Part shown: piece by piece, positions 1 to 64,000 of the stretch
Layout of the letters: the number at the start of each line of letters is the position of its first letter
Numbering within the stretch: position 1 is the stretch's first letter
Assembly: GCA_016699305.1 (NCBI GenBank)
Contig: CP064970.1
Location: forward strand, 389,647 to 453,646
DNA: 64,000 nucleotides
Direction of reading: 5' to 3'
Origin: Alphaproteobacteria bacterium
GTDB taxonomy: Bacteria; Pseudomonadota; Alphaproteobacteria; GCA-016699305
Notes under the pieces: model-generated
Database searches by the model: none
Seen by the model: only the letters and a program-made list of their open reading frames with translations
Told to the model about the DNA's origin: nothing
Program-made: the position numbers and the translations under genes

Positions 1-141
1 CGATAATCGGTTCCATATCGCTATCTGCTTGAACCACAAGAATCTTGCGCGATGCGCTCACGTCCACAACCTCATTCTCATTCCTCATTGTAGATAGTTT
101 TCTGGCACGGCGTTTGCACATCAGGCAAGGGGGGCACCAAA

Positions 142-1218
142 ATGACTGATACAACATCAAACGTTTCCGAAATATCTACACGCCGAGATTGGTCGGTCGC
201 GGCCCCCGGTGGCTACGCCGAATCAGGTGGCCCACCACAAAACGTTGTGGATTTTACATTTAAAGATGCAATCGATACGATCAACCCGTTGCATCATATC
301 CCTGTCGTCAGCTCGCTATATCGCGGCTTGACCGGGGATAGCATCAGCGGACCGGCACGCAGCCTGGGCGATATGCTCTATGGCGGACCGATCGCGGCGG
401 TGACAGGGGCCATAGCTTCATTGATCGAGGATGTCACGGGTAAGGAACCGGGCGCACATGCCATCGCCATGCTAACCGGCCAAGAAGGACCGATTGCAGA
501 TCTTCTGGCCCCAGGACAAGGTGACGGCGCGGTTGATTCGAAAGATCCGGCTGCAACACCTACCGCCCCTATTATGGTGGCCGCCTTGAGCATGCCCGAC
601 ACGCCACCTCAATCTGTTGATAGCGAGCCGCCGTCCGAAGTGCTTTCAGCGGTTGAGCCTGCATTGGTCGAGCCGGCTATCTCGTCCGATGTCCTAGCAA
701 ACGAGGATGCAGAAGCCTCCCAAGCCGATGACGATGGGCCTGCTATCACAGATGAGGTGGAGTCAGGAGCGGCAGAGCAGAGCGACGAATTAGAACAATA
801 TGACAACAATGAAACCCATCCACCTGTCTCCACATCGCCGACACCCGAAACAACCGCGGCTAAAAATCCCTCTCACTTGGCCTATGGAGGCGTAATCGCA
901 CCCGCAGCCATGCCTGAGATGGTGACTGCCCCGAGGCAATCTGCCTTGGCCCTGTCTTCAGCCGCACGCAATATGCCCAGCACGTCATTTCATCCTCTGA
1001 CACTCAGTAACCCTATTCAAAAGCCAATTGCTTTGACACCACAACAAGTTCAAAGCGTGCAATCCCATACCGAACCAGCCAAGCAGACACAAAATCGTGG
1101 CAGTGATCCACTGCCACCCGCTTTAATTCATGATATGATGATGTTAAACCTTCAGAAATACAGTCAGATGCAAGGAGCGGGCCTGCCATCCCCCGTTTTT
1201 GGTGGTGGAGACGGATAA
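142..1218 (+). CDS. hypothetical protein, Pro/Ala/Asp-rich, no recognisable domain
   Basis: 358-aa ORF from track; acidic low-complexity C-terminal half; no motif recognised. Confidence 0.4.
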   Translation: MTDTTSNVSEISTRRDWSVAAPGGYAESGGPPQNVVDFTFKDAIDTINPLHHIPVVSSLYRGLTGDSISGPARSLGDMLYGGPIAAVTGAIASLIEDVTGKEPGAHAIAMLTGQEGPIADLLAPGQGDGAVDSKDPAATPTAPIMVAALSMPDTPPQSVDSEPPSEVLSAVEPALVEPAISSDVLANEDAEASQADDDGPAITDEVESGAAEQSDELEQYDNNETHPPVSTSPTPETTAAKNPSHLAYGGVIAPAAMPEMVTAPRQSALALSSAARNMPSTSFHPLTLSNPIQKPIALTPQQVQSVQSHTEPAKQTQNRGSDPLPPALIHDMMMLNLQKYSQMQGAGLPSPVFGGGDG

Positions 1219-1452
1219 GAAATTTAGCGTAATAATATACAATCCAAGACCTTCCGCATAAGGCTTGCCGAAACGACACGGAGCTTCCATACTGCCGGAA
1301 CTGTGTGGATGCAAAAGAGTCTTGGTTAACAGGGCTAAGCTTGCATACAGTGTCGGCACCTGGTCGGGATACGTCTTTTGATTCGCTTTCAAGACGCAAC
1401 TGACCGAGGCGGTGACTTTTGTAACTCATGGCAATAACGACGGTTCTGGCCA

Positions 1453-4400
1453 ATGTCCGACAAAGACACTCAACACATCCACAAACCCGCTCAGATGGGC
1501 GACTGGTTGACGACCGCTGTATGGATAACCGGCCTGGCCGCTTTCCTTGGCTTGGCCGTTGTCACGGCGCAGGTCAAGTCAGAGTACGACCGCTTGGCAG
1601 TGGCGCCGGTGGCCAGTGCCACCGCAGCGGCCTTGCCGCCTGAGATGGAAGAGATCCGCCAGTCTTTGGGATATAGCGGTTTTTCGGGCGCTATGACTCG
1701 CTTCTTACGCGATCGCAAGCCCGAACAACAAATGGAAATGCGTCAGTCTCTGGACAAGGCTTTGGCCTCATTGGATCGTCTGCGCGCCAAGGCCGCCGGT
1801 CAAGAAGCCCGCGCGATGGAAGCCGAATTACGCGCTTTGATGGGGCCGTTTCAACAGATCGAGGAAACCGCCGCACGCGCCGTGACCAATAGCGACGTGA
1901 CGTTTTCGGCCGGTACCGCCCTGCCCGCTTTGATGACCTTGCCGTTGATCGAAAACCGTTTGACACAGGCGCAAAACCTGATGGCCGGAGGTCAACAAAA
2001 GTCGACCGAAATCACGTGGCGTCAGGATCTTAGCCGCCTGAACCAACGATTATTCTTTCTGGCCGCTATCGGTTTGGGATTGGGACTCGTCCTGGCCGGA
2101 TCATTGGCCTGGGCGGTACGACGTCAGTTCCTGTCGCCCTTGAATTCCTTAGCCCGCAGCCTGATCGGTCTTGAAAAAGGCCAATTGGATCGCCCGGTAT
2201 GGGGGACCGAGGGCGAGGGCGAAATGGGAGAATTGGCGCGCCTTTTGGAGCGTCTGCGCCAACGCTTTGCTTCGGTTCCCGATGTCACCCTTCCCGAGGA
2301 GAAGGACCAAGAAGGCCTCCCCCTGCAGCTACGGTTTGAAGGCAAGGCGGCGGCGGTGTTTTCATCGTTGACCGACGAAATGTCGCGCGCCGTCGATTCC
2401 TTACAAGGTACCGAGCGCAAATTGATCGAAATGGTCGAACAAGAACGCAGCGGCTTCCAAGACGCCTCGCGTCATTGGCAAACTCAAAACGACTCCTTGT
2501 TGGTCCTGGCCGACCATATGCGCAATCAGATGGCGCAAACCGCCGACCGTCTCACCATGACTGAGATGAGCTTGCGCGAGATGCGCGACACAATCGTGGC
2601 GGATTTGGCAGGCTTGTCTGTCAGCCTGCGCGACCAGACGCAGCAGATGGGCATCACCGCCCAGCGTAGCGGCGAGGATTTGCGCGACTTCCTGGGCCGC
2701 GTAGAATTGGCCACCACCCAATCCTTGAACGATCTGCAAATATCCCTGCGCGAAGCCGTCGATGGGGCCAGCCGCTCCGCGCGTCAAGAAGGCGAAGGAT
2801 TCCGTTCGACCGTGCAGGCTTTGGAGTCGGATATTTCCCAGACACTGCATCAATTGACCGACCGTTTGGAGGTCGAGGCCGCCTTGCGCATGCGTACCTT
2901 AAACGAGGAAAACGATTCGCTTCGCGCCGCCATGGCCGATCTGCGCGATACCTCGCTGGGCCAGGTGAAGGAATTGGCCGGTGACCTTTCTAATGAAATG
3001 CGCCAGATGCTTACAGACACACGCCGCGAAGGTGAAATCTCGCGTGAGGCGTTGCAGTCATGGCAGCAGGCTTTGGCAGAGCGCACTCAGGGACTGGCCG
3101 AGCAGCTTAGCTACCGTATGCAGGAATTGCAGGACAACGCCACGACCCACTTTCAGGCTCTGCGCGATTCCGCCACACAGCATATGGATGTGACCCAATC
3201 CGGCCTGACCGAGCAGGCGCGCCGTTTGGAGATGACCGCCCAGACGGGCCAGGAGATACTGGACAGAGGATTAAACGATCTACGCCAGTCTGTTACGGGC
3301 ATTATCGGTCAAATTGCAAACGAGATGACCGGCGAATCCGCGCGTATGTGGCAGCGTCTGGAACAAGAGGCCATCTCGTCACGCGACGCTTCGGAAGGCT
3401 GGCGTCAGTCTGTCAGCGGAGAGATCCAAGCGACGCAGCGCATGATGATCGACGCCTTACGCCAGACCCAGGATAACTTCGTCAACGAGATCAACACGTC
3501 CTGGTCCGGCGCACAGCGCGGCCAAGTCGATCTGCGCGAGGCCTTGGCCGAGATCCACGGCGTGGTATCGACTGGCCTTGTCGAGGTCAAATCGGTTTTG
3601 GGTCAGCATATGGAAGGCGTACAGTCTTTGGCCGAGCGCGAAAGCAGCGTGACCGCCGAATCCTTGCGCGGTTGGCGCGACGCCTTGGATGTCGGCATGT
3701 CGGCTCTGCGCGACAATGTGGTCGCGCATATGCAAACGCTGGGCGATTTGGCCGGACAAGGGCAAGACCGCGTGTCGCATGCCGTTGGCGAACTGCAAGA
3801 CGCATTCAACGACGCTTGGCAGCGTTTTGAGACTCAGCTGAACGAACGCACAGGAACGGTGACGGAAATCGTCCGCCTAACGGCCAACGAGACGCAAGAC
3901 GCCCTGCGCGGCTTGCTGAACATCAATCGCAATCTGGGTCGCGCCAGCGAAGACGCGCAGTCCCTGGTGGCCAAATACGACGCCGGATTGCAGCGCAGCG
4001 TGGGCCGCATGGAAGCCGTGGTGCTGACCATGGAGAACGAGAGCGGCTCGGCTCGCCAAGCGGCCATATCGGCGCATCAGCAGGCGGAAACCACCTTGGC
4101 CTTACTGCAACAGGCGCAAGAAGCCATGCGCGATCTGTTGACGGGCCTGGCACGGCGCGTCAGCGAAACCGTGAATGTGACCCAGGACCTACGCCAAGCC
4201 ACCAATCGCTTGACCGAACAGGGCCAACGCACCGCCGAAGAATTCTCGATGACACTGGCCGATATGCGCCAGCAGACCGGCGAAATCCAAGGTCGCTTGG
4301 TCGAGGCCCAGAGCCTGGTCGGCACGGCCAGCAGTTCGCTTCGTTCGGCCGAAGGCGAATTCGTCGCCGCCACCGCCGAGATGCGTTCGCGCCGCGACGT

Positions 4401-4959
4401 GTTGGACAATCTGGTTCTGGAATTGCGCCAATCGCTGCAAGGTGCCTTCGACTCAAGCCTGCAAAAGGAAGAAGACTGGCGTTTGATGATGAACCGCGTA
4501 TCGGGCAATCTGGAATCCACCATCCGCGAAGTGATGAGCGAGATCGGGCAGCAGATCGCGCAGACGCAGCATCAATTCGGCATGCTGACCCAGCAGGTGG
4601 AACGTTTGTCGGATCAGACAGACTCGGCTTCGCAGCACACGATGCGCGTGATTACCTCTCTGTCGCAACAGGGCCAGCAGGCCATCTCCACCACGGGCGA
4701 GATCGAACGCCGCCTGGAGATGATGACCAGCCGTCTGGACAACGCCGCCAAGGACAACACGCAAAGCATCTCGCGCATGAGCGAGGATGTGGTGATGCGC
4801 GTCGCGACGCTGCAATCGTCGCTCAACGGCACGTTGGAGCGTCTGGCCATCCTCGGCCAATTGACCTCCACATTGGGCGCCGTGGCCGGTCAGCTGGGGC
4901 AGTTGGTGCCCGTTTTGTCCGCTCTGCCCTTAGTGGACAACGAAGCCCGCCGCGCGTAA
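1453..4959 (+). CDS. membrane-anchored HAMP-domain protein with ~900-aa coiled-coil cytoplasmic region
   Basis: Two hydrophobic segments (WLTTAVWITGLAAFLGLAVV; LFFLAAIGLGLGLVLAGSLAWAV) followed by HAMP-like RRQFLSPLNSLARSLIGLEKGQLD...GEMGELARLL, then long heptad-like Q/E/R/L-rich sequence; no MCP signalling motif seen. Confidence 0.6.
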   Translation: MSDKDTQHIHKPAQMGDWLTTAVWITGLAAFLGLAVVTAQVKSEYDRLAVAPVASATAAALPPEMEEIRQSLGYSGFSGAMTRFLRDRKPEQQMEMRQSLDKALASLDRLRAKAAGQEARAMEAELRALMGPFQQIEETAARAVTNSDVTFSAGTALPALMTLPLIENRLTQAQNLMAGGQQKSTEITWRQDLSRLNQRLFFLAAIGLGLGLVLAGSLAWAVRRQFLSPLNSLARSLIGLEKGQLDRPVWGTEGEGEMGELARLLERLRQRFASVPDVTLPEEKDQEGLPLQLRFEGKAAAVFSSLTDEMSRAVDSLQGTERKLIEMVEQERSGFQDASRHWQTQNDSLLVLADHMRNQMAQTADRLTMTEMSLREMRDTIVADLAGLSVSLRDQTQQMGITAQRSGEDLRDFLGRVELATTQSLNDLQISLREAVDGASRSARQEGEGFRSTVQALESDISQTLHQLTDRLEVEAALRMRTLNEENDSLRAAMADLRDTSLGQVKELAGDLSNEMRQMLTDTRREGEISREALQSWQQALAERTQGLAEQLSYRMQELQDNATTHFQALRDSATQHMDVTQSGLTEQARRLEMTAQTGQEILDRGLNDLRQSVTGIIGQIANEMTGESARMWQRLEQEAISSRDASEGWRQSVSGEIQATQRMMIDALRQTQDNFVNEINTSWSGAQRGQVDLREALAEIHGVVSTGLVEVKSVLGQHMEGVQSLAERESSVTAESLRGWRDALDVGMSALRDNVVAHMQTLGDLAGQGQDRVSHAVGELQDAFNDAWQRFETQLNERTGTVTEIVRLTANETQDALRGLLNINRNLGRASEDAQSLVAKYDAGLQRSVGRMEAVVLTMENESGSARQAAISAHQQAETTLALLQQAQEAMRDLLTGLARRVSETVNVTQDLRQATNRLTEQGQRTAEEFSMTLADMRQQTGEIQGRLVEAQSLVGTASSSLRSAEGEFVAATAEMRSRRDVLDNLVLELRQSLQGAFDSSLQKEEDWRLMMNRVSGNLESTIREVMSEIGQQIAQTQHQFGMLTQQVERLSDQTDSASQHTMRVITSLSQQGQQAISTTGEIERRLEMMTSRLDNAAKDNTQSISRMSEDVVMRVATLQSSLNGTLERLAILGQLTSTLGAVAGQLGQLVPVLSALPLVDNEARRA

Positions 4960-5131
4960 ACGCCTATCTTCCTGATAAGATGGATCACGGCTCGGCCTTC
5001 TTGGCTAAACGGGAGCGCATCTCGCGTCGATTGATCAAATTTTCAACAAATCCTCGGCATAATCAGCCGGATATCAATCATGGCCGTTTTATCATCCGAT
5101 ATAGCCCGATCTTGGGCAGAGGTGATGTGCC

Positions 5132-5980
5132 ATGGTCGAACACAACAAACGAATTACCGAGATATCCTACAATAAGGACGGCTTTCGATCGAACCTGGCC
5201 GCCAAAAAAGGCGTCTATTACCTCGAGTTCGATCATGGGTTGGTCGATCGCGCCAAGATCACCGGTCATCCCGAGAGCGACCCCGCGCCGTTCTTCCCCA
5301 GGGCCTTTTTGCGTCTGGACCAGGGGTATGATGCCCCCGAGAAGGCGCAAGAAGTGGCCTCACTCGTGGAAAATCTGTTCCACGAGCATAGAAAGGATGT
5401 CTTTCCTAACGAAAAGGCTTCCTTGCGGCGCGGCGGCATGTTCCACGATGCCGAACAAGCGCGGCTGACCATAAAATCCCTTGCTGACTTCGCGCAGGCC
5501 GAGGGGCCACAGGCGATGGTAACGGCGATCGCCACCGGCCTTGGAATCCCTGTTCAGGAAATGTCACCCACAGACGCCAAACCCGCTTTGGACCCCGGAC
5601 AGGAATGGGGCGGCAGAACATGGGCAAAAATGGAATCCGTGATTAAACTCGGCGACTCGCATTTCATGTGTGTATCCGCGCCCTATGGCGCGCCTGAGGT
5701 GCATTTTGTAAACAAACTGGGCGACGCGAAAGAATCGTACGCTTTCGCTTCTGCCATGGAGCCCGAGGAACTAAAAAAAGGAATCTCAAGTTTCGTCAAT
5801 CATGCCTGCGATGGCGTCAAGCTGGGACGCAACGCCACGGCCCTAAGAGAAACGCTACTACAAGAGGGATTGTCACAACACAGGCTGTGCCGCCCACAAA
5901 CAGAAGCCCCGCAGCGCCATGCCGAAAAGCCCCGCATGACACATGCGGCCTATGGACAGGTGCAGCTTAGGTGTGGATGA
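5132..5980 (+). CDS. hypothetical protein
   Basis: 282-aa ORF; overlapping alternative-frame ORF 4980..5468 judged less likely; no motif recognised. Confidence 0.35.
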   Translation: MVEHNKRITEISYNKDGFRSNLAAKKGVYYLEFDHGLVDRAKITGHPESDPAPFFPRAFLRLDQGYDAPEKAQEVASLVENLFHEHRKDVFPNEKASLRRGGMFHDAEQARLTIKSLADFAQAEGPQAMVTAIATGLGIPVQEMSPTDAKPALDPGQEWGGRTWAKMESVIKLGDSHFMCVSAPYGAPEVHFVNKLGDAKESYAFASAMEPEELKKGISSFVNHACDGVKLGRNATALRETLLQEGLSQHRLCRPQTEAPQRHAEKPRMTHAAYGQVQLRCG

Positions 5981-6193
5981 AGAATCTTCCGGTAAAAGCA
6001 CGGAAGTCCTGGAACGCCCATTATACTGCAACAACGCCCTAGGCTCGAGCAGGCATGATGCTAAGCGGGCTGTTTAAGGAATTAGCAGAAAGATGCGGCG
6101 CTGACCCAAACGAGTAGTAAGAAAGAGAGGCGATCATCAAGGACCCAACCCATTTAACAGTCCTAGGCCGATCGCCTCAATCCCCCTTTTTGA

Positions 6194-7531
6194 CTAATAC
6201 CGATAACGATCGTCCTTATATGGACCACCCACCGGCACGCCCAGATAGTCGGCTTGCTTCTGGCTTAGATGAGTCAGCTTGACGCCGATCTTATCCAAAT
6301 GTAGCCGCGCGACCTTTTCATCCAACTGTTTGGGCAGGGTATAGACCTTGTTTTCGTATTTCTTGTGGTTCTGCCACAGCTCGATCTGCGCCAAGACCTG
6401 GTTGGTAAAGGACGCGCTCATCACGAAGCTGGGATGGCCCTTGGCGCAGCCCAGATTGACCAAGCGTCCCTTGGCCAGCACGATCAGGCGCTTGCCATCG
6501 GGGAAGACCACCTCATCCACCTGAGGCTTCACCTCTTCCCAACGATAGTTACGCAACGAGGCGATATCGATCTCCGAGTCGAAATGGCCGATATTGCACA
6601 AGATCGCGCCGCTCTTCATGTGGCGCATGTGGTCCAAGGTCACCACATCGACATTGCCGGTGGCGGTGACGAAGATATCGCCATAGCCGGCGGCCTCCTC
6701 CATCGTGGTGACCTGATAGCCTTCCATCGCCGCCTGCAAGGCCGTGATCGGGTCGATCTCGGTCACCAAAACGCGCGCGCCTTGGCCGCGCAGCGAGGCG
6801 GCGGAACCCTTGCCCACATCGCCATAGCCGCACACCACGGCCACCTTGCCCGCCAACATGACGCCGGTGGCGCGTTTGATGCCATCCACCAAGCTTTCGC
6901 GGCACCCATACAGATTATCGAATTTCGACTTGGTGACGCTGTCATTCACATTGATCGCCGGAACCATCAGATTCCCCGCGCGGGCGCGTTCGTACAGACG
7001 ATGCACGCCCGTGGTCGTCTCCTCGGACAAGCCCCTGACATCCTTCATCAGGTCTGCATGATTCGCATGCATGACCTCGGTCAGGTCGCCGCCATCGTCC
7101 AACAGCATATTGGGACGCCAGCCATCGGGACCGGTGATGGTTTGTTCGATGCACCACAAAGATTCGTCTTCGGTCTGGCCCTTCCAGGCAAAAACAGGGA
7201 TGCCAGCCGCCGCGATGGCCGCCGCCGCCTGATCCTGTGTCGAATAGATGTTGCATGAGGACCAGCGAATTTCCGCGCCCAATTCACGCAAGGTTTCAAT
7301 CAGAACCGCCGTTTCCGTGGTCATGTGCAGACAGCCCGCGATGCGCGCGCCCTTAAGCGGCTTGGTCTTGCCATACTCCGCGCGCAGGGCCATCAGGCCG
7401 GGCATCTCGCCTTCGGCAATGCGGATTTCTCGCCGACCCCAATCGGCCAACGACATATCTTGTACCTTGAAATCACCCGAAGCCGGCGGGGCGGCATGAT
7501 CGTTTTTGGGGGAAGCGGCCTTGGCCGACAT
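6194..7531 (-). CDS. ahcY: adenosylhomocysteinase
   Basis: Translation matches S-adenosyl-L-homocysteine hydrolase throughout ([21 protein letters not shown]..., NAD-binding [10 protein letters not shown]); start moved to second ATG (7531) because AAGGAGG lies 7 nt upstream. Confidence 0.93.
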
Positions 7532-7651
7532 GGGATCCTCCTTAGAAAGACTTTGTTTCATGTGATAACGGAAGGCGCAGCATATCCCATGCCAATGCCT
7601 ACGGCAACCAGGCCAACCGACCTAAAATAAGCCGAACCTAGTACGAGACTT

Positions 7652-8662
7652 TCACAGCCAGCCCTTACGTTTGAACAACCACACGGGAACCACGGCGGAT
7701 AGCGCAATCACTACCAATGCCAAAGGATAGGCCCAAGGCTGCTCCAATTCGGGCATATGGCGGAAATTCATTCCGTAAATGCTGGCGATCAAAGTCGGCG
7801 GAAGAAATGCCGCAGCGGCAACCGAAAATATCTTGATGATGTTGTTTTGCTCGATGGAAATCAGTCCCAACACGGCATCCAGTAGAAACGTGGTCTCATG
7901 CGCCAGGAATTGCGCATGGTCGCTCAGCGAGCGCAAATCCGTGTCCAGGGTGCGGATGCGCGAGCTTTGCTCCTTGGTCAAACGGCCCAAGAAGTTCGTG
8001 TCCATAAAGACCTGAAGCCGCAACATGCCGTTCAGGCATTCGCGGATTTTGTGGATCATGTCGCCCGACTGGCTAAGGCCGCGCATGGCCGTATCCAGCC
8101 ATTTGCCGTGATAGCGGGGGGTCAGTTGATGCTTTTTCTTTTGTTCCAGCGCGTGATCGGCGTTCTGCTGGAATATCTCGGTTGAAAGATCGTCGATCTG
8201 ATGGGCGACATATTCCAGAATATCCGCCGTGCGATCAGCCACCGCATCCAACATGCACAAAGCCGCGTCAACAGAAGTCGCCAACATGTCCGGCTGACGG
8301 CGGATGCGGAACGCGAAGGTATCCAGGGCGCGCGGTTTGCAAAACCGCACCGTCAACATATGGGTGGGCGTGATCACGATGGTCAAATCGTCGACAGTCG
8401 GATGAATGCTCTCGGCCGCCGAGAGGATCGAGGTGGTCATGAACAAAGCATCGCCTTCCAGATATAAACGACTGGATGCCTCGATCTCCTCCATTTCAGA
8501 CAGAGTCGGCAGGTCCAAGGATAATGCCTTCGAGATATAATTCCGTTCTTCCTCCTCGGGCTGCAACAGATCGATCCACACAGTGCTCTCGGGAACGTCC
8601 TGCCCCGGTTCCAAACGCACGTCATGCACGCGGCCATCACGCAAGGCATAGGCGGTAATCAT
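7652..8662 (-). CDS. corA: magnesium/cobalt transporter CorA
   Basis: C-terminal two TM helices with YGMNF (GMN) signature; ATGA overlap with folD stop. Confidence 0.88.
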
Positions 8663-9546
8663 TGCGGCACCCCCATTCCCTGGAGCGCGCAGGCCGCCTC
8701 AAGCGTATTGGCAAACAGACACGCAATCGTCATCGGTCCCACGCCGCCGGGGACAGGCGTGATGAATCCGGCTCGGGAGGCCGCCTCGTCAAACGCCACA
8801 TCGCCCACAAGAGTGGTCTTGTCTGCCTGTTCGAGTCGGCTGATCCCCACATCGATCACGCATGCCCCGGGCTTGATCCAATCGCCGCGCACCATCCCAG
8901 CCTGACCTGTGGCCGCGACAAGGATATCCGCCTGCCGAGATTCGGCAGCCAGATCGCGGCTGCGCGAATGGGTGCTGGTGACCGTGCAATCCGCATGCAG
9001 CAGCATGGCCGCCATGGGACGCCCCACAAGATTCGAACGTCCCAACACCACAGCTTTTAATCCTGACAGATTCTCACCCAAAGCCTCGCGGATCAGCATC
9101 ATGCATCCGCGCGGTGTGCAAGGCTGCAACCCCGGCAAGCCCAGATTCAAACGCCCGACATTCAACGGATGAAGACCATCGACATCCTTATCCGGCGCGA
9201 TGGCGGCAATGATGGTCGAAGCGGATAACGGCTTGGGCAAAGGCATCTGCACCAATATTCCATGCACGTCGGATGCTTGGTTCAGCGTGCCAATCAGGGC
9301 CAGCAGCTCATCTTGTGGGATCGTGGCCGGCAGGGTATGCACCACCGAATGCATTCCGATACTCTCGGCGGTACGTTTCTTATTGCGGATATAGATTTGG
9401 CTGGCCGGATCATCGCCCACCAACACCGCCGCCAAACATGGAACCGTGCCGCCCCGCTTTTGCAGCACATCGACCTTGCGCGACACATCGCCCAAAAGCC
9501 GTGTCGATAACGCCTTGCCGTCTATGATGCGGGCCGCTGTCGTCAT
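8659..9546 (-). CDS. folD: bifunctional methylenetetrahydrofolate dehydrogenase/cyclohydrolase
   Basis: [11 protein letters not shown]...[16 protein letters not shown]... FolD family; start set at [11 protein letters not shown] (ORF track starts 15 codons upstream). Confidence 0.88.
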
Positions 9547-9571
9547 GATGCGTTCCGATATCTCCTCGTCA

Positions 9572-9853
9572 TCACAATGGGCCGTATTCACGCATCAAAT
9601 TGCGCAAAAATACGATCACAAGGATCACCACGATCGGCGATAGGTCCACGCCACCGATGCTGGGAAGGAAGCGACGAATGCGGGCCAAGACCGGCTCGGT
9701 GATCTGGTGCATAAAGCCCAGAATTGCCCGAACCGCCGGGTTATAGACATTGATGACGTTGAACGCCACCAACCAACTGACGATGGCCGAAATGATGATG
9801 ACCCACAAATACATATCCAGCGCCAAATCCAGCACGATGAACAACGATGTCAT
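9572..9853 (-). CDS. yggT: YggT family membrane protein
   Basis: 93-aa hydrophobic protein from internal Met [28 protein letters not shown]...; GGAGA RBS upstream; ORF-track N-terminal extension judged spurious. Confidence 0.65.
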
Positions 9854-10112
9854 CGGGTATCTCCATTCTTGTTTTCGTCTCCCGCACCCATCGGGCGGGT
9901 TCGTGGTGGAGGTTAGCAGCCTGGAAGGTCGCGTCAATCTTTTGCAGATTGACACCAAGAGATGAAAAAAAGCTCAAGTTGCGCTTATCGCCACAAGAAA
10001 GCAGCGCCGCGAGGGAAAGCGGCGCTGCCTGGGGAGGGATAAATGATGTAAAGAAAACACAGAAGAAGCAGTAATCACCCACGCAAAAAACCGATTTTTT
10101 CCATGGCATCCC

Positions 10113-10946
10113 TTATGTTGGCACATATGTCGATTTTGTAAGGGAACGCCATTCGTGATCGTGATCAGGCCGAGTCAGCTTGTGTTGATGGCGATTTCCA
10201 GCGTGTACTGCACGAGTGGGACCCGGATCTCGTGAACCTGGCTTGGTAATCAACGAATTACAGTAGTCTGACGCCACTTTAGGTAACGTAACATGGGCCT
10301 TTGCTGCCGCATCAACACACTGCTGGGCCGCTTTGGGGGCCAATGCTCTGTTAATAGCCATGACGACCTGAATAGCTTGATAATTGTCGATATGATCCTC
10401 TTCATGCCGGGATATCTCTGCTTTTGTGGTCGTAACCTCTTTGGAGATAGCGTCAAAGCTGTTGACTTTGCCTTCGGCATGAACTGAAAAGTCATCTATA
10501 GCTCTGGTGTCGCCAGTATAAGCCGCATATGAGGCAACCTCGCGAATGACCCCTTCACGAAGTTCAGCAACATCTTTGCTCGACCCAATCGGAACAAATT
10601 TAGGGTCAAGGAAACGCGCGAAATGTAAGAGCGCCAGATGACGGTAATAGGGCGAATTGTCACTATCCTTGTCATCTGGATGTGACTCATCCGAATTCAG
10701 CACATTATAGATCGCCCCAAGCCTTTCACGATAGACATTCTTTAGACTCACACATTGATCATCGCTAGCCCGATTATCGCCTGGGGCCTGCATTTTCTCG
10801 AAAAAATCTTCCATCACGGCCTTGTAATTTGCACGGCCAGCCTCCATCAATTTATAGCATTCAGTTGGCGGTATCGAGACGAGATTGAGACCAGGTTTTT
10901 CCGACCGATGTTCGAGAGCCGCATAACCAGATACGATGGTACTCAT
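10113..10946 (-). CDS. hypothetical protein, lower-GC gene adjacent to tRNA
   Basis: ORF with AGGAGGG RBS before second Met (MSTIVSGYAALEH); visibly AT-richer than flanking core genes; no motif recognised. Confidence 0.5.
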   Translation of the reverse strand: MSTIVSGYAALEHRSEKPGLNLVSIPPTECYKLMEAGRANYKAVMEDFFEKMQAPGDNRASDDQCVSLKNVYRERLGAIYNVLNSDESHPDDKDSDNSPYYRHLALLHFARFLDPKFVPIGSSKDVAELREGVIREVASYAAYTGDTRAIDDFSVHAEGKVNSFDAISKEVTTTKAEISRHEEDHIDNYQAIQVVMAINRALAPKAAQQCVDAAAKAHVTLPKVASDYCNSLITKPGSRDPGPTRAVHAGNRHQHKLTRPDHDHEWRSLTKSTYVPT

Positions 10947-11273
10947 TGTTCCCTCCTGCCTCTCGTTATTCATGGCGTCATAGACATAACTTCTATGATG
11001 AAATTATATTTGTATAAAATTAAAAACGCAACTATTCTTTATGTGAATTGTCATATAGTTTCATTTTATCACAACTTGTTATGAATATTTACAGGATATA
11101 AAAACACCTACTTATCTAGTGGGCTTGATTTTTGCGGGTTTCGCTCTTTTTCCCCTTCTCATAATCCGTTTCTCGCCCCGCGCGCTGATTTGGTATGCAG
11201 ATAACTCCGTTAGGCATACACACATCGCCCTGCCGGACAGGATAAATCTGTGGTAACGCCGAAAAAGAAGTAT

Positions 11274-11348
11274 TGGTAGCAGCGGAGGGATTTGAACCCC
11301 CGACCAAGGGATTATGATTCCCCTGCTCTACCGCTGAGCTACGCTGCC
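11274..11348 (-). tRNA. tRNA-Met (anticodon CAT; elongator Met or Ile2-lysidine type cannot be distinguished)
   Basis: Minus-strand sequence GGCAGCGTAGCTCAGCGGTAGAGCAGGGGAATCATAATCCCTTGGTCGGGGGTTCAAATCCCTCCGCTGCTACCA folds by hand into cloverleaf: 7-bp acceptor, U8, D-arm GCTC/GAGC, anticodon loop AUCAUAA, T-loop TTCAAAT, encoded CCA. Confidence 0.85.
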
Positions 11349-11547
11349 ACAAACGGAGACGCAGCATATACTGATCGGCTGGCTCTGCCAAGGGATTCAG
11401 CAATTCTGGTTTTATGGGAACGAGGAAGTTTAAAACGAGGAAAGGGTAAAAGCAGAAGCTGTTAGTGTCGGCACGTTGTCCATGTGGGAAGTTTTTACAT
11501 GCGCCTGACAATCTTAATCATTCAACTGGCTTGGAAGTTGAAGAACC

Positions 11548-13110
11548 TCACGCACCCTGCAAAAGGCGACGCAGCAGATCCACATCCTGGCGCAGGTCCT
11601 TATCCGTCTGGCACAGCTCCTCCACCTTACGCACGGCGTGAATGACCGTGGTGTGGTCGCGACCACCGAAACGACGCCCGATATCCGGCAGAGAGCGCGA
11701 GGTCAGCTGCTTGGCCAGATACATCGCCACCTGACGCGGACGAGCCACCGCGCGCTCACGGCGCGTGGAGCACATCTCGGCCAGGCGCATATTGTAATGC
11801 TCGGCCACGCGACGCTGGATATCCTCGACCGTCAAGGTGCGGTCATGGGTGCGCAGAATGTCGTGCAGCACCTCGCCCACCATATCGAGGGAGATGGTCT
11901 GCCCCACGAGGTCGCCATGCGCCGTCAAACGGTTCAACGCGCCCTCTAATTCACGCACATTCGACGTGATGCGATGCGCCAGGAACTCCAACACATTGGC
12001 GGGAACGCCGCGCCGCGACTGCTCGGCCTTTGACTGCAAGATACCCAAGCGCAGCTCATAGCTGGTGGGATGAATATCCGCGCACAGCCCCCAGCCTAGA
12101 CGCGAACGCAAGCGTTCCTCGATTTGGTCCAGTTCTCGCGGAGATTTATCTGCGGAAACGACGATCTGTCGGTTCTCATCCACCAAGGCGTTAAAAGTAT
12201 GAAAGAACTCTTCCTGTGTGGAATCTTTGCCGCTGATGAACTGCACATCATCGATCATCAGCACATCGACCGAGCGAAACTCCTCTTTGAACGCCATCGT
12301 GTCTTTAAAGCGCAACGCCCGTACGAACTGATACATAAATTTTTCAGCCGACATATAGATCACGCGCCGACCGTTGTTCTGGCCACGAATATGCCAGGCA
12401 ATGGCATGCATCAAATGCGTCTTGCCCAGCCCCACGCCTCCATACAGAAACAGGGGGTTAAACGACACAGAGGATGTTTCGGCCACGCGCCGCGCGGCGG
12501 CATGGGCCAATTCATTGGGCTTACCCACAACGAATTGGTCAAAGGTAAAGCGGGCATCCAGCGGCGCGCATAAATCATCGCGCCAGTCTTTCATGGCCGA
12601 GCTTACCGCCTTGGCAGGCAGACCGTTCACAGGCAACGCCGTCCCGATCAGCGGCATGGCCGTGCGGTCCGAATTTGCGGGAAGGTCGCCGATGGCACTT
12701 GTCTGGGTCTGACCAACCACAACGGGCTGTCCCGCAGATGCAACCTCGACCGATGGCAAAACGCCAAAGCGGATGTCTTCCAGCTCGTATCCCGCCTCGC
12801 GCCAAGTGGCCGAGATCATGGCACCGTAATGCGTCTCCACCCAATCGCGCATGAATCGCGTGGGCAGGCTGATGACCACCGTGCCGTCTTGGCCGCAGCG
12901 CTCACAGCGCATGCTTTCTAGCCAGCGGCGGAAATTTTCAGTGCCGACTTTTTTGCGCAACAAGGCGCGCACACTTAGCCACAACGCTTCGGTCGAAGGG
13001 GCGGAATCGGAATCGGCATTTGAAAGACTATGCGCAGCCGAGCGGCTGACCGCGGATGGGTGAATGTTGTCGGTGTGAATGGCCCGTGCGCCCATGCCCC
13101 CTACCCCCAT
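11548..13110 (-). CDS. dnaA: chromosomal replication initiator protein DnaA
   Basis: AAA+ Walker A GVGLGKTHLMHAIA, box VII/sensor region and C-terminal DNA-binding helix-turn-helix (RQVAMYLAKQLTSRSLPDIGRRFGGRDHTTVIHA). Confidence 0.95.
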   Translation of the reverse strand: MGVGGMGARAIHTDNIHPSAVSRSAAHSLSNADSDSAPSTEALWLSVRALLRKKVGTENFRRWLESMRCERCGQDGTVVISLPTRFMRDWVETHYGAMISATWREAGYELEDIRFGVLPSVEVASAGQPVVVGQTQTSAIGDLPANSDRTAMPLIGTALPVNGLPAKAVSSAMKDWRDDLCAPLDARFTFDQFVVGKPNELAHAAARRVAETSSVSFNPLFLYGGVGLGKTHLMHAIAWHIRGQNNGRRVIYMSAEKFMYQFVRALRFKDTMAFKEEFRSVDVLMIDDVQFISGKDSTQEEFFHTFNALVDENRQIVVSADKSPRELDQIEERLRSRLGWGLCADIHPTSYELRLGILQSKAEQSRRGVPANVLEFLAHRITSNVRELEGALNRLTAHGDLVGQTISLDMVGEVLHDILRTHDRTLTVEDIQRRVAEHYNMRLAEMCSTRRERAVARPRQVAMYLAKQLTSRSLPDIGRRFGGRDHTTVIHAVRKVEELCQTDKDLRQDVDLLRRLLQGA

Positions 13111-13353
13111 CTGTCTACCTCTACCCTATGAAAGGCCTGCTCATGTCCGCCTTCCTGACCGAGCCACGGCATCGCACCGCACACTCCTTAGAAAGGATCC
13201 CTGAACAAGCCCAACTGCGCTGTTTTTGAACACGTCATACATTCGACTTTGACCTGGAAAGCCCGTTAGCCCCGCTTCTTCGAGGGTGAGCAGACTTTAC
13301 AAATGATAACGTCGATTGCAAAAATATTATCTCTAAAAAATCAGAAAAAATCA

Positions 13354-13384
13354 AGTGTTCATTTGGCAACACCAAATGAACACT
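13354..13384 (-). terminator. putative rho-independent terminator downstream of rpsT
   Basis: Perfect 13-bp inverted repeat AGTGTTCATTTGG-CAACA-CCAAATGAACACT; on the minus strand it is followed by TGATTTTTTCTGATTTTTT. Confidence 0.45.
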
Positions 13385-13564
13385 AGTATTTCAGGAGCGT
13401 TTCTTGTTTTTTCACTTGCGCTACTATAGTTATAAATTCTGTCGCAAGCGGACTTTATTTATTCAATACTCTTAATGCATCATTAATATTTACCTATCAA
13501 TGGGATTTAGACGCAATCATGCAACGAAGCTATAAAACGATGGCCGCAAGTTGCGGCGCATCGC

Positions 13565-13846
13565 CTAAGCTTGAGCGGCAGGTGTCTTGAGGGCCTTGAT
13601 ACGGCTGCAAAGGCGCGAAATCTTGCGCGATGCCGTATTGCGATGAAGGACCCCCTTAGAGACCCCACGAGCCAGCTCAGGCTCAGCCTGGCGGAACGCT
13701 TCCAGGGCGGCATCCAACTGGCCGGACTGAAGGCTGGTCTCAACTTTCTTAACCGCCGTGCGGATACGCGACAAATGCGCGCGATTGCGCAAGCGTCGGC
13801 GGGCGGTTTGACGAACTCGCTTAATGGCAGAGGCGTGATTGGCCAT
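13565..13846 (-). CDS. rpsT: 30S ribosomal protein S20
   Basis: [36 protein letters not shown]... typical S20; start set at internal Met of ORF-track 13565..13906. Confidence 0.9.
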
Positions 13847-14002
13847 GTGATTTAAGATCCCAAGCGGTGAAGATGCATTCGAAGAAGACCGTTGTATCCT
13901 TCCCAAATGTTTGCGTCAAGCCTTCATCGTGATGCCTTATCCTGATTGAAATTGAACACGCCTATCTTGACGAAAAGACCTGGCGGCTCCATATCATGAG
14001 AC

Positions 14003-14524
14003 ATGACATTGCCACATCTTGTGATCGCCCCGGATCCGCGCCTACGCCGCAAAACGCCCCTTGTGGGCAAAGTCGATTCCCGCATCGCCAAATTGATGGA
14101 TGAGATGCTGACCGTGATGTATCCGGGTAACGGCATCGGCTTGGCCGCGCCGCAAATCGGTGTGCTGGAAAGCGTGATCGTCATGGACACGGGCGAAAAG
14201 CGTGACGGCACCGAGGCCATCTACTTGGCAGACCCGGAGATTGTCTGGAAAAGCGAAGAAACGATGGTTTATCGTGAAGGTTGTTTGTCCTTACCCGATA
14301 TCTGGATCGAGATCACCCGGCCCGAGAAGATCCGCGTCAGCTATCTGGACCAACATAATAAGTCGCGCGAAATTGAGGCCAAAGGCCTGGAGGCCATCTG
14401 CCTTCAACATGAGATCGACCATCTACATGGCGTTTTGTTCGTGGATTATGTCTCGCAATTGAAGCGTGAGATGATCCTGCGCCGCTTGGACAAGGCTAAA
14501 AAACACGGGCGGATTGAAACGTGA
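14003..14524 (+). CDS. def: peptide deformylase
   Basis: Motifs [25 protein letters not shown]. Confidence 0.92.
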
Positions 14525-15177
14525 ATGTAAATATGGATACATCGGACGCGGCCAAGCCTGCCGCATCGGCTGTTCGCACAGCCATAGAGCAGGACGCCGA
14601 TCTGCTGCATGTTGTATTGGGCGAAAATCTGCTGGACCTGCATGAAAATCGAGGTGGCCTAACGGCCTGTGTGCGGCGTGAAACGATTGCTGATTGCCTG
14701 CAACGCCTACGCACGGATCGCACATGCGCATTCGATGAACTGATGGATGTATGCGGGGTCGATTATCCCGCCCGCACGCCACGTTTTGAGGTGGTGTATC
14801 AACTCCTTAGCCTGACGCGCAATCGCCGCCTGACGATTAAGGTTGCCGTGGCCGAGGATGAATCCGTTCCCAGTTCTGCCGGTGTCTTCCCTGCCGCCGG
14901 ATGGTTTGAACGTGAAGTGCTGGATCTTTTTGGCATCACGTTTTCGGACCATCCCGATCCGCGCCGTATCCTGACGGATTATGGCTTTGAAGGCCATCCT
15001 TTGCGTAAGGATTTTCCCCTGACCGGCTATGTGGAAGTCCGCTACGATCCCGATCAGCGCCGCGTGGTGCACGAACCCGTGCATCTAACCCAAGATTACC
15101 GCAACTTCGATTTTCTTAGCCCTTGGCAAGGCGATGTTCCCCTTACTTTGCCCGGCGACGAAAAAGCTTCAAAATAA
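14521..15177 (+). CDS. nuoC: NADH-quinone oxidoreductase subunit C family protein (stand-alone)
   Basis: [47 protein letters not shown] matches the 30-kDa subunit signature; no other nuo genes flank it. Confidence 0.8.
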
Positions 15178-15259
15178 AGGCGTTTCGCGAATTTCAGCGG
15201 ATAACCCTAGGATAACTTCATAGCTCCGAGCCTCTACGAGAGCCTAGAGGAAACGCAAA

Positions 15260-15982
15260 TCACGCATGCCCGATCTCAGCAGATAGACTGGCGGGGGTGA
15301 TGCCCAATTGGGCGATGGCGCGTTCCCATTTGGTTTCCAAATGGTCGTCGAACAACAAGGTCTCGGCGGACGGGGCGACCAGCCAGCCATTGGCTTGAAG
15401 CTCGGTATCCAACTGCCCCGGACCCCATCCGGCATAACCCAGCGCCAGGAAACAGCGATTCGGGCCATGGCCTTGCGCGATGGCGCGTAGGATATCGACG
15501 GTCGCGGTCAGGCACACTTGGTCATCCACCGGCACCGTGCCCTCGGACTGATAATCCGCCGAATGCAGTACAAAGCCCCTATTGTTTTCGACCGGTCCAC
15601 CGTAATGGATGCGAACGGGCGGCGTGGTGGAATCTGTTTTGATCTCCATCTGGTCGAGCAAAGAACAAAAATCCAGCGCACCAAATAGCCGATTGACCAC
15701 AACCCCCATGGCACCCGCCGGGCTGTGTGAGCAGATATAAATCACTGTGCGCGCAAAGCGGGGATCGGCCATGCCGGGCGTGGCGACCAACAAAGTCCCT
15801 GCCAAAGATCCCGAATGCTTTTCTGTCTTGTGTTCGGACAAAGCTTCGCCTTCCTCAGCACGAGCGCGAGGGCGGATCTGCGGCTTTTTCTTGTCCTTTG
15901 CAGTCAAGGCCTGGTTCGTCTCCTGAACGTATGTTTTCCCTCGATCCGCGAAAACGATGCATGATCGAGTGAATGGTGTCAC
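15260..15982 (-). CDS. YqgE/AlgH family protein (UPF0301)
   Basis: LLVATPGMADPRFARTVIYICSHSPAGAMGVVVNR motif; 5' end uncertain (ORF-track start overlaps divergent dsbD-like start). Confidence 0.7.
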   Translation of the reverse strand: MTPFTRSCIVFADRGKTYVQETNQALTAKDKKKPQIRPRARAEEGEALSEHKTEKHSGSLAGTLLVATPGMADPRFARTVIYICSHSPAGAMGVVVNRLFGALDFCSLLDQMEIKTDSTTPPVRIHYGGPVENNRGFVLHSADYQSEGTVPVDDQVCLTATVDILRAIAQGHGPNRCFLALGYAGWGPGQLDTELQANGWLVAPSAETLLFDDHLETKWERAIAQLGITPASLSAEIGHA

Positions 15983-17711
15983 AATCTATTTAACAAATAT
16001 GAGTATAAAACTTGGCGAAGGCCCAAGAAAACCAGAAAGGTTAAGACGTTTGAGGATTCTTCAATTCCCATCATTCCGTCCTGCCACGATAGGTGCCATG
16101 GCCTTAATGGCCTTGGTCCTTATTGTTTCTTTTACTATCGATACAAAAAAATCTTTAGCTAAGGAACCCGAATGGGTACGGGGGCAATATGTATCGGCAC
16201 GACTAATATCTGGCGTCATGGCCGTGGGAGATTTGTCTGCCGTCCCCATGGGAGTGGGATTACGGCTGGATCCAGGCTGGAAAACCTATGGGCCGAATCC
16301 AGGACCCGCCGGATTACCTGCGCGATTGGATTGGGGGTTGTCGGACAACGTATCAAGCAGTCACATCGCATGGCCGCCGACCATGGATTTTGAGTTCCAA
16401 GGCATCCATGCGCGCGGCTATCAAGGTGATGTGCTGTGGCCCATGACAGTACGGCCCAAGGCGGTAGGTCAGCCGATAAATATGTATTTACGGCTGGAGA
16501 TGCTGGTCTGCAAAGACGTGTGCATCCCGCAAAGCCTGACCTTGCCCATGTTCCTGACTTCCGGTCAGGCATTTCCCAGTTCCTATGCCGAGACTTTGGA
16601 CGCAGCGCATAATCGCCAGACCGAACCTGCATCCGTACATAACGAGAATGGAGAAGGAAATTCTGGCATCTCATGGATTTTGGCTTTTGGACTGGCATTA
16701 CTGGGCGGGTTAATCCTGAACCTGATGCCTTGCGTACTGCCGGTCTTATCGTTGAAGCTGCTGGCGGTATTGGGGCATGGCGGCGGCAATCGGCGTGACG
16801 TGCGATGGTCGTTTCTGGCCACGGCGGCAGGGATTGTCTTTTCCTTTTGGCTGCTGGCGGGATTCACGGTGATCTTCAAATGGGCCGGTGGAAATGTGGG
16901 ATGGGGACTGCATTTCCAGAACCCCATCTTTCTGATCGGCATGATCCTGGTACTGATGCTATTCGCCGCGAATTTATGGGGCCTGTTTGAATTCCGTTTG
17001 CCGCAGTTTCTGGCTCGAAGCCTCTCCGCGCGGCACAACGGGATGCTCGGCGCGTTTCTAACAGGATGCTTCGCCACCCTATTGGCCACGCCCTGCTCGG
17101 CACCCTTTCTAGGAACGGCGGTGGGTTTTGCCTTGGCCAGCGGCGCTTGGGACATTATTACCATCTTCACGGCCCTTGGTCTGGGGCTGGCCGCGCCTTG
17201 GTTGATCGTGGCCGCATGGCCGCGACTGGCCACCGCCCTGCCGCGTCCGGGGGCCTGGATGATCCCGCTGCGACGCGTCATGGGCGTGGGGCTGGCCGTG
17301 ACGGCGCTGTGGCTTGGCGCGGCGGCACTGCCCGATTCCTTGCGCACCTCCGATGATCCGCGTTGGCGACATTTTGACGAACGCGCAATCTCTGAGCTGA
17401 CATCTCGCGGGGCCGTGGTTTTTGTGAACATCACCGCCGATTGGTGCCTGACCTGTCTGGCCAATAAGAAACTGGTCTTGGAACGGCCAACCATCCGCGC
17501 CCAATTATTCGATCAGCCGCGCCGATTGGTGGCCATGCAAGGCGACTGGACTCATCGTGACGAGGGAATCACCGCCTATCTGCTGCGCCACAAGCGTTAC
17601 GGCATTCCCTTTAGCATCGTCTATGGCCCCGGCGCGCCCGAAGGGATTATTTTGCCTGAATTCCTTCATGAGGATGATATTTTGAAAGCTTTGAACCAAG
17701 CCAAAGGCTGA
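15957..17711 (+). CDS. DsbD-family thiol:disulfide interchange / cytochrome c biogenesis membrane protein with C-terminal thioredoxin-like domain
   Basis: Central polytopic domain with LMPCVLPVLSL and LATPCSAPFLG Cys motifs; C-terminal WCLTC thioredoxin motif; start codon uncertain. Confidence 0.8.
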   Translation: MHDRVNGVTIYLTNMSIKLGEGPRKPERLRRLRILQFPSFRPATIGAMALMALVLIVSFTIDTKKSLAKEPEWVRGQYVSARLISGVMAVGDLSAVPMGVGLRLDPGWKTYGPNPGPAGLPARLDWGLSDNVSSSHIAWPPTMDFEFQGIHARGYQGDVLWPMTVRPKAVGQPINMYLRLEMLVCKDVCIPQSLTLPMFLTSGQAFPSSYAETLDAAHNRQTEPASVHNENGEGNSGISWILAFGLALLGGLILNLMPCVLPVLSLKLLAVLGHGGGNRRDVRWSFLATAAGIVFSFWLLAGFTVIFKWAGGNVGWGLHFQNPIFLIGMILVLMLFAANLWGLFEFRLPQFLARSLSARHNGMLGAFLTGCFATLLATPCSAPFLGTAVGFALASGAWDIITIFTALGLGLAAPWLIVAAWPRLATALPRPGAWMIPLRRVMGVGLAVTALWLGAAALPDSLRTSDDPRWRHFDERAISELTSRGAVVFVNITADWCLTCLANKKLVLERPTIRAQLFDQPRRLVAMQGDWTHRDEGITAYLLRHKRYGIPFSIVYGPGAPEGIILPEFLHEDDILKALNQAKG

Positions 17712-17940
17712 CACCGCTGCGCATGCCGTTATAATACATATTTATCAATGTATAATGCTCGATATCGCATCCATTTTGTATGAATAAGACGCACAAAAAA
17801 AGATCCCCAATTATCCCGGCAATCTGGCCACACTCACAAATTCGGAATGACCTGCCCGCTTGGCAGGCTATTTTTCATGATCCCGACTTGACCCCAGCCC
17901 CACACTCGCGCAAAAAGACGTGTGCTAGGAAGGGAATCGC

Positions 17941-18816
17941 ATGGCTAATCTCAAGGACTTACGCAATCGCATCGCCAGCGTGCGCGCGACGTGCAAGATC
18001 ACCTCGGCCATGAAAATGGTCGCGGCCAGCAAATTGCGACGCGCTCAAACGCAGGCCGAGAACGCGCGGCCTTATGCCGAGTCCTTGCAGGATATGCTGG
18101 CCTCGGTCTCTCAAGGCATCCCGGCGCATGACGATTCTTTGCCGGCCTGGGCGCGTGCCAGCGGCAATAAAAGTCCGGCACTGGTGGTTCTGACGTCGGA
18201 TCGCGGCCTGTGCGGCGGCTTCAACGCCTCGGTCGTGCGCGATGTGCGGCACAGGGTTGATGAGTTGGAGAAACAGGGAACGCCGCCCATCCTGATCTGC
18301 ATCGGGCGGCGTGGGCGCGACATGCTCAAACGGACCCACAGCAAATATATCGTCCACAGCATGGATTTTGGCCGCACGCCCTCTTATGCCGTGGCGCAGG
18401 ATTTGGCGGAAACCCTGGTTAAGCTGTTCACCCAAAGCAAACTGGACAGCTGCGATCTGATGTTCAACGCCTTCAAAAACGCCTTGCAGCAGGAGCTGCG
18501 CATGCGACGTATCATGCCCGCGCCCATGGACCCGCCCGAAGAGGCCGCCGCCAAGCCGACGGTCTGGCGTATCTATGAGCCGGGGCGAAACGAGATATTG
18601 GCCGGCCTGTTGCCCTTGAACATGAAGACGCAAATTTATCTGGCGATGGTCGAAAGCATGGCAGGCGAACATGCCGCGCGCATGACCGCTATGGACAGCG
18701 CCACACGCAATGCCAGCGAGATGATTGATCGCTTAAACCTGCGTTACAACCGGCTGCGCCAGGCGGCCATCACCACGGAGATGATCGAGATCGTCTCCGG
18801 CTCTGAGGCGATGTAG
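17941..18816 (+). CDS. atpG: F0F1 ATP synthase subunit gamma
   Basis: MANLKDLRNRIASVRATCKITSAMKMVAASKLRRAQ... and C-terminal ITTEMIEIVSGSEA. Confidence 0.95.
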   Translation: MANLKDLRNRIASVRATCKITSAMKMVAASKLRRAQTQAENARPYAESLQDMLASVSQGIPAHDDSLPAWARASGNKSPALVVLTSDRGLCGGFNASVVRDVRHRVDELEKQGTPPILICIGRRGRDMLKRTHSKYIVHSMDFGRTPSYAVAQDLAETLVKLFTQSKLDSCDLMFNAFKNALQQELRMRRIMPAPMDPPEEAAAKPTVWRIYEPGRNEILAGLLPLNMKTQIYLAMVESMAGEHAARMTAMDSATRNASEMIDRLNLRYNRLRQAAITTEMIEIVSGSEAM

Positions 18817-18819
18817 AGC

Positions 18820-21092
<2,273 letters not shown>

Positions 21093-21163
21093 CCGGCGAA
21101 CGCATCCTTTGGTAAGAAGTCGGATAAGGGACCGCAGGGTTAATTCCCCGGCCCCTTACCGAG

Positions 21164-24100
21164 TTACTTCCAGTTCGCCGCAATCACCGTGGCCAAAGAG
21201 TCCTGATAATGTTGCGGCAGGGTGTTCTCATTCGCCGCAGGCGGCGCGAATGCGGCCATGGCATTGACCAAATTCTCGACCTGGTTCGCCAGCAAAGCCT
21301 TGCCGTCCGAAGTCTTGAATTGCTCAATCTGGGCCACCGCTCCGCTGCCATACCAGCCACTGATGGTCATGCAATCTTCCGTTCCGATGATGCTGACCTC
21401 GAGATCGCTGTTCAGCTTTCTGAACCAGATTTGGTCGCTGGCGATACCTGAACCAAACGACATCATGTCGCTATTGCCGGCAGTGCTGTCATATTCCTGG
21501 ATGGAGTCAACATACGAGCCACGAGCCATCACATAGGTGTCGTTGCCCTGCCCGCCAATCAGCCAATCACGCCCTGTGCCACCATCCAGCGTGTCATTGC
21601 CCGCATCGCCGTTGAGTGTATCATTGCCATCCTGGCCTTGCAGCAGATCGTCTCCATAGCCGCCGTTTAGAATATCGGCACCCACGCCGCCCGCCAGTCT
21701 GTCGTTGCCATCTTCGCCATTGATTTGATCATCGCCGCCATCGCCGCCCAGCGAGTCATGACCCGAGCGGCCATAGACGTAATCATTGCCGTCGCCGCCA
21801 TTGATGGTGTCCGCCGTGGCATAGCCAGTTAGAACGTTATCTTCCGTTGTTCCTGCCAAAACCTTGGCCTTCACCGCATCGACTCTCCAGACGGTTCCAT
21901 CGGCAAATTTGATATTCTCGATCACACTGTTCGTTGCGCCGTCCTGAGTGAAATAGCTCGACACATTCAGCGTATCATCTGTGCCTACGAGGCTGATCAC
22001 CAGGTTGCCATTGTCGTTCCTTAGCATCGTCTGTGCAGCGGAGATTCCCGCACCCAACAGAACCGTATCGGCATTCACGCCCACGGCGTCAACGTCACCG
22101 TTGTTGATCGTGTCTTGCCCGCTTCCAAAGCCAAACAGATAAGTATCGGCACCGTTGCCCCCACTCATCTGATCATCACCTGTACCACCGTCGAGCGTAT
22201 CGGCTCCGTCTCCCCCGTAGAGATTATCGCGACCTTCCATACCGCGCAGCACATCATTCCCCGCGCCGCCATCCAGTGTATCGTCGCCAAAACCCGCACC
22301 GCCGGTCAGCGTATCGTTACCGCCATCACCGTATAAACAGTCATTGCCGTAACCGCCGTCGATGATGTCATTGCCGCCATGCGCATAGATCGTATCATCG
22401 CCAGAGGCCCCGGCCAGGGAATCAGCCGTCTCAAATCCTATCAGAGTGTCACTGGAGTTGGTGGCGACCGTCACCTTGGCCTTGATCGCCGCCACATTCC
22501 ACACCGTGCCATCGGCGAATCTGACGTTCTCGACGGCATGAGGCGTCGCTCCATCCTGACTGAAATAGTTTTGAACCGTCAGTTTGTCATTGGTGCCGAT
22601 GATCGATAAGGCCAAATTATCCCACTCGCGAGAGGCCACCACATCCGCGACCGCCACGCCGGCAGAAAACTGGATGGTATCGGCTTTTACGCCCAACGCA
22701 TCCACGTCGTAATTATTGATCGAATCCTGTCCGCTGCCACGCCCGAACAGATAGACATCCGCGCCATCGCCTCCCGACAACACATCATTGCCCAAGCCAC
22801 CATTAAGAGTGTCATTGCCGCCATAGCCGTATAGCGAGTCGTCACCCACCCCACCCAGCATGCTTTCCGACGCCGCCGTGCCCGCCTTGTACATGGCAGC
22901 AGGAGCGGCGCTCAATCTGCTCTTGACCGCGGCATAGTCCCATACCGTACCGTTGGCAAAGCCAATAAGCTCCACCGCGTTGGCTGTCGTGCCGTCCTGC
23001 GAGAAATAGCTTTGAACCGTCAGCCTGTCATTGGTGCCGATGATTGACAGAACCAGATCATCGCCCAAACGGGAAGCAGCCACATCCGCCGGCACGATTC
23101 CTGCCTGAAAAATGATGGCGTCCCTGGACTGGCCGAGAGCATCATTGTCATTATTGCTGATGGTATCCTGACCGCTGCCGCGCCCGAACATATAGCTATC
23201 AGCCCCATCACCCCCGCCAAGCGTGTCATTGCCTAGACCACCATAGATGCGGTCATTGCCCGATTCCCCATAGAGGGTATCGTCACCCTCATCGCCGTAG
23301 ATCGCATCATCATCGGCGCCGCCATATATATAATCATTGCCCGCGCCGCCCAATAACCCGTCATAGCCAGCGCCGCCACTGATGTTGTCAGTGCCGTCAC
23401 TGCCGCTGATCGTGTCAGATCCATCATAGCCATTGATCTGGTCATCGCCCGCGCCGCCATTGATGTTGTCCGCGCTGGCATAGCCGTACAGCGTGTCTTT
23501 TTCATTCGTGCCCAGCAAGGTCTTGGCCTTCATTGTGGCCACGTCCCATACCGTGCCGTTAGCAAAGCCAATAAGCTCCACCGCGTTGGCTGTCGTGCCG
23601 TCCTGCGAGAAATAGCTTTGAACCGTCAATCTGTCATTGGTGCCGATGATCGACAGAACCAAACTATCGCCCAGACGGGAAACAGCCACATCCGCCGGCA
23701 CGATTCCTGCCTGAAAAATGATGGCGTCCCTGGACTGGCCGAGAGCATCATTGTCATTATTGCTGATGGTATCCTGACCGCTGCCGCGCCCGAACATATA
23801 GCTATCAGCCCCATCACCCCCGCTAAGAGTGTCATTGCCTAGACCGCCATACAGACGATCATTGCCCGATTCCCCATAGAGGGTATCGTTACCCCCGTCG
23901 CCGTAGATCGCATCATCACCAGCACCACCATTGAGGCTGTCATTGCCCGCGCCGCCGAGCATCCCGTCATGGCCATCCTCACCATAGAGGACATCGGCCC
24001 CATCATCGCCATACAGCGAATCGCTGCCGCCATTGCCTTGGATTGTGTCCCCACCCGCGCCGCCACGAATAGTCTCTGCACTGACAGAGCCATACAGCGA

Positions 24101-30880: not shown

Positions 30881-31203
30881 GCCACCGGGCTGGCGGTCAT
30901 CAAGTTCAGCTTGGTAAACGCCTCGACCTTCCCCAGCAGAGCGGCGTTTTGGCTCATGGCGATGGCAAGGTCGGGCAGTTGTCCATAGCCGCGCATCTGC
31001 GGCAGCAGCAATGTGCGCGGGTTCAGGGCGACGGTGCCGCCATATACCGTGTTCACATTGTCATAGGCAAACCACGCATCCACCACCTTGCCCGTCGCGC
31101 CAGTCGTGCGTGTAAAGCTGGATTCCTTGGTCACCAAGTTTCCGGCAATCGTATAATTGCTCGCAGTGGCGTTCAGGTTAATGCTGGCAATGCCGCTTTC
31201 CAT
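30781..31203 (-). pseudogene. 5'-truncated copy of RTX-gene segment (residues ~426-515) fused to conserved tail
   Basis: MESGIASINLNATASNYTIAGNLVTKESSFTRTTGATGKVVDAWFAYDNVNTVY... near-identical to big protein, then diverges to ...NDDMVNDNTPQAHTNVASCLIVNEFTCRLAA*; in-frame stop directly upstream. Confidence 0.55.
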
Positions 31204-31267
31204 TTTGGTTTCAAATCGCTAGACTGGCGCGCTGTTTCGTCCCTGCATAAGGTTCGCGTCAAGGCCC

Positions 31268-33184
31268 ATGTTCACCTGGTCATCACTGCTGCCTACGCGC
31301 CGCGCCCTGATCATCTCGCATGACACGCTGATGATGATGTTGGCTTTGGTGGCCGCTTTGTATGCTCGCGTGGGCGGCGATGCCTTTGGTCGATATGCCG
31401 ACGCCTTGACCTTGGGCCTGCCCTTACTGGCTTTGTTGTCCGCTTTTGTCTTTTTAGCCTTTGGTCTGCATCGAGGATTATGGCGCTATGTTTCGACCGC
31501 TGAGCTAGTGGTGATCGTCAAGGCCGTGACCGTGGTTGTGGCCGCCTTCTTGGCCGCGATGTTCGCCCTGACGCGGCTTGAGATTCTGCCTCGTTCCGTT
31601 CCTTTCATCCATTGGTTCATGGCCCTGGTCCTGCTGGGCGGTCCGCGTCTTGTGTACCGTATGAGCCGCGACCGACGCCGCGACCGAGACATGGCCCCAG
31701 CCGCCGAGCGCATCTGCGTGCTTTTGGTGGGCGCGGGGGACGAGACGGCGCAGTTTCTGCATGCCCTGGCCACCCGCCCCGGGGCACCCTGGCAAGTGGT
31801 GGGCATCTTGGACGACAAGGGCCGCCGCACCGGTCAAACCATTTTGGGCCAAAAGGTGCTGGGCACATTGGATGAAATGGACGAGGTGATCGCCCGTTTA
31901 CGCGCAAACAATGTGGTGGTGCGTAAATTGGTGCTGACACGTCCCGGCGAGTCCGGAGATAGGATACGCAAACTATTCGATCGCGCGGATCGCCTGGGCC
32001 TGTCGCTGGCCCGTCTGCCGCCGGTCACCGAATTGCGCGAGGCCGAGAATCATCCGGGCCAAGGCCTCACCCTGCCCTCGATCTCGGTCGAAGATTTGCT
32101 GGGCCGCCCGCATGTCAGCTTGGATAGCACGGTTCTGAGCCAGATGATTTCGGGACAAAGGGTGCTGGTAACCGGCGCGGGCGGCACCATCGGGGGTGAA
32201 CTGGTGCGCCAGATCGCCGCCTTGTCCCCTGCCCGGCTGATCTTGGTCGATCATAGCGAGTTTAATCTGTACTCCATCGAGACGGAATTGCGCGCGCAAG
32301 CCCATCTGCCTCTGCCCGCTTCGGCATGGCGCGGAGTGCTGGGCGATGTGCGCGATGGCGATGCGATGATGCGCCTGTTCGAACAAGAGCGGCCCGATCT
32401 GGTCTTTCACGCCGCCGCGCTCAAGCATCTGCCGATCGTCGAATCCTTTCCCTGTCAAGGCGCGTTGACCAATGCCGTGGGAACGCATCATGTGGCGCAG
32501 GCAGCGGCTGCATGCGGCTCTAAGGCGATGGTCCTTATCTCGACCGACAAGGCCGTGAAACCTTCCAGCGTCATGGGGGCGACCAAGCGTTTAGCAGAAA
32601 TGCTCTGCCAGGCCCGCGACGCCCAAAGCGCTCCCGGCAGCACACGCTTTCTCACAGTCCGCTTTGGAAACGTGCTGGGGTCCAGCGGCTCGGTCGTTCC
32701 CCTATTCCAGCGCCAATTGGCCCAGGGGCAACCGCTGACCGTGACGCATCCCGAGATGCGCCGCTATTTCATGACCGTGCGCGAAGCGGTGGAATTGGTC
32801 CTGCACGCATCGGCCTTTGGCTCGGCCCAAGAAAGTGTGCGTGGTACGGTCTTTGTGTTGGATATGGGCGAGCCGGTGCGTATCCTGGATTTAGCACGCC
32901 AGATGATCCGCCTGGCCAATCGGCAGCCCGACGATCCAAACGCCATTATCTTTACCGGAACCCGTCCGGGCGAGAAGCTGAACGAAGAATTGTTCGACCC
33001 TGCCGAATCTCCGCGTAAGGTTGCCGAAGGCCTTATGGCCGCGACCCCGCCCTTGCGTCCCTTGAACGAGATGGAACGCCTGGTATCGCAGATTGAGCTT
33101 GCCGCCCATACGGGCGACGATGAGATGGTACGACATCTGGTTTTCGAGGCGTTAGAAGGCAAACAGGCGCAAGGTGCGACTTAG
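31268..33184 (+). CDS. polysaccharide biosynthesis protein, CapD/WbpM/PglF-like membrane nucleotide-sugar 4,6-dehydratase
   Basis: N-terminal TM helices; Rossmann motif VLVTGAGGTIGGEL; ...FHAAALKHLPIVE...; start codon uncertain. Confidence 0.8.
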   Translation: MFTWSSLLPTRRALIISHDTLMMMLALVAALYARVGGDAFGRYADALTLGLPLLALLSAFVFLAFGLHRGLWRYVSTAELVVIVKAVTVVVAAFLAAMFALTRLEILPRSVPFIHWFMALVLLGGPRLVYRMSRDRRRDRDMAPAAERICVLLVGAGDETAQFLHALATRPGAPWQVVGILDDKGRRTGQTILGQKVLGTLDEMDEVIARLRANNVVVRKLVLTRPGESGDRIRKLFDRADRLGLSLARLPPVTELREAENHPGQGLTLPSISVEDLLGRPHVSLDSTVLSQMISGQRVLVTGAGGTIGGELVRQIAALSPARLILVDHSEFNLYSIETELRAQAHLPLPASAWRGVLGDVRDGDAMMRLFEQERPDLVFHAAALKHLPIVESFPCQGALTNAVGTHHVAQAAAACGSKAMVLISTDKAVKPSSVMGATKRLAEMLCQARDAQSAPGSTRFLTVRFGNVLGSSGSVVPLFQRQLAQGQPLTVTHPEMRRYFMTVREAVELVLHASAFGSAQESVRGTVFVLDMGEPVRILDLARQMIRLANRQPDDPNAIIFTGTRPGEKLNEELFDPAESPRKVAEGLMAATPPLRPLNEMERLVSQIELAAHTGDDEMVRHLVFEALEGKQAQGAT

Positions 33185-33293
33185 GACTAAGATAGATGCC
33201 AAAGAACAGAAACATTGTGCAACAGAATGTGACTGGCACTATTGTGTAGGCAAGCTAAACTGACGCAACGCCCAACCAGATCAACCAGGGATT

Positions 33294-34676
33294 ATGCTCA
33301 TGGCCAACAAACTCTTTGGAACAGACGGCATTCGCGGCACCGCCAACCGTGAGCCGATGACTCCGGCCACCATTTTGCGCGTGGCGATGGCGGCGGCAAT
33401 CCATGTGAGGCGGCAGCAGCCTACCGAAGGCGCGCAACGTCATCCCCTGGTCGTGATTGCCAAAGATACGCGGCTATCGGGCTATATGGTCGAAGGCGCG
33501 CTGGAATCGGGATTCGTGGCCATGGGCATGAATGTGCGCCTGGTCGGCCCGCTGCCGACCCCGGCCCTGGCGATGCTGACTCGTTCGCTAAGGGCGGATA
33601 TGGGTGTGATGATCTCGGCCTCGCACAACCCTTATGAAGACAACGGCATCAAGATATTCGGCGCAGACGGCTATAAATTATCGGACGAAACGGAACGCGC
33701 CATCGAAGCCATGGTCGCCGACTACGACTTCAATCAGGATTTGGCCACCGATGGCCGTATGGGGCAAGCGCAGCGCGTCGACGACGCCAGTGGCCGTTAT
33801 GTGGAATATGTGAAGGCGACCTTCCCGCGCCATTTGCGACTGGACGGATTGCGTGTCGTGTTGGATTGCGCCCATGGCGCCGCCTATCGCGTCGCGCCGC
33901 AGGTGCTGTGGGAACTGGGCGCGGATGTGGTGCCTATGGCCGTGAATCCCGACGGCATGAATATCAATCGGAATTGCGGAGCGACCGCTCCGGCAGCTTT
34001 GTGCGAAGCCGTGGTCACCCATGGCGCGGATATCGGTATCGCTCTGGACGGCGATGCCGACCGCTTGATTCTGGTGGATGAAAAGGGTCGTGTGATCGAC
34101 GGCGACCAGATCATGGCTTTGGTGGCGACGGCCCTGGCCAAAAGCGGCCAATTAAAGGGCGGCGGCGCGGTGGCCACCGTGATGTCAAATTTGGGCTTGG
34201 AACGTCACCTCGAGCAAAACGGCCTGCGCCTGGTGCGCACCCCTGTGGGCGATCGACATGTGATGGAGCGTATGCGCAAAGACGGCTTCAATTTTGGCGG
34301 CGAGCAATCAGGCCATTTGATCTTCACCGACCACGGCACCACGGGTGACGGGTTGATGGCCGCCTTGCAGGTATTGGCCGTGCTGCGCGAGTCGGGAGAG
34401 AAGGCCAGCAAATTGCTGCGTGTTTTCCCGCCCGTGCCGCAGAAACTCAGAAATGTGCGCGTCGCCTCGACCGCCGTTTTGCAAACCGCCTCGGCGCAAG
34501 AAGCCATCCGCCAAGCCGAAGATGCTTTGTGCGCTCAAGGCGGCCGCTTGCTGGTCCGCGCCAGCGGCACCGAACCCCTGATCCGCGTGATGGCGGAAGG
34601 GGACAATGCCGCCCTCGTGGAAGAAACCGTCAGCGCTTTGTGCTTATATCTGGGACAAGGGGCAAAGGCGGCTTAG
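33294..34676 (+). CDS. glmM: phosphoglucosamine mutase
   Basis: FGTDGIRG, active-site [19 protein letters not shown]. Confidence 0.92.
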
Positions 34677-34966
34677 GAAAAGCCATCTTTCCGTGGATTG
34701 TAGAAGATGACGGGGAAGCCGTGTAATCCGCTTGAACTCGCCGCGCCGGATTAGGCAATGGGCAAGCGCAGATGTGCGAACGGTCAAGGCACTGAGCACA
34801 CTGAATAACCCTTCCCGCTCGAGCAAGCTGGGAATCTTCTTGGATACATGACGGGCATGCATTTTTGACAGATATCAGCGCTTTTATTCACTCGCTTTTG
34901 GCGAAGAAATGTGCGAAAGATCATGGACAATCAAGAGGAAGCAAGAAGGAAGAAGAGGTAACAAGA

Positions 34967-37069
34967 ATGTTCAACATCCATCAAAAAGAAATCGAATGGG
35001 GCGGCCGCAAGCTGACCTTACGCACCGGACACATGGCGCGCCAGGCGGCCGGTGCCGTGGAAGTGCAATATGGCGACACCTTTGTGCTGTGCACGGTGGT
35101 GGCGGCCAAGACTCCGCGCCCGGATATCGATTTCTTTCCCCTGACCGTGAATTACCAGGAAAAGGCTTTCGCCGGCGGCAAGATCCCCGGCGGCTTTTTC
35201 AAGCGTGAAGGTCGCCCCAGCGAAAAGGAAGTGCTGACCAGCCGCTTGATCGACCGTCCCATCCGCCCCCTATTCGCCGATGGCTTCCGCAACGAGACCC
35301 AGGTGATCGCCACCGTGCTGTCTCACGATATGGAGAACGATCCCGACATCGTGGCCATGATCGGCTGTTCGGCGGCCTTGACGCTGTCGGGCATTCCCTT
35401 TATGGGGCCGATCGCCGCTTGCCGCGTGGGGCATGTCGATGGCGCATTTGTGCTGAATCCCACTTTGGCGCAGATCCCGCAATCCAAACTGGATTTGATC
35501 GTCGCCGGAACCACCGAAGGCGTGTTGATGGTGGAGTCCGAGGCGCACGAGCTGACCGAAGAAATGATGCTCGAAGCCGTGACCTTCGGTCATACTTCGT
35601 TCCAGCCGGTGATCGAGGCGATCATCAGCCTGGCCGAAAAGGCAGCGCGCGATCCGTGGCCGTTGCCCGAGGAATCTGCCGGCCACAAGGCCCTGATGAC
35701 CAAGCTGGAAGAGACCATCGGCGCGGACCTGCGCGCCGCCTATGCCGTCACCGTCAAGCAAGAGCGTCAGTCTCTGTTGTCGGCGGCCAAGACCAAGGCC
35801 AAAGGCGCGTTGCTGAGTGCGGAAGTTTCGGACGTTCAGCTGAGCGGCGCGATCCACGACTTGGAAGCCAAGCTCGTGCGCAACGCGATTTTGGATACGG
35901 GCAAGCGCATCGACGGACGCGATACGCGCACCGTGCGTCCTATCCTGTCGGAAGTGGGCGTATTGCCCCGGGCGCATGGTTCGGCGCTGTTCACGCGCGG
36001 CGAAACCCAGGCCCTGGTGGTCACCACCTTGGGCACAGGCGATGACGAGCAGATCATCGACGCGCTGGAAGGCGAGTTCCGCGAACGCTTCTTGCTGCAC
36101 TACAACTTCCCTCCCTATTCGGTGAACGAAGTGGGCCGTATGGGGTCGCCCGGTCGGCGTGAAATCGGTCATGGAAAATTGGCTTGGCGCGCGATGCGTC
36201 CCTTGCTGCCCACGGCTGAGGAGTTCCCCTATACCATCCGCGTGGTTTCTGAGATCACCGAGTCGAACGGCTCGTCCTCGATGGCCACGGTGTGCGGCAC
36301 GTCGCTTTCGTTGATGGATGCGGGCGTTCCCTTGCCGCGTCCTGTGGCGGGCATCGCCATGGGCTTGATCAAGGAAGGCGACCGCCATGCGGTGCTGACC
36401 GACATCTTGGGCGACGAAGATCATCTGGGCGACATGGACTTTAAGGTGGCCGGCACCGATAAGGGCGTGACCTCGCTGCAGATGGATTTGAAGATCACCT
36501 CCATCACGCCCAAGATCATGCATGAGGCTCTGGTGCAGGCGCGCGAAGGCCGGTTGCATATCCTGGGCGAGATGGCCAAGGCGTTGGTCGGCGCGCGTGA
36601 CGGTGTGAACGAAAACGCCCCGCGCATCACCGTCATCACGATCCCCAAAGATAAGATCCGCGAAGTCATCGGCACGGGCGGCAAGGTCATCCGCGAAATC
36701 ACGGAAAAGACAGGCTGCAAGATCGATATCGAGGATGACGGCACCATCAAGGTCGCCGCCGTGGATCAGTCCAAGGCCGATGCGGCGATCAGCTGGATCA
36801 AAGGCATCGTGGCCGAGCCTGAGATCGGCGTGGTCTATACCGGCAAGGTCGTCAAAATCATGGAGTTTGGCGCGTTCGTGAACTTCCTGGGCAGCCGCGA
36901 TGGTCTGGTCCATATTTCCGAGCTTGCCGCCGGGCGTGTGGCCAAGGTCGGCGACGTGGTCAATGTCGGGGACGAGGTCAAGGTCAAGGTGCTGGGCACG
37001 GATGATCGCGGCAAAGTCCGCCTGTCCATGAAGGCCGTTGGCCAGCCGGATGCGCCCATCTCCGATTAA
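34967..37069 (+). CDS. pnp: polynucleotide phosphorylase
   Basis: [21 protein letters not shown]... two RNase PH domains, KH and S1 domains; start set at internal Met with GAGGT RBS. Confidence 0.95.
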
Positions 37070-37098
37070 GACCGGATTGAGTGTTTCCATATAAAGAA

Positions 37099-37128
37099 GC
37101 GGAGAGCCAATCGGCCCTCCGCTTTTTT
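37099..37128 (+). terminator. rho-independent terminator after pnp
   Basis: GCGGAGAGCCAATCGGCCCTCCGC hairpin followed by TTTTTT. Confidence 0.7.
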
Positions 37129-37757
37129 GTGACGAAATCATATCTGTTTCGTAAAATAGACTGTCGTGATCTTTATAGGGAGTCGCCGATATGAGCACAT
37201 ACCAACAATATGCCGATGGCGAAGAAAGGAGAGTATTAACTAAAGATAGATTGCTCCAAAAACTCAGCAAGGAATTAATGGCTCAAAGCGAACAAAACAA
37301 GCTCATATCTATCTCAAATTAACACTCTCCCATGCGCAGCGTTTATGCGCTTCGGCGATGGGTATTTTGACTTATGGCAATACGGAACATGCACCGCCGT
37401 TTGAGAAAGTGAAAGAGTCGCTATCAAGTTTGGGGCGCTCTTACGCGCCATCGTCATCTTCCACGCGGCCCAGTGGCATAAAACAAATGGTCAAAGGCTA
37501 TTGGAATCGTCTGTCGCCCACGAATGGGCAATAACGCTTTGAATGACGCGCGAAGAGCAGCTCATAAGGATGAAGAACATCGAGATTTAAAAAAATCCAG
37601 CATCGCCGCTGTTCCTTAAAAAACCATCCAAAGCACTTCGATATTCAAGCCTGGCTACGCACATAGCAACCCTACCTCTGTTGCTTTGGGACAATCCTTG
37701 ATATGGTACGCGCTGGATTCTACCATCAGAATCAGCCATGAACTTGTGAGTTGGACC

Positions 37758-39302
37758 ATGCTAGAATTGAAACGTCCTTGCCCCGTCGTGCTGTGCATCC
37801 TGGATGGCTGGGGCCATCGTGCGGAAACCATCAATAACGCCGTGGCCCAGGCGGCCACCCCGATTTTTGACCGCCTATGGAAAACATGCCCCCACAGCCT
37901 GCTGGACGCCAGTGAACGCCATGTGGGCCTACCCGAAGGACAAATCGGCAATTCCGAGGTCGGCCATATGAATATCGGCGCAGGCCGCGTGGTCTATCAG
38001 GACTTGCCGATGATCGACCTGGCTATCGCGGCCAATGAACTAAGCTCTAAACCCGCCCTGATCGATATGATCACCGCGCTTAAAGCCAGCGGAGGGACAT
38101 GTCATATCATGGGCCTGGCCTCGCCCGGCGGCGTCCATGCCCATCAGGACCATATGGTGGCCCTGGCCCGGGTCATGTCAAATGCCGGCATTCCCGTGGC
38201 GGTCCATGCCTTTTTGGATGGTCGTGACGTGCCACCGCGCAGCGCGCGCACACAGATCGCGCGTTTCGCAAAAGACCTAGCCCCCCTGCCGGGCGTGCAT
38301 CTATCCACATTATGTGGCCGCTATTACGCCATGGACCGCGACAATCGCTGGGACCGTGTGACACGCGCCTATGACATGCTGGTTGATGCGAAGGGCCAGG
38401 CGGCACCAGACGCCTTGTCGGCAATCGATGCCAGTTACGCCACCGACAAAGGCGATGAATTCGTCGAGCCTGTCGTGCTGCCTGGTTATGTCGGCATGAA
38501 AGACGGCGACGGCCTGATCATGGCCAATTTCCGTTCGGATCGCGCGCGTCAAATGCTATCCGCTTTGCTGGATCCCGCTTTTGCGGATTTCCCGCGCGGA
38601 CGCGTGGTGCGCTTTGCCGCGGTTGCGGGGATGGTCAGTTATTCGAAGGCCCATGACAAATTGCTACCGGCCCTGTTCCCCCCCAAGCAGATTGAAGACA
38701 GCCTGGGCGAGGTGGTCTCCAAAGCGGGCTTGCGTCAATTGCGCTTGGCCGAGACCGAGAAATACGCGCATGTCACGTTCTTCTTCAATGGCGGACAGGA
38801 AAAAGTTTATGAGGGCGAGGAACGTATCTTGATTCCCTCGCCCAAGGTCGCAACCTATGACCTGCAGCCCGAGATGTCGGCCCAGACCGTGGCCGATGAG
38901 GCCGTCAGAAGCATCGAATCCGGCACCTTCGATTTGATCGTCATCAACTTCGCCAATCCCGATATGGTCGGCCATACGGGAATGCTGATGGCGGCGCAAA
39001 AAGCCGTGGAGGCTATTGACCATTGTGTGGGACGCATTGAGCAAGCCCTGCATCAAAAAGACGGGGCCATGTTCATCACCGCCGATCACGGCAATTGCGA
39101 GACCATGATTGACCCTGAAACCGGTCAGCCGCATACGGCTCATACACTCAACCGCGTACCCGCGATCTTGGTCGGCGCGCCTTCGCGCGTTGTAGGGCTA
39201 AAAGACGGCAAGCTGGCGGATATAGCCCCTACCTTGCTGAAACTGATGGGCATGAACCCGCCCCCAGCGATGACCGGAACCAATTTGCTGGTCGAGGGAT
39301 AA
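37758..39302 (+). CDS. gpmI: 2,3-bisphosphoglycerate-independent phosphoglycerate mutase
   Basis: PVVLCILDGWG, NSEVGHMNIGAGR, ITADHGN; start set at MLELKRP. Confidence 0.9.
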   Translation: MLELKRPCPVVLCILDGWGHRAETINNAVAQAATPIFDRLWKTCPHSLLDASERHVGLPEGQIGNSEVGHMNIGAGRVVYQDLPMIDLAIAANELSSKPALIDMITALKASGGTCHIMGLASPGGVHAHQDHMVALARVMSNAGIPVAVHAFLDGRDVPPRSARTQIARFAKDLAPLPGVHLSTLCGRYYAMDRDNRWDRVTRAYDMLVDAKGQAAPDALSAIDASYATDKGDEFVEPVVLPGYVGMKDGDGLIMANFRSDRARQMLSALLDPAFADFPRGRVVRFAAVAGMVSYSKAHDKLLPALFPPKQIEDSLGEVVSKAGLRQLRLAETEKYAHVTFFFNGGQEKVYEGEERILIPSPKVATYDLQPEMSAQTVADEAVRSIESGTFDLIVINFANPDMVGHTGMLMAAQKAVEAIDHCVGRIEQALHQKDGAMFITADHGNCETMIDPETGQPHTAHTLNRVPAILVGAPSRVVGLKDGKLADIAPTLLKLMGMNPPPAMTGTNLLVEG

Positions 39303-39304
39303 GC

Positions 39305-40474
39305 ATGGGCCGGGCAGCCCAGGCGCGAATCATCTGCTTGGGCCTGGCTCTGCTGCTGGGACCTACAGGGGGATTGACGGCATCGGCGCAACCCGCGCCC
39401 CATGCGGCCAATCCGCCACCTGCCGAGCGCATGTCGCAAGTCGAACGCGACCTTGAAAACAGCCGCCGCACCCTAGAGACGGTTTCCAAACAACAGGAAG
39501 ACGCCGAAAAAGAACTAAGTGGCTTGCGTGAACGCCTGGTCGAGGCCGCACGGCACGAACGCACACAGCAAGAGCGAGTCTCGGCCATTGAGGACTCTCT
39601 GGCCACCCTCAATCAACGCGAACAGGTCAGCCGTTCCGCCCTGGCGGCGCGTGAGCGTGACATGGCGACCTTGATCCAAGCCATGTTGCGTCTGGCGCGA
39701 TCCCCGCCGCTGAGCCATTTGCTGCAGCCCGATGGACGGATGTTGGACCGCATTCGCACCGTGCATTTGTTACAGTCTCCCATGCCGTTGCTGCATGCAC
39801 GTCAATTGGCTTTGATGCAGGATCTGCGTTCCCTGGCGCGTCTGCGCCGTCAGCTGGACCGTAAGCGCAGCGAGGCCGAGGGTGCGCGCGCCGAACTCAA
39901 AAGCCGCCGCGAGGATATCGAAGGCCTGATTCGCCAGCGCGATACGCTGCTGGGACGCACCCACGAAGTCCGCGCCGCTCAAGAGAGCCTGACGGCTCAA
40001 CTGACTAAGGAAGCCCAAGATCTACGCCAACTGATGGAAAAGGTTTCCGCGCACGGCTTGGCCCCGCGCCTAAAGCCGGACAACGATTCGGCCAGTCTGC
40101 GCTCAGGCCTTATTCTGCCAGTCGCATCGCCCATTCATGTGCGTTTTGGCCAAGATGATCGTTGGGGCGACAAAAGTCGTGGCCTGACTTTCAAGGCAGA
40201 ACCGGGAAGCCGCGTGGTCGCGCCTTTGGCCGGTACTGTGGCTTATTCGGGGCCTTTTCGTGGCTACGGGCAAATCTTGATCCTGCGCCATGAGGGCGGC
40301 TACCATAGTCTGCTGGCGGGGATGGGACGAATCGACGTGACACCCGGCACAAAGGTGGATGCCGGAGAGCCAGTAGGGGTGACGCCGTCCGACGGCGCCG
40401 TGGATGGGCTTTATTTCGAACTGCGGCTGCACGGCGATCCCGTGGACCCGCATCACAAAGGTGGAAAGACATGA
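39305..40474 (+). CDS. murein hydrolase activator EnvC-like (coiled-coil plus M23/LytM domain)
   Basis: Signal peptide, long coiled coil, C-terminal LytM-like domain (GLTFKAEPGSRVVAPLAGTVAYSG...GQILILRHEGGYHSLLAG). Confidence 0.8.
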   Translation: MGRAAQARIICLGLALLLGPTGGLTASAQPAPHAANPPPAERMSQVERDLENSRRTLETVSKQQEDAEKELSGLRERLVEAARHERTQQERVSAIEDSLATLNQREQVSRSALAARERDMATLIQAMLRLARSPPLSHLLQPDGRMLDRIRTVHLLQSPMPLLHARQLALMQDLRSLARLRRQLDRKRSEAEGARAELKSRREDIEGLIRQRDTLLGRTHEVRAAQESLTAQLTKEAQDLRQLMEKVSAHGLAPRLKPDNDSASLRSGLILPVASPIHVRFGQDDRWGDKSRGLTFKAEPGSRVVAPLAGTVAYSGPFRGYGQILILRHEGGYHSLLAGMGRIDVTPGTKVDAGEPVGVTPSDGAVDGLYFELRLHGDPVDPHHKGGKT

Positions 40475-42012
40475 AGCGTTTGGGAACGAAGCGTCAAAGA
40501 TCATGGACCCTGGCGCTGGCCTTGACCGCCGCTATTGGGTTGGCGGCAGTACCGCCCTTGGCACATCATGTTCTGGCCGCCGATGCCGCGCAAGAGGGCG
40601 AGGCCACGTTTCGCAATCTCAGCCTATTGGCCGATGCCTTTGAACGGGTGCAGGCGGATTACGTGGACGAGATCGGCGAAGAGAAGCTGACGGAATACGC
40701 GCTTAACGGCATGCTGTCTTCCCTGGATCCGCATTCCGCCTATATGAACGCCAAGGCGTTCAAGGATATCCAGACCGTCACGCGCGGCGAGTTTGGTGGA
40801 CTTGGGATAGAAGTGACGATGGAAAACAGCATCGTCAAAGTCATCTCGCCTTTGGACGAAACTCCCGCTGCCAAGGCCGGACTGCAATCGGGCGACCTTA
40901 TCACGCATATCGATGGCAAATTGGTAACGGAGCTGACGTTGTCGGAAGCGGTGGATCGCATGCGCGGACCACCCGGCACCAACATCAAACTGACCGTGCG
41001 CCGTGGCGGCCTCAGCGGCGAACCGTTCGACGTCACATTGACGCGCGCCATCATCAAGGTGCAGTCGGTGCGTTTCCGCGCCGAGGACAATGTGGGTTAT
41101 GTCCGCATCACAACATTCAACGAACAGACCCAGCCCGGTTTGGAAAAAGCCTTAAACGAACTGGAGACTAGCATCGGCAGCGACAAGCTGGTGGGCTATG
41201 TGATCGACCTGCGCAATAATCCGGGCGGATTGTTGGATCAGGCCATCTCGGTCAGCTCGACCTTCCTGCAGCCTGGGCAAGAGGTCGTCTCCACGCGGTC
41301 ACGGCACAAAAAGGACAATCAAAGCGCCACCGCCTCCGGCGGCGACCGCACCAAAGGGCGGCCTATTGTCGTTCTGATCAATGGCGGTTCGGCCTCGGCC
41401 TCAGAGATCGTCGCGGGTGCCCTGAAAGACCATCACCGCGCCATCGTGTTGGGCACGCGCTCGTTCGGGAAGGGATCGGTTCAGACCATCATTCCCTTGC
41501 CCAATAGTGGCGGTGCGATGCGTTTAACGACCGCGCGCTATTACACGCCCAGCGGTCATTCCATCCAGGCTCTTGGTATCGATCCTGACATCGTGGTGCA
41601 ACCGGCCAAGCTTGAGCAAATCGCGCAATCGGGGCCAGGCATCAGCGAAGCCGATTTGCGCGGTGCGCTGACCAATGACGACAAGGACGCCGTGGAAGCC
41701 GCCCGCAAGCGCCGCGAACTCGAAGAGGCCGAGGCCAAAAAGAATCCCGATAAGAAGTCCGAGACTTCCCCATCCGCAAAGCCGTCAAGCGGCAAAGGCG
41801 ACTCATCCGCCAATGACAAAGCGGATAAGGACAAGAAGGACGCCAGCAAGGAAGACTATCAGTTACAGCGCGCTTTGGACTTACTGCGTGGAGTGCGTTT
41901 ATTCAGCAGGCCAGAACAGCCCGCGACCAGCGCCAAATCTGCCGAAGCCGCCGAGAGTACTGATGACACAAAGAAACCCGCCGAAGGCGGTACCAAGAAG
42001 CCCAAGATTTAG
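40471..42012 (+). CDS. ctpA: carboxyl-terminal processing protease (S41 family)
   Basis: PDZ domain, S41 catalytic region (DLRNNPGGLLDQAISVSS..., GSASASEIVAGAL); Lys/Asp-rich C-terminal tail. Confidence 0.9.
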   Translation: MKRLGTKRQRSWTLALALTAAIGLAAVPPLAHHVLAADAAQEGEATFRNLSLLADAFERVQADYVDEIGEEKLTEYALNGMLSSLDPHSAYMNAKAFKDIQTVTRGEFGGLGIEVTMENSIVKVISPLDETPAAKAGLQSGDLITHIDGKLVTELTLSEAVDRMRGPPGTNIKLTVRRGGLSGEPFDVTLTRAIIKVQSVRFRAEDNVGYVRITTFNEQTQPGLEKALNELETSIGSDKLVGYVIDLRNNPGGLLDQAISVSSTFLQPGQEVVSTRSRHKKDNQSATASGGDRTKGRPIVVLINGGSASASEIVAGALKDHHRAIVLGTRSFGKGSVQTIIPLPNSGGAMRLTTARYYTPSGHSIQALGIDPDIVVQPAKLEQIAQSGPGISEADLRGALTNDDKDAVEAARKRRELEEAEAKKNPDKKSETSPSAKPSSGKGDSSANDKADKDKKDASKEDYQLQRALDLLRGVRLFSRPEQPATSAKSAEAAESTDDTKKPAEGGTKKPKI

Positions 42013-42020
42013 GCACATCT

Positions 42021-43142
42021 TCAGGGCTTGGGGATAGAGACGGGTTCTGCGTCGTTGGACACGATGCGGCCATCCGAAGACAGCAGCACGGCGATCCATT
42101 TCGTCTGAGGAAAGTGCGAGCAAATGATCATGGCGATTCCGGTCAGCGGCGTGCATAAAAACATGCCTGCCACGCCCCAAATGCTGCCCCAGAACGCCAA
42201 GGACAACAAGATAACGAGTGTGCTTTGATTCAAGGATTTCCCCATCAAAGCCGGTTCAAGCATGTTGCCCGTAATAGCCTGGACAGCACCAAGACCGACA
42301 AGAACGATCAGGAAAGGCGCCAATGGCTCGGGGAATTGGACCAGAGCCAACAAAGCCGGGAATAACACGCCCACCAATGCGCCGATGGTAGGGATAAAAC
42401 TCATCAGGAAGATGACCAAGGCCCAGAAACTGGCATAATCCACGCCGACCATCTTCAAAAGTACAAAGCTAAGGGCGGAGCTTAGAACGGCGATCAAGGT
42501 CTTGACGCGCACATAGGCTTGGGTCTGCATGGCGATCTGATGTAACAGACGCCTCACTTTGTTTTGACGGTCGGCATGTGGATACAAGGCGCGCAGTTTG
42601 GAATCGAAACTTCTTTGCTCTAGGAACAGAAAGGCCAGATAGATAAAGATCAGCCCGGCATCGCCCGCCAATCCTCCCAAGGAATCCACCAACCCCCGCA
42701 CGGCGACCTTTAAGTCCAAGCCGCGCGCCAGTTGTCCGAAATCCGGCAAGGGCGTTCCAAAGCGCTCTGACGTGAAGACGGAGAGTTGCCCGAGGGCTGA
42801 ATCCAAATTCGCCTGATAATGCGGTGCCGCCGCCGCCACTGCGGCCACATTGCTGCTGACGATGCGACCGATCATGAAGACGCAAAAGCCTATGACGACA
42901 AATGCGGAGACCAAAGCCAGCCATCTGGGCAATCGCCATTGTTTGCTTTTACCCCAAGGACGGCCTATGGCCTGGGCCAAGGCGTTGATCAGGTACCATA
43001 AGACCACGGCGACCGCCAAAGGAATCAGCAAATCCCGTCCCAAAATCAGCGCCGCGATCATCAACGCCGCGCCCAACATAAATTGCGACGGCGACATCAT
43101 TACCGTACCACCGGCTTTTTTTGTATCCGACATCATCCTCAT
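42021..43142 (-). CDS. AI-2E family transporter (PerM/YhhT-like)
   Basis: Polytopic membrane protein with AI-2E-type topology and conserved GAxxxIPxxG-like C-terminal region. Confidence 0.75.
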   Translation of the reverse strand: MRMMSDTKKAGGTVMMSPSQFMLGAALMIAALILGRDLLIPLAVAVVLWYLINALAQAIGRPWGKSKQWRLPRWLALVSAFVVIGFCVFMIGRIVSSNVAAVAAAAPHYQANLDSALGQLSVFTSERFGTPLPDFGQLARGLDLKVAVRGLVDSLGGLAGDAGLIFIYLAFLFLEQRSFDSKLRALYPHADRQNKVRRLLHQIAMQTQAYVRVKTLIAVLSSALSFVLLKMVGVDYASFWALVIFLMSFIPTIGALVGVLFPALLALVQFPEPLAPFLIVLVGLGAVQAITGNMLEPALMGKSLNQSTLVILLSLAFWGSIWGVAGMFLCTPLTGIAMIICSHFPQTKWIAVLLSSDGRIVSNDAEPVSIPKP

Positions 43143-43347
43143 ATCCCCTCTACGACCAAGCTTTGTGAAGGCCTAGCGATATATGGCCCCATTCGCCGCC
43201 ATAGCACAACAACCTGGAATCAACATTCCTCGTCTTTGAAGCGCAATCTCCTTGATTGTGTTACGGTATGTTATTCATATTCTTATTTTTCCATGGGGCT
43301 GCCGCTCTCTCCAAACCATACCCAGTTTCATGCTCCCAAGGCCCAGC

Positions 43348-45774
43348 TTAATGCCTGAACACTTCACCCGTCCTCGACGTATCTTCTTCTACCGCCTTTG
43401 GAGGATGCGGAACGGAGGGTTCTTCATCCGGCTCTTTCCATTCGATGGGCGAGAACGGACGCGCAAGGGCCGCACGAAGTGCTTCATCGACCGTGGCAAC
43501 GGGAATAATTTTCATGCCCTTTTTCACATTGTCGGGAATCTCGGCCAGGTCCTTTTCATTGTCGGCGGGGATCAACACGGTCTTTAACCCCGCGCGCAGA
43601 GCCGCCAACAATTTCTCCTTAAGCCCGCCGATAGGCAAGACGCGACCGCGCAAGGTGATCTCGCCCGTCATGGCCACATCGCGCCGCACGGGGATGCCGG
43701 TGAGGACCGAAACGATGGAGGTCGCCATCGCCACGCCCGCCGATGGGCCGTCCTTGGGCGTCGCTCCTTCAGGCACATGGACATGGATGTCGCGCTTATC
43801 GAAGAGAGTCGGCTTGATGCCGAAACTGGTCGAGCGCGAGCGTACATAGCTTTCTGCGGCCTGCACGGATTCCTTCATCACCTCGCCGATCTTGCCGGTG
43901 ACGGTGACGCGCCCTTTGCCATGCAGCATGACGGCCTCGATCGAGAGGATCTCGCCGCCCACCTCGGTCCAGGCCAAACCCGTGGTCACGCCCACCATAT
44001 CGGTGGCCTCGACTTCGCCGAAACGGAACCGCTTGATACCGGCGTATTTCTCCAGATTGCGCATCGTGATGCGTACGCCCTTTATACCGCGCATCAAGAT
44101 GTCCTTGATGGCCTTGCGCGCCAGATTCGCAATTTCGCGCTCAAGATTGCGTACGCCCGCCTCACGCGTATAAGTGCGGATCAACTCACGCAGCGCCTCC
44201 TCACCCAGATTAAATTCGCCCTTCTTTAAGCCGTGCTGCGTGGTTTCCTTGGGTAGCAAATGGCGCTTGGCAATTTCGACCTTCTCGTCTTCGGTATAGC
44301 CCGAGACGCGGATGATCTCCATGCGGTCTAACAGAGGCTGGGGCATCCTCAGCGTATTGGCCGTGCAGATGAACATCACATCCGATAGATCGTAATCGAC
44401 CTCCAGATAATGGTCGTTAAAGCTGTTGTTCTGCTCGGGATCCAAGACCTCCAGCAAGGCCGAGGAAGGGTCGCCACGCCAATCAGCACCCAGTTTGTCT
44501 ATCTCGTCCAACATGAACAAGGGATTGGAGGATTTCGCCTTGCGCATCCCCTGGATGATCTTGCCCGGCATCGCGCCGATATAGGTGCGGCGATGGCCGC
44601 GAATCTCAGCTTCATCCCGTACGCCGCCCAACGAGATGCGCACGAAATTGCGGCCCGTTGCCTTGGCGATGGATTTACCCAGCGAGGTCTTACCCACGCC
44701 CGGCGGTCCCACTAAACACAGGATCTGCCCACGCATTTTGTTGGTGCGTTGCTGCACGGCCAGGTGTTCGAGGATGCGTTCCTTGACTTTCTCCAAGCCA
44801 AAATGATCCTTGTCCAACACGCCTTTGGCTTGCTTGATGTCGCGCCTAACCTTGGTACGCTTACTCCAAGGGATACTAAGCATCCAATCCAAATAATTGC
44901 GCACCACCGTGGCCTCGGCCGACATAGGCGACATGGATCGCAATTTCTTCAACTCAGCCAGGCATTTCTCGCTGGCCTCCTTGTTCATACGCGCCTTGTT
45001 GATCTTGTCTTCCAGCTCGTCGGATTCGTTCTTGCCATCCTCGCCTTCGCCCAGCTCTTTTTGAATCGCCTTAAGCTGCTCGTTCAGATAGTACTCGCGC
45101 TGCGTCTTTTCCATCTGCTTCTTGACGCGGTTACGGATGCGGCGTTCGACCTGCAGCACGCCGATCTCGCCTTCCATCAGCGCATAGACTTTTTCCAAAC
45201 GCTCGGTAACCGAGGAAGTTTCCAACAAAGTCTGTTTATCAGCGATTTTTAGTGTCAGATGCGCAGCCACGGTATCAGCCAGCTTGGCCGGACTGCTGAT
45301 TCCGCCTACAGATACCATCACCTCGGGCGGAATTTTCTTGTTGAGCTTTATATATTGCTCGAACTGCGTGACCACAGCGCGCATGAGGGCCTCGGACTCA
45401 GCCTGGTCCTCGGGCTGGGATTCGTGGGTCGGTTCGGCCAGAGCCTGAAAGAATTCCTTATTCTCGGTAAAGCGAGCCACCTTGACGCGCTGCCCACCTT
45501 CGACCAGAACCTTGACGGTCCCATCCGGCAGCTTCAGCATCTGGAGTACCGTACCCACAGTGCCATACTCGTACAGGTCGTCCGGCAAAGGATCGTCTTG
45601 CGCCGCGTTTTTTTGCGTCAACAGCAGGATATGCTTGTCATCCTGCACCACGTCTTCCAAGGCGCGCACCGATTTCTCGCGCCCGACAAATAGCGGCACG
45701 ATCATATACGGAAACACCACGATGTCCCGCAGCGGCAGAACGGGATACAGCAATTCTCCCTTAGGTGTTTCCAT
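43348..45774 (-). CDS. lon: ATP-dependent protease Lon
   Basis: N-terminal LON domain, Walker [12 protein letters not shown], protease domain with [11 protein letters not shown] (catalytic Ser). Confidence 0.96.
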
Positions 45775-46038
45775 ATTCTTTCTCCTGGGACAAGATTCAA
45801 TCAGACGTCACGCACACACTCGAGCACGGGTCGATTCGAAGCGTGCTGCCATTCGACTCATTGCAGCGATATAGAACTGTACCATGCTCAAGCAATGGGG
45901 CAAGTTTGCGACCTCAATACGAATAAGAGGTTAACGACCCTTCATATTTATTGAAACCATTAATTCGGGCGATTCTCTTTCATGACTCCCATCTGCATGG
46001 CCAACTGGCATCCCTTCTTGCAGCCTGCTATAAGCGCC

Positions 46039-46138
46039 GTGGGAGAGCGGCGGCGGACGTAACGCCCGCCAACCCGGTCAGGTCCGGAAGGAAGCAGCCG
46101 TAACGGGATCGGTGCGGGTCGTCGTTCGTTCTCCCACC
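46039..46138 (+). ncRNA. ffs: signal recognition particle RNA (4.5S RNA)
   Basis: Contains the conserved SRP domain IV core GGTCAGGTCCGGAAGGAAGCAGCC; 5' GTGGGAGAG pairs with 3' CTCTCCCAC; directly upstream of dnaX. Confidence 0.75.
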
Positions 46139-46171
46139 TTATTTTGCTTGGTTCTTCAATGGAGCGCGGAT

Positions 46172-48037
46172 GTGTCGGACGAGGCGACGTTAAGCTTAAG
46201 CCTGGGACTGGATGACGCCGCGACCGAATCGGCCGGGGCGTATCGAGTTTTGGCGCGTAAATACCGCCCGTCGAGTTTTGAAGACATCATCGGTCAGGAC
46301 GTTTTGGTCCGCACCTTATCGAACGCGCTGGAAAGCGGACGTTTGGCGCAAGCCTGGATGCTGACCGGCGTGCGCGGCGTGGGTAAAACCACCACGGCGC
46401 GAATCATCGCCAAGGCTTTGAATTGCGTTCAGGGACCGACGCCGCATCCGTGCGGCGTGTGCGAAACCTGCATCGCCATCGCGGCGGATCGGCATGTCGA
46501 TGTGATCGAGATGGACGCCGCATCGAATACCGGCGTGGAAAACGTGAGGACGGTGATCGAAGGCGCGCGTTACGCGCCCGTCTCGGCGCGTTTTAAGATC
46601 TATATCATCGACGAAGTCCATATGCTCTCGCGCCAGGCGTTCAACGCCTTGCTGAAGACGCTGGAAGAACCGCCGCCGCATGTGAAATTCGTCTTTGCGA
46701 CCACCGAGATTCGCAAAGTTCCCGTGACTGTCCTGTCGCGCTGCCAGCGATTTGATCTGCGCCGCATCACCACCGCCGAGCTTGCCGATCTGCTGACGCG
46801 CATCGCCACGAAAGAGGGCATGACGTTAGAGGAAGATGCCGCCGCCCTATTGGCGCGCGCGGGCGATGGCTCGGCCCGCGACGCCATCAGCCTGTTGGAT
46901 CAGTCGATCGTGCGCGCGGAAAGCGGCAGCGTGACGGCCGATGCCGTACGCAACATGCTGGGGATCAACGCGCGTGACGGGGCAGCCCTATTGCTGGATT
47001 GCCTACTCACAGCCAAACCCGCCGAGGCATTGGAACAAGCCGCCGATCTGCGCCAGTCGGGTGCCGATGCGGTGACCGTGCTTCAGGATTTGGCCGGACT
47101 GGTGCATCTGTTGACCCGTGCGCGGCTGGCTCCCCAACAGGCCTTGTCAGACCCACTTCTGCCGCAGGCCGAGCGTGAATTGGCGCAGCGTTTAGCTCCT
47201 GGCCTGTCATTGGCCGAACTGACACGCGCCTGGCAGATTTTGCTCAAGGGTCTGGGCGAAGTGCAATCCGCGCCCGATTCATGGGCGGCGGCCGAGATGG
47301 TCTTGGTGCGCCTGGGTTATGCCGCCAGTCTGCCTACGCCGGCCGAGTTGATCCGGGAATTGCGCCGCGAGCCGCCAAGCCTTGGCGGCCCTACCCTGCC
47401 CGCCTCGACTGGCGGTGGACGTGTTGTGGCTGGCACCTCAATCTCTGGAAACGAGGGAGGCGCCATCGCGCTGTCCCTGCCCAGCCATCGGGCACAGGGC
47501 ACGCAAACCGTCGCCACGCGCGGCAATCTGGCTTTGGCCATCACGCCTTCCCAATCCGCCAGCCCCGAAATCGCCTTGGCCCCCTGCCCTGTTACCTTTG
47601 AAGATTTGGTGGTGTTGTTCGAGCAGCGGCGGGAACCCGTTCTACGCGCCCAGTTGTACAAACACGCGCATAAAGTCCATATCGAGCCGGGCCGCTTGGA
47701 ATTGCGCCTAGAGGCCGATGCCGCGCCCGATCTATCCAGCCGCGTGGCGCGTTGCCTGACTCAGTGGACGGGGCAGCGTTGGGTTGTCAGCCTGGCCAGT
47801 TCAGGCGGCGACCCGACATTGGCTGAACAAGAAGAAGCGCAAACTCAACGACTGCGCGAACGCGCCCTGGCCACGCCGATTGTGCAGGAAGTGATGGCGC
47901 AATTCCCCGGCGCTACATTGGCCGCCGTACGTCCAGCACCTACGCCCACTGCGCCATCATTCGAAGAATCCGGCCCGCTCACAAACGATGGCATGGTCGA
48001 GACCGATATGGATTTAGGCTCTTTCCTCTTCGATTGA
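46172..48037 (+). CDS. dnaX: DNA polymerase III subunit tau/gamma
   Basis: YRVLARKYRPSSFEDIIGQ, Walker A GVRGVGKTTTARI, zinc module CGVCETC; start set at in-frame GTG 46172 because the ORF-track ATG 46112 lies inside the SRP RNA. Confidence 0.88.
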   Translation: MSDEATLSLSLGLDDAATESAGAYRVLARKYRPSSFEDIIGQDVLVRTLSNALESGRLAQAWMLTGVRGVGKTTTARIIAKALNCVQGPTPHPCGVCETCIAIAADRHVDVIEMDAASNTGVENVRTVIEGARYAPVSARFKIYIIDEVHMLSRQAFNALLKTLEEPPPHVKFVFATTEIRKVPVTVLSRCQRFDLRRITTAELADLLTRIATKEGMTLEEDAAALLARAGDGSARDAISLLDQSIVRAESGSVTADAVRNMLGINARDGAALLLDCLLTAKPAEALEQAADLRQSGADAVTVLQDLAGLVHLLTRARLAPQQALSDPLLPQAERELAQRLAPGLSLAELTRAWQILLKGLGEVQSAPDSWAAAEMVLVRLGYAASLPTPAELIRELRREPPSLGGPTLPASTGGGRVVAGTSISGNEGGAIALSLPSHRAQGTQTVATRGNLALAITPSQSASPEIALAPCPVTFEDLVVLFEQRREPVLRAQLYKHAHKVHIEPGRLELRLEADAAPDLSSRVARCLTQWTGQRWVVSLASSGGDPTLAEQEEAQTQRLRERALATPIVQEVMAQFPGATLAAVRPAPTPTAPSFEESGPLTNDGMVETDMDLGSFLFD

Positions 48038-48055
48038 AGGCAGAAGAATCTTGGG

Positions 48056-48964
48056 CTATCGGTTTCCCTGCATGGCTTTGACCAAGAGCGTCACATTGTG
48101 TCGGAACATTTGCTGATAGGTTGACGCTGGCCCCTTCATATCGGACAGAGAATCCGCATACAGTTTGCCGCCCAGCGCGGCACCTGTCTCATTCACCAAT
48201 TGCTGCATGATCTTTGGGTCCGACATGTTCTCTAGAAATAGCGCGCGGGTTCCGCCGTTACGGATTTGCTGGATCAACCTGACCAATTCCTTCGCGCTGG
48301 GCTCGGCTTCGGTACTGACACCCACGGGGGCCGTAAACTGCACGCCATAGGCATTGGCGAAATATCCGAATGCATCGTGCGAGGTGATGACAGACCTTTT
48401 GGCGACTGGAACAAGGGCGATCTGCTCCCTTACCCATTTGTCGAGGAATTCCAAATCTTGCGCCATTTCTTCGGATCGCTTGAGATAAAACTGGGCATGC
48501 GGCGCGTCGATCTGCGCCAGCGCACGGGCAATGTTTTCCACATAGGCTTTCCCGTTGGCCAGATTCTGCCAAGCATGCGGATCATGGGCACCGTGATGAT
48601 GGTCGCCATGTGATTCCTCTGTATCCTCACCGTCAAGAACGACCGGTATTTCATCACTGGCTTGAACGATCTTACCCGAATAACCCGAAGCCTTGATCAA
48701 ACGTTCAAGCCATCCTTCAAAACCCAGGCCGTTCACCACGACCAATTGCGCCTTGGCCAAGTGCCGCGCATCGGAAGGGGAAGGTTGATAGGTGTGCGCA
48801 TCTCCGTTAGGTCCAACCAGGCTTGTGACTTGGACATATTCACCGCCGATCTGACGCACCAGATTGTCTAAAATCGAGAAGCTGGCGACGACCTTCACAG
48901 GCTCTGCCGATGCAGGGGAAGCCCCCGCCAGAAATACAGCCAAAGCCCATGCCAAAGACTTCAT
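48056..48964 (-). CDS. znuA: zinc ABC transporter substrate-binding protein
   Basis: Signal peptide, cluster-9 SBP fold, His-rich loop EESHGDHHHGAHDPHAW. Confidence 0.85.
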   Translation of the reverse strand: MKSLAWALAVFLAGASPASAEPVKVVASFSILDNLVRQIGGEYVQVTSLVGPNGDAHTYQPSPSDARHLAKAQLVVVNGLGFEGWLERLIKASGYSGKIVQASDEIPVVLDGEDTEESHGDHHHGAHDPHAWQNLANGKAYVENIARALAQIDAPHAQFYLKRSEEMAQDLEFLDKWVREQIALVPVAKRSVITSHDAFGYFANAYGVQFTAPVGVSTEAEPSAKELVRLIQQIRNGGTRALFLENMSDPKIMQQLVNETGAALGGKLYADSLSDMKGPASTYQQMFRHNVTLLVKAMQGNR

Positions 48965-48977
48965 GGTCGCCCTCTCC

Positions 48978-49853
48978 CTAGTTCGTGAAGTGCTTGCGCG
49001 TGAAGTATCTAGCCCGAACGCTGCCCAACGGGCCGCAGAGCAGCGAGACCATATAGACCGCCCCGGCCGTTAAGATGATCGCCGGCCCCGATGGCACGTT
49101 ATTGTGATAGGACAATAACAAGCCAAAATAACCAGAGAATACGCCGATTCCGACAGCCGTGCCGGCGATGCCCATGAATCCATGCGACCAAAAACGCGCG
49201 GCGGCGGCAGGAAGCATCATCAGCCCCACCGACATCAAGGTCCCCAAAGTCTGGAACCCCGCCACCATATTGATCACGACCAGCATCAAGAACATCAAGT
49301 GATACAAAGTCCCGTTCCGATGCACCATGCGCATGAAAAGCGGATCGAAGGATTCGGCGATCAACGGACGATAGAACACGGCCATCAAGCTTAACGTCAC
49401 AGAAGTGATGCAGGCCATGAAACCCAAGGACACGTCATCCGCAGCCAGCACCGAGCCAAACAACAGATGCATCAAGTCTATCGACGTGCCGCGCCATGAG
49501 ATCAACAAGACGCCAAGAGCCAAGGCGATTAGATAAAACGCCGCCAAATGGGCGTCTTCCTTCATCTGGGTTAGCCGTGTTGCCAGGCCCACCAGAATGG
49601 CAACGGCCAATCCTGCCAGCATGCCGCCAAGCCCCATGGCAGGCACGGAAAGCCCAAAGAGTAAGAATGACGCCGCGATCCCCGGCAACACCGCGTGCGA
49701 TATAGCTTCGCCCATCAGGCTCATGCGCCGCAGGATCAGCAATACGCCAAGCGGAGCAGCCCCCATGCTGAGCAGACAGCACCCAACCAACGCCTTACGC
49801 ATAAAAGCGAAATCCGCAAAGGGCGATAGAAATATATCCATCACGGTATTCAT
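48978..49853 (-). CDS. znuB: zinc ABC transporter permease
   Basis: ABC-3 family polytopic permease. Confidence 0.85.
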   Translation of the reverse strand: MNTVMDIFLSPFADFAFMRKALVGCCLLSMGAAPLGVLLILRRMSLMGEAISHAVLPGIAASFLLFGLSVPAMGLGGMLAGLAVAILVGLATRLTQMKEDAHLAAFYLIALALGVLLISWRGTSIDLMHLLFGSVLAADDVSLGFMACITSVTLSLMAVFYRPLIAESFDPLFMRMVHRNGTLYHLMFLMLVVINMVAGFQTLGTLMSVGLMMLPAAAARFWSHGFMGIAGTAVGIGVFSGYFGLLLSYHNNVPSGPAIILTAGAVYMVSLLCGPLGSVRARYFTRKHFTN

Positions 49854-50647
49854 GAAGCGTCCTGCCCTTCATCCACATGACATTCATCGGCATGGTCGTG
49901 CCAGATATTGGCCATGCTGGCTGCCTTGCGCATATGGGCCTCGGTCAGCACATCGGCGGTTTTACCGAAAGCGATAACCTCGCGCGCCAAGAGCATCGCT
50001 TGAGGGAAATAATCTTGCACCTGCCGCATATCATGCAGCACACATAACACCGTCTTGCCGGCTTCTTGCCATCCCCGAATGATGGCCAGCAAATCCTTGG
50101 TGGTGCGGCTGTCGATGGCCGAGAAAGGTTCATCCAGCAAATAGCAGGCGGCATCCTCGACCATCAGCCGGGCGAACAACACGCGCTGAAACTGCCCGAC
50201 GGACAACGCCGCGATAGGCCGGTGCGCGAAGGCCGACATACCTACTTGTTCCAGGGCTTGCGCCGCCCTTTTTCTTTGCCGAGTCGTCAAACGAGAGAAA
50301 AAGCCGCTCTGCCGCCAGCATCCCATCAACACGACATCCGTCACGCTCATGGGAAAGGACCGATCAATCTCGCTCATCTGGGGTAAATAGGCCGTCTTGC
50401 AACAGGCGGCATGTTGACCAGAAAAGACAATCTCGCCCGACATAGGCGGAAGCAATCCGACCAGAGCCTTAAGAAACGTGCTTTTCCCGCCGCCATTGGG
50501 ACCGGCGATCGCCGTCAACGACCCATCTTCAAATGTTGCGCTGATATGATGTATGGCGGGGCGGCGTTCATACCCTGCCGTCAAGTTGGAAACGACCAAA
50601 CTGGACATGCCAACTCCTACCCTTTGGCCCACAGCACGGCCAGCCAC
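49850..50647 (-). CDS. znuC: zinc ABC transporter ATP-binding protein
   Basis: Walker A GPNGGGKST, ABC signature LSVGQFQR, Walker B LLDEP; start may be internal Met MSSLVVSNL. Confidence 0.85.
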   Translation of the reverse strand: MAGRAVGQRVGVGMSSLVVSNLTAGYERRPAIHHISATFEDGSLTAIAGPNGGGKSTFLKALVGLLPPMSGEIVFSGQHAACCKTAYLPQMSEIDRSFPMSVTDVVLMGCWRQSGFFSRLTTRQRKRAAQALEQVGMSAFAHRPIAALSVGQFQRVLFARLMVEDAACYLLDEPFSAIDSRTTKDLLAIIRGWQEAGKTVLCVLHDMRQVQDYFPQAMLLAREVIAFGKTADVLTEAHMRKAASMANIWHDHADECHVDEGQDAS

Positions 50648-50782
50648 GCCAAGCCAATCAAAGCTAGTACGTAGGCAAGTCGGCCTATGGCCGAGAAGGA
50701 AAGGATCGTGCGGGGCAATAATGAGCGGTGCATCGCTTTTTAACTAGCATGCCCGTGCGCCTTCCACAATCCAGATGTTATC

Positions 50783-51217
50783 TTATATCGTGCCTTGTCC
50801 GTGCCGTCTTCTACGGTGGCGCTGCGCGCCGATCTCGTCCAGATCAGCCGTGGCGCGACGTTGTTCTTCTTGGCGTTCCTCGGCCTGCTTCTTATCCTGC
50901 GCGATTTCATAACGTTTTTGCTCGGCGAACGCTTCCAACAGGATGGTGCGGGATTTCTCCACAGCCTCTTCGGCCTCGCGCAAAGCCCGAGCCAAAGCCC
51001 GACGCCGCGATTGCCCCGCTTGCAGATAAGCCCCAAATGTCACGCCGACTTCCGGTTTTTGGCGCAAGATATCGCATTCACGCGCCAGAGACTGACGTAA
51101 GGATTCATCTTCCTGGAGCAAGGCGTCGTATATGGCCTGCTGCGCGGCCAGTTCTTTTTGGCGTTCCTTGACGCGCCACCGCGACAAACGCACCAGGATC
51201 GGCAAAGCGCGGCGCAT
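50783..51217 (-). CDS. fliJ: flagellar export protein FliJ
   Basis: 144-aa charged coiled-coil protein immediately downstream of fliI. Confidence 0.6.
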   Translation of the reverse strand: MRRALPILVRLSRWRVKERQKELAAQQAIYDALLQEDESLRQSLARECDILRQKPEVGVTFGAYLQAGQSRRRALARALREAEEAVEKSRTILLEAFAEQKRYEIAQDKKQAEERQEEQRRATADLDEIGAQRHRRRRHGQGTI

Positions 51218-51263
51218 GATCCGGACTATCCTTTGATGAGGGGGTTACGTCGTTTCCTCATCC

Positions 51264-52634
51264 CTAACGGCCCTGCGGCGCGTTTAGCCCCAGTATCTGG
51301 GCCAGTTTCTGATAGCCCAAGGCCAAATCCGACCGCTCACTCTTGTCCTGACGCAGAAAATCCTCCAATGCGGCGCTGTACAGAATGGCTTCATCCACTG
51401 CCGCATCACTGCCCTTGCGATAAGCGCCCAGACGAATAACTTCGGCCATCGAGTCGTAATCGGCCAACAGCCGCCGCGCGCGGGTGACCAATTCGTTCTC
51501 ATCATCCGCATTGCAGCCAGGCATGGTACGCGAAACGCTACGCAAGACATTGACCGCCGGATAACGGCCCCGCTCGGCAATCGCACGATCAAGAACAATA
51601 TGGCCGTCCAGAATGCCGCGCACGGCATCGGCAATCGGCTCGTTGTGATCGTCGCCATCCACCAGGACCGTGAACAATCCCGTGATGGTGCCGCTTCCCG
51701 CCGCGCCGGGACCTGCACGCTCCAACAAGCGCGGCAATTCGGCAAAGGCCGTCGGCGGATAGCCCTTGGTCGTGGGGGGTTCCCCCGCCGATAGGCCAAT
51801 CTCGCGCTGCGACATGGCAAAGCGCGTGACGCTGTCGATCAGACACAACACGTTCTGGCCTTGGTCGCGGAAATACTCGGCCACCGCCAAGGTGACATAG
51901 GCCGCTTGACGGCGCAGCAATGACGCCTCGTCCGAGGTTGCCACCACCACCACGCTGCGGGCCAGACCTTCGGGGCCCAGATCATCATGCAAAAAGTCTT
52001 GGACCTCGCGTCCGCGCTCGCCCACCAAGCCAATCACGCATACATCAGCCGATGTATAACGGGCGATCATCGACATCAGCACCGACTTACCCACGCCCGA
52101 TCCCGCAAAAATGCCCATACGCTGGCCTAGGCAACAGGTTAGGAAGGTATTCAAAGAACGAACGCCAAGATCAATCTTCCCGCCCACGCGCTGGCGCGTA
52201 TGGGCAGGCGGCGGGGCGTTACGAATCGGCACGGCGGCAGGGCCGGCGGGTAGCGGCCCCTTGCCATCCAACGGCTCGCCCAAGGCGCTGACCACCCGCC
52301 CCAGCCAAGCCGCAGTCGGACGGATGCATGGTTGGGTCTCTGCCACTTCGGCCCTGCATCCCACGCCGATTCCGTCCATGGCCCCGAAAGGCATCAGCAA
52401 GGCGCGTTCCTCGCGGAAGCCGACAACCTCACACAGGACCTTTCTTCCACCCCGCGCGGCGACATAACATCTTCCGCCTATGGAAAGATGATGTTCCACA
52501 CCCGAGACTTCAATCAAAAGCCCCATGACCGAGGATACACGGCCAAAGATACGGTGGGACGGCACAGAATCTATATCGAATCTGAACCGCGACAATATTG
52601 CAGAGTCAACGTGTTGTGCGTGCTTGTTCGTCAT
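51264..52634 (-). CDS. fliI: flagellum-specific ATP synthase
   Basis: Walker [11 protein letters not shown], Walker B, F1-beta-like fold. Confidence 0.92.
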
Positions 52635-52765
52635 GCACCAGTCTTGGCAGAAGCTGGTTTACAGAATATTAACGAATGTGGTGTTTGGTAAGCGTTGAGT
52701 TAAGAGTCGTTCACAATTGCGTGGGTCCAATTCTGGAGCCACGCTGCCACCAATAGGGGGACAGC

Positions 52766-53560
52766 ATGCGCGTCCTGCTCGTCGAAGACGATGCCTCGGT
52801 TTCCAAGACGCTGGAGCTATTGCTTCAAGCCGAAGGATTTGTCGTGGATATCACGGATCTGGGCGAAGACGGCCTGGAGATCGGCAAGATCTATGATTAT
52901 GACATCATCATCTTGGATCTGATGCTGCCGGACATCGACGGCTATGAAGTCTTGCAACGCTTGCGCCAAGCCAATGTGACGACGCCGATCATGATCTTGT
53001 CGGGCTTGTCTGAGTTAGAAAACAAGCTGCGCGGTCTGGGCCGTGGTGCCGATGATTATCTAACCAAGCCTTTTGACCGGCGCGAATTGGTGGCGCGCAT
53101 CCACGCCATTATCCGCCGCAGCAAGGGACACTCGGAAAGCATTATTAAGACCGGTCGCCTGACGGTCAACCTGGACGCGCGTACCGTGGAGATCGAGGGC
53201 CAGCCTCTGCATCTGACCGGCAAAGAATATGGGATCATCGAACTGCTTTCCCTGCGCAAGGGTACGACCCTGACCAAGGAAATGTTCTTAAATCATCTGT
53301 ATGGCGGCATGGACGAGCCGGAATTGAAGATCATCGACGTATTCGTGTGCAAATTGCGCAAGAAACTAGCCCAAGCCACCGGAGGCGATAACTATATCGA
53401 GACCGTCTGGGGCCGTGGCTATGTCCTGCGCGATCCCAATAATCCGGGAGGCATCGCGCCGATCGGTGATCTGACGGCAGATTCACAATCGGGCGGCGGA
53501 CTCCCATCGTCATCGTCTCCCACGCGTAAAGCCTCTGCTACACATCAAATCGTCGGCTAA
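52766..53560 (+). CDS. ctrA: cell-cycle response regulator CtrA (OmpR family)
   Basis: MRVLLVEDD...[30 protein letters not shown] receiver domain and winged-helix ([14 protein letters not shown]); ~30-aa Ser/Gly-rich C-terminal extension. Confidence 0.85.
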
Positions 53561-53640
53561 AACATCACTGCCCAAATCCGACATCCCGCCCAATGATTGG
53601 ATTGGGCGGGATGTTTCTTATTGCTGTAAACATTACACAC

Positions 53641-54090
53641 TCATAGAAAGTCGATCGCGTTTGCAGCCAGAATCAGGGTGACAGCCATAATGGGCAGCCA
53701 TAGCGGATAACGTCCGCGCCGCGCCATGATCACGAATAGGCTGGCGAATAAGGTCGCCGATAGCAGCAGCAGAGCGGCTTGCAGGGTTAGGCCGAAAATA
53801 GCCGCCAGGATCGCACCGCAAAGTCCCATTCCCAAATCGAACGCCAATGCCTCTATGCCAATGGAAGTATGGCAGGTACGGCAGCGGCCCTTAAAGATCA
53901 GCCAGGAATAAACGGGGATCAGGTCGCGTGAGGTCAGTTTCCGCGCGCAAGCGGGGCAGTAGGACGGCTTGACCAGAATATCCTCGCCCCGTGGCAGACG
54001 ATAAGCCAGCACTCCCGCAAAGCTGCCAAGGACAGAGCCCAGGGCGAACCCCGCCAGGAACAAAAAGATTGTGGGAAGCGATGCCATCAC
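53641..54090 (-). CDS. prepilin peptidase N-terminal-domain protein (tetra-Cys zinc module, no catalytic domain)
   Basis: 149 aa; CPAC...CRTC motif between TM helices as in PilD N-terminal region; too short to hold both catalytic Asp regions. Confidence 0.6.
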   Translation of the reverse strand: MMASLPTIFLFLAGFALGSVLGSFAGVLAYRLPRGEDILVKPSYCPACARKLTSRDLIPVYSWLIFKGRCRTCHTSIGIEALAFDLGMGLCGAILAAIFGLTLQAALLLLSATLFASLFVIMARRGRYPLWLPIMAVTLILAANAIDFL

Positions 54091-54137
54091 GATGCGGATT
54101 ATGGCTTAGCGGAAATTCACTAGCAAATGCCTATATT

Positions 54138-54959
54138 TTAGTGGCCAACCCATTCCGCGCCTCCGAAAATTACGTCCTCGCGGTTTACCACGGAACTGAG
54201 CGGCGGCATGTCCAATACTGCACACGCTGACCTCTCTACAATAAGCTCCGGATTCGTTCGTGCCTTATGTTTGGGGGGAAGGGAAATCAGTTCCTTTGCA
54301 CTAAAGGGGGCTGATACAATACGCCGCTGAACATATGCACCTCGCTTGAATAGGGTCGGGTAGTTGTTCCAGTTCACGTCTTTTGCATGAAGCATGTCGT
54401 GCTTCTGCTGGCTACTTTTTCCTATAAGGTCCTTGTGGCTATAATATGCGCTTGCTGCCATGCTCAAGCTGTTTTTAGTGGCGTCAATTTCGCGCCATAG
54501 GAAAACGTTAGCAGCTTCTGTGCGGTTTGGAACATTCCATACCCGCGCGTCGAATGTCGGCATTTTATCGGCGTATATCGGCATTCTCTCAAGAATTAAG
54601 CGATAGAATACCAAAGTTGCCTGCGCAGCAAGCTGACTTGTCATCTTGGCCACGCGCCCATCAAACCAAATTTGACTCTGGAAAGTGTCGCAGTGCCAAG
54701 TCAAGGTTATCTCGTCGCTTTGTGTATAGCCCATACATGCGCCGGTATCGCGAACAAGTGCTAATGTTGTGTCAACCATACATCCTGAAAACGTCGCATC
54801 GAATGGTCGGTCCATACCACGTGTGAAGTTGTGAAATGATCTACCGTCAATCCGTGCCATAGCAGGTAACATTGGCATCAAGCGCCGATTCGCCTCTATC
54901 CCCTCATACAGCTTCATTCTGTTGCCAAGAACGTCTTTTATTGTTCTAAGCTTAAGCAT
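54138..54959 (-). CDS. tRNA(His) guanylyltransferase Thg1-like protein (3'-5' nucleotidyltransferase)
   Basis: ARIDGRSFHNFTRG and GYTQSDEITL match Thg1 family palm-domain motifs; moderately lower GC. Confidence 0.7.
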   Translation of the reverse strand: MLKLRTIKDVLGNRMKLYEGIEANRRLMPMLPAMARIDGRSFHNFTRGMDRPFDATFSGCMVDTTLALVRDTGACMGYTQSDEITLTWHCDTFQSQIWFDGRVAKMTSQLAAQATLVFYRLILERMPIYADKMPTFDARVWNVPNRTEAANVFLWREIDATKNSLSMAASAYYSHKDLIGKSSQQKHDMLHAKDVNWNNYPTLFKRGAYVQRRIVSAPFSAKELISLPPKHKARTNPELIVERSACAVLDMPPLSSVVNREDVIFGGAEWVGH

Positions 54960-55213
54960 CTAGTTCTCCATTTGGTTCCACGCAGAATTGCCACAGAGCC
55001 CTTCCATAATTCAACATTCTGAATTGATTATTCACAAAATTTTGTATTCGTAAAGGTGATGACGGCATTTGTCTGCTAACAAGGTTACAATGGCCACAGA
55101 TGGCCCGACACCATCAGCATGCGTTAGATTATATATGCACAAGATGGAGCCGCGCACAGACGGCAATCATTCCTGCCGTGCCTATTGCTGGCGGAACATG
55201 TTAAGTTCGAAAA

Positions 55214-56248
55214 ATGATCGTCCTTGGAATCGAAACAAGCTGTGACGAAACCGCCGCCGCCGTGGTGGATGGTGATCGCCGCATTTGGGCCAATAGCCTG
55301 TTTTCGCAGGCCGCCGATCATGCGCGCCATGGCGGCGTGGTGCCCGAGGTGGCGGCGCGGGCGCATCTGGAGGTCTTGGACGGCCAGATTCGGGCGGCCA
55401 TGGAGCAGGCGGGAATTGCTTGGGACTCCCTGGACGCCATCGCGGCGACATGTGGCCCGGGCCTTATCGGCGGGGTGTTGGTGGGCGCGACGACCGGCAA
55501 AGCTTTGTCCTTGGCGTTGGGTAAGCCCTTTGTGGCCGTCAATCATCTGGAAGCCCATGTGCTGACCGCGCGTTTGTCGAATGACGTGCCTTTCCCTTAT
55601 CTGTGTCTGCTGGTCTCGGGCGGCCACTGCCAATTGATCGAGGTGGAAGGGATAGGGCTCTATCGCTGCCTTGGGACCACGCTGGACGATGCCTCGGGCG
55701 AAGCCTTTGATAAGGCCGCGCGTCTCTTGGGTCTGGGTTATCCTGGCGGACCGGCGATTGAAAAAGCGGCAATTGGCGGTGATCCGACACGTTTTGCTTT
55801 GCCGTGCCCGATGTTGGGACGGCCTGGATGCGATTTTTCGTTCTCGGGCCTTAAGACCGCCTTGCGTCTGGTGGTAGAGAAACTGCCTTACCCTTTAAGC
55901 GAAGCAGATCGCAAGGATGCGGCCGCCGCATTTCAGAACTGCGTGGCGCGCGCTTTGGCCGACCGTACCGCCCACGCCGCGGAGATCTTTTCTCAGCGTC
56001 ACGGCCCAGGCGGCACCTTGGTGGTCGCGGGGGGCGTGGCGGCCAATGGGGCCATTCGCGCGGCTTTGCAACAGATAGCCGAAAAAGCCGGCTTGAACTT
56101 TGTGGCACCGCCCGTGGCCTTATGCACGGATAACGCCGCCATGATAGCCTGGGTCGGTGTGGAGCGGCGGCGATTGGGGCTTAGCGATTCCTTGGATATT
56201 CAACCTCGACCGCGTTGGCCGCTTTCCGAACTAAAAGGTGCCGCCTGA
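55214..56248 (+). CDS. tsaD: tRNA N6-adenosine threonylcarbamoyltransferase
   Basis: MIVLGIETSCDETAAAVV, HLEAHV, Kae1/Gcp fold. Confidence 0.92.
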   Translation: MIVLGIETSCDETAAAVVDGDRRIWANSLFSQAADHARHGGVVPEVAARAHLEVLDGQIRAAMEQAGIAWDSLDAIAATCGPGLIGGVLVGATTGKALSLALGKPFVAVNHLEAHVLTARLSNDVPFPYLCLLVSGGHCQLIEVEGIGLYRCLGTTLDDASGEAFDKAARLLGLGYPGGPAIEKAAIGGDPTRFALPCPMLGRPGCDFSFSGLKTALRLVVEKLPYPLSEADRKDAAAAFQNCVARALADRTAHAAEIFSQRHGPGGTLVVAGGVAANGAIRAALQQIAEKAGLNFVAPPVALCTDNAAMIAWVGVERRRLGLSDSLDIQPRPRWPLSELKGAA

Positions 56249-56496
56249 TGTTTGACATCGGATTGTCAGAACTGATCCTGATTGCCGTGGTGGCCTTTGT
56301 GGTGCTGGGGCCGGAAGAGATGGTCCATACATTGCACCGTCTGGGGCGTTTGGTGGGCAGGGCGCAACGATGGGCGTATCATTCCACGCGCGAATGGCGC
56401 GATATGACGGGCATTCTTTCCCAAACCGATGATCCGCCGCCTCCTTCGCCCAAGCCCATTGAACCCCCCGCGCATGAGAAACGACATGACGGATAA
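56248..56496 (+). CDS. Sec-independent protein translocase TatA/TatB family protein
   Basis: MFDIGLSELILIAVVAFVVLGPEE signature; ATG overlaps tsaD stop (TGATG). Confidence 0.8.
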   Translation: MFDIGLSELILIAVVAFVVLGPEEMVHTLHRLGRLVGRAQRWAYHSTREWRDMTGILSQTDDPPPPSPKPIEPPAHEKRHDG

Positions 56497-57268
56497 CACG
56501 CCGATGCAAGAGGCCGAAGCCGACAAACAGCACATGACCCTTATCGGTCATTTGTATGAATTGCGCCGCCGCTTGTTATGGTCGTTGGTGGTGTGGGCCC
56601 TGGCCTTTGCGTTGGCCTATGTCTATGCGCGCGACATTTATTCTCTGTTGGTTCAGCCCTTGGCCGCCGCGATGGAGGGCGAGAATCGTCGCCTGATCTA
56701 TACCGGCCTTGCCGAGGCCTTCGTGACCTATGTGCGACTTGCGCTTTGGGTGTCCGGGATGGTCGCCGCGCCGTTCATCCTGGTGCAGACATGGCTGTTC
56801 ATCGTGCCGGGCCTTTATGAGAAAGAGCGCAAACTGGCAGCCGGGATGATGGCCTGCGCGCCGGTTCTTTTTGCCCTGGGCGCTTCCTTCGCCTATTTCG
56901 TCGTGATGCCCCTCGCATGGAAATTCTTTGTGGGTTTCGAGATAACCACCCCGCGCGTGGGCAGTCTGCCCGTGGAGCTTGAGGCCAGGGTCAGCGAATA
57001 TCTCGGTTTCGCGCTGGGCCTGATGATGGCGTTTGGATTGGTGTTCGAATTGCCGATTATCTTGCTGTCCTTGGTGCGCGTGGGGCTGGTGACGCCGCAG
57101 ACTTTGCGTAAAAATCGACGTGTCGCCATCGTCGCGGCCTTCGTCGTGGCGGCTGTTCTGACTCCTCCGGACGTGATTAGCCAGATCGCCCTGGCCATGC
57201 CGATCATCATTTTTTACGAATTGTCTATCCTGTTGGCGGGAATGGTGGCCCCGGTGCATAAGCCATGA
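56486..57268 (+). CDS. tatC: Sec-independent protein translocase TatC
   Basis: Six-TM TatC fold (LIGHLYELRRRL..., FIVPGLYEKERK); start chosen at MTDNTPMQ. Confidence 0.85.
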   Translation: MTDNTPMQEAEADKQHMTLIGHLYELRRRLLWSLVVWALAFALAYVYARDIYSLLVQPLAAAMEGENRRLIYTGLAEAFVTYVRLALWVSGMVAAPFILVQTWLFIVPGLYEKERKLAAGMMACAPVLFALGASFAYFVVMPLAWKFFVGFEITTPRVGSLPVELEARVSEYLGFALGLMMAFGLVFELPIILLSLVRVGLVTPQTLRKNRRVAIVAAFVVAAVLTPPDVISQIALAMPIIIFYELSILLAGMVAPVHKP

Positions 57269-57984
57269 AGGTCAGACTTTACGTCCATCATGACCTGTCC
57301 GAAGGTGCGAGCCTGCCGCTGGGCGAGACGCACGACCATTATCTGCGCCATGTGTTGCGCCGCCAGTTGAATGACACGGTTTTCCTGTTCAATGGCCGTG
57401 ACGGCGAATGGCAAAGCCATATTCATAGCTTGGATAAAAAGGGCGGCGCTCTGCTGGTGGAATCGCGCGCGCGTGAACAATCCGTGGCTGTGCCCCTCGG
57501 GCTTGCCTTTGCCCTTATCAAGCGTTCGCCCTGCGAATGGATGATCGAAAAAGCCAGCGAACTGGGTGTGACCGAGCTATGGCCCCTGACAATGCAGCGC
57601 AGCGCCGTTCATGACGCCAACATCGCCCGCCTGCAAGCCATCGCCACCGAGTCGGCGGAGCAATGCGGTCGCTTGGATGTTCCCGTGGTGCATCCTGTGC
57701 AGTCGTTGGAAAAGTTTCTAAAGACGGCGCCTACTGGCCAGAGCATCTTCTTTGCCGCCGAGTCAGGCCAGGCGCGCCCGTTGCGCGATGTTATGAATAT
57801 GCAGCCTGCTTTGTTTCTCATCGGTCCGGAAGGTGGATTTTCAGAGCAAGAACATGTGCTGCTGCGCCGGATTGATCAAGTCATCCCCATATCGTTAGGT
57901 CGGAATATTCTAAGGGCGGAAACGGCGGCATTGACGTGTCTGGCTCTGCGCTGCTGTGGGGACGATGGCATAAAAATTAAGTGA
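57265..57984 (+). CDS. rsmE: 16S rRNA (uracil1498-N3)-methyltransferase
   Basis: PUA-like N-terminus and SPOUT domain (LFLIGPEGGFSEQE). Confidence 0.8.
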   Translation: MKVRLYVHHDLSEGASLPLGETHDHYLRHVLRRQLNDTVFLFNGRDGEWQSHIHSLDKKGGALLVESRAREQSVAVPLGLAFALIKRSPCEWMIEKASELGVTELWPLTMQRSAVHDANIARLQAIATESAEQCGRLDVPVVHPVQSLEKFLKTAPTGQSIFFAAESGQARPLRDVMNMQPALFLIGPEGGFSEQEHVLLRRIDQVIPISLGRNILRAETAALTCLALRCCGDDGIKIK

Positions 57985-58098
57985 TACCAATAAGATGATA
58001 AAGAAAACCAGCCGAAACAAAGAATATGACTAAGGACGATTAACTAATTCTTGGTCAATTGCACCTAGTGTGATCGGGCGTAGCCTGGCTCTGTCAAG

Positions 58099-59865
58099 AT
58101 GGGTGCATTTGTGAGTCAATCAGTCACCGTAGATCATTCAGGGGAACATCTGGAAATCCCCAAACGCCAATTTCAATTGGCGCTGGCCGAGCAGGGCGTG
58201 CATGCGGCGAAGGGACGTCATTTCACAATTCCCGAGATATTGCAGCGCAATGGCTTTTATTCGTTGGTTCCTATCTCGAAGGAACGCAAATCCTCTAATG
58301 GCGCAGTGCGTGATGACTTGACGGCTCAAGGATTGCGTCTTTATGTTCCCGCATCCATGCAGACGGCTATGGGCATTTGTTTACTGGAATTACGCAAAGG
58401 CGTATTGCGTATTGCCGCCGGAGACCGAGTTTCAGACGACGATGTCGAAAATATCCGTCATGTGCTGCAGATATCCAGCCGTGATGTCAATCGGGTCGAA
58501 ATAGAACCCTGGGACCGCGCCGATCTTGCGCGACTGATGCGCGAACAGTCAGAGGTTCCCAGCGAACGCCTATTGCGCATCTTTAATGCACTATCCAAAG
58601 ATCCTGACGACGCCACGCTTGTTGAACAAGCCGTGAATGACATTCTGGCAGAAGCCTTGCAGTTGCGCAGTTCGGACATTCATTTGACCTTGCTGGAAGA
58701 AGACACGCGCTGCTGGATTCGTTACCGTGTGGATGGCGATATCATGTATCGCCATTTACTGCCGCATTCCGTGATGGCTCCTATTGCCACGCGCATCAAG
58801 ACTGACGCCAAGATGGACGCCGCTGATCGTCAGCACCCTCAAGATGGTCGTCTTGGCTGTGACTGGCAGGGCCACAATATCGACGTGCGCGTAGCCTGTC
58901 TGCCTATTGCTCCTGCGGGCGAGAAATTGACCTTGCGCCTTCTGGATCGAGAAAATCTGCGCACATTTAATGAGCTGTTCGCCTATACGCCCAATGTCGC
59001 GCAGCGTCTGCGTAGAGCATTGCACGGGCATGTGAAGGATGGCGGCATCATCATCGTTAGCGGTCCGACTGGCTCGGGAAAATCCACGACGCTTTATGGC
59101 GTCATTCAAGAAATCGACCGCTCGGCACGGGCCGTGTATTCCATCGAAGCGCCCGTTGAATACGAAATGCCGCTGGTGGATCAGACGTCTGTGACGGATA
59201 ATTCGGCCAATACGATCGCCGATATGATCCGCGCTTTGATGCGACACGACCCCGATGTGATCATCATCGGTGAAATGCGCGATGGCGACACGGTGGAAGC
59301 CGCGCTGCGTGCAACGGAATCAGGGCATCTTGTGGTCACCACCTTGCACGCCGTGGATGCCATTCATACCATCGACCGCATTGACGGTTTCTTAGCCTCC
59401 AGCTATCGCACCAGCGGCCTATATATTCTAGGCCATGCGCTTGTGGCCAGCATTTCGCAGCGGCTGATCAAGACAGTATGCCCAGCCTGCCATGAAATGG
59501 TATCTGCCGGAGAAGTATTCGAGAACGATGCGGAAGTTCTGTCGATCCTGGAAATGAATGCAGCCGACAAGGTGGCGCGCGCGCATCCAGGTGGTTGTGA
59601 CCTGTGTAACCATACTGGATTTTTGGGTAGAGCCTTGCTGCTCGAGGCCTTGTTTCCTCCCGACGACCATGCAGGACGCCGATCATTTACGGAGATGATC
59701 CTGGCTAATGTGACGAGTTCGGTTACAGATATCCCCGGCACTCTATTCATTCCCCGCAGCCGATCAATTGCCGATCTGATGCAGCGTCAGGTGGTGGATG
59801 CAAACATGGCATCAAGCTTGTTGTTCGAAGAAATGTCATCCAAGAGGACTCGTGAATCGTCATGA
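58099..59865 (+). CDS. GspE/PilB-family secretion/pilus assembly ATPase with atypical N-terminal region
   Basis: Walker A GPTGSGKST, Walker B IIIGEMRD, His box TTLHA, tetra-Cys CPAC...CDLC; first ~270 aa not recognisable. Confidence 0.85.
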   Translation: MGAFVSQSVTVDHSGEHLEIPKRQFQLALAEQGVHAAKGRHFTIPEILQRNGFYSLVPISKERKSSNGAVRDDLTAQGLRLYVPASMQTAMGICLLELRKGVLRIAAGDRVSDDDVENIRHVLQISSRDVNRVEIEPWDRADLARLMREQSEVPSERLLRIFNALSKDPDDATLVEQAVNDILAEALQLRSSDIHLTLLEEDTRCWIRYRVDGDIMYRHLLPHSVMAPIATRIKTDAKMDAADRQHPQDGRLGCDWQGHNIDVRVACLPIAPAGEKLTLRLLDRENLRTFNELFAYTPNVAQRLRRALHGHVKDGGIIIVSGPTGSGKSTTLYGVIQEIDRSARAVYSIEAPVEYEMPLVDQTSVTDNSANTIADMIRALMRHDPDVIIIGEMRDGDTVEAALRATESGHLVVTTLHAVDAIHTIDRIDGFLASSYRTSGLYILGHALVASISQRLIKTVCPACHEMVSAGEVFENDAEVLSILEMNAADKVARAHPGGCDLCNHTGFLGRALLLEALFPPDDHAGRRSFTEMILANVTSSVTDIPGTLFIPRSRSIADLMQRQVVDANMASSLLFEEMSSKRTRESS

Positions 59866-61088
59866 AACTTTGGCATGCCAAATATGCTACGGTATTACCC
59901 AGCGGCCTGGTGAAGGTCGACGAGGAAGACTATTACCTTCCCACCATGAACGATGTTCGAAGGCAATTGCGTACCCATGGTCATTGGCCCATTCGCATCG
60001 AGCAGCGTCGCAAGCCGCTGTTGGAATGGATGGATGTGCGTACGCGGGCTTGGCAGTTGCAGTTGTTGCGTGCCCTACGCTTTCAGACAACAACAACCTC
60101 TGCCGGCACCGCTCTGCTTAATATTATCGAGAACGAAAGCGATGCTCGCCGCCGTGTGGCTTTTCTTCCAACCCGTACCGTGCTGAAAGGCGGCGGCGCG
60201 TTCGCCTCGGCACTTAAGGAATTGCATCTGTTCGATGCGGCCACGCTTGCTATCATCCTAGCAGGCGAACGCGGCGGCGATCTGAAAGGCGTTATTAATC
60301 ATGCCATTCAGCATATCGAAGAGAAGGGGCATCAGATTAAGGCGTTTACGGGCGCATTGGGCTGGCTGATGTTTGATATCATCTCCGTGATCGGCTCTCT
60401 CTGGGGCGCTCAATACGGATTCATTCCGTATCTACGTGACGCTGGAATCAAATCTGAAGATGCGGCTGCCGTTGAGAAATTTACTAAATCCTTGAACCTA
60501 GCGGCCACAGTCAATGGCTGTTTGATGTGGCTGTCTACCCTTGTCAGCATCGGTGCCGCCTGGGTGGTTTATTCCTTCTGGATGAACCGCCATAAAACGG
60601 ACCACTTGGCTGCCCGAATCATGACGCGGGTACCGTTCTTCAGCGCATATTTGCAGAATAGCTCTTTCCATGACACGGGAAAACTGATGGCGCGACTGCT
60701 GCGTGGGCGTGTGCCATTGGACGAGTCGATCCAGATCCTGGTGGGTTCATCGGTTGAGCCGAGTGTCAGAGATTACTGGTCGGGTTGCCACCGGCGCATT
60801 ATGGCCGGTGCGGATCCCATGCGAGCCATGGCACGTCATCCACTGAACAAGGCGGAACGCGACCATATGGCGAAGATTCAGTCTGTAGACCAGCTGGCGG
60901 AAGTGTTTGAAGCCATCGCCACCGAACGTCAGTTGGCTGCTAAGGATGATCAACGTCGAATCATTCTTATGGGCATTATGGCCTTAGTATTTTTGTTCAC
61001 AGCGGTCGTACTAACCATGATTTATCTACTGACCTTGCAAAACCAGGGCCTTAATGAGAGCCTTAAGGGCATGCGAGGAGGCAGCTAA
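59862..61088 (+). CDS. GspF/PilC-like inner-membrane platform protein
   Basis: 408 aa, three predicted TM segments arranged as in T2SS-F proteins; 4-nt overlap with the ATPase gene. Confidence 0.6.
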   Translation: MKLWHAKYATVLPSGLVKVDEEDYYLPTMNDVRRQLRTHGHWPIRIEQRRKPLLEWMDVRTRAWQLQLLRALRFQTTTTSAGTALLNIIENESDARRRVAFLPTRTVLKGGGAFASALKELHLFDAATLAIILAGERGGDLKGVINHAIQHIEEKGHQIKAFTGALGWLMFDIISVIGSLWGAQYGFIPYLRDAGIKSEDAAAVEKFTKSLNLAATVNGCLMWLSTLVSIGAAWVVYSFWMNRHKTDHLAARIMTRVPFFSAYLQNSSFHDTGKLMARLLRGRVPLDESIQILVGSSVEPSVRDYWSGCHRRIMAGADPMRAMARHPLNKAERDHMAKIQSVDQLAEVFEAIATERQLAAKDDQRRIILMGIMALVFLFTAVVLTMIYLLTLQNQGLNESLKGMRGGS

Positions 61089-62101
61089 TGTGGGGTCTGG
61101 ACGGATTCTTGCAACAAAAAACTCATAGTCAGGAAACAAGCCTGGCTGTGGGAGAGGCAAGCTTACCTAAAGAAATATCGCTGACGACGATTGAAGCGCG
61201 TGAGGCATTCTTGCCGGCAGGCTTGACGGGAGGATGTTGCCCCTATGTGGATGGCGAAGCGGAAGTCATCGCCTGGCATGCGGCGGCAGAGGCGTGCGAC
61301 AGTGAACGCTTGCACCTTGTTTGGACCGTTTACGAGAGCCATGTCTGGTATCTTGCCGTGCCGTCCGCCGATTTGTCGTCGCATCCGGATAGTTGGTGTC
61401 CTTTGGTGGCCTTTCTGCCTGGAATGCCGCAGGCATCAGAAGGCGCAGGAACATACATTTATGGTGATGTCGAAACCTCCGCCTTGATGGCGTTGTCTTC
61501 CAACAGTTTAACGATTCATCGCGGCACACCCGCCGTGTTGAAGGCCAAGGCCGAGAAGGTCAGTCGTGAACTCGGCGGAGTGCCGCTTGTTGAGTTGACC
61601 GAGGAACGTTTGTTGCAGTTACGCCCAGTGGCCTGGAAATCCCTGTCGTTGATCGAAGACACAAGTCGTCGTTGGTTGACCCGCATGGCAATTTTTTGCG
61701 GCTTAGGCGTTGCGACTGTCGCATTGGGTATCTCTCTGCTGGCCGGAAGCGCCTTGCTATTCAGTCAACGTGAATTAGCAGAGACCAAAGAGAACACACG
61801 GAAACTATCTCAGGAATTGCTGTTGAATGCACATAACGCAGCCATCAACCCACTGCGTAATCAAGTGGCCGATTTCGTTGATCTGAACCAATCCCTGGTT
61901 AATCTGGGATCGTGGCTTAAGCGCTATGAGATTAAGGCGGGCAAGTTGCGCTGGGTGGCCATGGTACCGCTAAGCGTCACTGCTGACCGCATTCGTGCGA
62001 TTGGCGGCTATGTCCTGGAAATAACGCCAGAGGGGGCCATTGTTGGTAACCAAGGGGAAGTAGAGGCGCGCGAAAAAGAGCGTCAAGGGAGCAAATCATG
62101 A
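61088..62101 (+). CDS. hypothetical bitopic membrane protein (possible GspL/PilM-N-like assembly component)
   Basis: Cytoplasmic ~190 aa, one TM (IFCGLGVATVALGISLLAGSALLF), periplasmic coiled-coil region; translationally coupled in operon. Confidence 0.4.
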   Translation: MWGLDGFLQQKTHSQETSLAVGEASLPKEISLTTIEAREAFLPAGLTGGCCPYVDGEAEVIAWHAAAEACDSERLHLVWTVYESHVWYLAVPSADLSSHPDSWCPLVAFLPGMPQASEGAGTYIYGDVETSALMALSSNSLTIHRGTPAVLKAKAEKVSRELGGVPLVELTEERLLQLRPVAWKSLSLIEDTSRRWLTRMAIFCGLGVATVALGISLLAGSALLFSQRELAETKENTRKLSQELLLNAHNAAINPLRNQVADFVDLNQSLVNLGSWLKRYEIKAGKLRWVAMVPLSVTADRIRAIGGYVLEITPEGAIVGNQGEVEAREKERQGSKS

Positions 62102-62616
62102 ATACCACCGCCGAAAATGGAAATTTCCATAAGATGATTCTGCCGAATCATCTGAAGGTTACCTCGATGGTGGCCTTAGATAGAGCGACCATGATGTTGT
62201 TGATAACGGTGTGGCTGGCCGCATTGCTGATGGTAGGCATGGCAGTCTTTACTACCGGCATGGCTTTTGAAACCATGAGGCAATCTCACGAGGCAAAAGC
62301 TATTATTCCGATTGTCCCTTCAATCCGCTCGGCGGCAGCGAATTCAGACCAGGTTAAAGAAATAGGGAAAAGGATTGAAAAAATGTTCACCGGCATTAAG
62401 ACTGAGGCGTCTTCGAACACTCTAAGAATATTTACCGGAAGTGCCGATATGTACATGAGTTGGGTGACATCCCTAGGCTATGTGGATGTCATTCAGCGGG
62501 ATGTGCGCTGGTCCATTCGGGACATGTGCGTGGGAAGCGAATGCTCGGGTAGTCAGAGCAGCCTGATGTCAGCGCTTTTGATCGCTGAAAGTTTCACCTT
62601 CGAGGAGAAACAATGA
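62098..62616 (+). CDS. hypothetical N-terminally anchored periplasmic protein (possible GspM/PilO-like)
   Basis: Single N-terminal TM (MMLLITVWLAALLMVGMAVF) then ~130-aa domain; lower GC; last gene of operon. Confidence 0.4.
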   Translation: MNTTAENGNFHKMILPNHLKVTSMVALDRATMMLLITVWLAALLMVGMAVFTTGMAFETMRQSHEAKAIIPIVPSIRSAAANSDQVKEIGKRIEKMFTGIKTEASSNTLRIFTGSADMYMSWVTSLGYVDVIQRDVRWSIRDMCVGSECSGSQSSLMSALLIAESFTFEEKQ

Positions 62617-62682
62617 GACTTGGTTCTGTCAGACCCCCTAACATGCAGCCATGAACGACTAATTGAATGATGATTTACAACA

Positions 62683-62708
62683 CAAAAAGGGCCGGTCAAC
62701 GACCGGCC
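62683..62708 (-). terminator. rho-independent terminator downstream of DUF465 gene
   Basis: Perfect 9-bp GC stem GGGCCGGTC-AAC-GACCGGCCC, followed on the minus strand by TTTTT. Confidence 0.6.
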
Positions 62709-62732
62709 CTCGCTGTAGGTGGGCAGATACAT

Positions 62733-62945
62733 TTAAGCGATACGTCTTCGCTGTTGATCAAGTGCGTCTTGATTAGAGATCATACGCTGCATGCTGGCGA
62801 TAAGGTCTTTCAGTGAAAGTTTGCGGTGTTTAAGACTTGCAACCAGGTTCTGGTCCGACCATGGACGGGCCAGCTCCACCGCAAGGCGGGCATCCACCTT
62901 GGCATGTTGCCGCTTGAGTGATTGAAGACGCTGTACGATTGGCAT
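62733..62945 (-). CDS. DUF465 (YdcH-like) family small protein
   Basis: LKRQHAKVDARLAVE...LKHRKLSLKDLIASM pattern typical of DUF465; start set at MPIVQRL. Confidence 0.65.
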   Translation of the reverse strand: MPIVQRLQSLKRQHAKVDARLAVELARPWSDQNLVASLKHRKLSLKDLIASMQRMISNQDALDQQRRRIA

Positions 62946-63191
62946 TTTCCGGCCCCCCTCTTGCTGGTTTAGGTGCAATCAACGGGATGACAGTGCGCCA
63001 TGCTCCTTACACGAAGCATGTGGGAACATACTAGCCGATTTTAGGTCTAGGATCAGCAAGAATCTTTTTGCACTGACACATGAGGCCATACGGCCTCCAT
63101 CAACACGAATATTCGCTTATCAATCAAAAATATCTTAGACTGCCGACCACACGGAACTATCCGCTTTGCATAGCTACAAGCGAGGTTCGAT

Positions 63192-63872
63192 ATGACAGGA
63201 CGCATTATTGCCGTCGCTCAGCAAAAGGGCGGATCGGGAAAGACGACGTTGGCGGCGCATATGGCGGTCGCCTGGGCGCAAATGGGGCATCGGGTCGCCA
63301 CGATGGACATCGATCCACAAGGCAGCCTCAGCCGCTGGTTCGCGGTGCGTGAGGCGCAAATGGGAAACGAATCCGGTCTGGTGCATTGCCAATTGGCCGG
63401 ATGGCGCGTGCAAAAGGAAGTTGAGAATTTGGCGGCGCAGCACGATATCGTGTTGATCGACAGTCCGCCCCATACCCAGACCGAGGCCCGTCTGGCTCTT
63501 CGCGCGGCGGACCTGGCCTTGATCCCCTTACAGCCCAGCCCCATGGATATGTGGGCCACTCAGCCCATTTTAGACCTGGCGCAAGACGAGCAGACCCCTG
63601 CCCTATTGGTCCTAAACCGCATGCCCCCGCGCGGAGCCTTGGCCGAGGCAGCCGTGGCGGAATTACCGAAACTGGGCGTACCCATCGCGCGGACGAGACT
63701 GGGCAACCGCATCGCCTATGCCGCCGCCTTGGTCAGCGGCCGCAGCGTCACCGAAACCGGCGGCTCCCGCCGCGCCAGCGAAGAAATCAGCGCCTTGGCG
63801 GAAGAGGTCTTGAAGCATATCATCCGCCTCGAACGGAAAACTTCATCTACAATGCGGCGCAAAAGCGCGTGA
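63192..63872 (+). CDS. ParA/MinD-family ATPase (orphan ParA-like)
   Basis: Deviant Walker A QKGGSGKTT, IVLIDSPP; no parB seen downstream within the window. Confidence 0.85.
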   Translation: MTGRIIAVAQQKGGSGKTTLAAHMAVAWAQMGHRVATMDIDPQGSLSRWFAVREAQMGNESGLVHCQLAGWRVQKEVENLAAQHDIVLIDSPPHTQTEARLALRAADLALIPLQPSPMDMWATQPILDLAQDEQTPALLVLNRMPPRGALAEAAVAELPKLGVPIARTRLGNRIAYAAALVSGRSVTETGGSRRASEEISALAEEVLKHIIRLERKTSSTMRRKSA

Positions 63873-64000
63873 CCGATAGGAAGAATCCACGACTCAGCGA
63901 CAGCGTTGATGGCAAGTGATGGATGCTCGCCTACGCGGGCATGACTAAGTTGTGAGGGTAGATTTCATATGAATACGGCAAGCCTTGTCGTGAGTCTCCC

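Follow-up and report, generated by a model that had tools for sequence, protein, structure and literature searches.

A divergent, unusually long HAMP-containing inner-membrane protein without a known output domain, from a small uncharacterised alphaproteobacterial family

HAMP receptors are usually understood through their outputs, which may be a kinase, a chemoreceptor hairpin or a cyclase, and the chemoreceptor controls CheA while itself having no catalytic activity. The 1168-aa protein described here resembles the chemoreceptors (MCPs; E. coli Tsr and Tar, B. subtilis McpB) in its TM1, periplasmic four-helix-bundle sensor, TM2 and HAMP domain, and also in a long, non-enzymatic cytoplasmic part that is helical, rich in Gln, Ser, Thr and Ala, and conserved in helix length across its family. 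It differs from them in that the MCPsignal domain, the conserved hairpin tip and the methylation consensus are missing, and in having a non-helical block after HAMP (the PD..FEG block), about 880 aa of helices and a glycine-zipper end. Unlike the HAMP sensor histidine kinases with helical-bundle sensors (NarQ/NarX, TorS, R. palustris HK9, LytS), it has no DHp/HisKA or HATPase_c domain.

Some very long helical membrane proteins invite comparison as well. GPR of Agrobacterium tumefaciens has 2,115 aa; about 75% of its length is covered by matches to Pfam Apolipoprotein (PF01442), and its C terminus is Pro-rich and of low complexity (PMC8262873). GPR (Atu1348) and Sinorhizobium RgsE are, like our protein, alphaproteobacterial inner-membrane proteins with two N-terminal TM helices, a very long helical cytoplasmic region and apolipoprotein-type similarity (PMC8262873). 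However, our protein has HAMP and a 160-aa periplasmic sensor, whereas the word HAMP is absent from the text of the GPR paper that was searched (PMC8262873), and in place of multiple above-threshold PF01442 matches, some 2,100 aa and a Pro-rich end, it has a single sub-threshold score of 27.7 bits, 1168 aa and no Pro-rich end. Caulobacter crescentus TipN resembles, going by its description only, those members of the present family that have a short periplasmic loop, but neither HAMP nor a periplasmic sensor domain is mentioned for it in the portion of the paper that was searched (PMC4085708). Weak PADLOC matches link aa 380-860 to the tail of ZorA from the Zorya anti-phage system (E about 1e-7, 29 bits). 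They lie in the helical tail only, a MotA/ExbB-type membrane domain and zorB-D neighbours are absent, and coiled-coil composition is the simplest explanation for them; PADLOC matches to LeoBC were rejected on the same grounds.

The gene lies near one end of the window, by which we mean the whole 64-kb (64,000-nucleotide) stretch of DNA that was analysed. Its features, all on the plus strand, are as follows.

1219..1452, + strand: upstream intergenic region, 234 nt
1453..4959, + strand: complete ORF, ATG to stop, 1168 aa plus stop codon (ORF list)
1504..1572, + strand: TM1, aa 18-40; Kyte-Doolittle 19-aa window peak 2.03, helix in the AlphaFold2 (AF2) model
1573..2049, + strand: periplasmic sensor domain, aa 41-199, all-helical, four-helix-bundle type
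2050..2118, + strand: TM2, aa 200-222; Kyte-Doolittle peak 2.31, RR directly after (positive-inside)
2116..2274, + strand: HAMP domain, aa 222-274; AS1 SPLNSLARSLIGLEKGQLD, connector, AS2 MGELARLLERLRQRF
2275..2382, + strand: family signature block after HAMP, PDVTL, 12 aa, then PLQLRFEGKAAAVFSSL; non-helical, short strands in the model
2410..3777, + strand: lineage-specific extra helical region, about aa 320-775, boundaries approximate; net extra 412 aa
3778..4923, + strand: family-conserved helical core, aa 776-1157; core HMM 108.1 bits, E 2.5e-35
4798..4923, + strand: glycine-zipper (GQ) block at the core end, aa 1116-1157, LAILGQLTSTLGAVAGQLGQLVPVLS; block HMM 59.7 bits

The gene is real and intact, since identical ORF and product calls were obtained in independent assemblies: the same 1168-aa product was called independently on a Logan assembly contig, and its NCBI counterpart is QQR69438.1 ('hypothetical protein IPI58_01810', from a 2.06-Mb MAG contig). 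Yet another assembly holds a fragment that is 96% identical to the product. The frame runs for 3,507 nt without interruption, and an in-frame stop lies 5 codons 5' of the ATG (the six-frame segment begins at 1438). Within 1219..1452 we found neither a sigma-70-like site nor a CtrA-type box (TTAA-N7-TTAA), and regulation through a CtrA box is therefore unsupported.

The N-terminal third is a standard transmembrane sensing module, homologous to that of chemoreceptors and sensor kinases. About 160 aa separate the hydrophobic segments at aa 18-40 and 200-222, the second of which lines up with the TM2 segments of NarQ and MCPs, and the periplasmic domain between them carries the family-conserved motif LGY(G/S)GF at aa 72-77. 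HAMP follows directly on the last TM helix, as in HAMP receptors generally, and the succession of sensor, TM helix and HAMP is that of the MCP input module. The Pfam HAMP model, run on the single protein, reaches 20.6 bits over aa 222-271, under its gathering score of 25; the family profile aligns with TM2 plus HAMP of true MCPs at 98.8% probability (hhalign) and matches Af1503 HAMP structures with E 9e-6 to 3e-4. The top Foldseek matches are full-length chemoreceptor structures (9a65_A and 8c5v_I, E 1.1e-3, prob 0.99). The chemoreceptor-like order of TM1, periplasmic region, TM2 and HAMP, which a sequence-only reading had proposed, is thus borne out, with HAMP identified by the family profile.

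What follows HAMP is no known output domain, but the PD..FEG block, long amphipathic helices and a conserved end helix striped with Leu and Gly. A Pfam and NCBIfam scan of the product detected no MCPsignal, HisKA, HATPase or other output domain, with NCBIfam giving no match at all, and none of the recognised outputs (HisKA/HATPase, MCPsignal, GGDEF/EAL, cyclase, phosphatase) follows HAMP in 13 further family members. The MCP signalling domain (PF00015) has no match at E<=1 in the product, whereas five true MCPs from the end of the match list, used as a control, reach 106-117 bits with this model. The methylation consensus [ASTG][ASTG]xx[EQ][EQ]xx[ASTG][ASTG] occurs 0 times in the product and 0-1 times in 7 relatives, as against 1-4 times in 6 true MCPs, and in hhalign the profile-profile homology to MCPs ends where HAMP ends. 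The sequence-only reading had held that the MCP signalling motif and any recognisable output domain were missing; the domain scans agree with it, and together with the structural models they also support the lack of a kinase and a helical cytoplasmic part that is non-enzymatic.

The same reading spoke of some 950 aa of continuous coiled coil. A long helical part is indeed present, spanning about aa 298-1150 (~880 residues, net charge -40), with proline absent from aa 291-1130 (840 residues), but its continuity does not hold. The hydrophobic period is 3.55-3.65, as against the 3.5 expected of canonical heptads, strong heptad a/d occupancy is confined to 16 of 74 windows of 44 aa, mostly at aa 804-970, and AF2, at low confidence, predicts 7 separate helices here, each 87-140 aa long. 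As the two AF2 models of the cytoplasmic part have mean pLDDT values of only 53.7 and 62.7 and are discordant on helix boundaries, the bundle geometry is not established.

The region begins with the PD..FEG block, in which P276, F295, G297 and F303 are invariant in the family and over which AF2 places coil or strand (pLDDT <50). An HMM of HAMP plus this block gives 125.7 bits on the product, a score that is partly circular because the product is the first row of the underlying alignment. Through most of aa 400-780, the extra helical region shows a hendecad-like period of 3.6-3.67, and two stretches within aa 392-586 resemble PF01442 at 27.7 bits, far under the threshold of 90. An internal duplication as the source of the 412 aa was rejected: self-BLAST was empty, the family core HMM gave only -2 to 5 bits on this region, and the hhalign probability against the core (1-2%) equalled that of the reversed-sequence control. 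The core itself, with heptad-rich patches at aa 804-880 and 925-970, matches model positions 53-430 of 432 in an HMM built from 12 relatives, the product excluded.

At the core end, the glycine-zipper block is the family's most conserved stretch (invariant G-Q-L-T, L, G, A, L, Q, P), with Leu on a/d positions and Gly on b/f positions. A third TM helix here is unlikely given 3 Gln, 2 Thr and 5 Gly in 24 residues and a Kyte-Doolittle maximum of 1.55. Only 9 aa remain between this block and the C-terminal end. A frameshifted tail downstream of the gene was rejected, since an HMM of the relatives' C-terminal tail found no trace of it in six frames of the window.

By its sequence features, the product belongs to a small alphaproteobacterial family of receptor-like inner-membrane proteins that has yet to be characterised, and within it stands out as divergent and unusually long. 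An exhaustive HMMER (phmmer) search of 1.84 billion representatives returned 100 matches, 43 of them at E<1e-10, with true MCPs in the tail of the list. The traced relatives all stem from metagenomes or MAGs of uncultured Alphaproteobacteria and are labelled 'hypothetical' or 'HAMP domain-containing'. A profile scan of genome contigs, which found MAGs only, adds the labels Rhodospirillaceae, Micavibrio or unclassified Alphaproteobacteria; the family was traced to these only, whereas GPR-type proteins are concentrated in the Rhizobiales. Other searches contributed little: a word-indexed protein search with the full sequence gave nothing among the matches listed, with the family profile one unrelated HAMP-GGDEF protein among the matches listed, and with the HAMP plus PD/FEG block profile short fragments only. 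A scan of genome contigs with the single protein gave nothing, and tblastn against plasmids gave no match.

Family members run from HAMP through PDxxL..RLKFEG..SLF and a helical core of fixed length to ILGQLTxTLGAVAGQLGQLVP and a C-terminal tail, with HAMP and the block after it among the most conserved parts. Of 30 representatives, 16 place the two conserved blocks 470-472 aa apart (family range 379-511); at identities of only ~20-38%, this speaks for a structural length constraint on the helical part. Our protein has both blocks and keeps the family-invariant residues, but its spacing is 883 aa, that is, the family mode of 471 plus 412. The suggestion from sequence of a scaffold or length-measuring element thus gains from the fixed spacing, but a simple ruler does not accommodate the 883 aa. 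The relatives' tail, which measures 98-355 aa and has conserved helices at its end, is missing from our protein, which is one of two representatives among the 30 to end right after the GQ block. Many relatives retain HAMP, core and GQ block but have a short TM1-TM2 loop, so that the core function looks cytoplasmic and the sensor an optional add-on.

Genomic context differs in every relative clade that we examined, and no neighbour is conserved family-wide. At 8 loci, all in MAGs of one clade, the gene of this family adjoins cheR-cheB-cheY-cheW-cheA together with ChpT-like and NAD-kinase-C-like genes, a cluster in which no MCP gene is visible. Another clade has a conserved GvpL/F-like neighbour, to which the 358-aa upstream gene at our locus is unrelated. 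Nor do the data support a link with the orphan genes on either side, neither of which has homologues in the loci of 28 relatives or in the PDB. The position near dnaA, which the sequence-only reading had remarked upon, is correct (dnaA lies at 11548-13110 on the minus strand, 6.6 kb away), but the neighbourhood varies across clades and nothing supports reading this position as a hint to function.

Together, these data lead us to infer a dimeric, non-enzymatic transmembrane transducer (or scaffold) as the best reading, with a probability of about 0.5. The protein would form a homodimer, as other HAMP receptors do, in which the periplasmic bundle would sense a ligand or the state of the envelope and HAMP would alter the packing of the elongated cytoplasmic helical bundle. 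The output would be non-enzymatic, the bundle and its glycine-zipper end binding or releasing one or more partner proteins much as a chemoreceptor controls CheA. The bundle would gain length or thickness from the extra 412 helical residues, and with the tail lost the protein would do without whatever the tail does in the relatives. The idea that HAMP drives the bundle is weakened by the non-helical PD..FEG segment, which breaks the helix after AS2 and leaves no continuous signalling helix. A speculative and rather improbable extension is that the family is an unrecognised class of non-enzymatic HAMP-coupled transducers, in which the fixed-length bundle and the glycine-zipper end act as a signalling hairpin that controls a dedicated partner (the adjacent MCP-less cheAWYBR/chpT cluster in one clade, the GvpL/F-like neighbour in another), with our protein as a natural 'double-length' variant that meets the length rule differently.

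The foremost alternative, which we consider unlikely though worth taking seriously, is a static scaffold anchored in the membrane, either cytoskeletal or a landmark, like TipN or GPR, in which the TM helices anchor, HAMP dimerises and the helices self-assemble or recruit clients at a defined site, without sensing. Strict conservation of the core length fits a structural element, the complete absence of the periplasmic domain from many relatives and the helix break directly after HAMP in the AF2 model point the same way, and the gross architecture (two N-terminal TM helices, a very long helix, PF01442 similarity) is common with GPR (PMC8262873). However, the PF01442 similarity at aa 392-586 stays at 27.7 bits against a cut-off of 90, no phmmer match comes near GPR's 2,115 aa (the sole one longer than the query being the marginal 1,420-aa P0096, E 7.7e-4), and HAMP goes unmentioned for GPR and TipN in the text that was searched (PMC8262873, PMC4085708). 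Moreover, the periplasmic domain of our protein has conserved residues and is well predicted as a bundle of the sensor type, and the strong conservation of HAMP and the following block would be unexpected of a mere anchor.

It is very improbable that we are dealing with an apolipoprotein-like amphipathic-helix protein, whose hendecad-type helices would lie on or remodel membrane or lipid, or refold like ClyA-type toxins. The 3.6-3.67 period that holds for most of aa 400-780 suits such a protein, as do sub-threshold matches to Apolipoprotein A1/A4/E, to ApoLp-III and to apolipoprotein structures, and the source genome fragment also encodes a large RTX protein. These matches, however, are all under family thresholds or come from the model with mean pLDDT 53.7, and elongated helical bundles match each other non-specifically. 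A net charge of -40 is poorly suited to anionic bacterial membranes, and the topology makes the region cytoplasmic, not extracellular.

About as improbable is a highly diverged chemoreceptor, an elongated or degenerate MCP hairpin still docking CheW/CheA, to which we give scant credence. The N-terminal module and the overall shape match full-length chemoreceptors in Foldseek, true MCPs close the phmmer list, and the che cluster of 8 MAG loci lacks a visible MCP gene of its own. Against this, MCPsignal is absent here and in 13 of 13 further members while scoring 106-117 bits on the five true MCPs, MCP homology stops at the end of HAMP, and methylation-consensus matches number zero. HMMER can match the MCP tip motif to aa 430-452 (DGASRSARQEGEGFRSTV) only by opening gaps, but this supposed tip falls inside the lineage-specific insert that relatives lack. 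No che gene occurs within the window, and the che adjacency is limited to one clade, in which CheA is 72-76% identical, so that it may reflect inherited gene order.

A non-functional relic left by an unrelated insertion and tail loss is highly improbable: although the protein alone among 30 two-block representatives has a roughly doubled spacing (883 aa), is one of the two ending after the GQ block, and carries an insert without detectable relatives, its 3,507-nt frame is unbroken, the insert keeps a proline-free, amphipathic helix pattern (occupancy 0.64 vs 0.53 +/- 0.01 when shuffled), both conserved blocks are intact, another assembly contains a fragment with 96% identity, and P0027 is a short-tailed version elsewhere.

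The family thus keeps the input and HAMP modules of known receptors but carries a conserved, length-constrained, non-catalytic helical output, which to our knowledge has not been studied. Should this output prove to be a bundle that binds partners, HAMP signals would have a further, new mode of readout; a static scaffold would instead join TipN and GPR as a new cytoskeletal element anchored in the membrane. For the present, the finding is of limited practical value. As a side observation, the hosts of the traced relatives have small genomes wherever the size is known.

The open reading frame at 1453-4959 (+) runs from ATG to stop in the window's ORF list and encodes 1168 aa; six-frame translation places an in-frame stop codon five codons 5' of its ATG. 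A Logan assembly contig of 17.6 kb (run SRR11674044) yields the identical product, a fragment from another assembly (phmmer hit P0001) is 96% identical to it, and NCBI carries it as QQR69438.1 on a contig of 2,060,775 bp. With such a length and 100 homologues, this is no chance frame. By hydropathy, aa 18-40 and aa 200-222 are transmembrane segments with about 160 residues between them, and since Arg-Arg directly follows the second (TM2), the remainder of the protein should be cytoplasmic. The HAMP domain at aa 222-271 scores 20.6 bits with Pfam, under the gathering score of 25; the family profile matches TM2 and HAMP of six true chemoreceptors at an hhalign probability of 98.8% and the Af1503 HAMP structures at E 9e-6 to 3e-4, and phmmer weakly aligns the NarQ TM2-HAMP region with aa 201-269. 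AlphaFold2, given an alignment of 13 sequences, models periplasmic aa 61-170 with pLDDT 83-94; TorS, PcaY, Adeh_2942 and QseE are listed under this domain model. When the whole model is compared by Foldseek, full-length chemoreceptors (9a65_A and 8c5v_I, E 1.1e-3, probability 0.99) rank highest, together with the Adeh_2942 sensor. The chemoreceptor-like topology proposed by the sequence-only reading is therefore correct and supported by homology through HAMP. The protein has a sensor-transmembrane-HAMP input module, and its remainder is conserved, helical and non-catalytic. We read it as a transmembrane receptor of the HAMP type whose helical, non-enzymatic output is undescribed.

A word-indexed protein search with the protein found nothing. 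Exhaustive phmmer against 1.84 billion cluster representatives returned 100 proteins at E<1e-3, 43 of them at E<1e-10, the best full-length relatives being only 21-31% identical. All relatives that we traced come from metagenomes or MAGs; their taxon labels read uncultured Rhodospirillaceae, Alphaproteobacteria or Micavibrio, and their protein names "hypothetical" or "HAMP domain-containing protein". The input half of the protein is ordinary, whereas its output half belongs to a family of which neither these source annotations nor the literature that could be searched give any description. From the alignment and local HMMs we derived the following family signature:

(i) TM2-HAMP, then directly PDxxL..GPxRLKFEG..SLF (the HAMP+PD/FEG block), the best conserved part of the family
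(ii) a helical core, poor in proline, between the PD/FEG and GQ blocks
(iii) the GQ block, a glycine zipper, ILGQLTGTLGAVAGQLGQLVPAL, whose Leu residues occupy a/d positions and whose Gly residues occupy b/f positions
(iv) a linker rich in Pro, then conserved terminal helices

Within the first block, P276, F295, G297 and F303 are invariant across the family alignment. Thirty representatives contain both the HAMP+PD/FEG block and the GQ block; in 16 of them the two are spaced by 470-472 aa (range 379-511), and at 20-38% identity such a near-fixed distance is striking. Many members have only a short loop between TM1 and TM2, so the periplasmic sensor is optional in the family, and further subfamilies keep the HAMP+PD/FEG block with different helical C-terminal parts. 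The real puzzles of the family are the fixed-length rule and the nature of the output.

For the latter we favour, with a probability of roughly one half, a HAMP-coupled transducer whose output would be non-enzymatic and contact-based. If it behaves like every HAMP receptor studied so far, the protein would act as a homodimer, in which the periplasmic bundle would answer a cue and HAMP would shift the packing of the cytoplasmic bundle. Because there is no enzyme domain, the output would have to consist of altered protein-protein (or protein-membrane) contacts, presumably at the bundle and at the surface that is conserved best in it, the terminal helix striped with Leu and Gly. Chemoreceptors follow the same principle of output through contacts, but the protein itself would be no chemoreceptor. 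The chief weakness of the transducer model is the PD..FEG segment, conserved, and non-helical in the AlphaFold2 model, which interrupts the usual signalling helix directly after HAMP. A static scaffold in the manner of TipN or GPR is the alternative that we take most seriously, unlikely though we consider it. It has in its favour an equal gross architecture, the optional periplasmic sensor and the length constraint on the helical core.

The cytoplasmic region is amphipathic-helical. Proline is entirely missing from aa 291-1130, where Leu, Gln, Ala, Arg, Glu, Ser and Thr are abundant; the net charge of aa 298-1150 is -40, and best-register hydrophobic occupancy of the helical region reaches 0.64, against 0.53 ± 0.01 in shuffles. 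The idea of a continuous coiled coil, in the sense of a uniform heptad coil, was not borne out: the dominant hydrophobic period is 3.55-3.65, a hendecad-like period of 3.6-3.67 is favoured over aa 400-780, and a/d occupancy is at least 75% in only 16 of 74 sequence windows, chiefly at aa 804-880 and aa 925-970. AlphaFold2 divides the region, only at low confidence (mean pLDDT 53.7), into seven helices of 87-140 residues:

aa 298-404, helix 1
aa 408-525, helix 2
aa 531-651, helix 3
aa 657-766, helix 4
aa 771-907, helix 5
aa 913-1052, helix 6
aa 1063-1149, helix 7

A second model, of aa 776-1168 from 33 sequences (pLDDT 62.7), breaks the helices elsewhere and matches, in fold comparison, elongated bundles of a generic kind.

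Pfam and NCBIfam detect neither MCPsignal, HisKA, HATPase_c, GGDEF nor another output domain in the protein. The only other noteworthy Pfam match, to Apolipoprotein (PF01442), reaches 27.7 bits where the cut-off is 90, and we regard an apolipoprotein-like protein that binds membranes as improbable. A cryptic chemoreceptor is slightly less probable still. The MCP signalling domain, which the sequence-only reading had declared missing, is indeed absent: five true MCPs, drawn as positive control from the lowest-ranking hits, score 106-117 bits with MCPsignal, which gives no score in the protein or in thirteen further family members. In hhalign, the family profile is homologous to that of MCPs no further than the last HAMP helix, and the methylation-site consensus has 0 matches in the protein versus 1-4 in true MCPs. 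HMMER aligns aa 430-452 with the MCP tip motif, but only by opening gaps, and the stretch belongs to a segment missing from the relatives. PADLOC matches to ZorA, which we set aside, are confined to the ZorA coiled-coil tail.

The protein is an outlier of its family, with doubled spacing and no tail. Its HAMP+PD/FEG block scores 125.7 bits with a model whose alignment includes its own sequence, its GQ block 59.7 bits with the block HMM, and its aa 776-1157 match a core HMM from which it had been left out (108.1 bits, E 2.5e-35). The two blocks lie 883 aa apart, 412 more than the mode, and the surplus helical sequence falls at about aa 320-775. This surplus scores -2 to 5 bits with the family core HMM and 1-2% in hhalign, the same as a reversed control, and resembles neither itself nor anything else. 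The site seems to tolerate insertions, since another phmmer hit, P0010, carries a 36-aa insertion in roughly the same area. The C-terminus lies 9 aa past the GQ block, compared with 98-355 residues in other full-length members; only the phmmer hit P0027, with 13, is similar. A tail HMM found no remnant of the family tail in any of the six frames of the window. That the protein is a copy in decay seems very improbable.

As claimed from the sequence, the gene is close to dnaA, at a distance of 6.6 kb. Two orphan genes flank it:

142-1218 (+), upstream, 358 aa, acidic and rich in Pro and Ser, "hypothetical" at NCBI
5132-5980 (+), downstream, 282 aa, "hypothetical" at NCBI

Neither matches Pfam, NCBIfam, PADLOC or PDB, and counterparts of neither lie beside any relative of the protein. 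The wider neighbourhood consists of housekeeping genes (hrcA, grpE, ahcY, corA, folD, dnaA) and an atypical OmpR-like regulator. An OmpR-type winged-helix protein is encoded just upstream of the window (L001 5747-6508, -), divergently from the 358-aa orphan; its N-terminal half looks receiver-like, yet receives no Pfam Response_reg call. In the 234 nt 5' of 1453-4959 we found neither a CtrA-type box nor a sigma-70-like promoter.

Eight MAG loci of one clade (L002, L004, L010, L012, L013, L014, L016, L023) share a different context. There the family gene, preceded by an NAD-kinase-C-like gene, lies next to a ChpT-like gene and to a cluster of the order cheA(-receiver)-cheW-cheY-cheB-cheR that has no visible MCP gene. 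This adjacency may reflect inherited gene order, as CheA is 72-76% identical across the eight loci. In a short-loop clade of seven loci (L007, L015, L017, L020, L024, L026, L027), a GvpL/GvpF-like gene of 336-365 aa lies directly upstream, scoring 590-676 bits with a common HMM; one copy has a precomputed GvpL_GvpF Pfam match. Other relatives show neither arrangement, and none of these neighbours (che cluster, ChpT-like, NAD-kinase-C-like, GvpL/GvpF-like) occurs within the 64-kb window. A CtrA-like response regulator at 52766-53560 (+) of the window is 87.5% identical to one beside the che cluster of L002 and adjoins a FliI-type ATPase gene (51264-52634, -). TTAA-N7-TTAA occurs perfectly at 13472-13486, roughly 360 nt ahead of where dnaA starts (13110), and with one mismatch upstream of ctrA (52658-52672).

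Elsewhere in the window, a formate/nitrite-transporter gene (18820-19644; Pfam FNT, 264 bits) sits between the genes for ATP-synthase gamma (17941-18816) and beta (19641-21092), overlapping the atpD start by 4 nt, and thus splits the atp operon in an unusual way. An RTX protein of 1874 aa (21164-26788, -) contains 25 RTX nonapeptide and 6 HCBP_related stretches, and a Thg1-like gene of the tRNA-His guanylyltransferase family (90 bits) lies at 54138-54959 (-). SRP RNA (46042-46137, +; 61.5 bits) lies immediately 5' of dnaX (46112-48037, +), and the two share 26 nt at the mechanically assigned GTG start of the latter; the real dnaX start is probably further downstream.

Follow-up and report, generated by a model that had tools for sequence, protein, structure and literature searches.

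The locus between atpD and a capD-like gene in the window, i.e. the whole 64,000-nucleotide stretch of alphaproteobacterial DNA analysed here, probably encodes a clip-and-link RTX protein of the FrpC/ApxIVA type, which would work as a mirrored polymorphic interbacterial toxin fed by an upstream stack of cassettes. Sequence comparisons support the polymorphic-toxin idea put forward for this locus in the earlier note. The comparisons also indicate that RTX proteins carrying a self-processing module (SPM) form a widespread bacterial toxin system, with an N-terminal warhead and spare cassettes upstream.

The features of the locus are collected in Table 1. The predicted minus-strand mosaic was recovered by repeat mapping, in which all repeats of the locus were direct, in the orientation of the minus-strand genes, and no inverted repeats were found. 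GC content is 0.27-0.46 over positions 26700-30600, whereas the RTX body and the genes flanking the locus have 0.55-0.64; the AT-rich DNA upstream of the RTX gene spans 4.4 kb, where small genes are interleaved with three copies of RTX-gene pieces. Self-comparison by blastn paired RTX positions 25477-25909 with 28445-28877 (433 bp, 97.9% identity, 9 mismatches), 25218-25532 with 30881-31195 (315 bp, 92%) and 24260-24306 with 27635-27681 (47 bp, 87%); in addition, a left-flank repeat is shared by 27415-27646 and 30645-30876 (92%). The AT-richness of the region, the duplication of internal RTX-gene parts and a geometry permitting an in-frame head swap, all proposed earlier, were thus borne out; in the last case, the two 433-bp repeats are offset by 2968 nt and the reading frame is kept.

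Table 1. Features of the RTX locus, ordered by position in the window
Feature	Position	Strand	Remarks
atpD	19641-21092		flanking gene, 3' side of the RTX gene
Full-length RTX gene	21164..26788	-	ORF, 1874 aa; head, SPM, linker, RTX body, C-terminal region
Conserved C-terminal region	21164..21388	-	ends ...VIAANWK (stop); presumed T1SS signal
RTX nonapeptide and HCBP_related body	21389..24688	-	limits approximate; internal 606-nt repeats
Pre-SPM junction (KFNQASEQGS) and SPM	25373..25909	-	sharp homology breakpoint at 25909
Current N-terminal head	25910..26788	-	aa 1-293; glycine-zipper motifs, hydrophobic segments
orf43	26942..27073	-	43-aa ORF; separates A117 from the RTX gene
A117	27121..27474	-	small cytosolic, helical protein; opens the RTX-proximal cassette
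Left-flank repeat, copy 1	27415..27646	-	tail (27551-27646), promoter-like site, 5'UTR, first 19 codons of A117
RTX-body fragment	27635..27681	-	47 nt (= 24260-24306); in-frame fusion to tail
DUF6973-type head remnant	27682..27870	-	62 aa, frameshifted and cut short
orf148	27892..28338	-	small protein with a membrane anchor; precedes the DUF6973 remnant
Orphan gene	28362..29519	-	385 aa; SLT/lysozyme head, SPM copy and tail
SPM copy of the orphan	28445-28877	-	433 bp; profile ends at position 144 of 177
SLT/lysozyme-like head of the orphan	28878-29519	-	Pfam SLT 28.7 bits, cut-off 21.3
orf225	29565..30242	-	signal peptide, Cys-rich; upstream of the SLT head
Tail/left-flank copy	30248..30345	-	directly after A114, no SPM fragment before
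A114	30360..30704	-	A117 paralogue; its head gone
Left-flank repeat, copy 2	30645..30876	-	tail 30779-30876, promoter-like site, start of A114
Oldest remnant	30881..31195	-	last third of SPM and linker, tail-capped; in ORF 30781..31203
capD-like gene	31268-33184		other flanking gene; Polysacc_synt_2 (Pfam)

The RTX gene noticed in the earlier note was confirmed by its ORF and by its Pfam content, consisting of 26 HemolysinCabind stretches (E 1.4e-101) and six HCBP_related domains; as in RTX substrates, GGxGxD nonapeptide repeats are found in the C-terminal half of the protein. The C-terminal region is presumed to be a type I secretion (T1SS) signal directing export, and its motif also occurs in seven related loci (L015, L021, L035, L038, L068, L080, L090). 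A scan of 10 large ORFs of the window, which encode T2SS/T4P-type ATPase and platform proteins, pnp, lon, dnaX, dnaA and others, detected no T1SS genes. In the current head there are 15 GxxxG motifs, and aa 157-176 and 204-249 resemble TM segments; the head matches no Pfam or NCBIfam family, shows no recognisable toxin domain, has a 99%-identical fragment as its sole homologue and gave a pLDDT of 52 in a single-sequence AlphaFold (AF2) model.

The segment following the head, described in the earlier note as Ca-binding, is the SPM together with its pre-SPM linker and not a set of RTX nonapeptide repeats, as judged by homology. By phmmer, it matches the FrpC SPM structure (PDB 6sjw_A) with E 3e-43 over chain residues 1-175, starting from P415, which places it in the family defined by homology to FrpC residues 415-591. 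The SPM profile covers aa 304-472 of the RTX protein (E 3.8e-73) and the domain is labelled PF26745:SPM in the protein collection. Homology sets in abruptly 30 nt ahead of the SPM, the two heads being unrelated. Pairwise alignment shows that the equivalents of FrpC W451, W519, D478, D579, G477 and G491 are all kept. Ser303-Pro304 takes the place of the Asp-Pro bond that is cleaved in FrpC (Asp414-Pro415), and Ser-Pro is present in both window copies. The scissile residue in 105 homologues is D in 67, S in 25, C, T, A and E in 3 each, and N in 1; the published cleavage chemistry of FrpC depends on the Asp side chain (PMC7078468).

Upstream of the RTX gene, the same module recurs behind another head. 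The second gene singled out in the earlier note does carry a different head, of SLT type, on a near-identical copy of the duplicated segment, here recognised as SPM. Its 385-aa product is identical to NCBI protein P0001. The DUF6973-type head remnant, with the sequence ...ESIISKLGGRENGPADAYRHQLLSAELTRKFGE..., matches the head of protein P0064, which in turn matches DUF6973 with E 1.5e-9. The oldest remnant covers SPM profile positions 122-175. A 98-nt element is found three times (27549-27646, 30248-30345, 30779-30876), and a fourth, diverged copy forms the tail of the SLT orphan (28362-28444). Sigma-70-like -35 and -10 boxes run from 27574 to 27545 in the first left-flank copy.

The conserved tail closing each truncated copy resembles ssrA tags. 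The tails were rejected as tmRNA genes: ARAGORN finds no tmRNA in the window, Rfam gives nothing relevant between 26500 and 31500 at E <= 10, and the tRNA-like domain and pseudoknots expected around an ssrA tag frame are not found. Origin from the C-terminus of the window RTX protein found no support, alignments being no better than shuffles (p 0.34-0.68). The same applies to derivation from the 3' terminus of some conserved gene lying upstream, for which a lenient pattern gave three short-ORF matches in single-cassette loci (L029, L046, L061), probably by chance. Clear tails occur upstream only in orphan-bearing loci (L001, L002, L078).

Small genes accompany the heads. Among them is orf225, a candidate periplasmic immunity protein which, judging from its homologues, would be a conserved companion of SLT heads: such homologues lie directly upstream of SLT heads in two loci (L082, L083), with Smith-Waterman z scores against shuffles of 12.3 and 9.6, the former reached by 0/2000 shuffles. 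orf148, with one N-terminal hydrophobic segment and no family in profile scans, is a candidate orphan immunity gene. A117 is a candidate partner or immunity protein of the current head. It is 36% identical to its paralogue A114, and its AF2 model (pLDDT 75) consists of five helices, for which Foldseek found nothing below E 0.8 in PDB. A117 has no signal peptide, TM segment or known immunity family; a word-seeded search with A117/A114 returned the protein itself only, and their 27 remote homologues include no Pfam family in the 10 scanned. orf43 lacks a family, signal peptide and TM segment as well, and no immunity gene was identified among the genes upstream of the current head. The heads and small ORFs of the window have no blastp homologues among 81 related loci.

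The arrangement is not confined to the window. By using the 385-aa orphan as query, 1185 matches were obtained, nearly all with PF26745 behind differing heads. Unrelated heads stand on the SPM in more than 1,100 proteins, rather than in the single fixed architecture that would have spoken against the earlier proposal. Truncated head-SPM copies were found in 12 other loci from four bacterial classes, seven of the 79 loci of an unbiased scan plus L001, L002, L083, L088 and L090. All of them lie upstream, on the same strand, as expected for a variable N-terminal head with orphans upstream; orphan and main SPM share 82-96% nucleotide identity, their heads being unrelated.

The array might instead be inert debris, left behind in decay by earlier duplications or horizontal acquisitions and playing no current part in head exchange or immunity. 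Since parts of it are frameshifted or truncated, the array may be inert: the DUF6973 head is down to 62 aa with a frameshift, one cassette is fully headless, the oldest SPM piece is fragmentary and the SPM of the SLT orphan lacks the final 33 profile positions. This explanation is nevertheless unlikely, given that the ORFs of the SLT head, orf225, orf148, A114 and A117 are intact, that the left flanks are conserved and promoter-like, and that the organisation, with intact partner genes, recurs in the 12 loci mentioned above. Moreover, the scarcity of mismatches in the 433-bp repeat suggests that the event was recent or that gene conversion continues.

The nature of heads and partners across the family bears on a second alternative, namely adhesin or antigenic variation, according to which the heads are adhesion or anchoring domains, the small genes encode FrpD-like anchors, and specificity for host or surface, not toxicity, is what varies. 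The literature treats the FrpC family as adhesion-related or of unknown function, and adhesion is the published model for FrpC/FrpD and ApxIVA (PMC7078468, PMC5472700). In line with it, the SPM gene of L091 overlaps at its start with a gene for a lipoprotein, as frpC does with frpD, and most heads have neither a Pfam family nor a recognisable enzymatic domain. The heads that can be assigned, however, include SLT/lysozyme (9), M23 (3), DUF6973 (3), Ntox44, LysM, DUF6782 and AHH nuclease, with a weak colicin match; of these, SLT/lysozyme, M23, AHH, Ntox44 and DUF6973 are established toxin domains of interbacterial competition. Peptidoglycan hydrolases, a nuclease and Ntox44 are not what this model calls for, nor is Imm11, found upstream of AHH heads in a Halomonas locus (L058; 30.2 bits, cut-off 22.1). 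Across the family, heads are directly preceded by small genes for signal-peptide, membrane or Imm11 proteins. Multi-TM or lipoprotein ORFs abut heads in eight loci (L002, L024, L065, L076, L078, L081, L088, L091), the partners of glycine-zipper heads being multi-TM proteins, which again fits adhesion poorly. The family is also common in free-living environmental bacteria, which are under no host immune pressure, and SPM genes are frequent on Rhizobium, Sinorhizobium and Agrobacterium plasmids. Taken together, these observations make the adhesin model quite improbable. The association of Imm11 with AHH heads and of the orf225 family with SLT heads likewise removes the concern that the small genes are IS or prophage remnants. 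Export genes adjoin some family members, with ABC and HlyD genes in L081 and L091 and TolC in L090.

A mis-joining of repeat-containing reads during assembly is extremely unlikely: the source is a metagenome-assembled genome and repeats of 100-430 bp are present, but the locus sits on a 2.06 Mb contig, the same architecture is found in isolate genomes and complete plasmids, and positions 25834-27512 are not an artefact because a short, independent Logan contig (L084, run SRR11673981), whose ends fall at repeat edges, reproduces them collinearly at 99.3% identity.

In the favoured interpretation, a mirrored polymorphic toxin, the N-terminal head would be the variable warhead. The SPM right after it would serve both as release device and as homology block for recombination, while the RTX body and C-terminus would form the export part. 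The AT-rich region would be a stack of displaced cassettes, each made up of a left flank (tail, promoter-like site and 5'UTR), a candidate immunity gene and a head ending in a partial SPM. Homologous recombination, within the SPM and within the left flank, is the probable route by which new cassettes come to lie beside the RTX body; each entry would push older heads upstream, the partner genes being kept as the heads decay. In the SLT cassette the two flanks are still intact (98 nt, about 95% identity; 433 bp, 98% identity), and therefore deletion or gene conversion could place the SLT head and its partner in frame before the RTX body. From these features we infer that the protein would be exported by a T1SS, that its head would be released outside the cell and be toxic, that the small genes would protect against it, and that heads would be switched. 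No sign of head switching in populations was seen: two scans of metagenome DNA, one with the SPM junction and one with the tail, gave 0 hits, and the only related contig is collinear.

A more elaborate reading, which is doubtful at present, would make SPM-RTX a distinct system of N-terminal head exchange, combining two-flank cassettes, a dual left flank and another release chemistry. Cassettes bracketed by left flank and SPM would be stored silently and copied into the expression site, in the manner of pilS. The left flank may hold the cassette's own promoter and may also cap a displaced, truncated ORF with a genetically encoded, lineage-matched ssrA-like degron; toxin fragments that cannot be secreted would thereby be destroyed, with immunity genes still expressed. 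Finally, SPMs with Ser-, Cys- or Thr-Pro may release the head otherwise than by the Asp anhydride route of FrpC.

To our knowledge, FrpC, FrpA and ApxIVA have no agreed function after decades of study; the SPM is already in use as a protein-ligation tool. If the polymorphic-toxin interpretation is correct, the N-terminal variability of FrpC and its tight binding to FrpD would be explained, the catalogue of interbacterial weapons would gain a whole secretion pathway as well as a mirrored gene layout, and thousands of candidate toxin-immunity pairs would become available.

The earlier note had not recognised the arrangement as a described system. This stands for the cassette array: a literature search covering few subscription journals turned up no paper in which SPM-RTX proteins are described as polymorphic toxins that have cassettes upstream. 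It does not stand for the protein family, which is known (FrpC/FrpA/ApxIVA), and for which an antibacterial role, with FrpC/FrpD as effector-immunity pair, was hypothesised by Bayer-Santos et al. in 2019 (PMC6759196). FrpC and FrpA of Neisseria meningitidis and ApxIVA of Actinobacillus pleuropneumoniae share with the window protein the layout of head, SPM, RTX repeats and C-terminal signal, and their SPM is clearly homologous, with key structural residues kept. The candidate partner gene of the window, directly 5' of the RTX gene, has a position like that of frpD, immediately upstream of frpC (PMC3034196). FrpA and FrpC have SPMs 98% identical, starting at about residue 298 and at 415 respectively, behind N-terminal parts of different length, and any protein can stand N-terminal to the SPM (PMC12538545); FrpC-like proteins vary in their N-terminal ~350 aa (PMC5472700). 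The window differs from this family in having Ser-Pro for Asp-Pro, unrelated heads, no FrpD homologue, an upstream array of displaced head cassettes and an environmental alphaproteobacterial host.

Classical polymorphic toxins such as CdiA, Rhs and MafB (Zhang et al. 2012, PMC3482391) similarly join a variable toxin domain to a conserved delivery scaffold, with small adjacent genes, cognate in those systems and candidate partners here, with AT-rich foreign cassettes and with orphan modules that keep conserved sequence for recombination, as seen in the window and the 12 other loci; AHH, Ntox44 and Imm11 are common to both. By definition, however, their toxin is C-terminal-most with the immunity gene 3' of it, and T1SS with N-terminal toxins is not among the architectures catalogued (PMC3482391), whereas SPM-RTX heads are N-terminal, partner genes lie 5', orphans are upstream and export presumably occurs by a T1SS via the C-terminal signal. 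Closer in polarity are the Xanthomonadales T4SS effectors (X-Tfe/X-Tfi, e.g. Smlt3024/Smlt3025), with N-terminal toxin, C-terminal secretion signal and the gene of an immunity lipoprotein upstream; Smlt3024 shares homology in its N-terminal region with many RTX-protein N-termini, and Smlt3025 resembles FrpD (PMC6759196). They differ in secretion system and signal (XVIPCD), and SPM, RTX body and orphan arrays are not described for them.

Rhizobia and plant pathogens also have RTX bacteriocins such as RzcA, large RTX proteins of a T1SS-exported family with bacteriocin activity, whose mechanism and domain organisation are uncharacterised according to the review PMC3034196. MARTX toxins also belong to the T1SS-exported RTX family and release effectors by autoprocessing after export (PMC3034196). 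Their effectors, however, are internal and are cut free within eukaryotic cells by a cysteine protease domain, and neither immunity genes nor orphan arrays accompany them. As for the storage of variants, a parallel is offered by pilE/pilS of Neisseria, where a single expression locus has upstream of it silent, partial copies flanked by conserved sequence, which can be copied into it by homologous recombination; the proteins are unrelated, and the window cassettes, unlike the pilS copies, bring their own partner genes.

One conserved module, the self-processing module (SPM, PF26745) of FrpC- and ApxIVA-type RTX proteins, stands between an N-terminal head that is hypervariable and an RTX body that is conserved. 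In the RTX protein of the window, the region following the head matches the SPM of FrpC (PDB 6SJW; E 3e-43); the alignment covers the entire module, beginning exactly at FrpC Pro415, and the domain is labelled PF26745:SPM in public collections. The structural residues highlighted by Kuban et al. 2020 (W451, W519, D478, D579, G477 and G491) are conserved. The residue preceding the SPM Pro is Ser (25877-25882, codons 303-304; also 28845-28850), as opposed to the Asp of FrpC, whose side chain performs the cleavage (PMC7078468); Ser, Cys or Thr is found at this position in about 30% of 105 homologues. An earlier note had described a near-identical copy, of about 440 bp, of an RTX Ca-binding segment within a second gene, the 385-aa ORF; the copy is real, but the segment is a FrpC-type SPM. 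Homology between the two genes starts sharply at the KFNQASEQGS codons, 30 nt ahead of the SPM Pro codon, and stops as sharply 433 nt further on, the heads placed before it being different, as the same note had stated. The codon phase is shared by both copies, whose offset is 2968 nt, the two start codons differing by 237 nt (3 x 79), and the repeat geometry permits in-frame head exchange.

The RTX gene, the AT-rich region upstream and the duplicates of internal gene fragments, all previously noted, are present far beyond chance, as evaluated by ORF analysis, GC content and self-comparison. GC content is 0.55-0.64 in the RTX gene and its neighbours, versus 0.27-0.46 at about 26700-30600, and a domain scan of the protein detected 26 RTX nonapeptide stretches and 6 HCBP_related domains. 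The self-comparison suggested earlier was performed by blastn, along with a repeat finder, and mapped the repeats reported in the table, all of them direct. An independent 1.7 kb Logan contig is collinear with 25834-27512 at 99.3% and stops at repeat edges; at least this stretch is therefore no assembly artefact. Metagenome DNA scans with the SPM junction and with the tail gave no match to natural variants of the strain. Within the RTX body, 606-nt tandem blocks (22937-24172; 82% over 630 bp, up to 94% over 300 bp) suggest that unequal recombination may alter repeat number, as has been described for alleles of frpC. As for the surroundings, dnaA (11548-13110, minus strand) and a tRNA-Met are located within 11274-13110, about 10 kb from the locus; a formate/nitrite transporter gene precedes atpD (19641-21092), no recognisable atpC follows it, and the convergent stops of atpD and the RTX gene are 72 nt apart. 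No T1SS genes were detected among the 10 large window ORFs scanned.

Features of the locus, listed along the minus strand of the window where they form the array, and tails of truncated copies in the window and in compared loci (L numbers)
Feature	Position	Strand	Remarks
RTX gene	21164..26788	-	ORF, 1874 aa
Flanking genes			atpD; capD-like Polysacc_synt_2 gene
SPM repeat	RTX 25477-25909 = 28445-28877	-	433 bp, 97.9%, 9 mismatches
Repeat	RTX 25218-25532 = 30881-31195	-	92%
Repeat	RTX 24260-24306 = 27635-27681	-	87%
Left-flank repeat	27415-27646 = 30645-30876	-	232 nt, 92%
98-nt element			3 good copies, 1 diverged copy
Old SPM 3' part and linker remnant	31195-30881	-	capped by tail
Left-flank repeat	30876-30645	-
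A114	30704-30360	-	no head left
Tail copy	30345-30248	-	after A114, before orf225
orf225	30242-29565	-
SLT/lysozyme head	29519-28878	-
SPM copy of 385-aa ORF	433 bp	-	stops at profile position 144 of 177
Diverged tail	28444-28362	-
orf148	28338-27892	-
DUF6973-type head remnant	27870-27682	-	62 aa, frameshifted; then 47-nt RTX-body piece
Left-flank repeat	27646-27415	-	ahead of A117
A117	27474-27121	-	then 43-aa ORF, then full-length RTX gene
Sigma-70-like -35/-10	27574->27545; 30804->30775	-	TTTACA, 18 nt, TAAATT, upstream TG; inside tail, upstream of A117 / A114
Tails, window	27551-27646; 28362-28444; 30248-30345; 30779-30876
Tails, L001	9130-9176; 10890-10936
Tail, L002	5380-5411
Tail, L024	8870-8890
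Tail, L076	8765-8806
Tails, L078	8480-8519; 10580-10633
Tail, L088	2565-2600
Tail, L090	7415-7450

In each unit of the array, the left flank comes first, followed by the small gene, the head and the SPM. Such a flank consists of a tail, a sigma-70-like -35/-10 pair, a 5'UTR and the initial 19 codons of A117 or A114; from the promoter-like match, each cassette may carry its own promoter. The same two conserved sequences bracket the SLT cassette and the expressed cassette. The tail also contains the start of a 40-aa ORF (27471-27593, minus strand), which ends in a stop overlapping the GTG start codon of A117 (GTGA); this may be a leader, a coupling ORF or a chance occurrence.

Variation of the heads across related loci, another expectation of the earlier note, is evident from the 1185 proteins matched by the 385-aa ORF, nearly all of which contain PF26745 after differing N-terminal regions. 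Pfam scans of 114 heads detected SLT and phage-lysozyme domains in 9, Peptidase_M23 in 3 and DUF6973 in 3, in addition to Ntox44, LysM and a putative metallopeptidase; most heads matched no family in these scans. A Halomonas head contains an AHH nuclease and a weak colicin-like match. Hydrophobic, glycine-zipper-like stretches are common to many heads, including the expressed window head, which has 15 GxxxG motifs and TM-like segments at aa 157-176 and 204-249; its structure model is unreliable, and its only homologue found is one 99%-identical fragment.

A scan of one genome per species revealed at least 306 SPM-encoding places, from which 79 loci were kept, distributed among Alpha-, Beta- and Gammaproteobacteria, Campylobacterota, Nitrospirales, Desulfomonile and other groups. 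Orphans lie upstream of the main gene, as had been claimed: in the HMM survey, truncated head-SPM ORFs precede a longer SPM gene on the same strand in 7 of the 79 loci (L024, L058, L065, L071, L076, L078, L081), and the same arrangement was found in L001, L002, L083, L088 and L090, the last one on a Methylomonas plasmid. Downstream, a single 63-aa scrap was seen, in L076, this side being less well sampled, as many loci end inside the long gene. In each array, orphan and main SPM share 82-96% nucleotide identity while the heads are unrelated, and the sequence right after the tail is likewise repeated. Displaced truncated heads accumulate upstream, together with intact partner genes. T1SS genes adjoin some SPM loci, ABC and HlyD genes in L081 and L091 and TolC in L090. 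In L081, from a Burkholderiaceae MAG, the ABC and HlyD genes are directly upstream of the array, and a copy of the hlyD 3' end (315 bp, 81%; 8333-8646 and 10659-10973) serves as left flank of the second cassette, which suggests that import brought in this cassette along with a portion of hlyD. SPM genes were also found on 135 plasmid records, mostly annotated just as "calcium-binding protein".

A similar peptide, ...(A)ANDDMVNDNTPVTQSNVASCRIVKEFTCRLAA, forms the in-frame end of all truncated copies in the window, before the stop. Truncated homologues end in AANDCRWRMAA, AANDGEWRMAG or AANDEVLKLAA in Beta- and Gammaproteobacteria, in AVNDNFGELPVRAAS in an alphaproteobacterium and in VNNQNFKNTRRVA in Campylobacterota, giving the terminal patterns AANDxxWxxAA, AVNDNFGE...AAS and VNNxxF...VA. 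Published ssrA tags include AANDENYALAA of E. coli, AANDNFAEEFAVAA of Caulobacter and a third, VNNTDYAPAYAKAA. In a post hoc comparison, the tails resemble lineage-matched tags in pattern and spacing. The third tag is attributed to Helicobacter. Among 120 SPM matches, 21 show the pattern "xN[D/N/E]... ending in A", versus 2 of 863 background ORFs, and against the lineage-matched tag several tails score higher than every one of the 863 background C-termini; for the window's own tails, the similarity is only weak (p 0.04-0.1). Upstream of single-cassette loci no tail-like ends were found, except for 3 probably chance matches to a lenient pattern. The tail stop is often immediately adjacent to, or overlaps with, the start of the following gene (L024, L076, L088), and the window tails also contain the promoter-like site. 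The tail may be a degron encoded for fragments that cannot be secreted, or it may be a side effect of regulatory DNA conserved in the left flank. Tails as tmRNA genes were rejected, no tmRNA being found in searches of the window. In L065, a Neisseria sp. MAG, the orphan ends, instead of in an ssrA-like tail, in an inverted repeat (8270-8370) resembling two paired DNA-uptake-sequence-like motifs, ATGCCTGTCTGAA...TTCAGACAGGCAT.

The immediate upstream neighbours of the heads resemble immunity genes. A homologous Cys-rich protein with a signal peptide precedes SLT heads in three independent loci (orf225 in the window, L082 and L083), with Smith-Waterman z of 12.3 and 9.6 and 0 of 2000 shuffles reaching the score, versus z = -0.3 for the control orf148. 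In L058 (Halomonas), six tandem 212-aa paralogues correspond to Imm11 (30.2 bits, cut-off 22.1), and in other loci the neighbour that adjoins or overlaps the head gene encodes a multi-TM protein or a lipoprotein. Homologue, family and structure searches assigned no function to A117 and A114. Judging from domain and family matches, toxin domains are present among the heads, and immunity families among the upstream genes. In Halomonas sp. SpR1 the Imm11 paralogues are interleaved with two truncated AHH-head SPM genes (L058, 2463-11528), the full-length SPM-RTX gene being on another contig (L059).

From domain content and gene neighbourhood, a mode of action may be proposed. The RTX protein would be exported through a T1SS via its C-terminal signal, and extracellular Ca2+ would fold the SPM, so that the head is freed or exposed. 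The head would attack neighbouring bacteria, at the peptidoglycan for SLT heads or the membranes for glycine-zipper heads, kin being protected by the partner genes. Homologous recombination in the SPM and the left flank would bring in new cassettes, which would displace older ones upstream, where immunity genes would be kept and toxin parts decay. The SLT cassette, both flanks of which are intact, could be reinstated either by gene conversion or by a deletion that removes 2968 bp.

The protein family is already known. FrpC and FrpD are encoded in an operon and bind each other tightly, and the SPM and Asp-Pro cleavage have been characterised (PMC3034196, PMC7078468); the SPMs of FrpA and FrpC are 98% identical (PMC12538545). 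The N-terminal ~350 residues of FrpC-like proteins vary, which has been ascribed to immune pressure (PMC5472700). RTX bacteriocins are known, their mechanism being uncharacterised (PMC3034196). Bayer-Santos et al. 2019 (PMC6759196) described a T4SS antibacterial effector homologous to RTX-protein N-termini, with a FrpD-like immunity protein, and proposed, as a hypothesis, that FrpC and FrpD form an effector-immunity pair of a T1SS. Polymorphic toxins were defined by Zhang et al. 2012 (PMC3482391) by a C-terminal toxin and a 3' immunity gene, in a survey without T1SS or N-terminal architectures, where Ntox44 appears only with T2SS, T6SS and T7SS. In agreement with the earlier note, a full-text literature search of incomplete coverage turned up no account in which SPM-RTX loci are treated as polymorphic toxins that have cassette arrays upstream. 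The interpretation given in that note is supported by comparative genomics, once the identity of the shared segment is corrected and membership in a known family acknowledged. A testable function is thereby offered for a long-studied, functionally unexplained family, and the polymorphic-toxin principle would extend to N-terminal warheads on presumed T1SS substrates. By homology the window protein is a member of the SPM-RTX family, although without the Asp-Pro site; compared to polymorphic toxin systems, the locus would work alike, but departs from two formal architectural features of the class.

Follow-up and report, generated by a model that had tools for sequence, protein, structure and literature searches.

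Architecture of the RTX gene

Within the window (the whole 64-kb stretch of DNA that was analyzed), the minus strand carries a gene for a large FrpC-like RTX protein, whose reading frame is unbroken across 5.6 kb. The same protein is deposited at NCBI as QQR69453.1 (1793 aa from Met82; locus tag IPI58_01895), in a record titled "MAG: Alphaproteobacteria bacterium" with a source contig of 2,060,775 bp. An exact look-up of the 1874-aa product that begins at the first ATG returned no record, because the NCBI start is shorter, and a look-up of this kind for P0005 was likewise empty. The gene and its parts are as follows.

21164..26788, minus strand: full open reading frame of the FrpC-like RTX protein, at most 1874 aa from the first ATG
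25385..25879, minus strand: self-processing module (SPM), aa 304-468, recognized by phmmer against 6SJW; preceded by Ser303 and not by the canonical Asp
24152..24757, minus strand: module M1, aa 678-879, 202 codons; RTX nonapeptides and HCBP_related cap
23546..24151, minus strand: module M2, aa 880-1081, 202 codons
22940..23545, minus strand: module M3, aa 1082-1283, 202 codons; exactly 606 bp from M2
22499..22939, minus strand: module M4, aa 1284-1430, 147 codons, with a short N-terminal RTX part
21887..22498, minus strand: module M5, aa 1431-1634, 204 codons
21275..21886, minus strand: module M6, aa 1635-1838, 204 codons; final RTX block and cap
21167..21274, minus strand: C-terminal tail, aa 1839-1874, presumed type I secretion signal region from its position and the tails of homologues

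A Pfam scan of the product detected 26 stretches of the RTX nonapeptide (PF00353, E = 1.4e-101), which conform to the calcium-binding pattern GGxGxDxxx, and six HCBP_related domains (PF06594, E = 6.7e-74). The protein therefore has six modules, the number given in the original prediction, each comprising a run of beta-roll repeats and a capping segment. Module borders were set by the anchor F-A-D/N-G-T-V-W, the conserved end of each HCBP_related segment, and successive anchors are spaced 202, 202, 147, and 204 aa apart. The best stretch for the NCBIfam RTX_toxin model covers aa 1646-1846.

Each block of about 200 aa is predicted to be a calcium-binding beta-roll with its own C-terminal HCBP_related cap and, because such a module aligns to RTX block V of CyaA together with the capping structure, to constitute a self-contained unit whose folding is driven by calcium. 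The sequence of M3 matches the CyaA RTX domain in 7USL (E = 4e-45) and the crystallized block V plus cap in 5CVW (E = 1e-15, module residues 59-198). RTX blocks I to V of Bordetella pertussis CyaA resemble the modules of the window protein, each of which aligns to an RTX block plus cap, but the CyaA blocks are all mutually diverged and include no homogenized pair. CyaA also differs in possessing an adenylate cyclase domain and an acylated pore-forming domain and in lacking an SPM.

Taken as a whole, the predicted product is an FrpC-like RTX exoprotein that consists of a hydrophobic head, an SPM, a linker, six RTX blocks, and a C-terminal tail. This order of a variable head, SPM, linker, and RTX blocks of about 200 aa is also that of FrpC and FrpA of Neisseria meningitidis and of ApxIVA of Actinobacillus pleuropneumoniae. 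The SPM lies between head and RTX region and matches the structure of the FrpC SPM over 165 residues (6SJW; phmmer, E = 5.8e-44), and precomputed Pfam annotation marks the SPM family (PF26745) on relatives of the protein. In FrpC, an Asp precedes the SPM proline, whereas the window protein has Ser at this position (...EQGS-PLVLDLDGDG), such that the junction is Ser-Pro and the scissile Asp-Pro is absent. Among the sampled SPM homologues, the junction is Asp-Pro in 53, Ser-Pro in 50, and Ala-Pro in 12. During FrpC self-processing, the Asp side chain forms an anhydride, and calcium-dependent autocleavage and Asp-Lys cross-linking typify the clip-and-link proteins.

The host, an uncultured alphaproteobacterium, sets this protein apart from the FrpC systems, as does its head (aa ~82-300), which is unrelated to that of FrpC, has hydrophobic stretches rich in Gly and Ala (aa 157-176 and 204-249), and has no FrpD-like partner. 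Pfam assigned no family to the head, to the linker, or to the small upstream open reading frames, and searches with the head (both word-based and full HMMER) recovered only reads of the same organism and one weak SPM-RTX relative.

The C-terminal tail is presumed to be the type I secretion signal region, given its position and its likeness to the tails of homologues P0002 and P0015. No genes for an ABC transporter, a membrane fusion protein, or a TolC-like protein were present among the open reading frames scanned in the window, where the neighbors include atpG, a formate/nitrite transporter gene, atpD, dsbD, a capD-like gene, pgm, and pnp. The type I secretion genes may be unlinked, as in Neisseria; those of meningococci are reported not to be adjacent (PMC3034196), a feature that the window gene shares with FrpC, FrpA, and ApxIVA.

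Mosaic identity of modules M2 and M3

The original prediction described modules 2 and 3 as near-identical tandem units with a period of exactly 606 bp, in frame, at 22990-24200. The geometry is as described: M2 and M3 are adjacent and contain 202 codons each. The coordinates, however, miss the actual borders of the modules by about 50 bp, and the degree of identity was overstated, with 496 of the 606 nt (81.8%) matching over the entire unit. Near identity is confined to the last 124 codons, as follows.

23546..23917, minus strand: homogenized tract, M2 copy; codons 79-202, containing the last RTX nonapeptides and the HCBP_related cap
22940..23311, minus strand: homogenized tract, M3 copy; codons 79-202, 94.6% identical to the M2 copy
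23077..23217 (M3), with its partner at 23683-23823 (M2), minus strand: perfectly identical 141-nt core, the longest exact run

In a codon alignment of all six modules, M2 and M3 are 61.5% identical in nucleotides over codons 1-78, where other pairs range from 30 to 62%, and 94.6% identical over codons 79-202 (372 bp), where all other pairs range from 48 to 64%. The C-terminal part of M4, for example, is 64% identical to those of M2 and M3. The same transition is evident without reference to module borders: at a lag of 606, identity in 100-bp windows reaches 93-98% over just ~400 bp and is 50-68% elsewhere, and a base-by-base comparison places the high-identity stretch at ~22937-23355 versus 23543-23961. 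The 3' edge of the tract is sharp and coincides with the module end, after GTVW. At the 5' edge, which is patchy, codons 61-78 are 70% identical, and the limits of the tract are approximate. Beyond the sharp edge, the N-terminal part of M2 resembles that of M3 no more closely than either resembles those of M5 or M6.

Differences within the tract are unevenly distributed. Codons 111-156 contain none in 138 positions, as opposed to 20 in the remaining 234 (P = 4e-6), leaving the tract outside the perfect core about 8.5% diverged. When the 110 differences between the two modules were permuted 100,000 times, a 141-nt run was never reached (longest run at most 77 nt; P < 1e-5). Among the tract codons that differ between M2 and M3, 12 carry synonymous and 6 carry nonsynonymous changes. 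The M2/M3 repeat is thus real and far beyond chance, with about 60% of the unit near-identical and the remainder anciently diverged. This is the pattern of a gene conversion tract, in which a near-identical block that includes synonymous sites is flanked by anciently diverged sequence within the same units; high identity across the whole unit, which characterizes in-frame tandem repeats of variable copy number, is lacking (372 of 606 bp at 94.6%). Tandem Repeats Finder reported only the 27-nt RTX period and missed the 606-bp repeat, because its longest period is 500.

Relatives of the gene

No intact second allele was found in the protein collection, in species-representative genomes, in JGI metagenomes, or among plasmids. 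Contig scans of the species-representative genomes and JGI metagenomes with the linker and M1 recovered only relatives that are 37-39% identical, and a homologue search with the region from M3 to the C terminus returned nothing above 52% identity. Among plasmids, megablast with the RTX gene gave no match, and tblastn with the Ralstonia homologue gave no orthologues.

The closest independent sequence is a short-read Logan contig from another sample (L001; SRR14932530), with ~95% nucleotide identity over the shared region. At sites in codons 61-110 where M2 and M3 differ, this contig has the M2 state in 26 of 26 cases, indicating that the differences between the two modules are real and older than the split from L001. 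Its match to the window ends within the perfect core, at M2 codon 130, beyond which follow 27 nt that are absent from the window; the assembly may break here, the contig may be chimeric, or the junction may be genuine. Apart from L001, the only fragments recovered were P0276/L005 and P0277/L006, which derive from the apparent source sample.

Origin of the mosaic

The mosaic is probably the product of gene conversion between old paralogous modules, a cause that we infer from the distribution of identity. Under this explanation, M2 and M3 would be old paralogues that had diverged before homogenization, and their C-terminal 124 codons would have been homogenized through nonreciprocal homologous recombination between the adjacent modules. 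More than one conversion event is probable, because the 141-nt perfect core sits inside a tract that is ~8.5% diverged, or else the heteroduplex of a single event may have undergone patchy repair.

Among the other explanations, an artefact of assembly or polishing is unlikely but survives best. The source is a metagenome-assembled genome with a 2.06-Mb contig, and polishing with short reads could have made the paralogous copies look more alike than they are, especially in the core, which is suspiciously perfect; if reads were misassigned between paralogous modules, the copies would in truth be more different, or their number wrong. Only two 1-nt indels separate the window from a Logan contig of the probable source run, SRR11673981, a pattern that we take to reflect noisy long reads. 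Against such an artefact, the frame is intact over the full 5.6 kb, the tract retains 20 differences that are biased toward synonymous changes, and the M2 sequence is corroborated up to codon 130 by the independent assembly from another sample. The same pattern also occurs in homologues that were deposited as isolate genomes.

It is improbable that homologous recombination (e.g., after transformation) instead brought in the tract from a different allele or strain, yielding a chimeric M3. Upstream of the gene, low-GC cassettes and fragments of SPM and linker that are 92-98% identical mark the locus as clearly recombinogenic, but the sequence closest to the C-terminal part of M3 is that of the adjacent M2 in the same gene, and a foreign donor was not found in any collection searched.

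A recent tandem duplication of the entire 606-bp unit, followed by ordinary divergence, would account for the exact period and for the equal lengths of the two modules (202 codons), and other members of the family, such as that of Azospirillum brasilense, contain whole modules that are 100% identical. Such a duplication is nonetheless highly improbable here and was rejected on the mosaic identity of M2 and M3: the first 78 codons, at 61.5%, are no closer to each other than those of M3 are to those of M6 (62.4%), and divergence cannot jump from ~5% to ~40% at a sharp boundary within one unit. After either a duplication or an unequal crossover, near identity at a lag of 606 should run unbroken for 606 bases, as opposed to the ~372-419 that are seen.

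Purifying selection on the cap region by itself, which could keep the C-terminal parts alike without recombination in that the conserved part (the HCBP_related cap and the last nonapeptides) is structurally important, has a negligible probability and is refuted as the sole cause, because identity between M2 and M3 extends to synonymous positions, including the 141-nt exact run, and because the same cap in M1, M4, M5, and M6 is just 48-64% identical at the DNA level and 37-65% at the protein level.

Possible gain and loss of modules

Gene conversion between M2 and M3 would have left a direct repeat of 0.37 kb at a spacing of 606 bp, a potential substrate for unequal recombination. The unit is a multiple of three in length and its copies are adjacent (606 bp, or 202 codons), and recombination in register would therefore remove or add precisely one block of 202 aa without a frameshift. 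After such a change, M6 and the C-terminal tail would be unaltered, so a secretable protein would be expected. The original prediction attributed changes in copy number to slipped-strand mispairing as well as to recombination. Slipped-strand mispairing acts on short repeats, and long direct repeats change through unequal homologous recombination or template switching; the repeats here are long, and slippage was rejected as the main mechanism.

The gain or loss of 202-codon modules in frame is thus plausible for this gene, by analogy with its homologues. The geometry of the repeat and the precedents among homologues and in the literature agree with the predicted change in copy number, but the effective homology extends over just ~0.37 kb at 94.6%, so that instability should be lower than originally implied. 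Because mismatch repair would suppress recombination at this level of identity, the real instability of the M2/M3 repeat may be low.

Precedents are common within the family. In a set of 241 proteins, made up of the window protein and 240 retrieved homologues, 49 (~20%) contain internal repeats that are at least 90% identical over 100 aa, with periods mostly of ~200 aa; a Neisseria homologue (P0225), for example, has an internal period of 197 aa at 95% identity. Two pairs of alleles, each with the SPM, RTX, and HCBP_related domains of the window protein and with near-identical tandem modules, differ by a single module. In A. brasilense, whose modules number 7-8 copies, the alleles of 1894 and 1767 aa (WP_082413734 and QCO08942, both on contigs of ~3.0 Mb) are set apart by one 127-aa module and align without any mismatch. 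In Glaciimonas, a single mismatch and one module of 220 aa separate the alleles of 1222 and 1002 aa (WP_323518823 and WP_323506181). The Glaciimonas module pair is identical only in a 106-aa C-terminal part and is divergent in the N-terminal parts, the same mosaic as in M2 and M3. These Glaciimonas records are contigs of 180-262 kb, apparently draft, and assembly could have collapsed a repeat-unique-repeat loop in them. Repeats in both A. brasilense and Glaciimonas are 100% identical, in contrast to 94.6% in the window gene.

According to two reviews, frpC-like genes do not all have equally many RTX repeat blocks (PMC3034196; PMC5472700). A more distant parallel is rtxA of Legionella pneumophila, which also encodes a large type I-secreted RTX protein with in-frame repeats that are hundreds of bases long and that are reported, in the abstracts of two papers, to differ between strains (PMC2257941, PMC2639597). 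The rtxA repeats are of another type, adhesin-like and present in many copies, whereas the window gene has one partly homogenized pair.

As a tandem repeat, the M2/M3 pair matters little: both homogenized RTX blocks and variation in block number are known from FrpC-like proteins and common in the family. For annotators and assemblers, this gene is expected to break or collapse in short-read assemblies, and its module count, which comes from a metagenome-assembled genome, is provisional.

The upstream locus

Upstream of the RTX gene (at higher coordinates, on the same strand) lies a low-GC stretch of 35-48% G+C, compared to 56-62% in the surrounding sequence. It contains a 385-aa open reading frame in which an SLT lytic transglycosylase head is fused to a truncated SPM. 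Over 433 bp, the SPM DNA of this reading frame matches that of the main gene at 97.9% identity, and the two copies, at 25477-25909 and 28445-28877, are 2.97 kb apart. The stretch also includes a 140-aa fragment that comprises the end of an SPM and linker sequence, 92% identical and situated beside capD.

The orphan toxin-head fragments upstream and the Ser-Pro that replaces the canonical Asp-Pro cleavage site look more interesting than the repeat. The locus is a candidate polymorphic toxin locus, one whose cassettes are N-terminal and not C-terminal. It is possible, though we consider it doubtful, that recombination makes the region from ~21.2 to 31.2 kb as a whole a polymorphic toxin system of the type I secretion/SPM kind, in which M2/M3 would be one of several sets of direct repeats, heads would be switched by deletion between SPM copies, RTX length would change in steps of 202 aa, and release would proceed through the noncanonical Ser-Pro SPM. 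If so, a deletion between the SPM copies would join the SPM-RTX body to the SLT head (a peptidoglycan hydrolase) encoded upstream, and the locus would be the reverse-polarity counterpart of the orphan-cassette loci of Rhs and CDI systems. A literature search found no paper that ties SPM or clip-and-link proteins to bacterial antagonism or competition. The gene encodes an SPM-bearing RTX protein with a membrane-active-looking head and a Ser-Pro junction and is accompanied by upstream orphan heads, which suggests that the FrpC architecture serves environmental bacteria as an exchangeable chassis for toxin delivery.

Among homologues, the heads that precede the SPM include SLT, GH24 lysozyme, M23 peptidase, lipase, and RHS/HINT-associated domains, and Glaciimonas alleles with identical RTX bodies have different heads. 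Smaller features were also present in the low-GC stretch upstream of the RTX gene: two diverged small open reading frames have common 5' ends, two small open reading frames have N-terminal membrane anchors, and a junction element of 98 nt occurs in three copies.

Possible modular exchange at the RTX locus

An array of gene fragments with low GC content (35-48%) lies 5' of the RTX gene, on the minus strand at 27100-31210, and comprises the following features.

27121-27474 and 30360-30704, minus strand: pair of small paralogous ORFs with 5' ends in common
27892-28338 and 29565-30242, minus strand: ORFs of 148 and 225 aa without known family
28362-29519, minus strand: ORF of 385 aa with an SLT head and a truncated self-processing module (SPM)
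30781-31203, minus strand: SPM-end/linker fragment of 140 aa, 92% identical to 25218-25532
27549, 30248 and 30779: three copies of a 98-nt junction element

The SPM DNA of the SLT-SPM ORF (28445-28877) is 97.9% identical to that of the RTX gene (25477-25909), and deletion between these two copies would exchange the N-terminal head of the RTX protein. The layout of the array resembles that of the orphan toxin/immunity cassettes in polymorphic toxin loci, except that the heads here are N-terminal. The SLT-SPM fragment is bracketed by the two ORFs without known family, each of which carries at its N-terminus a single membrane anchor or signal-like segment, making them candidates for envelope-located immunity proteins.

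Direct evidence of head swapping in the SPM-RTX family comes from two homologous proteins encoded by Glaciimonas alleles (P0065 and P0245), whose SPM-linker-RTX bodies are nearly identical (19 mismatches in 1,078 aa) but whose heads, N-terminal to the residues that immediately precede the SPM, are wholly unlike.

A short-read contig (L001; Logan SRR14932530) from a relative with approximately 95% identity was compared over its positions 1063-2874 with 30781-31323. In the relative, the gene adjoining capD starts (MESGIASINL...) at the same truncated point as the 140-aa fragment, then continues unbroken through the linker and RTX modules M1 and M2, with the match to the window ending at codon 130 of M2. 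Therefore, compared with the L001 strain, the window strain appears to carry an insertion of approximately 5.7 kb, containing the cassettes and a new head.

Head and junction of the RTX protein

The N-terminal head of the RTX protein matched no Pfam family; its homologues were confined to reads from the organism itself and P0279, a weak SPM-RTX relative (35% identity). The head contains a long Gly/Ala-rich hydrophobic stretch (26042-26320; aa 157-249), which suggests a toxin domain that inserts into membranes and forms pores.

In FrpC, the bond that is cut, through an aspartic anhydride, is Asp-Pro, whereas the window SPM, noted alongside the SLT-SPM ORF, has Ser-Pro at this position (aa 303-304; 25877-25882). 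Among the sampled SPM homologues, the junction is Asp-Pro in 53, Ser-Pro in 50, and Ala-Pro in 12; therefore, a large SPM subgroup may lack cleavage or employ other chemistry.

Other genes in the window

17941-18816, plus strand: ATP synthase gamma subunit gene
18820-19644, plus strand: formate/nitrite transporter gene
19641-21092, plus strand: ATP synthase beta subunit gene
11548-13110, minus strand: dnaA

The transporter gene separates the ATP synthase gamma and beta genes (17941-21092), and its junctions with them are tight or overlapping; it is unusual for the atp operon to be interrupted in this way. Because dnaA is situated approximately 8 kb from the RTX locus, the window is probably near the chromosomal replication origin.

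Follow-up and report, generated by a model that had tools for sequence, protein, structure and literature searches.

The gene at positions 54138 to 54959 of the window (the whole 64-kb stretch of Alphaproteobacteria DNA that was analyzed) is best explained as an intact, very probably active Thg1-like protein (TLP) gene of a phage type, which was probably acquired horizontally and whose product is predicted to carry out 3'-5' RNA repair. We give this reading a probability of roughly 75%. To our knowledge, Thg1-like proteins are the only known polymerases that work in the 3'-5' direction, and we know of no bacterial or phage member for which a physiological substrate has been established. The deposited protein is already named correctly at the family level, and phage Thg1 proteins and TLPs are already catalogued (PHROG 4717, 201phi2-1 gp319). 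It has also been suggested earlier that such genes enter bacteria laterally and that they serve RNA repair in conflicts. The present analysis places the window protein in a phage-type clade, describes its gene as a lone insert resembling a cassette, and notes that the activation residue is changed from Lys to Arg across the clade.

The protein and its active site

The gene and the signals 5' of it are as follows.

54138 to 54959, minus strand: intact TLP gene, 273 amino acids, ATG start (ORF call, Pfam, PHROG, BtTLP match, AF2 and Foldseek)
54966 to 54969, minus strand: Shine-Dalgarno sequence GGAG, 6 nt 5' of the TLP ATG, read from the sequence
55027 to 55054, minus strand: weak sigma-70-like promoter match, TTTACG-16-AATAAT, 5' of the TLP gene (consensus match only)

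The TLP ORF is free of frameshifts and stop codons and is full length, with a Shine-Dalgarno sequence and with invariant residues that extend through the C-terminal region. The number of sigma-70-like sites in the TLP region is not above that in shuffled sequence, and an Rfam scan of positions 53400 to 55400 at E<=1 detected zero RNA families. The earlier note had placed a Thg1-like ORF at 54138 to 54959 adjoining tsaD. These coordinates are exact, the neighboring gene matches the tsaD model TIGR03723, and the protein matches Pfam Thg1 (PF04446) with an E value of 1.3e-25 and 90.3 bits (cut-off, 29.2), its residues 13 to 144 spanning profile positions 2 to 130 of 130. The Pfam Thg1C match is sub-threshold, and a comparison with NCBIfam gave no match for the TLP.

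By sequence, the closest solved structure is that of BtTLP (4kgk; E=2.8e-36, TLP residues 9 to 212), whereas eukaryotic Thg1 and archaeal TLP structures match the window TLP with E values of only 1e-11 to 9e-8. An AF2 model built from 115 diverse homologues has a pLDDT of 96.7 and a pTM of 0.91; an earlier model, built from 31 sequences that were all >=70% identical, had a pLDDT of 62.5 and was discarded. When the retained model was compared with the PDB by Foldseek, 32 of the 32 matches at E<=1e-3 were Thg1/TLP chains, with BtTLP (4kgm/4kgk) at the top, TM scores normalized to the target of 0.82 to 0.89 (0.87 for 4kgm), and rmsd values of 1.3 to 2.9 A. As modeled, the window protein has the palm-domain fold of the solved Thg1/TLP structures. 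The earlier note had allowed that the similarity might be limited to two short stretches; this is contradicted, since the similarity covers the whole protein.

Residue roles were taken from the BtTLP work (PMC3701042) and were assigned by alignment to BtTLP, CaThg1, and MaTLP. The codons discussed below are located as follows.

54846 to 54848, minus strand: codon of D38, the first metal-binding carboxylate (BtTLP D30, hTHG1 D29), in an ARIDG motif, by alignment; gtc on the plus strand is GAC on the minus strand
54711 to 54719, minus strand: codons of S81-D82-E83, the SDE motif (BtTLP S74-D75-E76), with the second metal-binding Asp and the third conserved carboxylate
54807 to 54809, minus strand: codon of R51, at the position of the activation-step lysine (BtTLP K43, ScThg1 K44), from the residue table

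The search for catalytic carboxylates by profile and alignment that had been proposed as a check found all three: D38, D82, and E83 align to D29, D76, and E77 of hTHG1 and to D30, D75, and E76 of BtTLP, and their codons were checked in the DNA. In the alignment of 115 sequences, S81 and E83 are invariant and D82 is >=90% conserved. The BtTLP residues E12, R28, R131, and R147, which act in NTP binding and nucleotidyl transfer, are all kept, as E19, R36, R139, and R156. Position 167 is Met, as in TLPs (BtTLP M158), where eukaryotes have Asn, and the window segment DATKNSLSM aligns with DASKNSISM of BtTLP, unlike DCHINNLYN of Candida. Because M167 replaces the eukaryotic Asn and the ATKNSLS segment is as in BtTLP, we classify the window protein as TLP-type and not as a bona fide tRNA-His guanylyltransferase. 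Thg1 itself extends tRNA-His by one G-1 without a template; judging from its residues, the window TLP, which lacks the Thg1 motifs for recognition of the tRNA-His anticodon and for this addition, is not expected to do so. The name "tRNA(His) guanylyltransferase" used by NCBI and PHROG is a family label, with no demonstrated function behind it.

At the position of the activation-step lysine the window TLP has R51. Arg is found here in the window TLP and in nearly all of the phage-type clade, and Lys is found only in distant relatives and in the reference enzymes. According to a 2019 review (PMC6471195), K43 is needed for ATP-dependent but not for GTP-dependent activation. Since the reported effect of K43 is confined to ATP-dependent activation, we read R51 as a variant and not as a loss of the catalytic core. 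The exchange could alter or weaken ATP-dependent activation, and its effect may be a changed preference for the activating nucleotide and not a loss of activity.

Phage-borne relatives and the presumed acquired segment

The TLP matches PHROG 4717 (phrog_4717) with an E value of 5.6e-79 over profile positions 2 to 211 of 250, which is far stronger than its Pfam match. By tblastn, it is matched in 162 phage records, including jumbo phages of Pseudomonas, Caulobacter, Burkholderia, Brevundimonas, and Ralstonia at 40 to 51% identity over about 95% of its length, and IMG/VR contains 22 TLP loci with identities of up to 81%. A database of 5.8 billion proteins contains the exact TLP, deposited as [quoted passage not shown] and from a 2.06-Mb contig, followed by >100 relatives at 70 to 81% identity. 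Among GTDB species genomes, relatives in this range of identity occur in a Phycisphaerales MAG, a "Dehalococcoidia" bin, a Nitrosomonadales MAG, Amphibiibacter, and Piscinibacter sakaiensis. Two of these, the contig of the "Dehalococcoidia" bin and the provirus locus of Piscinibacter, are also present in IMG/VR in identical form.

The long contigs of close relatives are phage or prophage in six of the six examples examined (L007 partly). One carries a prophage-like series of small ORFs that includes HTH regulators (P0013); another has a terminase and an endolysin-like gene (P0010); a third is a prophage edge adjoining recR, ybaB, and dnaX (P0023); and the remaining three have a terminase, a portal, and an Acb2/Tad1-hairpin family match (P0081), RecT, YqaJ, NinB, and DnaB (P0074), or large proteins matching PHROGs of unknown function (L007). 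The phylogeny that the earlier note had called for points the same way: in a neighbor-joining tree, which has no support values, the window TLP is nested in a viral clade of IMG/VR and provirus sequences, the TLPs of jumbo phages form successive outgroups to it, and still further out are BtTLP, archaeal TLP, and eukaryotic Thg1. On these sequence comparisons, we assign the window gene to a TLP subfamily that circulates on phages, both temperate and jumbo. The statement that Thg1 proteins are uncommon in bacteria needs qualifying, as the family forms 5,575 clusters at 50% identity with E<=1e-3 in public data (1,097 with E<=1e-30) and is frequent in phages, as the 162 records indicate.

Two of the relatives (L004 and L019) are 89% identical in nucleotide sequence over the TLP gene +/-70 bp and share no more than that, which suggests a cassette-like exchange of the gene. 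Between the window TLP and its relatives dN is 0.15 to 0.25 and pS is about 0.8, so that synonymous sites are saturated; these values point to purifying selection on the family, in a qualitative sense only given the saturation. Because of the same saturation, the transfer would not be recent relative to any known relative.

The segment that contains the TLP gene and the genes on either side of it are as follows.

54080 to 55200, no strand: lower-GC segment of about 1.1 kb, TLP ORF plus both spacers, presumed acquired; boundaries approximate
53641 to 54090, minus strand: prepilin-peptidase-like gene, 149 amino acids, with A24_N (PF06750, A24_N_bact) as its sole Pfam domain, 47 bp 3' of the TLP stop; context only
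55214 to 56248, plus strand: tsaD, a divergent housekeeping neighbor (TIGR03723, E=2.8e-120), with a 254-bp spacer to the TLP gene; context only

The TLP gene has a GC content of 0.488 and a GC3 of 0.515, compared with 0.563 +/- 0.052 and 0.643 +/- 0.099 in 42 long ORFs of the window. It is therefore about 1.3 to 1.4 SD low, and its earlier description as somewhat AT-richer than its neighbors is correct but concerns a modest difference. GC is 0.38 to 0.56 within the 54080-to-55200 segment, against 0.58 to 0.62 on its left side and 0.62 to 0.71 on its right. The value of 0.49 for the TLP gene is below that of every sampled relative (0.56 to 0.68), and therefore the donor is unsampled. DNA similarity to the relatives stays within the ORF (54153 to 54944, 69 to 73% identity).

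The best relative of TsaD is 69% identical, against 81% for the TLP. The best TsaD matches are in Azospirillum, Inquilinus, and Nisaea, and the host, an uncultured alphaproteobacterium, therefore appears to be of a Rhodospirillales-like lineage. That a non-essential gene has closer kin, on viruses and in other phyla, than does the housekeeping TsaD is, at the level of sequence, strong evidence for a horizontal origin. We conclude that the TLP gene was probably acquired horizontally, and we infer the direction of transfer from the phyletic pattern only.

Part of the evidence that the earlier note had offered for this acquisition does not stand. The A24_N gene can fairly be called truncated, since most homologues of its product are full prepilin peptidases of about 250 amino acids that also carry PF01478, although short A24_N-only proteins recur in unrelated genomes. 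However, it is the 3' end (53641) that is truncated, and this end faces ctrA, not the TLP gene, and lies against the ctrA terminator hairpin (53580 to 53615), so we rejected TLP insertion as the cause of the truncation. Because of this orientation, and because the A24_N gene is never beside a TLP gene in other loci, the truncation is not evidence of acquisition. The acquisition itself is supported, with the phage-borne clade as the best evidence for it and the GC dip as a modest one.

The TLP gene is a lone, gene-sized foreign segment in the window, because similarity ends at the ORF and there are no phage-context genes, repeats, integrase, adjacent tRNA, or Rfam match. When genes from the loci of 40+ relatives were compared with the 64-kb window, there was no counterpart elsewhere in it, housekeeping matches aside; tblastx matches were re-filtered by HSP score for this purpose, since sum statistics attach tiny HSPs to a main match. 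Between 53500 and 55400 the flanking repeats are short direct or inverted ones only, at chance level. No integrase was found at the TLP locus, and the window has a single tRNA gene, for tRNA-Met at 11274. A prophage or integrated element at the locus was considered and rejected, since the neighbors are housekeeping genes and there are no att repeats or phage remnants. A search for a syntenic or empty site through A24_N and TsaD homologues yielded non-syntenic loci only, as the host lineage is without a close relative in the databases (TsaD relatives <=69%).

A gene that stands alone in this way, with neither functional partners nor a conserved neighborhood, could be a leftover, either the last gene of a decayed prophage or a random capture, intact but with no host role. 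The composition of the gene, which is not ameliorated to that of the host, its weak sole promoter match, and the presence of every close relative examined on a phage or prophage are all consistent with this. However, the ORF is full length, the catalytic, NTP-binding, and invariant C-terminal residues are kept, the Shine-Dalgarno sequence is good, and a 2-Mb genome is unlikely to hold a useless 0.8-kb gene intact for long. We therefore consider it rather unlikely that the gene is such a leftover, and we favor the interpretation that the chromosomal copy is retained as a tRNA quality-control or repair enzyme.

Predicted function and gene setting

The activity, substrate, and biological role of the window TLP are predicted from those of the characterized BtTLP and MaTLP, which perform Watson-Crick-templated addition to recessed 5' ends (PMC3061083, PMC4820378). 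By this analogy, its most likely function would be templated 3'-5' repair of 5'-truncated tRNAs. In the mechanism that we propose, the gene would have been transferred horizontally into its host as a segment of about 1.1 kb, the size of one gene, and its present lone state would be due either to single-gene capture or to a prophage that has wholly decayed around it. The TLP would bind an RNA whose 5' end is recessed, in the typical case a tRNA missing at least one 5' acceptor-stem nucleotide. ATP or GTP would activate a 5'-monophosphate end, whereas a 5'-triphosphate end would serve directly. The incoming NTP, paired to the 3' strand of the acceptor stem, would attack the activated 5' end via its 3'-OH, with two metal ions held by D38 and D82 serving catalysis. 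Repeated addition would restore the full acceptor stem.

On phages, TLP genes are found in accessory regions and, for distant relatives, within tRNA arrays, and these settings would fit an enzyme that maintains or repairs the tRNA pool while the phage is infecting. For phage Thg1, RNA repair directed against host defenses has been proposed (Anantharaman et al. 2010, PMC2904730; also Iyer et al. 2021, PMC7824862). The literature searched for experiments on phage TLPs contained only annotations and comparative-genomic remarks.

The tRNA arrays also bear on a different substrate. If the host gene or RNase P does not supply G-1 of tRNA-His, the TLP might instead mature this tRNA by templated G-1 addition opposite C73. 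TLPs do add G-1 opposite C73 in vitro, BtTLP complements yeast thg1-delta (PMC3061083), and in one instance a distant phage relative lies directly 3' of a tRNA-His gene (L030/L031). However, the window protein is of the TLP type, with M167 and with ATKNSLS in place of HINNLYN; its close relatives are on temperate phages with no nearby tRNA-His; and an essential host function is unlikely to depend on a patchily distributed gene of phage origin. In addition, the phage tRNA-His genes that were checked, two in number, both have an encoded G-1, which rules out in these cases that the phage gene lacks it. A role in tRNA-His maturation is, in our judgment, highly improbable, and repair of truncated tRNAs remains the preferred function.

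The immediate surroundings of the TLP gene in the window are housekeeping genes. Beyond tsaD are tatB, tatC, rsmE, and the T2SS/pilus E and F genes, and beyond the A24_N gene are the convergent ctrA (NF045991, E=2.3e-123) and then fliI and fliJ. The adjacency of TLP and tsaD was seen in no relative's locus examined. It is best read as coincidence, and a functional link between the two genes was ruled out, since the adjacency occurs in no other locus. Genes for polynucleotide kinase, RNA ligase, and Macro domain proteins, which occur in RNA-repair operons (PMC2904730), were looked for among the TLP flanking genes and none was present.

This setting matters for the suggestion that tRNA repair relates to defense, in which the TLP would be a domesticated conflict component that repairs RNAs 5'-damaged by toxins or phage nucleases, or that acts as the antidote to an RNase encoded elsewhere. 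Some loci of relatives have associations of this kind, and the proposals cited above that RNA repair counters host defenses are in line with them. Phage TLPs occur in accessory regions near an Acb2/Tad1-hairpin match and a weak Apyc1-like match. A chromosomal relative at 51% identity (L009) lies among an MmeI-type R-M enzyme, an AAA/PD-(D/E)XK nuclease, an HEPN(Swt1)-TPR protein, and an AbiEii-like ATPase, and another TLP is near a HipA kinase (L011). However, each of these associations at other loci is a single observation, not a statistic; the neighbors in the window are tsaD, tatBC, rsmE, ctrA, fliI, and pilus/T2SS genes; and PADLOC-DB gave no match at E<=0.01 for either the TLP or the A24_N protein. 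We know of no defense nuclease that trims tRNA 5' ends, although this statement is not exhaustive. Since the locus has no defense or RNA-repair neighbors and no PADLOC match, the defense idea that had been put forward for it stays speculation, and we regard a domesticated conflict component as very unlikely here.

A related and bolder proposal concerns the clade as a whole: the temperate-phage TLPs may be dedicated counter-defense or repair enzymes that restore tRNA 5' ends damaged when phage and host are in conflict, and a single copy would have been domesticated by this host as a stand-alone tRNA repair or immunity factor. We hold this to be unlikely. The features that mark the clade are the Arg at the ATP-activation position and the conserved C-terminal region. 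If this proposal is true, it would assign the first physiological role to a bacterial or phage TLP. More generally, if the phage-type clade is shown to repair tRNAs damaged in conflicts, the family gains a biological role, and its compact and diverse enzymes would become available for 5'-end RNA engineering.

Whatever the role, the locus illustrates that the closest kin of a "bacterial" TLP can be phage genes that move as single-gene cassettes, and it indicates that the "rare bacterial TLPs" are at least partly phage cargo.

Comparison with known systems

The eukaryotic Thg1 enzymes (yeast, human, and Candida; 3OTB, 3WBZ, and 5XOX) belong to the same superfamily as the window TLP and share with it the palm fold and the two-metal carboxylates. 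However, identity is about 18 to 22%, and the window protein has no HINNLYN-type segment and has M167 at the position of Asn158/161. The archaeal TLP of Methanosarcina acetivorans (5AXK-5AXN; Kimura et al. 2016, PMC4820378) is of the templated type, and the carboxylates and arginines are common to both proteins. It differs in that it matches with an E value of 1.4e-11 only, is on a different branch, retains the activation lysine, and diverges in its C-terminal part.

The proteins of the PHROG 4717 phages (Pseudomonas 201phi2-1 gp319, Caulobacter CcrPW gp308, and Burkholderia BcepSauron) are much closer, with 45 to 51% identity over 95 to 98% of the length, and they have in common with the window TLP the RP(F/Y)D Arg variant and the same C-terminal region. 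Whereas lytic jumbo phages carry the genes of these examples, the window gene is chromosomal and is not surrounded by phage genes, and its nearest relatives (70 to 81%) are on smaller, temperate-type phages and prophages, not on jumbo phages. In the literature searched, we found no experimentally characterized member of PHROG 4717 or of the phage-type clade.

The characterized enzyme most similar to the window TLP is BtTLP (PDB 4KGK/4KGM; Hyde et al. 2013, PMC3701042; Rao et al. 2011, PMC3061083), which has the same fold and about 36% core identity. The gene for BtTLP is chromosomal, in a Firmicute, and BtTLP falls outside the clade of the window protein. It has K43 where the window TLP and its clade have Arg (R51), and the C-terminal region of the window protein past about residue 212 is roughly 20 amino acids longer than that of BtTLP and has its own invariant residues. 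Nevertheless, BtTLP residues E12, R28, D30, S74, D75, E76, R131, R147, and M158 all have counterparts in the window TLP, and the activity predicted for the window protein is the same as that of BtTLP, namely, templated 3'-5' repair of 5'-truncated tRNAs.

Residue at the activation step

The window's Thg1-like protein (TLP; 54138-54959, minus strand, 273 aa) belongs to the phage-type clade, and across nearly all of this clade the activation-step lysine of the solved Bacillus thuringiensis enzyme (BtTLP K43) is replaced by arginine, within the motif RP[F/Y]D. In the window TLP this position is occupied by R51 (codon at 54807-54809). Two members have serine here, and lysine is retained only in more distant TLP relatives.

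Phage and chromosomal settings of TLP relatives

The TLP genes of contigs L004 (2302-3189) and L019 (5924-6813) share 89% nucleotide identity, which is confined to the gene plus or minus 70 bp, while the contigs are otherwise unrelated. This indicates that the TLP gene has been swapped between phage backbones as a single-gene cassette.

In distant relatives, the TLP gene is enclosed in phage tRNA arrays (L030/L031, 5608-6774; L016; L028; and L039, 6001-7185). A tRNA-His gene lies immediately upstream of TLP in L030/L031, and a phage-encoded tmRNA begins straight after TLP in L039. G-1 is DNA encoded in both of the phage tRNA-His genes that were checked.

L049 and L047 are temperate-phage contexts of close TLP relatives. 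In L049, an 81-aa protein matching the Acb2/Tad1-hairpin family (anti-CBASS/Thoeris sponge) is encoded 1.4 kb upstream of TLP (8320-8565), and in L047, an MBL-fold protein with a weak match to Apyc1 (anti-Pycsar) is encoded 1.3 kb downstream (4430-5206).

Ruminant-gut metagenome-assembled genomes (MAGs) labeled "Bacilli" and "Methanobrevibacter" carry TLPs of equal length with matching N-terminal sequence, and IMG/VR includes a viral contig identical to one of 157 kb from a MAG labeled "Dehalococcoidia" (pairs compared: L012 with L013, L016 with L017, and L005 with L023). The TLP contigs under these three labels are probably phage contigs that were mis-binned into MAGs.

A chromosomal TLP, 51% identical, is present on a 7.3-Mb contig of Candidatus Vecturithrix (L009). 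Its surroundings (4689-17158) resemble a defense island, with an MmeI/Eco57I-type restriction-modification enzyme, an AAA-ATPase/PD-(D/E)XK nuclease, a 1,013-aa HEPN(Swt1)-TPR protein, and an AbiEii-like AAA_21 ATPase as neighbors. A HipA toxin kinase is encoded near TLP in a Myxococcales MAG (L011, 11284-12759).

Other genes in the window

Features of the window:
10113-10973, minus strand: 286-aa ORF, GC 0.482, GC3 0.449
11274-11348: tRNA-Met, the only tRNA gene
21164-26788, minus strand: giant 1,874-aa RTX-repeat protein, from domain matches
28362-29519, minus strand: 385-aa ORF with SLT transglycosylase domain, GC 0.483
29565-30242, minus strand: 225-aa ORF, GC 0.336, GC3 0.27
53641-54090, minus strand: 149-aa prepilin-peptidase N-domain protein

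Proteins of 99 to 149 aa that consist of the Cys-rich prepilin-peptidase N-terminal domain and no other part occur in unrelated genomes and in differing contexts (window, 53641-54090; L041, 8001-8411; L042, 149-448). Instead of being remnants of pseudogenes, they may form a class of small proteins that are functional. The RTX protein has 25 HemolysinCabind stretches and 6 HCBP_related domains.

Pfam searches with the 286-aa and 225-aa ORFs gave no match. The 286-aa ORF, which is low in GC and adjoins the tRNA-Met gene, may be a further gene acquired at a tRNA site. Compared with the window means (GC 0.563, GC3 0.643), the 225-aa ORF deviates in composition far more than the TLP gene does, and the neighboring 385-aa ORF has a weak phage-tail-lysozyme match. 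The region from ~27 to 30.5 kb is probably a foreign island, separate from TLP.

Follow-up and report, generated by a model that had tools for sequence, protein, structure and literature searches.

A four-gene operon in alphaproteobacterial DNA probably encodes the inner-membrane core of a type IV filament-type machine of Micavibrio-like bacteria

Introduction

The locus analysed here poses the question of whether genes for an assembly ATPase, a membrane platform and two single-TM proteins could make up a machine by themselves, or are part of a larger one. It lies within a 64-kb stretch of alphaproteobacterial DNA (the window). A reading of the sequence alone had described it as a minimal operon of GspE/GspF type, and suggested that together with a nearby truncated prepilin peptidase gene and a ParA gene it might be an incompletely described pilus or secretion machine.

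The operon and its surroundings

Four ORFs on the + strand fill the region from 58099 to 62616, in the order E-F-L-M (Table 1). All three junctions overlap, sharing the letters ATGA (E/F), TAATG (F/L) and ATGA (L/M), in keeping with the translational coupling noted in the sequence-only reading. L and M are real genes, since L has relatives in 265 GTDB species-representative genomes, and a search of 1.84 billion representative proteins gave 71 relatives of M.

The intergenic stretch upstream of E contains no sigma-70-like match; it is AT-rich and presumed to be the promoter region. The hairpin downstream of M has its T-tail on the minus strand, and so scores as a terminator for the DUF465 gene; it may also stop transcription of E-F-L-M. 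The first 1.4 kb 3′ to the operon contains the DUF465 gene on the opposite strand, followed by ParA. The flanking genes are of housekeeping type, with tsaD, a tatA/B-type gene, tatC and rsmE on the upstream side of the operon, and DUF465 and parA on the other.

Table 1. Coordinates of the operon and of nearby features in the window
Feature	Position	Strand	Basis
E, GspE/PilB-class assembly ATPase, 588 aa	58099..59865	+	Pfam T2SSE, 5e-84
E N-terminal region, aa 1-165, family-specific domain	58099..58593	+	Family conservation
F, divergent GspF/PilC-type inner-membrane platform, 408 aa	59862..61088	+	Pfam T2SSF, 7e-17
L, bitopic assembly protein, 337 aa	61088..62101	+	Fold
M, small bitopic protein, 172 aa	62098..62616	+	Topology, fold
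AT-rich intergenic stretch, presumed promoter region	57985..58098	+	GC 0.41 (operon 0.53)
GC-rich hairpin, 11-pair stem, between operon and convergent DUF465 gene	62687..62711	.	T-tail on minus strand
A24_N_bact-only ORF, 149 aa, without peptidase domain	53641-54090	-	Pfam
ParA	63192-63872		Passes NCBIfam ParA_partition cut-off

The ATPase and the platform protein

Residues 170-520 of E form the T2SSE domain, with a Walker A motif (GPTGSGKST, aa 322-330), a DPDV motif (aa 384-387) and a zinc-type tetracysteine site (CPAC...CDLC, aa 461-503). Amongst proteins of solved structure the best match is to EpsE/GspE (205 bits), followed by PilB (187 bits), BfpD (87 bits) and CpaF (40 bits). E lies under every NCBIfam equivalog cut-off, scoring 267.8 bits with the GspE model TIGR02533 (cut-off 630) and 51 bits with the TadA-family model TIGR03819 (cut-off 373). 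E is named 'Flp pilus assembly complex ATPase component TadA' by NCBI; a Tad reading of this annotation was rejected on the difference between the CpaF and GspE scores.

The sequence-only reading had noted that the N-terminus of E is atypical, and this is so, but the unrecognised part extends over ~165 aa and not ~270 aa, since the Pfam domain begins at residue 170. No match to this region was found in Pfam or the PDB, using either single sequences or the family profile, and a scan of 41 E N-termini against Pfam revealed neither T2SSE_N nor any other consistent domain. Yet the region is conserved within the family, with a mean column identity of 46% over 41 members. In GspE the N1E domain pairs with GspL, and by analogy we propose that aa 1-165 of E may act as a docking domain for L.

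F matches T2SSF in two stretches, as expected of the GspF/PilC-like platform protein for which it had been taken, and has hydrophobic segments at aa 162-180 and aa 364-394. Its NCBIfam scores are 40 bits for ComGB, 37 for GspF and 27 for PilC, each far under the cut-off (for the GspF model TIGR02120, 37.1 bits against 424). As defined generically by Denise et al. 2019, a type IV filament system comprises an ATPase, an inner-membrane platform and a major pilin, with secretin and peptidase optional. E is a PF00437 ATPase with Walker A/B motifs, and F is a polytopic GspF/PilC platform (PF00482, two repeats); no pilin with a class III signal is encoded with them in the 64-kb window.

The two bitopic proteins

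Neither L nor M has a match in Pfam or NCBIfam at E<=0.1. Comparison of the family profiles with PDB sequences gave no match for L, and nothing significant for M. L is composed of a cytoplasmic actin-like domain (aa ~40-185), a TM segment (aa 200-225), a coiled helix and a periplasmic alpha/beta domain (aa ~275-337). Its fold resembles those of PilO2, BfpC, GspL and PilM. The best matches are with PilO2Bp and BfpC, i.e. L is nearer in structure to these T4b proteins than to GspL. M has its N-terminus inside and a TM segment at aa 32-57, leading into a periplasmic ferredoxin-like domain with an invariant pair of cysteines (Cys144 and Cys149); its structure was predicted with homologues from the representative-protein search. 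The topology and the ferredoxin-like domain fit GspM, PilO and PilN, although the fold match is non-specific.

Structure prediction bears out the GspL-like topology that had been described for L, and identifies it as GspL/BfpC/PilO2-like by fold. For M, the suggested GspM/PilO-like topology was upheld and the domain is compatible with it, but the fold does not point specifically to that family. All the invariant family residues of L and M are retained in the window copies, whose identity to any relative is at most 45% (L) and 36% (M).

The operon in related genomes

Synteny was analysed in 80 of the 265 L-related loci. All 80 are alphaproteobacterial or Micavibrio-like, and include Micavibrio aeruginosavorus. 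By clustering, all four genes E-F-L-M are present in 56 of the 65 loci that have room for them. Genes encoding a secretin and an Ig-like protein lie directly 5′ to E in 54 of 56 loci with enough upstream sequence, and pilin-like genes lie 3′ to M in 54 of the 62 with enough downstream sequence. A PF01478 peptidase (short A24) adjoins the cluster in 17 loci, and a gene for a hybrid histidine kinase is usually found beside it. No retraction ATPase was found in the related clusters. Some clusters are split; two (L049 and L055) consist of ASH-L-M-pilin lacking E-F, and another (L067) of E-F-L alone.

The secretin of the relatives (PF00263) is a lipoprotein with a lipobox, for which the top NCBIfam match is MshL, at 112 and 100 bits against a cut-off of 250. 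The Ig-like protein is an ASH ('choice-of-anchor D') protein, whose family profile gave nothing significant against the PDB. Its C-terminus (LIGTVGxRA...PDG...G) might conceivably be a PilP/GspC HR-like domain, a hunch for which the sequence comparison gave no support. The pilin-like genes number from one to five per locus; they are paralogues of a single non-canonical family, all lacking Glu5. To our knowledge Glu5 is otherwise near-universal in pilin-type fibre subunits. The proteins are missed by the N_methyl models; in the PDB their family profile matched type IV pilins and nothing else, with Gly(-1) aligned, at sub-threshold significance (E 0.03-1). A profile of fused ASH and pilin-like sequences gave 202 matches in a large protein database; the 120 of these that were listed were all ASH proteins, and none of the 120 bore the IPI58 locus tag of the present genome.

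None of the secretin, Ig-like, pilin-like and short A24 peptidase family HMMs of the relatives gave a match in the six-frame translation of all 64 kb, in agreement with the earlier observation that the window lacks a pilin and a secretin. Since the partners flank E-F-L-M in nearly all relatives, we regard the operon as a detached core and not as the minimal machine that had been suggested. The sequence-only reading had also grouped the A24_N gene and ParA with the operon, a connection that synteny does not support. A homologue of the A24_N gene occurs within 10 kb of the operon in one of the 80 related loci, and ParA has a single match near the system, to an ORF of 28% identity at one of these loci. 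ParA was also rejected as a TadZ/CpaE-like component, in view of this one weak match and its ParA_partition equivalog score.

In M. aeruginosavorus ARL-13 the counterpart is GMV_1929-GMV_1939, matched by gene order, gene length and annotation, the order and lengths being compared with locus L076 of HCB189. The lengths are 1842 bp (E), 1221 bp (F), 996 bp (L) and 507 bp (peptidase), and E and L are 40% and 29% identical to those of the window. This cluster is complete, with genes for the peptidase, a response regulator, secretin, ASH, E, F, L, M, two pilin-like proteins and a kinase. E corresponds to GMV_1935, the secretin to GMV_1937 and a pilin-like gene to GMV_1931.

A proposed assembly core

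We conclude that Micavibrio and related Alphaproteobacteria, most of them uncultured, probably share a lineage-specific machine of the type IV filament (TFF) kind, and that E-F-L-M is probably its assembly core in the inner membrane, here detached from its partners. The intact, overlapping ORFs and the presence of all the ATPase motifs are consistent with this. The suggestion of an incompletely described pilus or secretion machine is therefore supported, in the form of a poorly described machine of type IV filament type.

In such a machine hexameric E would dock beneath the polytopic platform F, held in place by binding of its family-specific N-terminus to the actin-like cytoplasmic domain of L. 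Pairing of L and M via their periplasmic alpha/beta domains would connect the motor with the outer-membrane part. Judging from the adjoining genes in relatives, the outer part would comprise the lipoprotein secretin, the periplasmic ASH protein, the Glu5-less pilin-like proteins from which a fibre may be assembled, and the short A24 peptidase. In the present genome the core operon is separated from the partner genes, which are presumably encoded elsewhere.

Relationship to known systems

The operon fails all the equivalog tests for the T2SS and the T4aP, T4bP, MSH and Tad systems. It resembles the T2SS in the roles of the four genes and in how they follow one another (E, F ... L, M), in an ATPase that has GspE/EpsE as its nearest match and retains the tetracysteine site, in the construction of L (actin-like cytoplasmic domain, one TM segment and a periplasmic ferredoxin-like domain), and in a small bitopic M with a ferredoxin-like domain. 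It is possible, though we think it rather doubtful, that this is a T2SS in function, in which folded hydrolases are driven out through the secretin by a short pseudopilus, built in the periplasm from the pilin-like proteins. This was proposed for Micavibrio in 2011, and differs from the lineage-specific filament machine in function only, not architecture. The order secretin-X-E-F...L-M parallels gspD-E-F...L-M, and the cluster is without a retraction ATPase. Moreover, Wang et al. (PMC3189940) described an ARL-13 T2SS without GspC, G, H and K, which may include the genes of this cluster, and found secretion genes to be up in the attachment phase. However, the Gsp equivalog models score far below their cut-offs (268 bits against 630 for GspE, and 37 against 424 for GspF), GspL and GspM have no match, and the N1E-equivalent region of E is unrecognisable. 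GspC and a GspG-K set are absent from the window and from the related loci, where ASH and one to five Glu5-less paralogues of one family are found. The secretin of the relatives is best matched by MshL, i.e. a pilus secretin, and the fold of L lies closer to PilO2/BfpC than to GspL. The MSH gene order mshL-M-N-E-G also resembles the block of secretin, accessory protein, ATPase and platform. Yet there is no MshL equivalog, MshI/J/K, MshM/N and the MSH pilins were not seen, and L and M come after the platform gene, not ahead of the secretin. Of the type IVa pilus, neither PilB and PilC equivalogs nor PilMNOP, PilQ and the retraction ATPase PilT were found.

The public name of E implies a Tad pilus; this is very improbable, as is a type IVb pilus like that of R64 or BFP. 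T4b systems, like the relatives, have a lipoprotein secretin, and the adjoining peptidase is short, resembling TadV/CpaA in this. L shares its actin-like cytoplasmic fold with its best matches PilO2Bp (R64-type, B. pseudomallei) and BfpC (EPEC) of PF06864 (PMC3984277), but the identity in structural alignment is ~9%, and L has no Pfam match, hence none to PF06864. The partner ATPase is GspE/PilB-like and not of the BfpD/TcpT/PilQ(R64) type, as the scores above show, and gene order and pilin type are different. With regard to Tad, the CpaF score of E is low, F is a single two-repeat protein and not a TadB/C pair, and there is no Flp-type pilin, CpaB or TadZ; Micavibrio has a separate complete Tad locus (GMV_527-540). 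An orphan remnant in this particular genome, in which the partner genes were lost and E-F-L-M is non-functional or decaying, also seems unlikely. It would fit the lack of a partner gene within 64 kb, the housekeeping genes on both flanks and the rather divergent L and M. T4aP genes are, however, commonly dispersed across several loci (PMC6668835), and split arrangements occur in the relatives too. The four ORFs are intact and tightly coupled; E has kept its catalytic motifs and its zinc site, and L and M all of their invariant residues.

Possible role in predation

The machine is widespread in the Micavibrio-like lineage, as the number of genomes with relatives of L indicates, and its biological role might lie in predation, through attachment to prey or the secretion of enzymes. 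It may thus bear on how epibiotic predators such as Micavibrio hold their prey and feed. We tentatively raise the possibility of an unnamed, distinct TFF branch confined to Micavibrio-like predators and specialised for epibiotic predation, with a Glu5-less fibre and with ASH replacing GspC/PilP; it would serve to attach the cell to its prey or as a conduit for feeding. The Glu5-less candidate subunits, and an L that links the GspL fold with that of BfpC/PilO2, would put the generality of assembly models to the test. For annotation, E-F-L-M genes standing by themselves need not be a minimal machine, and can be a part detached from a larger conserved system.

Most genes of the machine have been left 'hypothetical' or misnamed ('T2SS', 'TadA'). 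In the ARL-13 table functional names are confined to the secretin, ATPase, peptidase, response regulator and kinase, and F, L, M, ASH and the pilin-like genes are listed as 'hypothetical' (PMC3189940). In this one cultured species with RNA-seq data, transcription of the partner genes was seen in both phases of the life cycle. All the genes of GMV_1929-1939 are transcribed, the first pilin-like gene most highly, with a GEI of 9.9 in the attack phase and 53.8 in the attachment phase, i.e. a rise of about five-fold (PMC3189940).

The E-F-L-M operon and its proteins

Four ORFs are present on the forward strand at 58099-62616 and overlap at every junction (ATGA at E/F, TAATG at F/L and ATGA at L/M), in agreement with the four coupled genes of the sequence-only reading. 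E is preceded by a 114 bp AT-rich spacer (GC 0.41), and a GC-rich hairpin lies between M and a convergent DUF465 gene, its T-tail being that of the minus strand. The operon is flanked by housekeeping genes. The identical sequence has been deposited on a 2.06-Mb contig of a wastewater-type MAG (locus tags IPI58_02050 and IPI58_02055). Its NCBI annotation calls F a 'type II secretion system F family protein', and both L and M appear there as 'hypothetical protein'.

E matches Pfam T2SSE over residues 170-520 (5e-84), retaining the Walker A motif (GPTGSGKST), DPDV and the CPAC...CDLC tetracysteine site that is typical of assembly ATPases. Thus just the first ~165 residues are unassigned, rather than the ~270 aa previously considered unrecognisable. 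This N-terminal region has a mean column identity of 46% in 41 family sequences, and gave no Pfam or PDB match using either single members or the family profile. Of the solved structures EpsE/GspE is the nearest to E (205 bits), followed by PilB (187), BfpD (87) and CpaF (40). These scores speak against the Tad assignment in public record QQR69479.1 ('Flp pilus assembly complex ATPase component TadA', 584 aa, starting 4 codons later). E scores far below every NCBIfam equivalog cut-off. F is a T2SSF protein with two repeats (Pfam 7e-17), scoring only 27-40 bits against the NCBIfam ComGB, GspF and PilC equivalogs.

The alignment of the L family (n=22 sequences) contains 28 invariant columns. An AlphaFold2 model built on the family alignment (mean pLDDT 86) has a cytoplasmic alpha/beta domain (aa ~40-185), a TM segment (aa 200-225) inside one very long helix, and a C-terminal alpha/beta domain.

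The cluster in related genomes

A scan with the L alignment of one genome per GTDB species found 265 relatives, and the best 80 loci were fetched. Their sources are Micavibrio or uncultured Alphaproteobacteria, in some cases under the names Bdellovibrionales or Rhodospirillales; one is the cultured M. aeruginosavorus HCB189 (locus L076). On clustering all ORFs from the 80 loci, E-F-L-M was found in 56 of the 65 with room for four genes. Directly 5′ of E lie a ~590-aa secretin and then a ~460-aa protein (54/56 loci having at least 3.6 kb upstream), while a ~200-260-aa protein in 1-5 copies lies 3′ of M (54/62 loci having at least 1.5 kb downstream).

The secretin (PF00263) has a lipobox. Among NCBIfam models it scores highest with MshL (112 bits, cut-off 250) and lower with GspD and type IVb PilN. 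The ~460-aa protein has ASH ('choice-of-anchor D') Ig-like domains. We note that its C-terminal ~90 aa (e.g. in relative locus L007) contain a conserved block, LIGTVGxRAxxxxPDGxTxVVxxGxE...GKKKxLxLE, which may resemble the secretin-binding HR domain of PilP/GspC; this is not supported by a PDB profile search.

In the proteins 3′ of M a short basic leader is accompanied by a conserved Gly and a hydrophobic stretch of ~21 residues. One clade has the motif ...aG|IAIGPILFIIAILAILAAAIAAGS, the Micavibrio clade G|NVLFLILIAVALFAALSYAV or G|SALVYILIAIALLAAL. They do not match prepilin N_methyl models. Their family profile gave just three PDB matches at E<1, all type IV pilins; in each alignment Gly(-1) is in register, and the position of Glu5 is taken by Pro, Leu or Tyr. 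Short PF01478 prepilin peptidases (157-180 aa) adjoin the cluster in 17 loci. Taken together, the genes of the relatives form a complete set for a type IV filament whose subunits are non-canonical.

Farther out is a 7TMR-DISM/PAS hybrid histidine kinase, usually on the opposite strand (clustered in 27 loci). Some loci have a response regulator adjoining the kinase, and loci of the Micavibrio clade have a single-domain receiver immediately 5′ of the secretin, an arrangement suggestive of dedicated signal control.

The same cluster is legible in Micavibrio ARL-13 from Additional file 4 of Wang et al. 2011 (PMC3189940), matched to the HCB189 locus by gene order, annotation and gene lengths. The label 'hypothetical' is given there to F, L and M as well as to the ASH protein and the pilin-like genes. 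All the cluster genes have transcripts, the most abundant being GMV_1931 (gene expression index 9.9 in attack phase and 53.8 in attachment phase), as expected of a major structural subunit. Besides GMV_1929-1939, ARL-13 has a Tad locus at GMV_527-540 and, at GMV_1534-1544, a T4aP-like locus that contains PilT; the present cluster is thus a third, distinct system. Wang et al. described a 'functional type II secretion system' without GspC, G, H and K in ARL-13 (PMC3189940). Denise et al. 2019 (PMC6668835) left 884 'generic' type IV filament systems unclassified; Micavibrio and Alphaproteobacteria are absent from that paper.

A probable detached core

Family HMMs for the secretin, ASH, pilin-like and short-peptidase proteins found no match in the six-frame translation of the 64 kb, bearing out the earlier remark that the window holds no pilin or secretin. 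A motif scan of the window for class III-like signals gave false positives only. Since the partner families are absent, the window carries a detached core. The sole resemblance among the 80 relatives is locus L067, where E-F-L lies between unrelated flanks. Two further loci (L049 and L055) have a small lipoprotein, ASH protein, L, M and pilin-like protein (N-terminus HSIVGPALFIMAVLA) and lack E-F, a split complementary to that in the window. Cluster fission is rare, yet recurrent.

Features of the window and of related loci
Feature	Location	Strand	Length
E	58099-59865	+	588 aa
F	59862-61088	+	408 aa
L	61088-62101	+	337 aa
M	62098-62616	+	172 aa
Hairpin	62687-62711
Upstream genes: fliI, CtrA-like regulator, A24_N-only protein, Thg1-like protein, tsaD, tatA/B-type gene, tatC, rsmE
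Downstream genes: DUF465, parA
A24_N-only protein	53641-54090	-	149 aa
Thg1-like protein	54138-54959	-
dnaA	11548-13110	-
RTX-type protein	21164-26788	-	1874 aa
Low-GC island	~26000-30700
Paralogous small ORFs (island), both starting MTDQPEST..KPQLPPLPE	27121-27474, 30360-30704
SLT/lysozyme-like protein (island)	28362-29519		385 aa
Two unknown proteins (island)			148, 225 aa
ASH protein	L007 5393-6838
Histidine kinase	L007 12287-16198	-
Histidine kinase	L076 13455-15776	-
Gene noted with kinase and regulator/receiver	L076 2808-3236	+
Cluster lacking E-F	L049 8712-12310
Cluster lacking E-F	L055 8826-12234
A24_N-only homologue	L055 17868-18413	-
A24 peptidase	GMV_1939		507 bp
Response regulator	GMV_1938		564 bp
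Secretin	GMV_1937		1785 bp
ASH protein	GMV_1936		1632 bp
E	GMV_1935		1842 bp
F	GMV_1934		1221 bp
L	GMV_1933		996 bp
M	GMV_1932		531 bp
Pilin-like	GMV_1931, GMV_1930		738, 774 bp
Histidine kinase	GMV_1929		2334 bp

Classification and probable mechanism

The system passes none of the equivalog-level tests for T2SS, T4aP, T4bP, MSH and Tad, and its ATPase and platform are recognisable as type IV filament components at the superfamily level. The most apt description is a variant of that superfamily specific to this lineage, with the operon of the window as a new, fragmented representative.

The product could be a secretion pseudopilus, as the GspE-like motor and the D-E-F...L-M gene order would suggest, or an adhesive pilus, to which the MshL-like liposecretin and the BfpC/PilO2-like L point. 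A single, strongly expressed major subunit would be expected of a pilus, but T2SS likewise has one major pseudopilin. No retraction ATPase was seen adjoining the cluster.

T2SS and T4P suggest, by analogy, the following roles. The E hexamer would drive rotation or shifts of F, and its family-specific N-terminal domain would dock on the actin-like domain of L, just as GspE N1E binds GspL and BfpD binds BfpC. L and M would dimerise in the periplasm, and the ASH protein may provide a link to the secretin. The pilin-like subunits, processed by the peptidase, would then be polymerised towards or through the secretin.

Other genes in the window

The A24_N-only gene and ParA had been tentatively tied to the operon, and no synteny link in the relatives upholds this. 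The former encodes a stand-alone A24_N_bact domain (TM, CxxC...CxxC, TM), with no space for a peptidase domain ahead of the next gene, and is named 'prepilin peptidase' by NCBI. A 46%-identical homologue in L055 is likewise A24_N only. As the short PF01478 peptidases of the relatives are encoded separately, this lineage may have divided a PilD-type enzyme between two genes.

A giant RTX-type protein has 26 HemolysinCabind stretches and six HCBP_related domains. It is reminiscent of the hemolysin-related proteins that the Micavibrio genome paper highlighted, and is in keeping with predation as the lifestyle of the MAG. Its gene adjoins a low-GC island (GC 0.41-0.48, compared with 0.56 for the window) that may have been horizontally acquired. 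With dnaA present, the window lies close to the origin region of chromosome replication. A bacterial Thg1-like protein (PF04446, 1e-25), encoded between the A24_N gene and tsaD, belongs to the tRNA-His guanylyltransferase family; such a gene is uncommon in Alphaproteobacteria.
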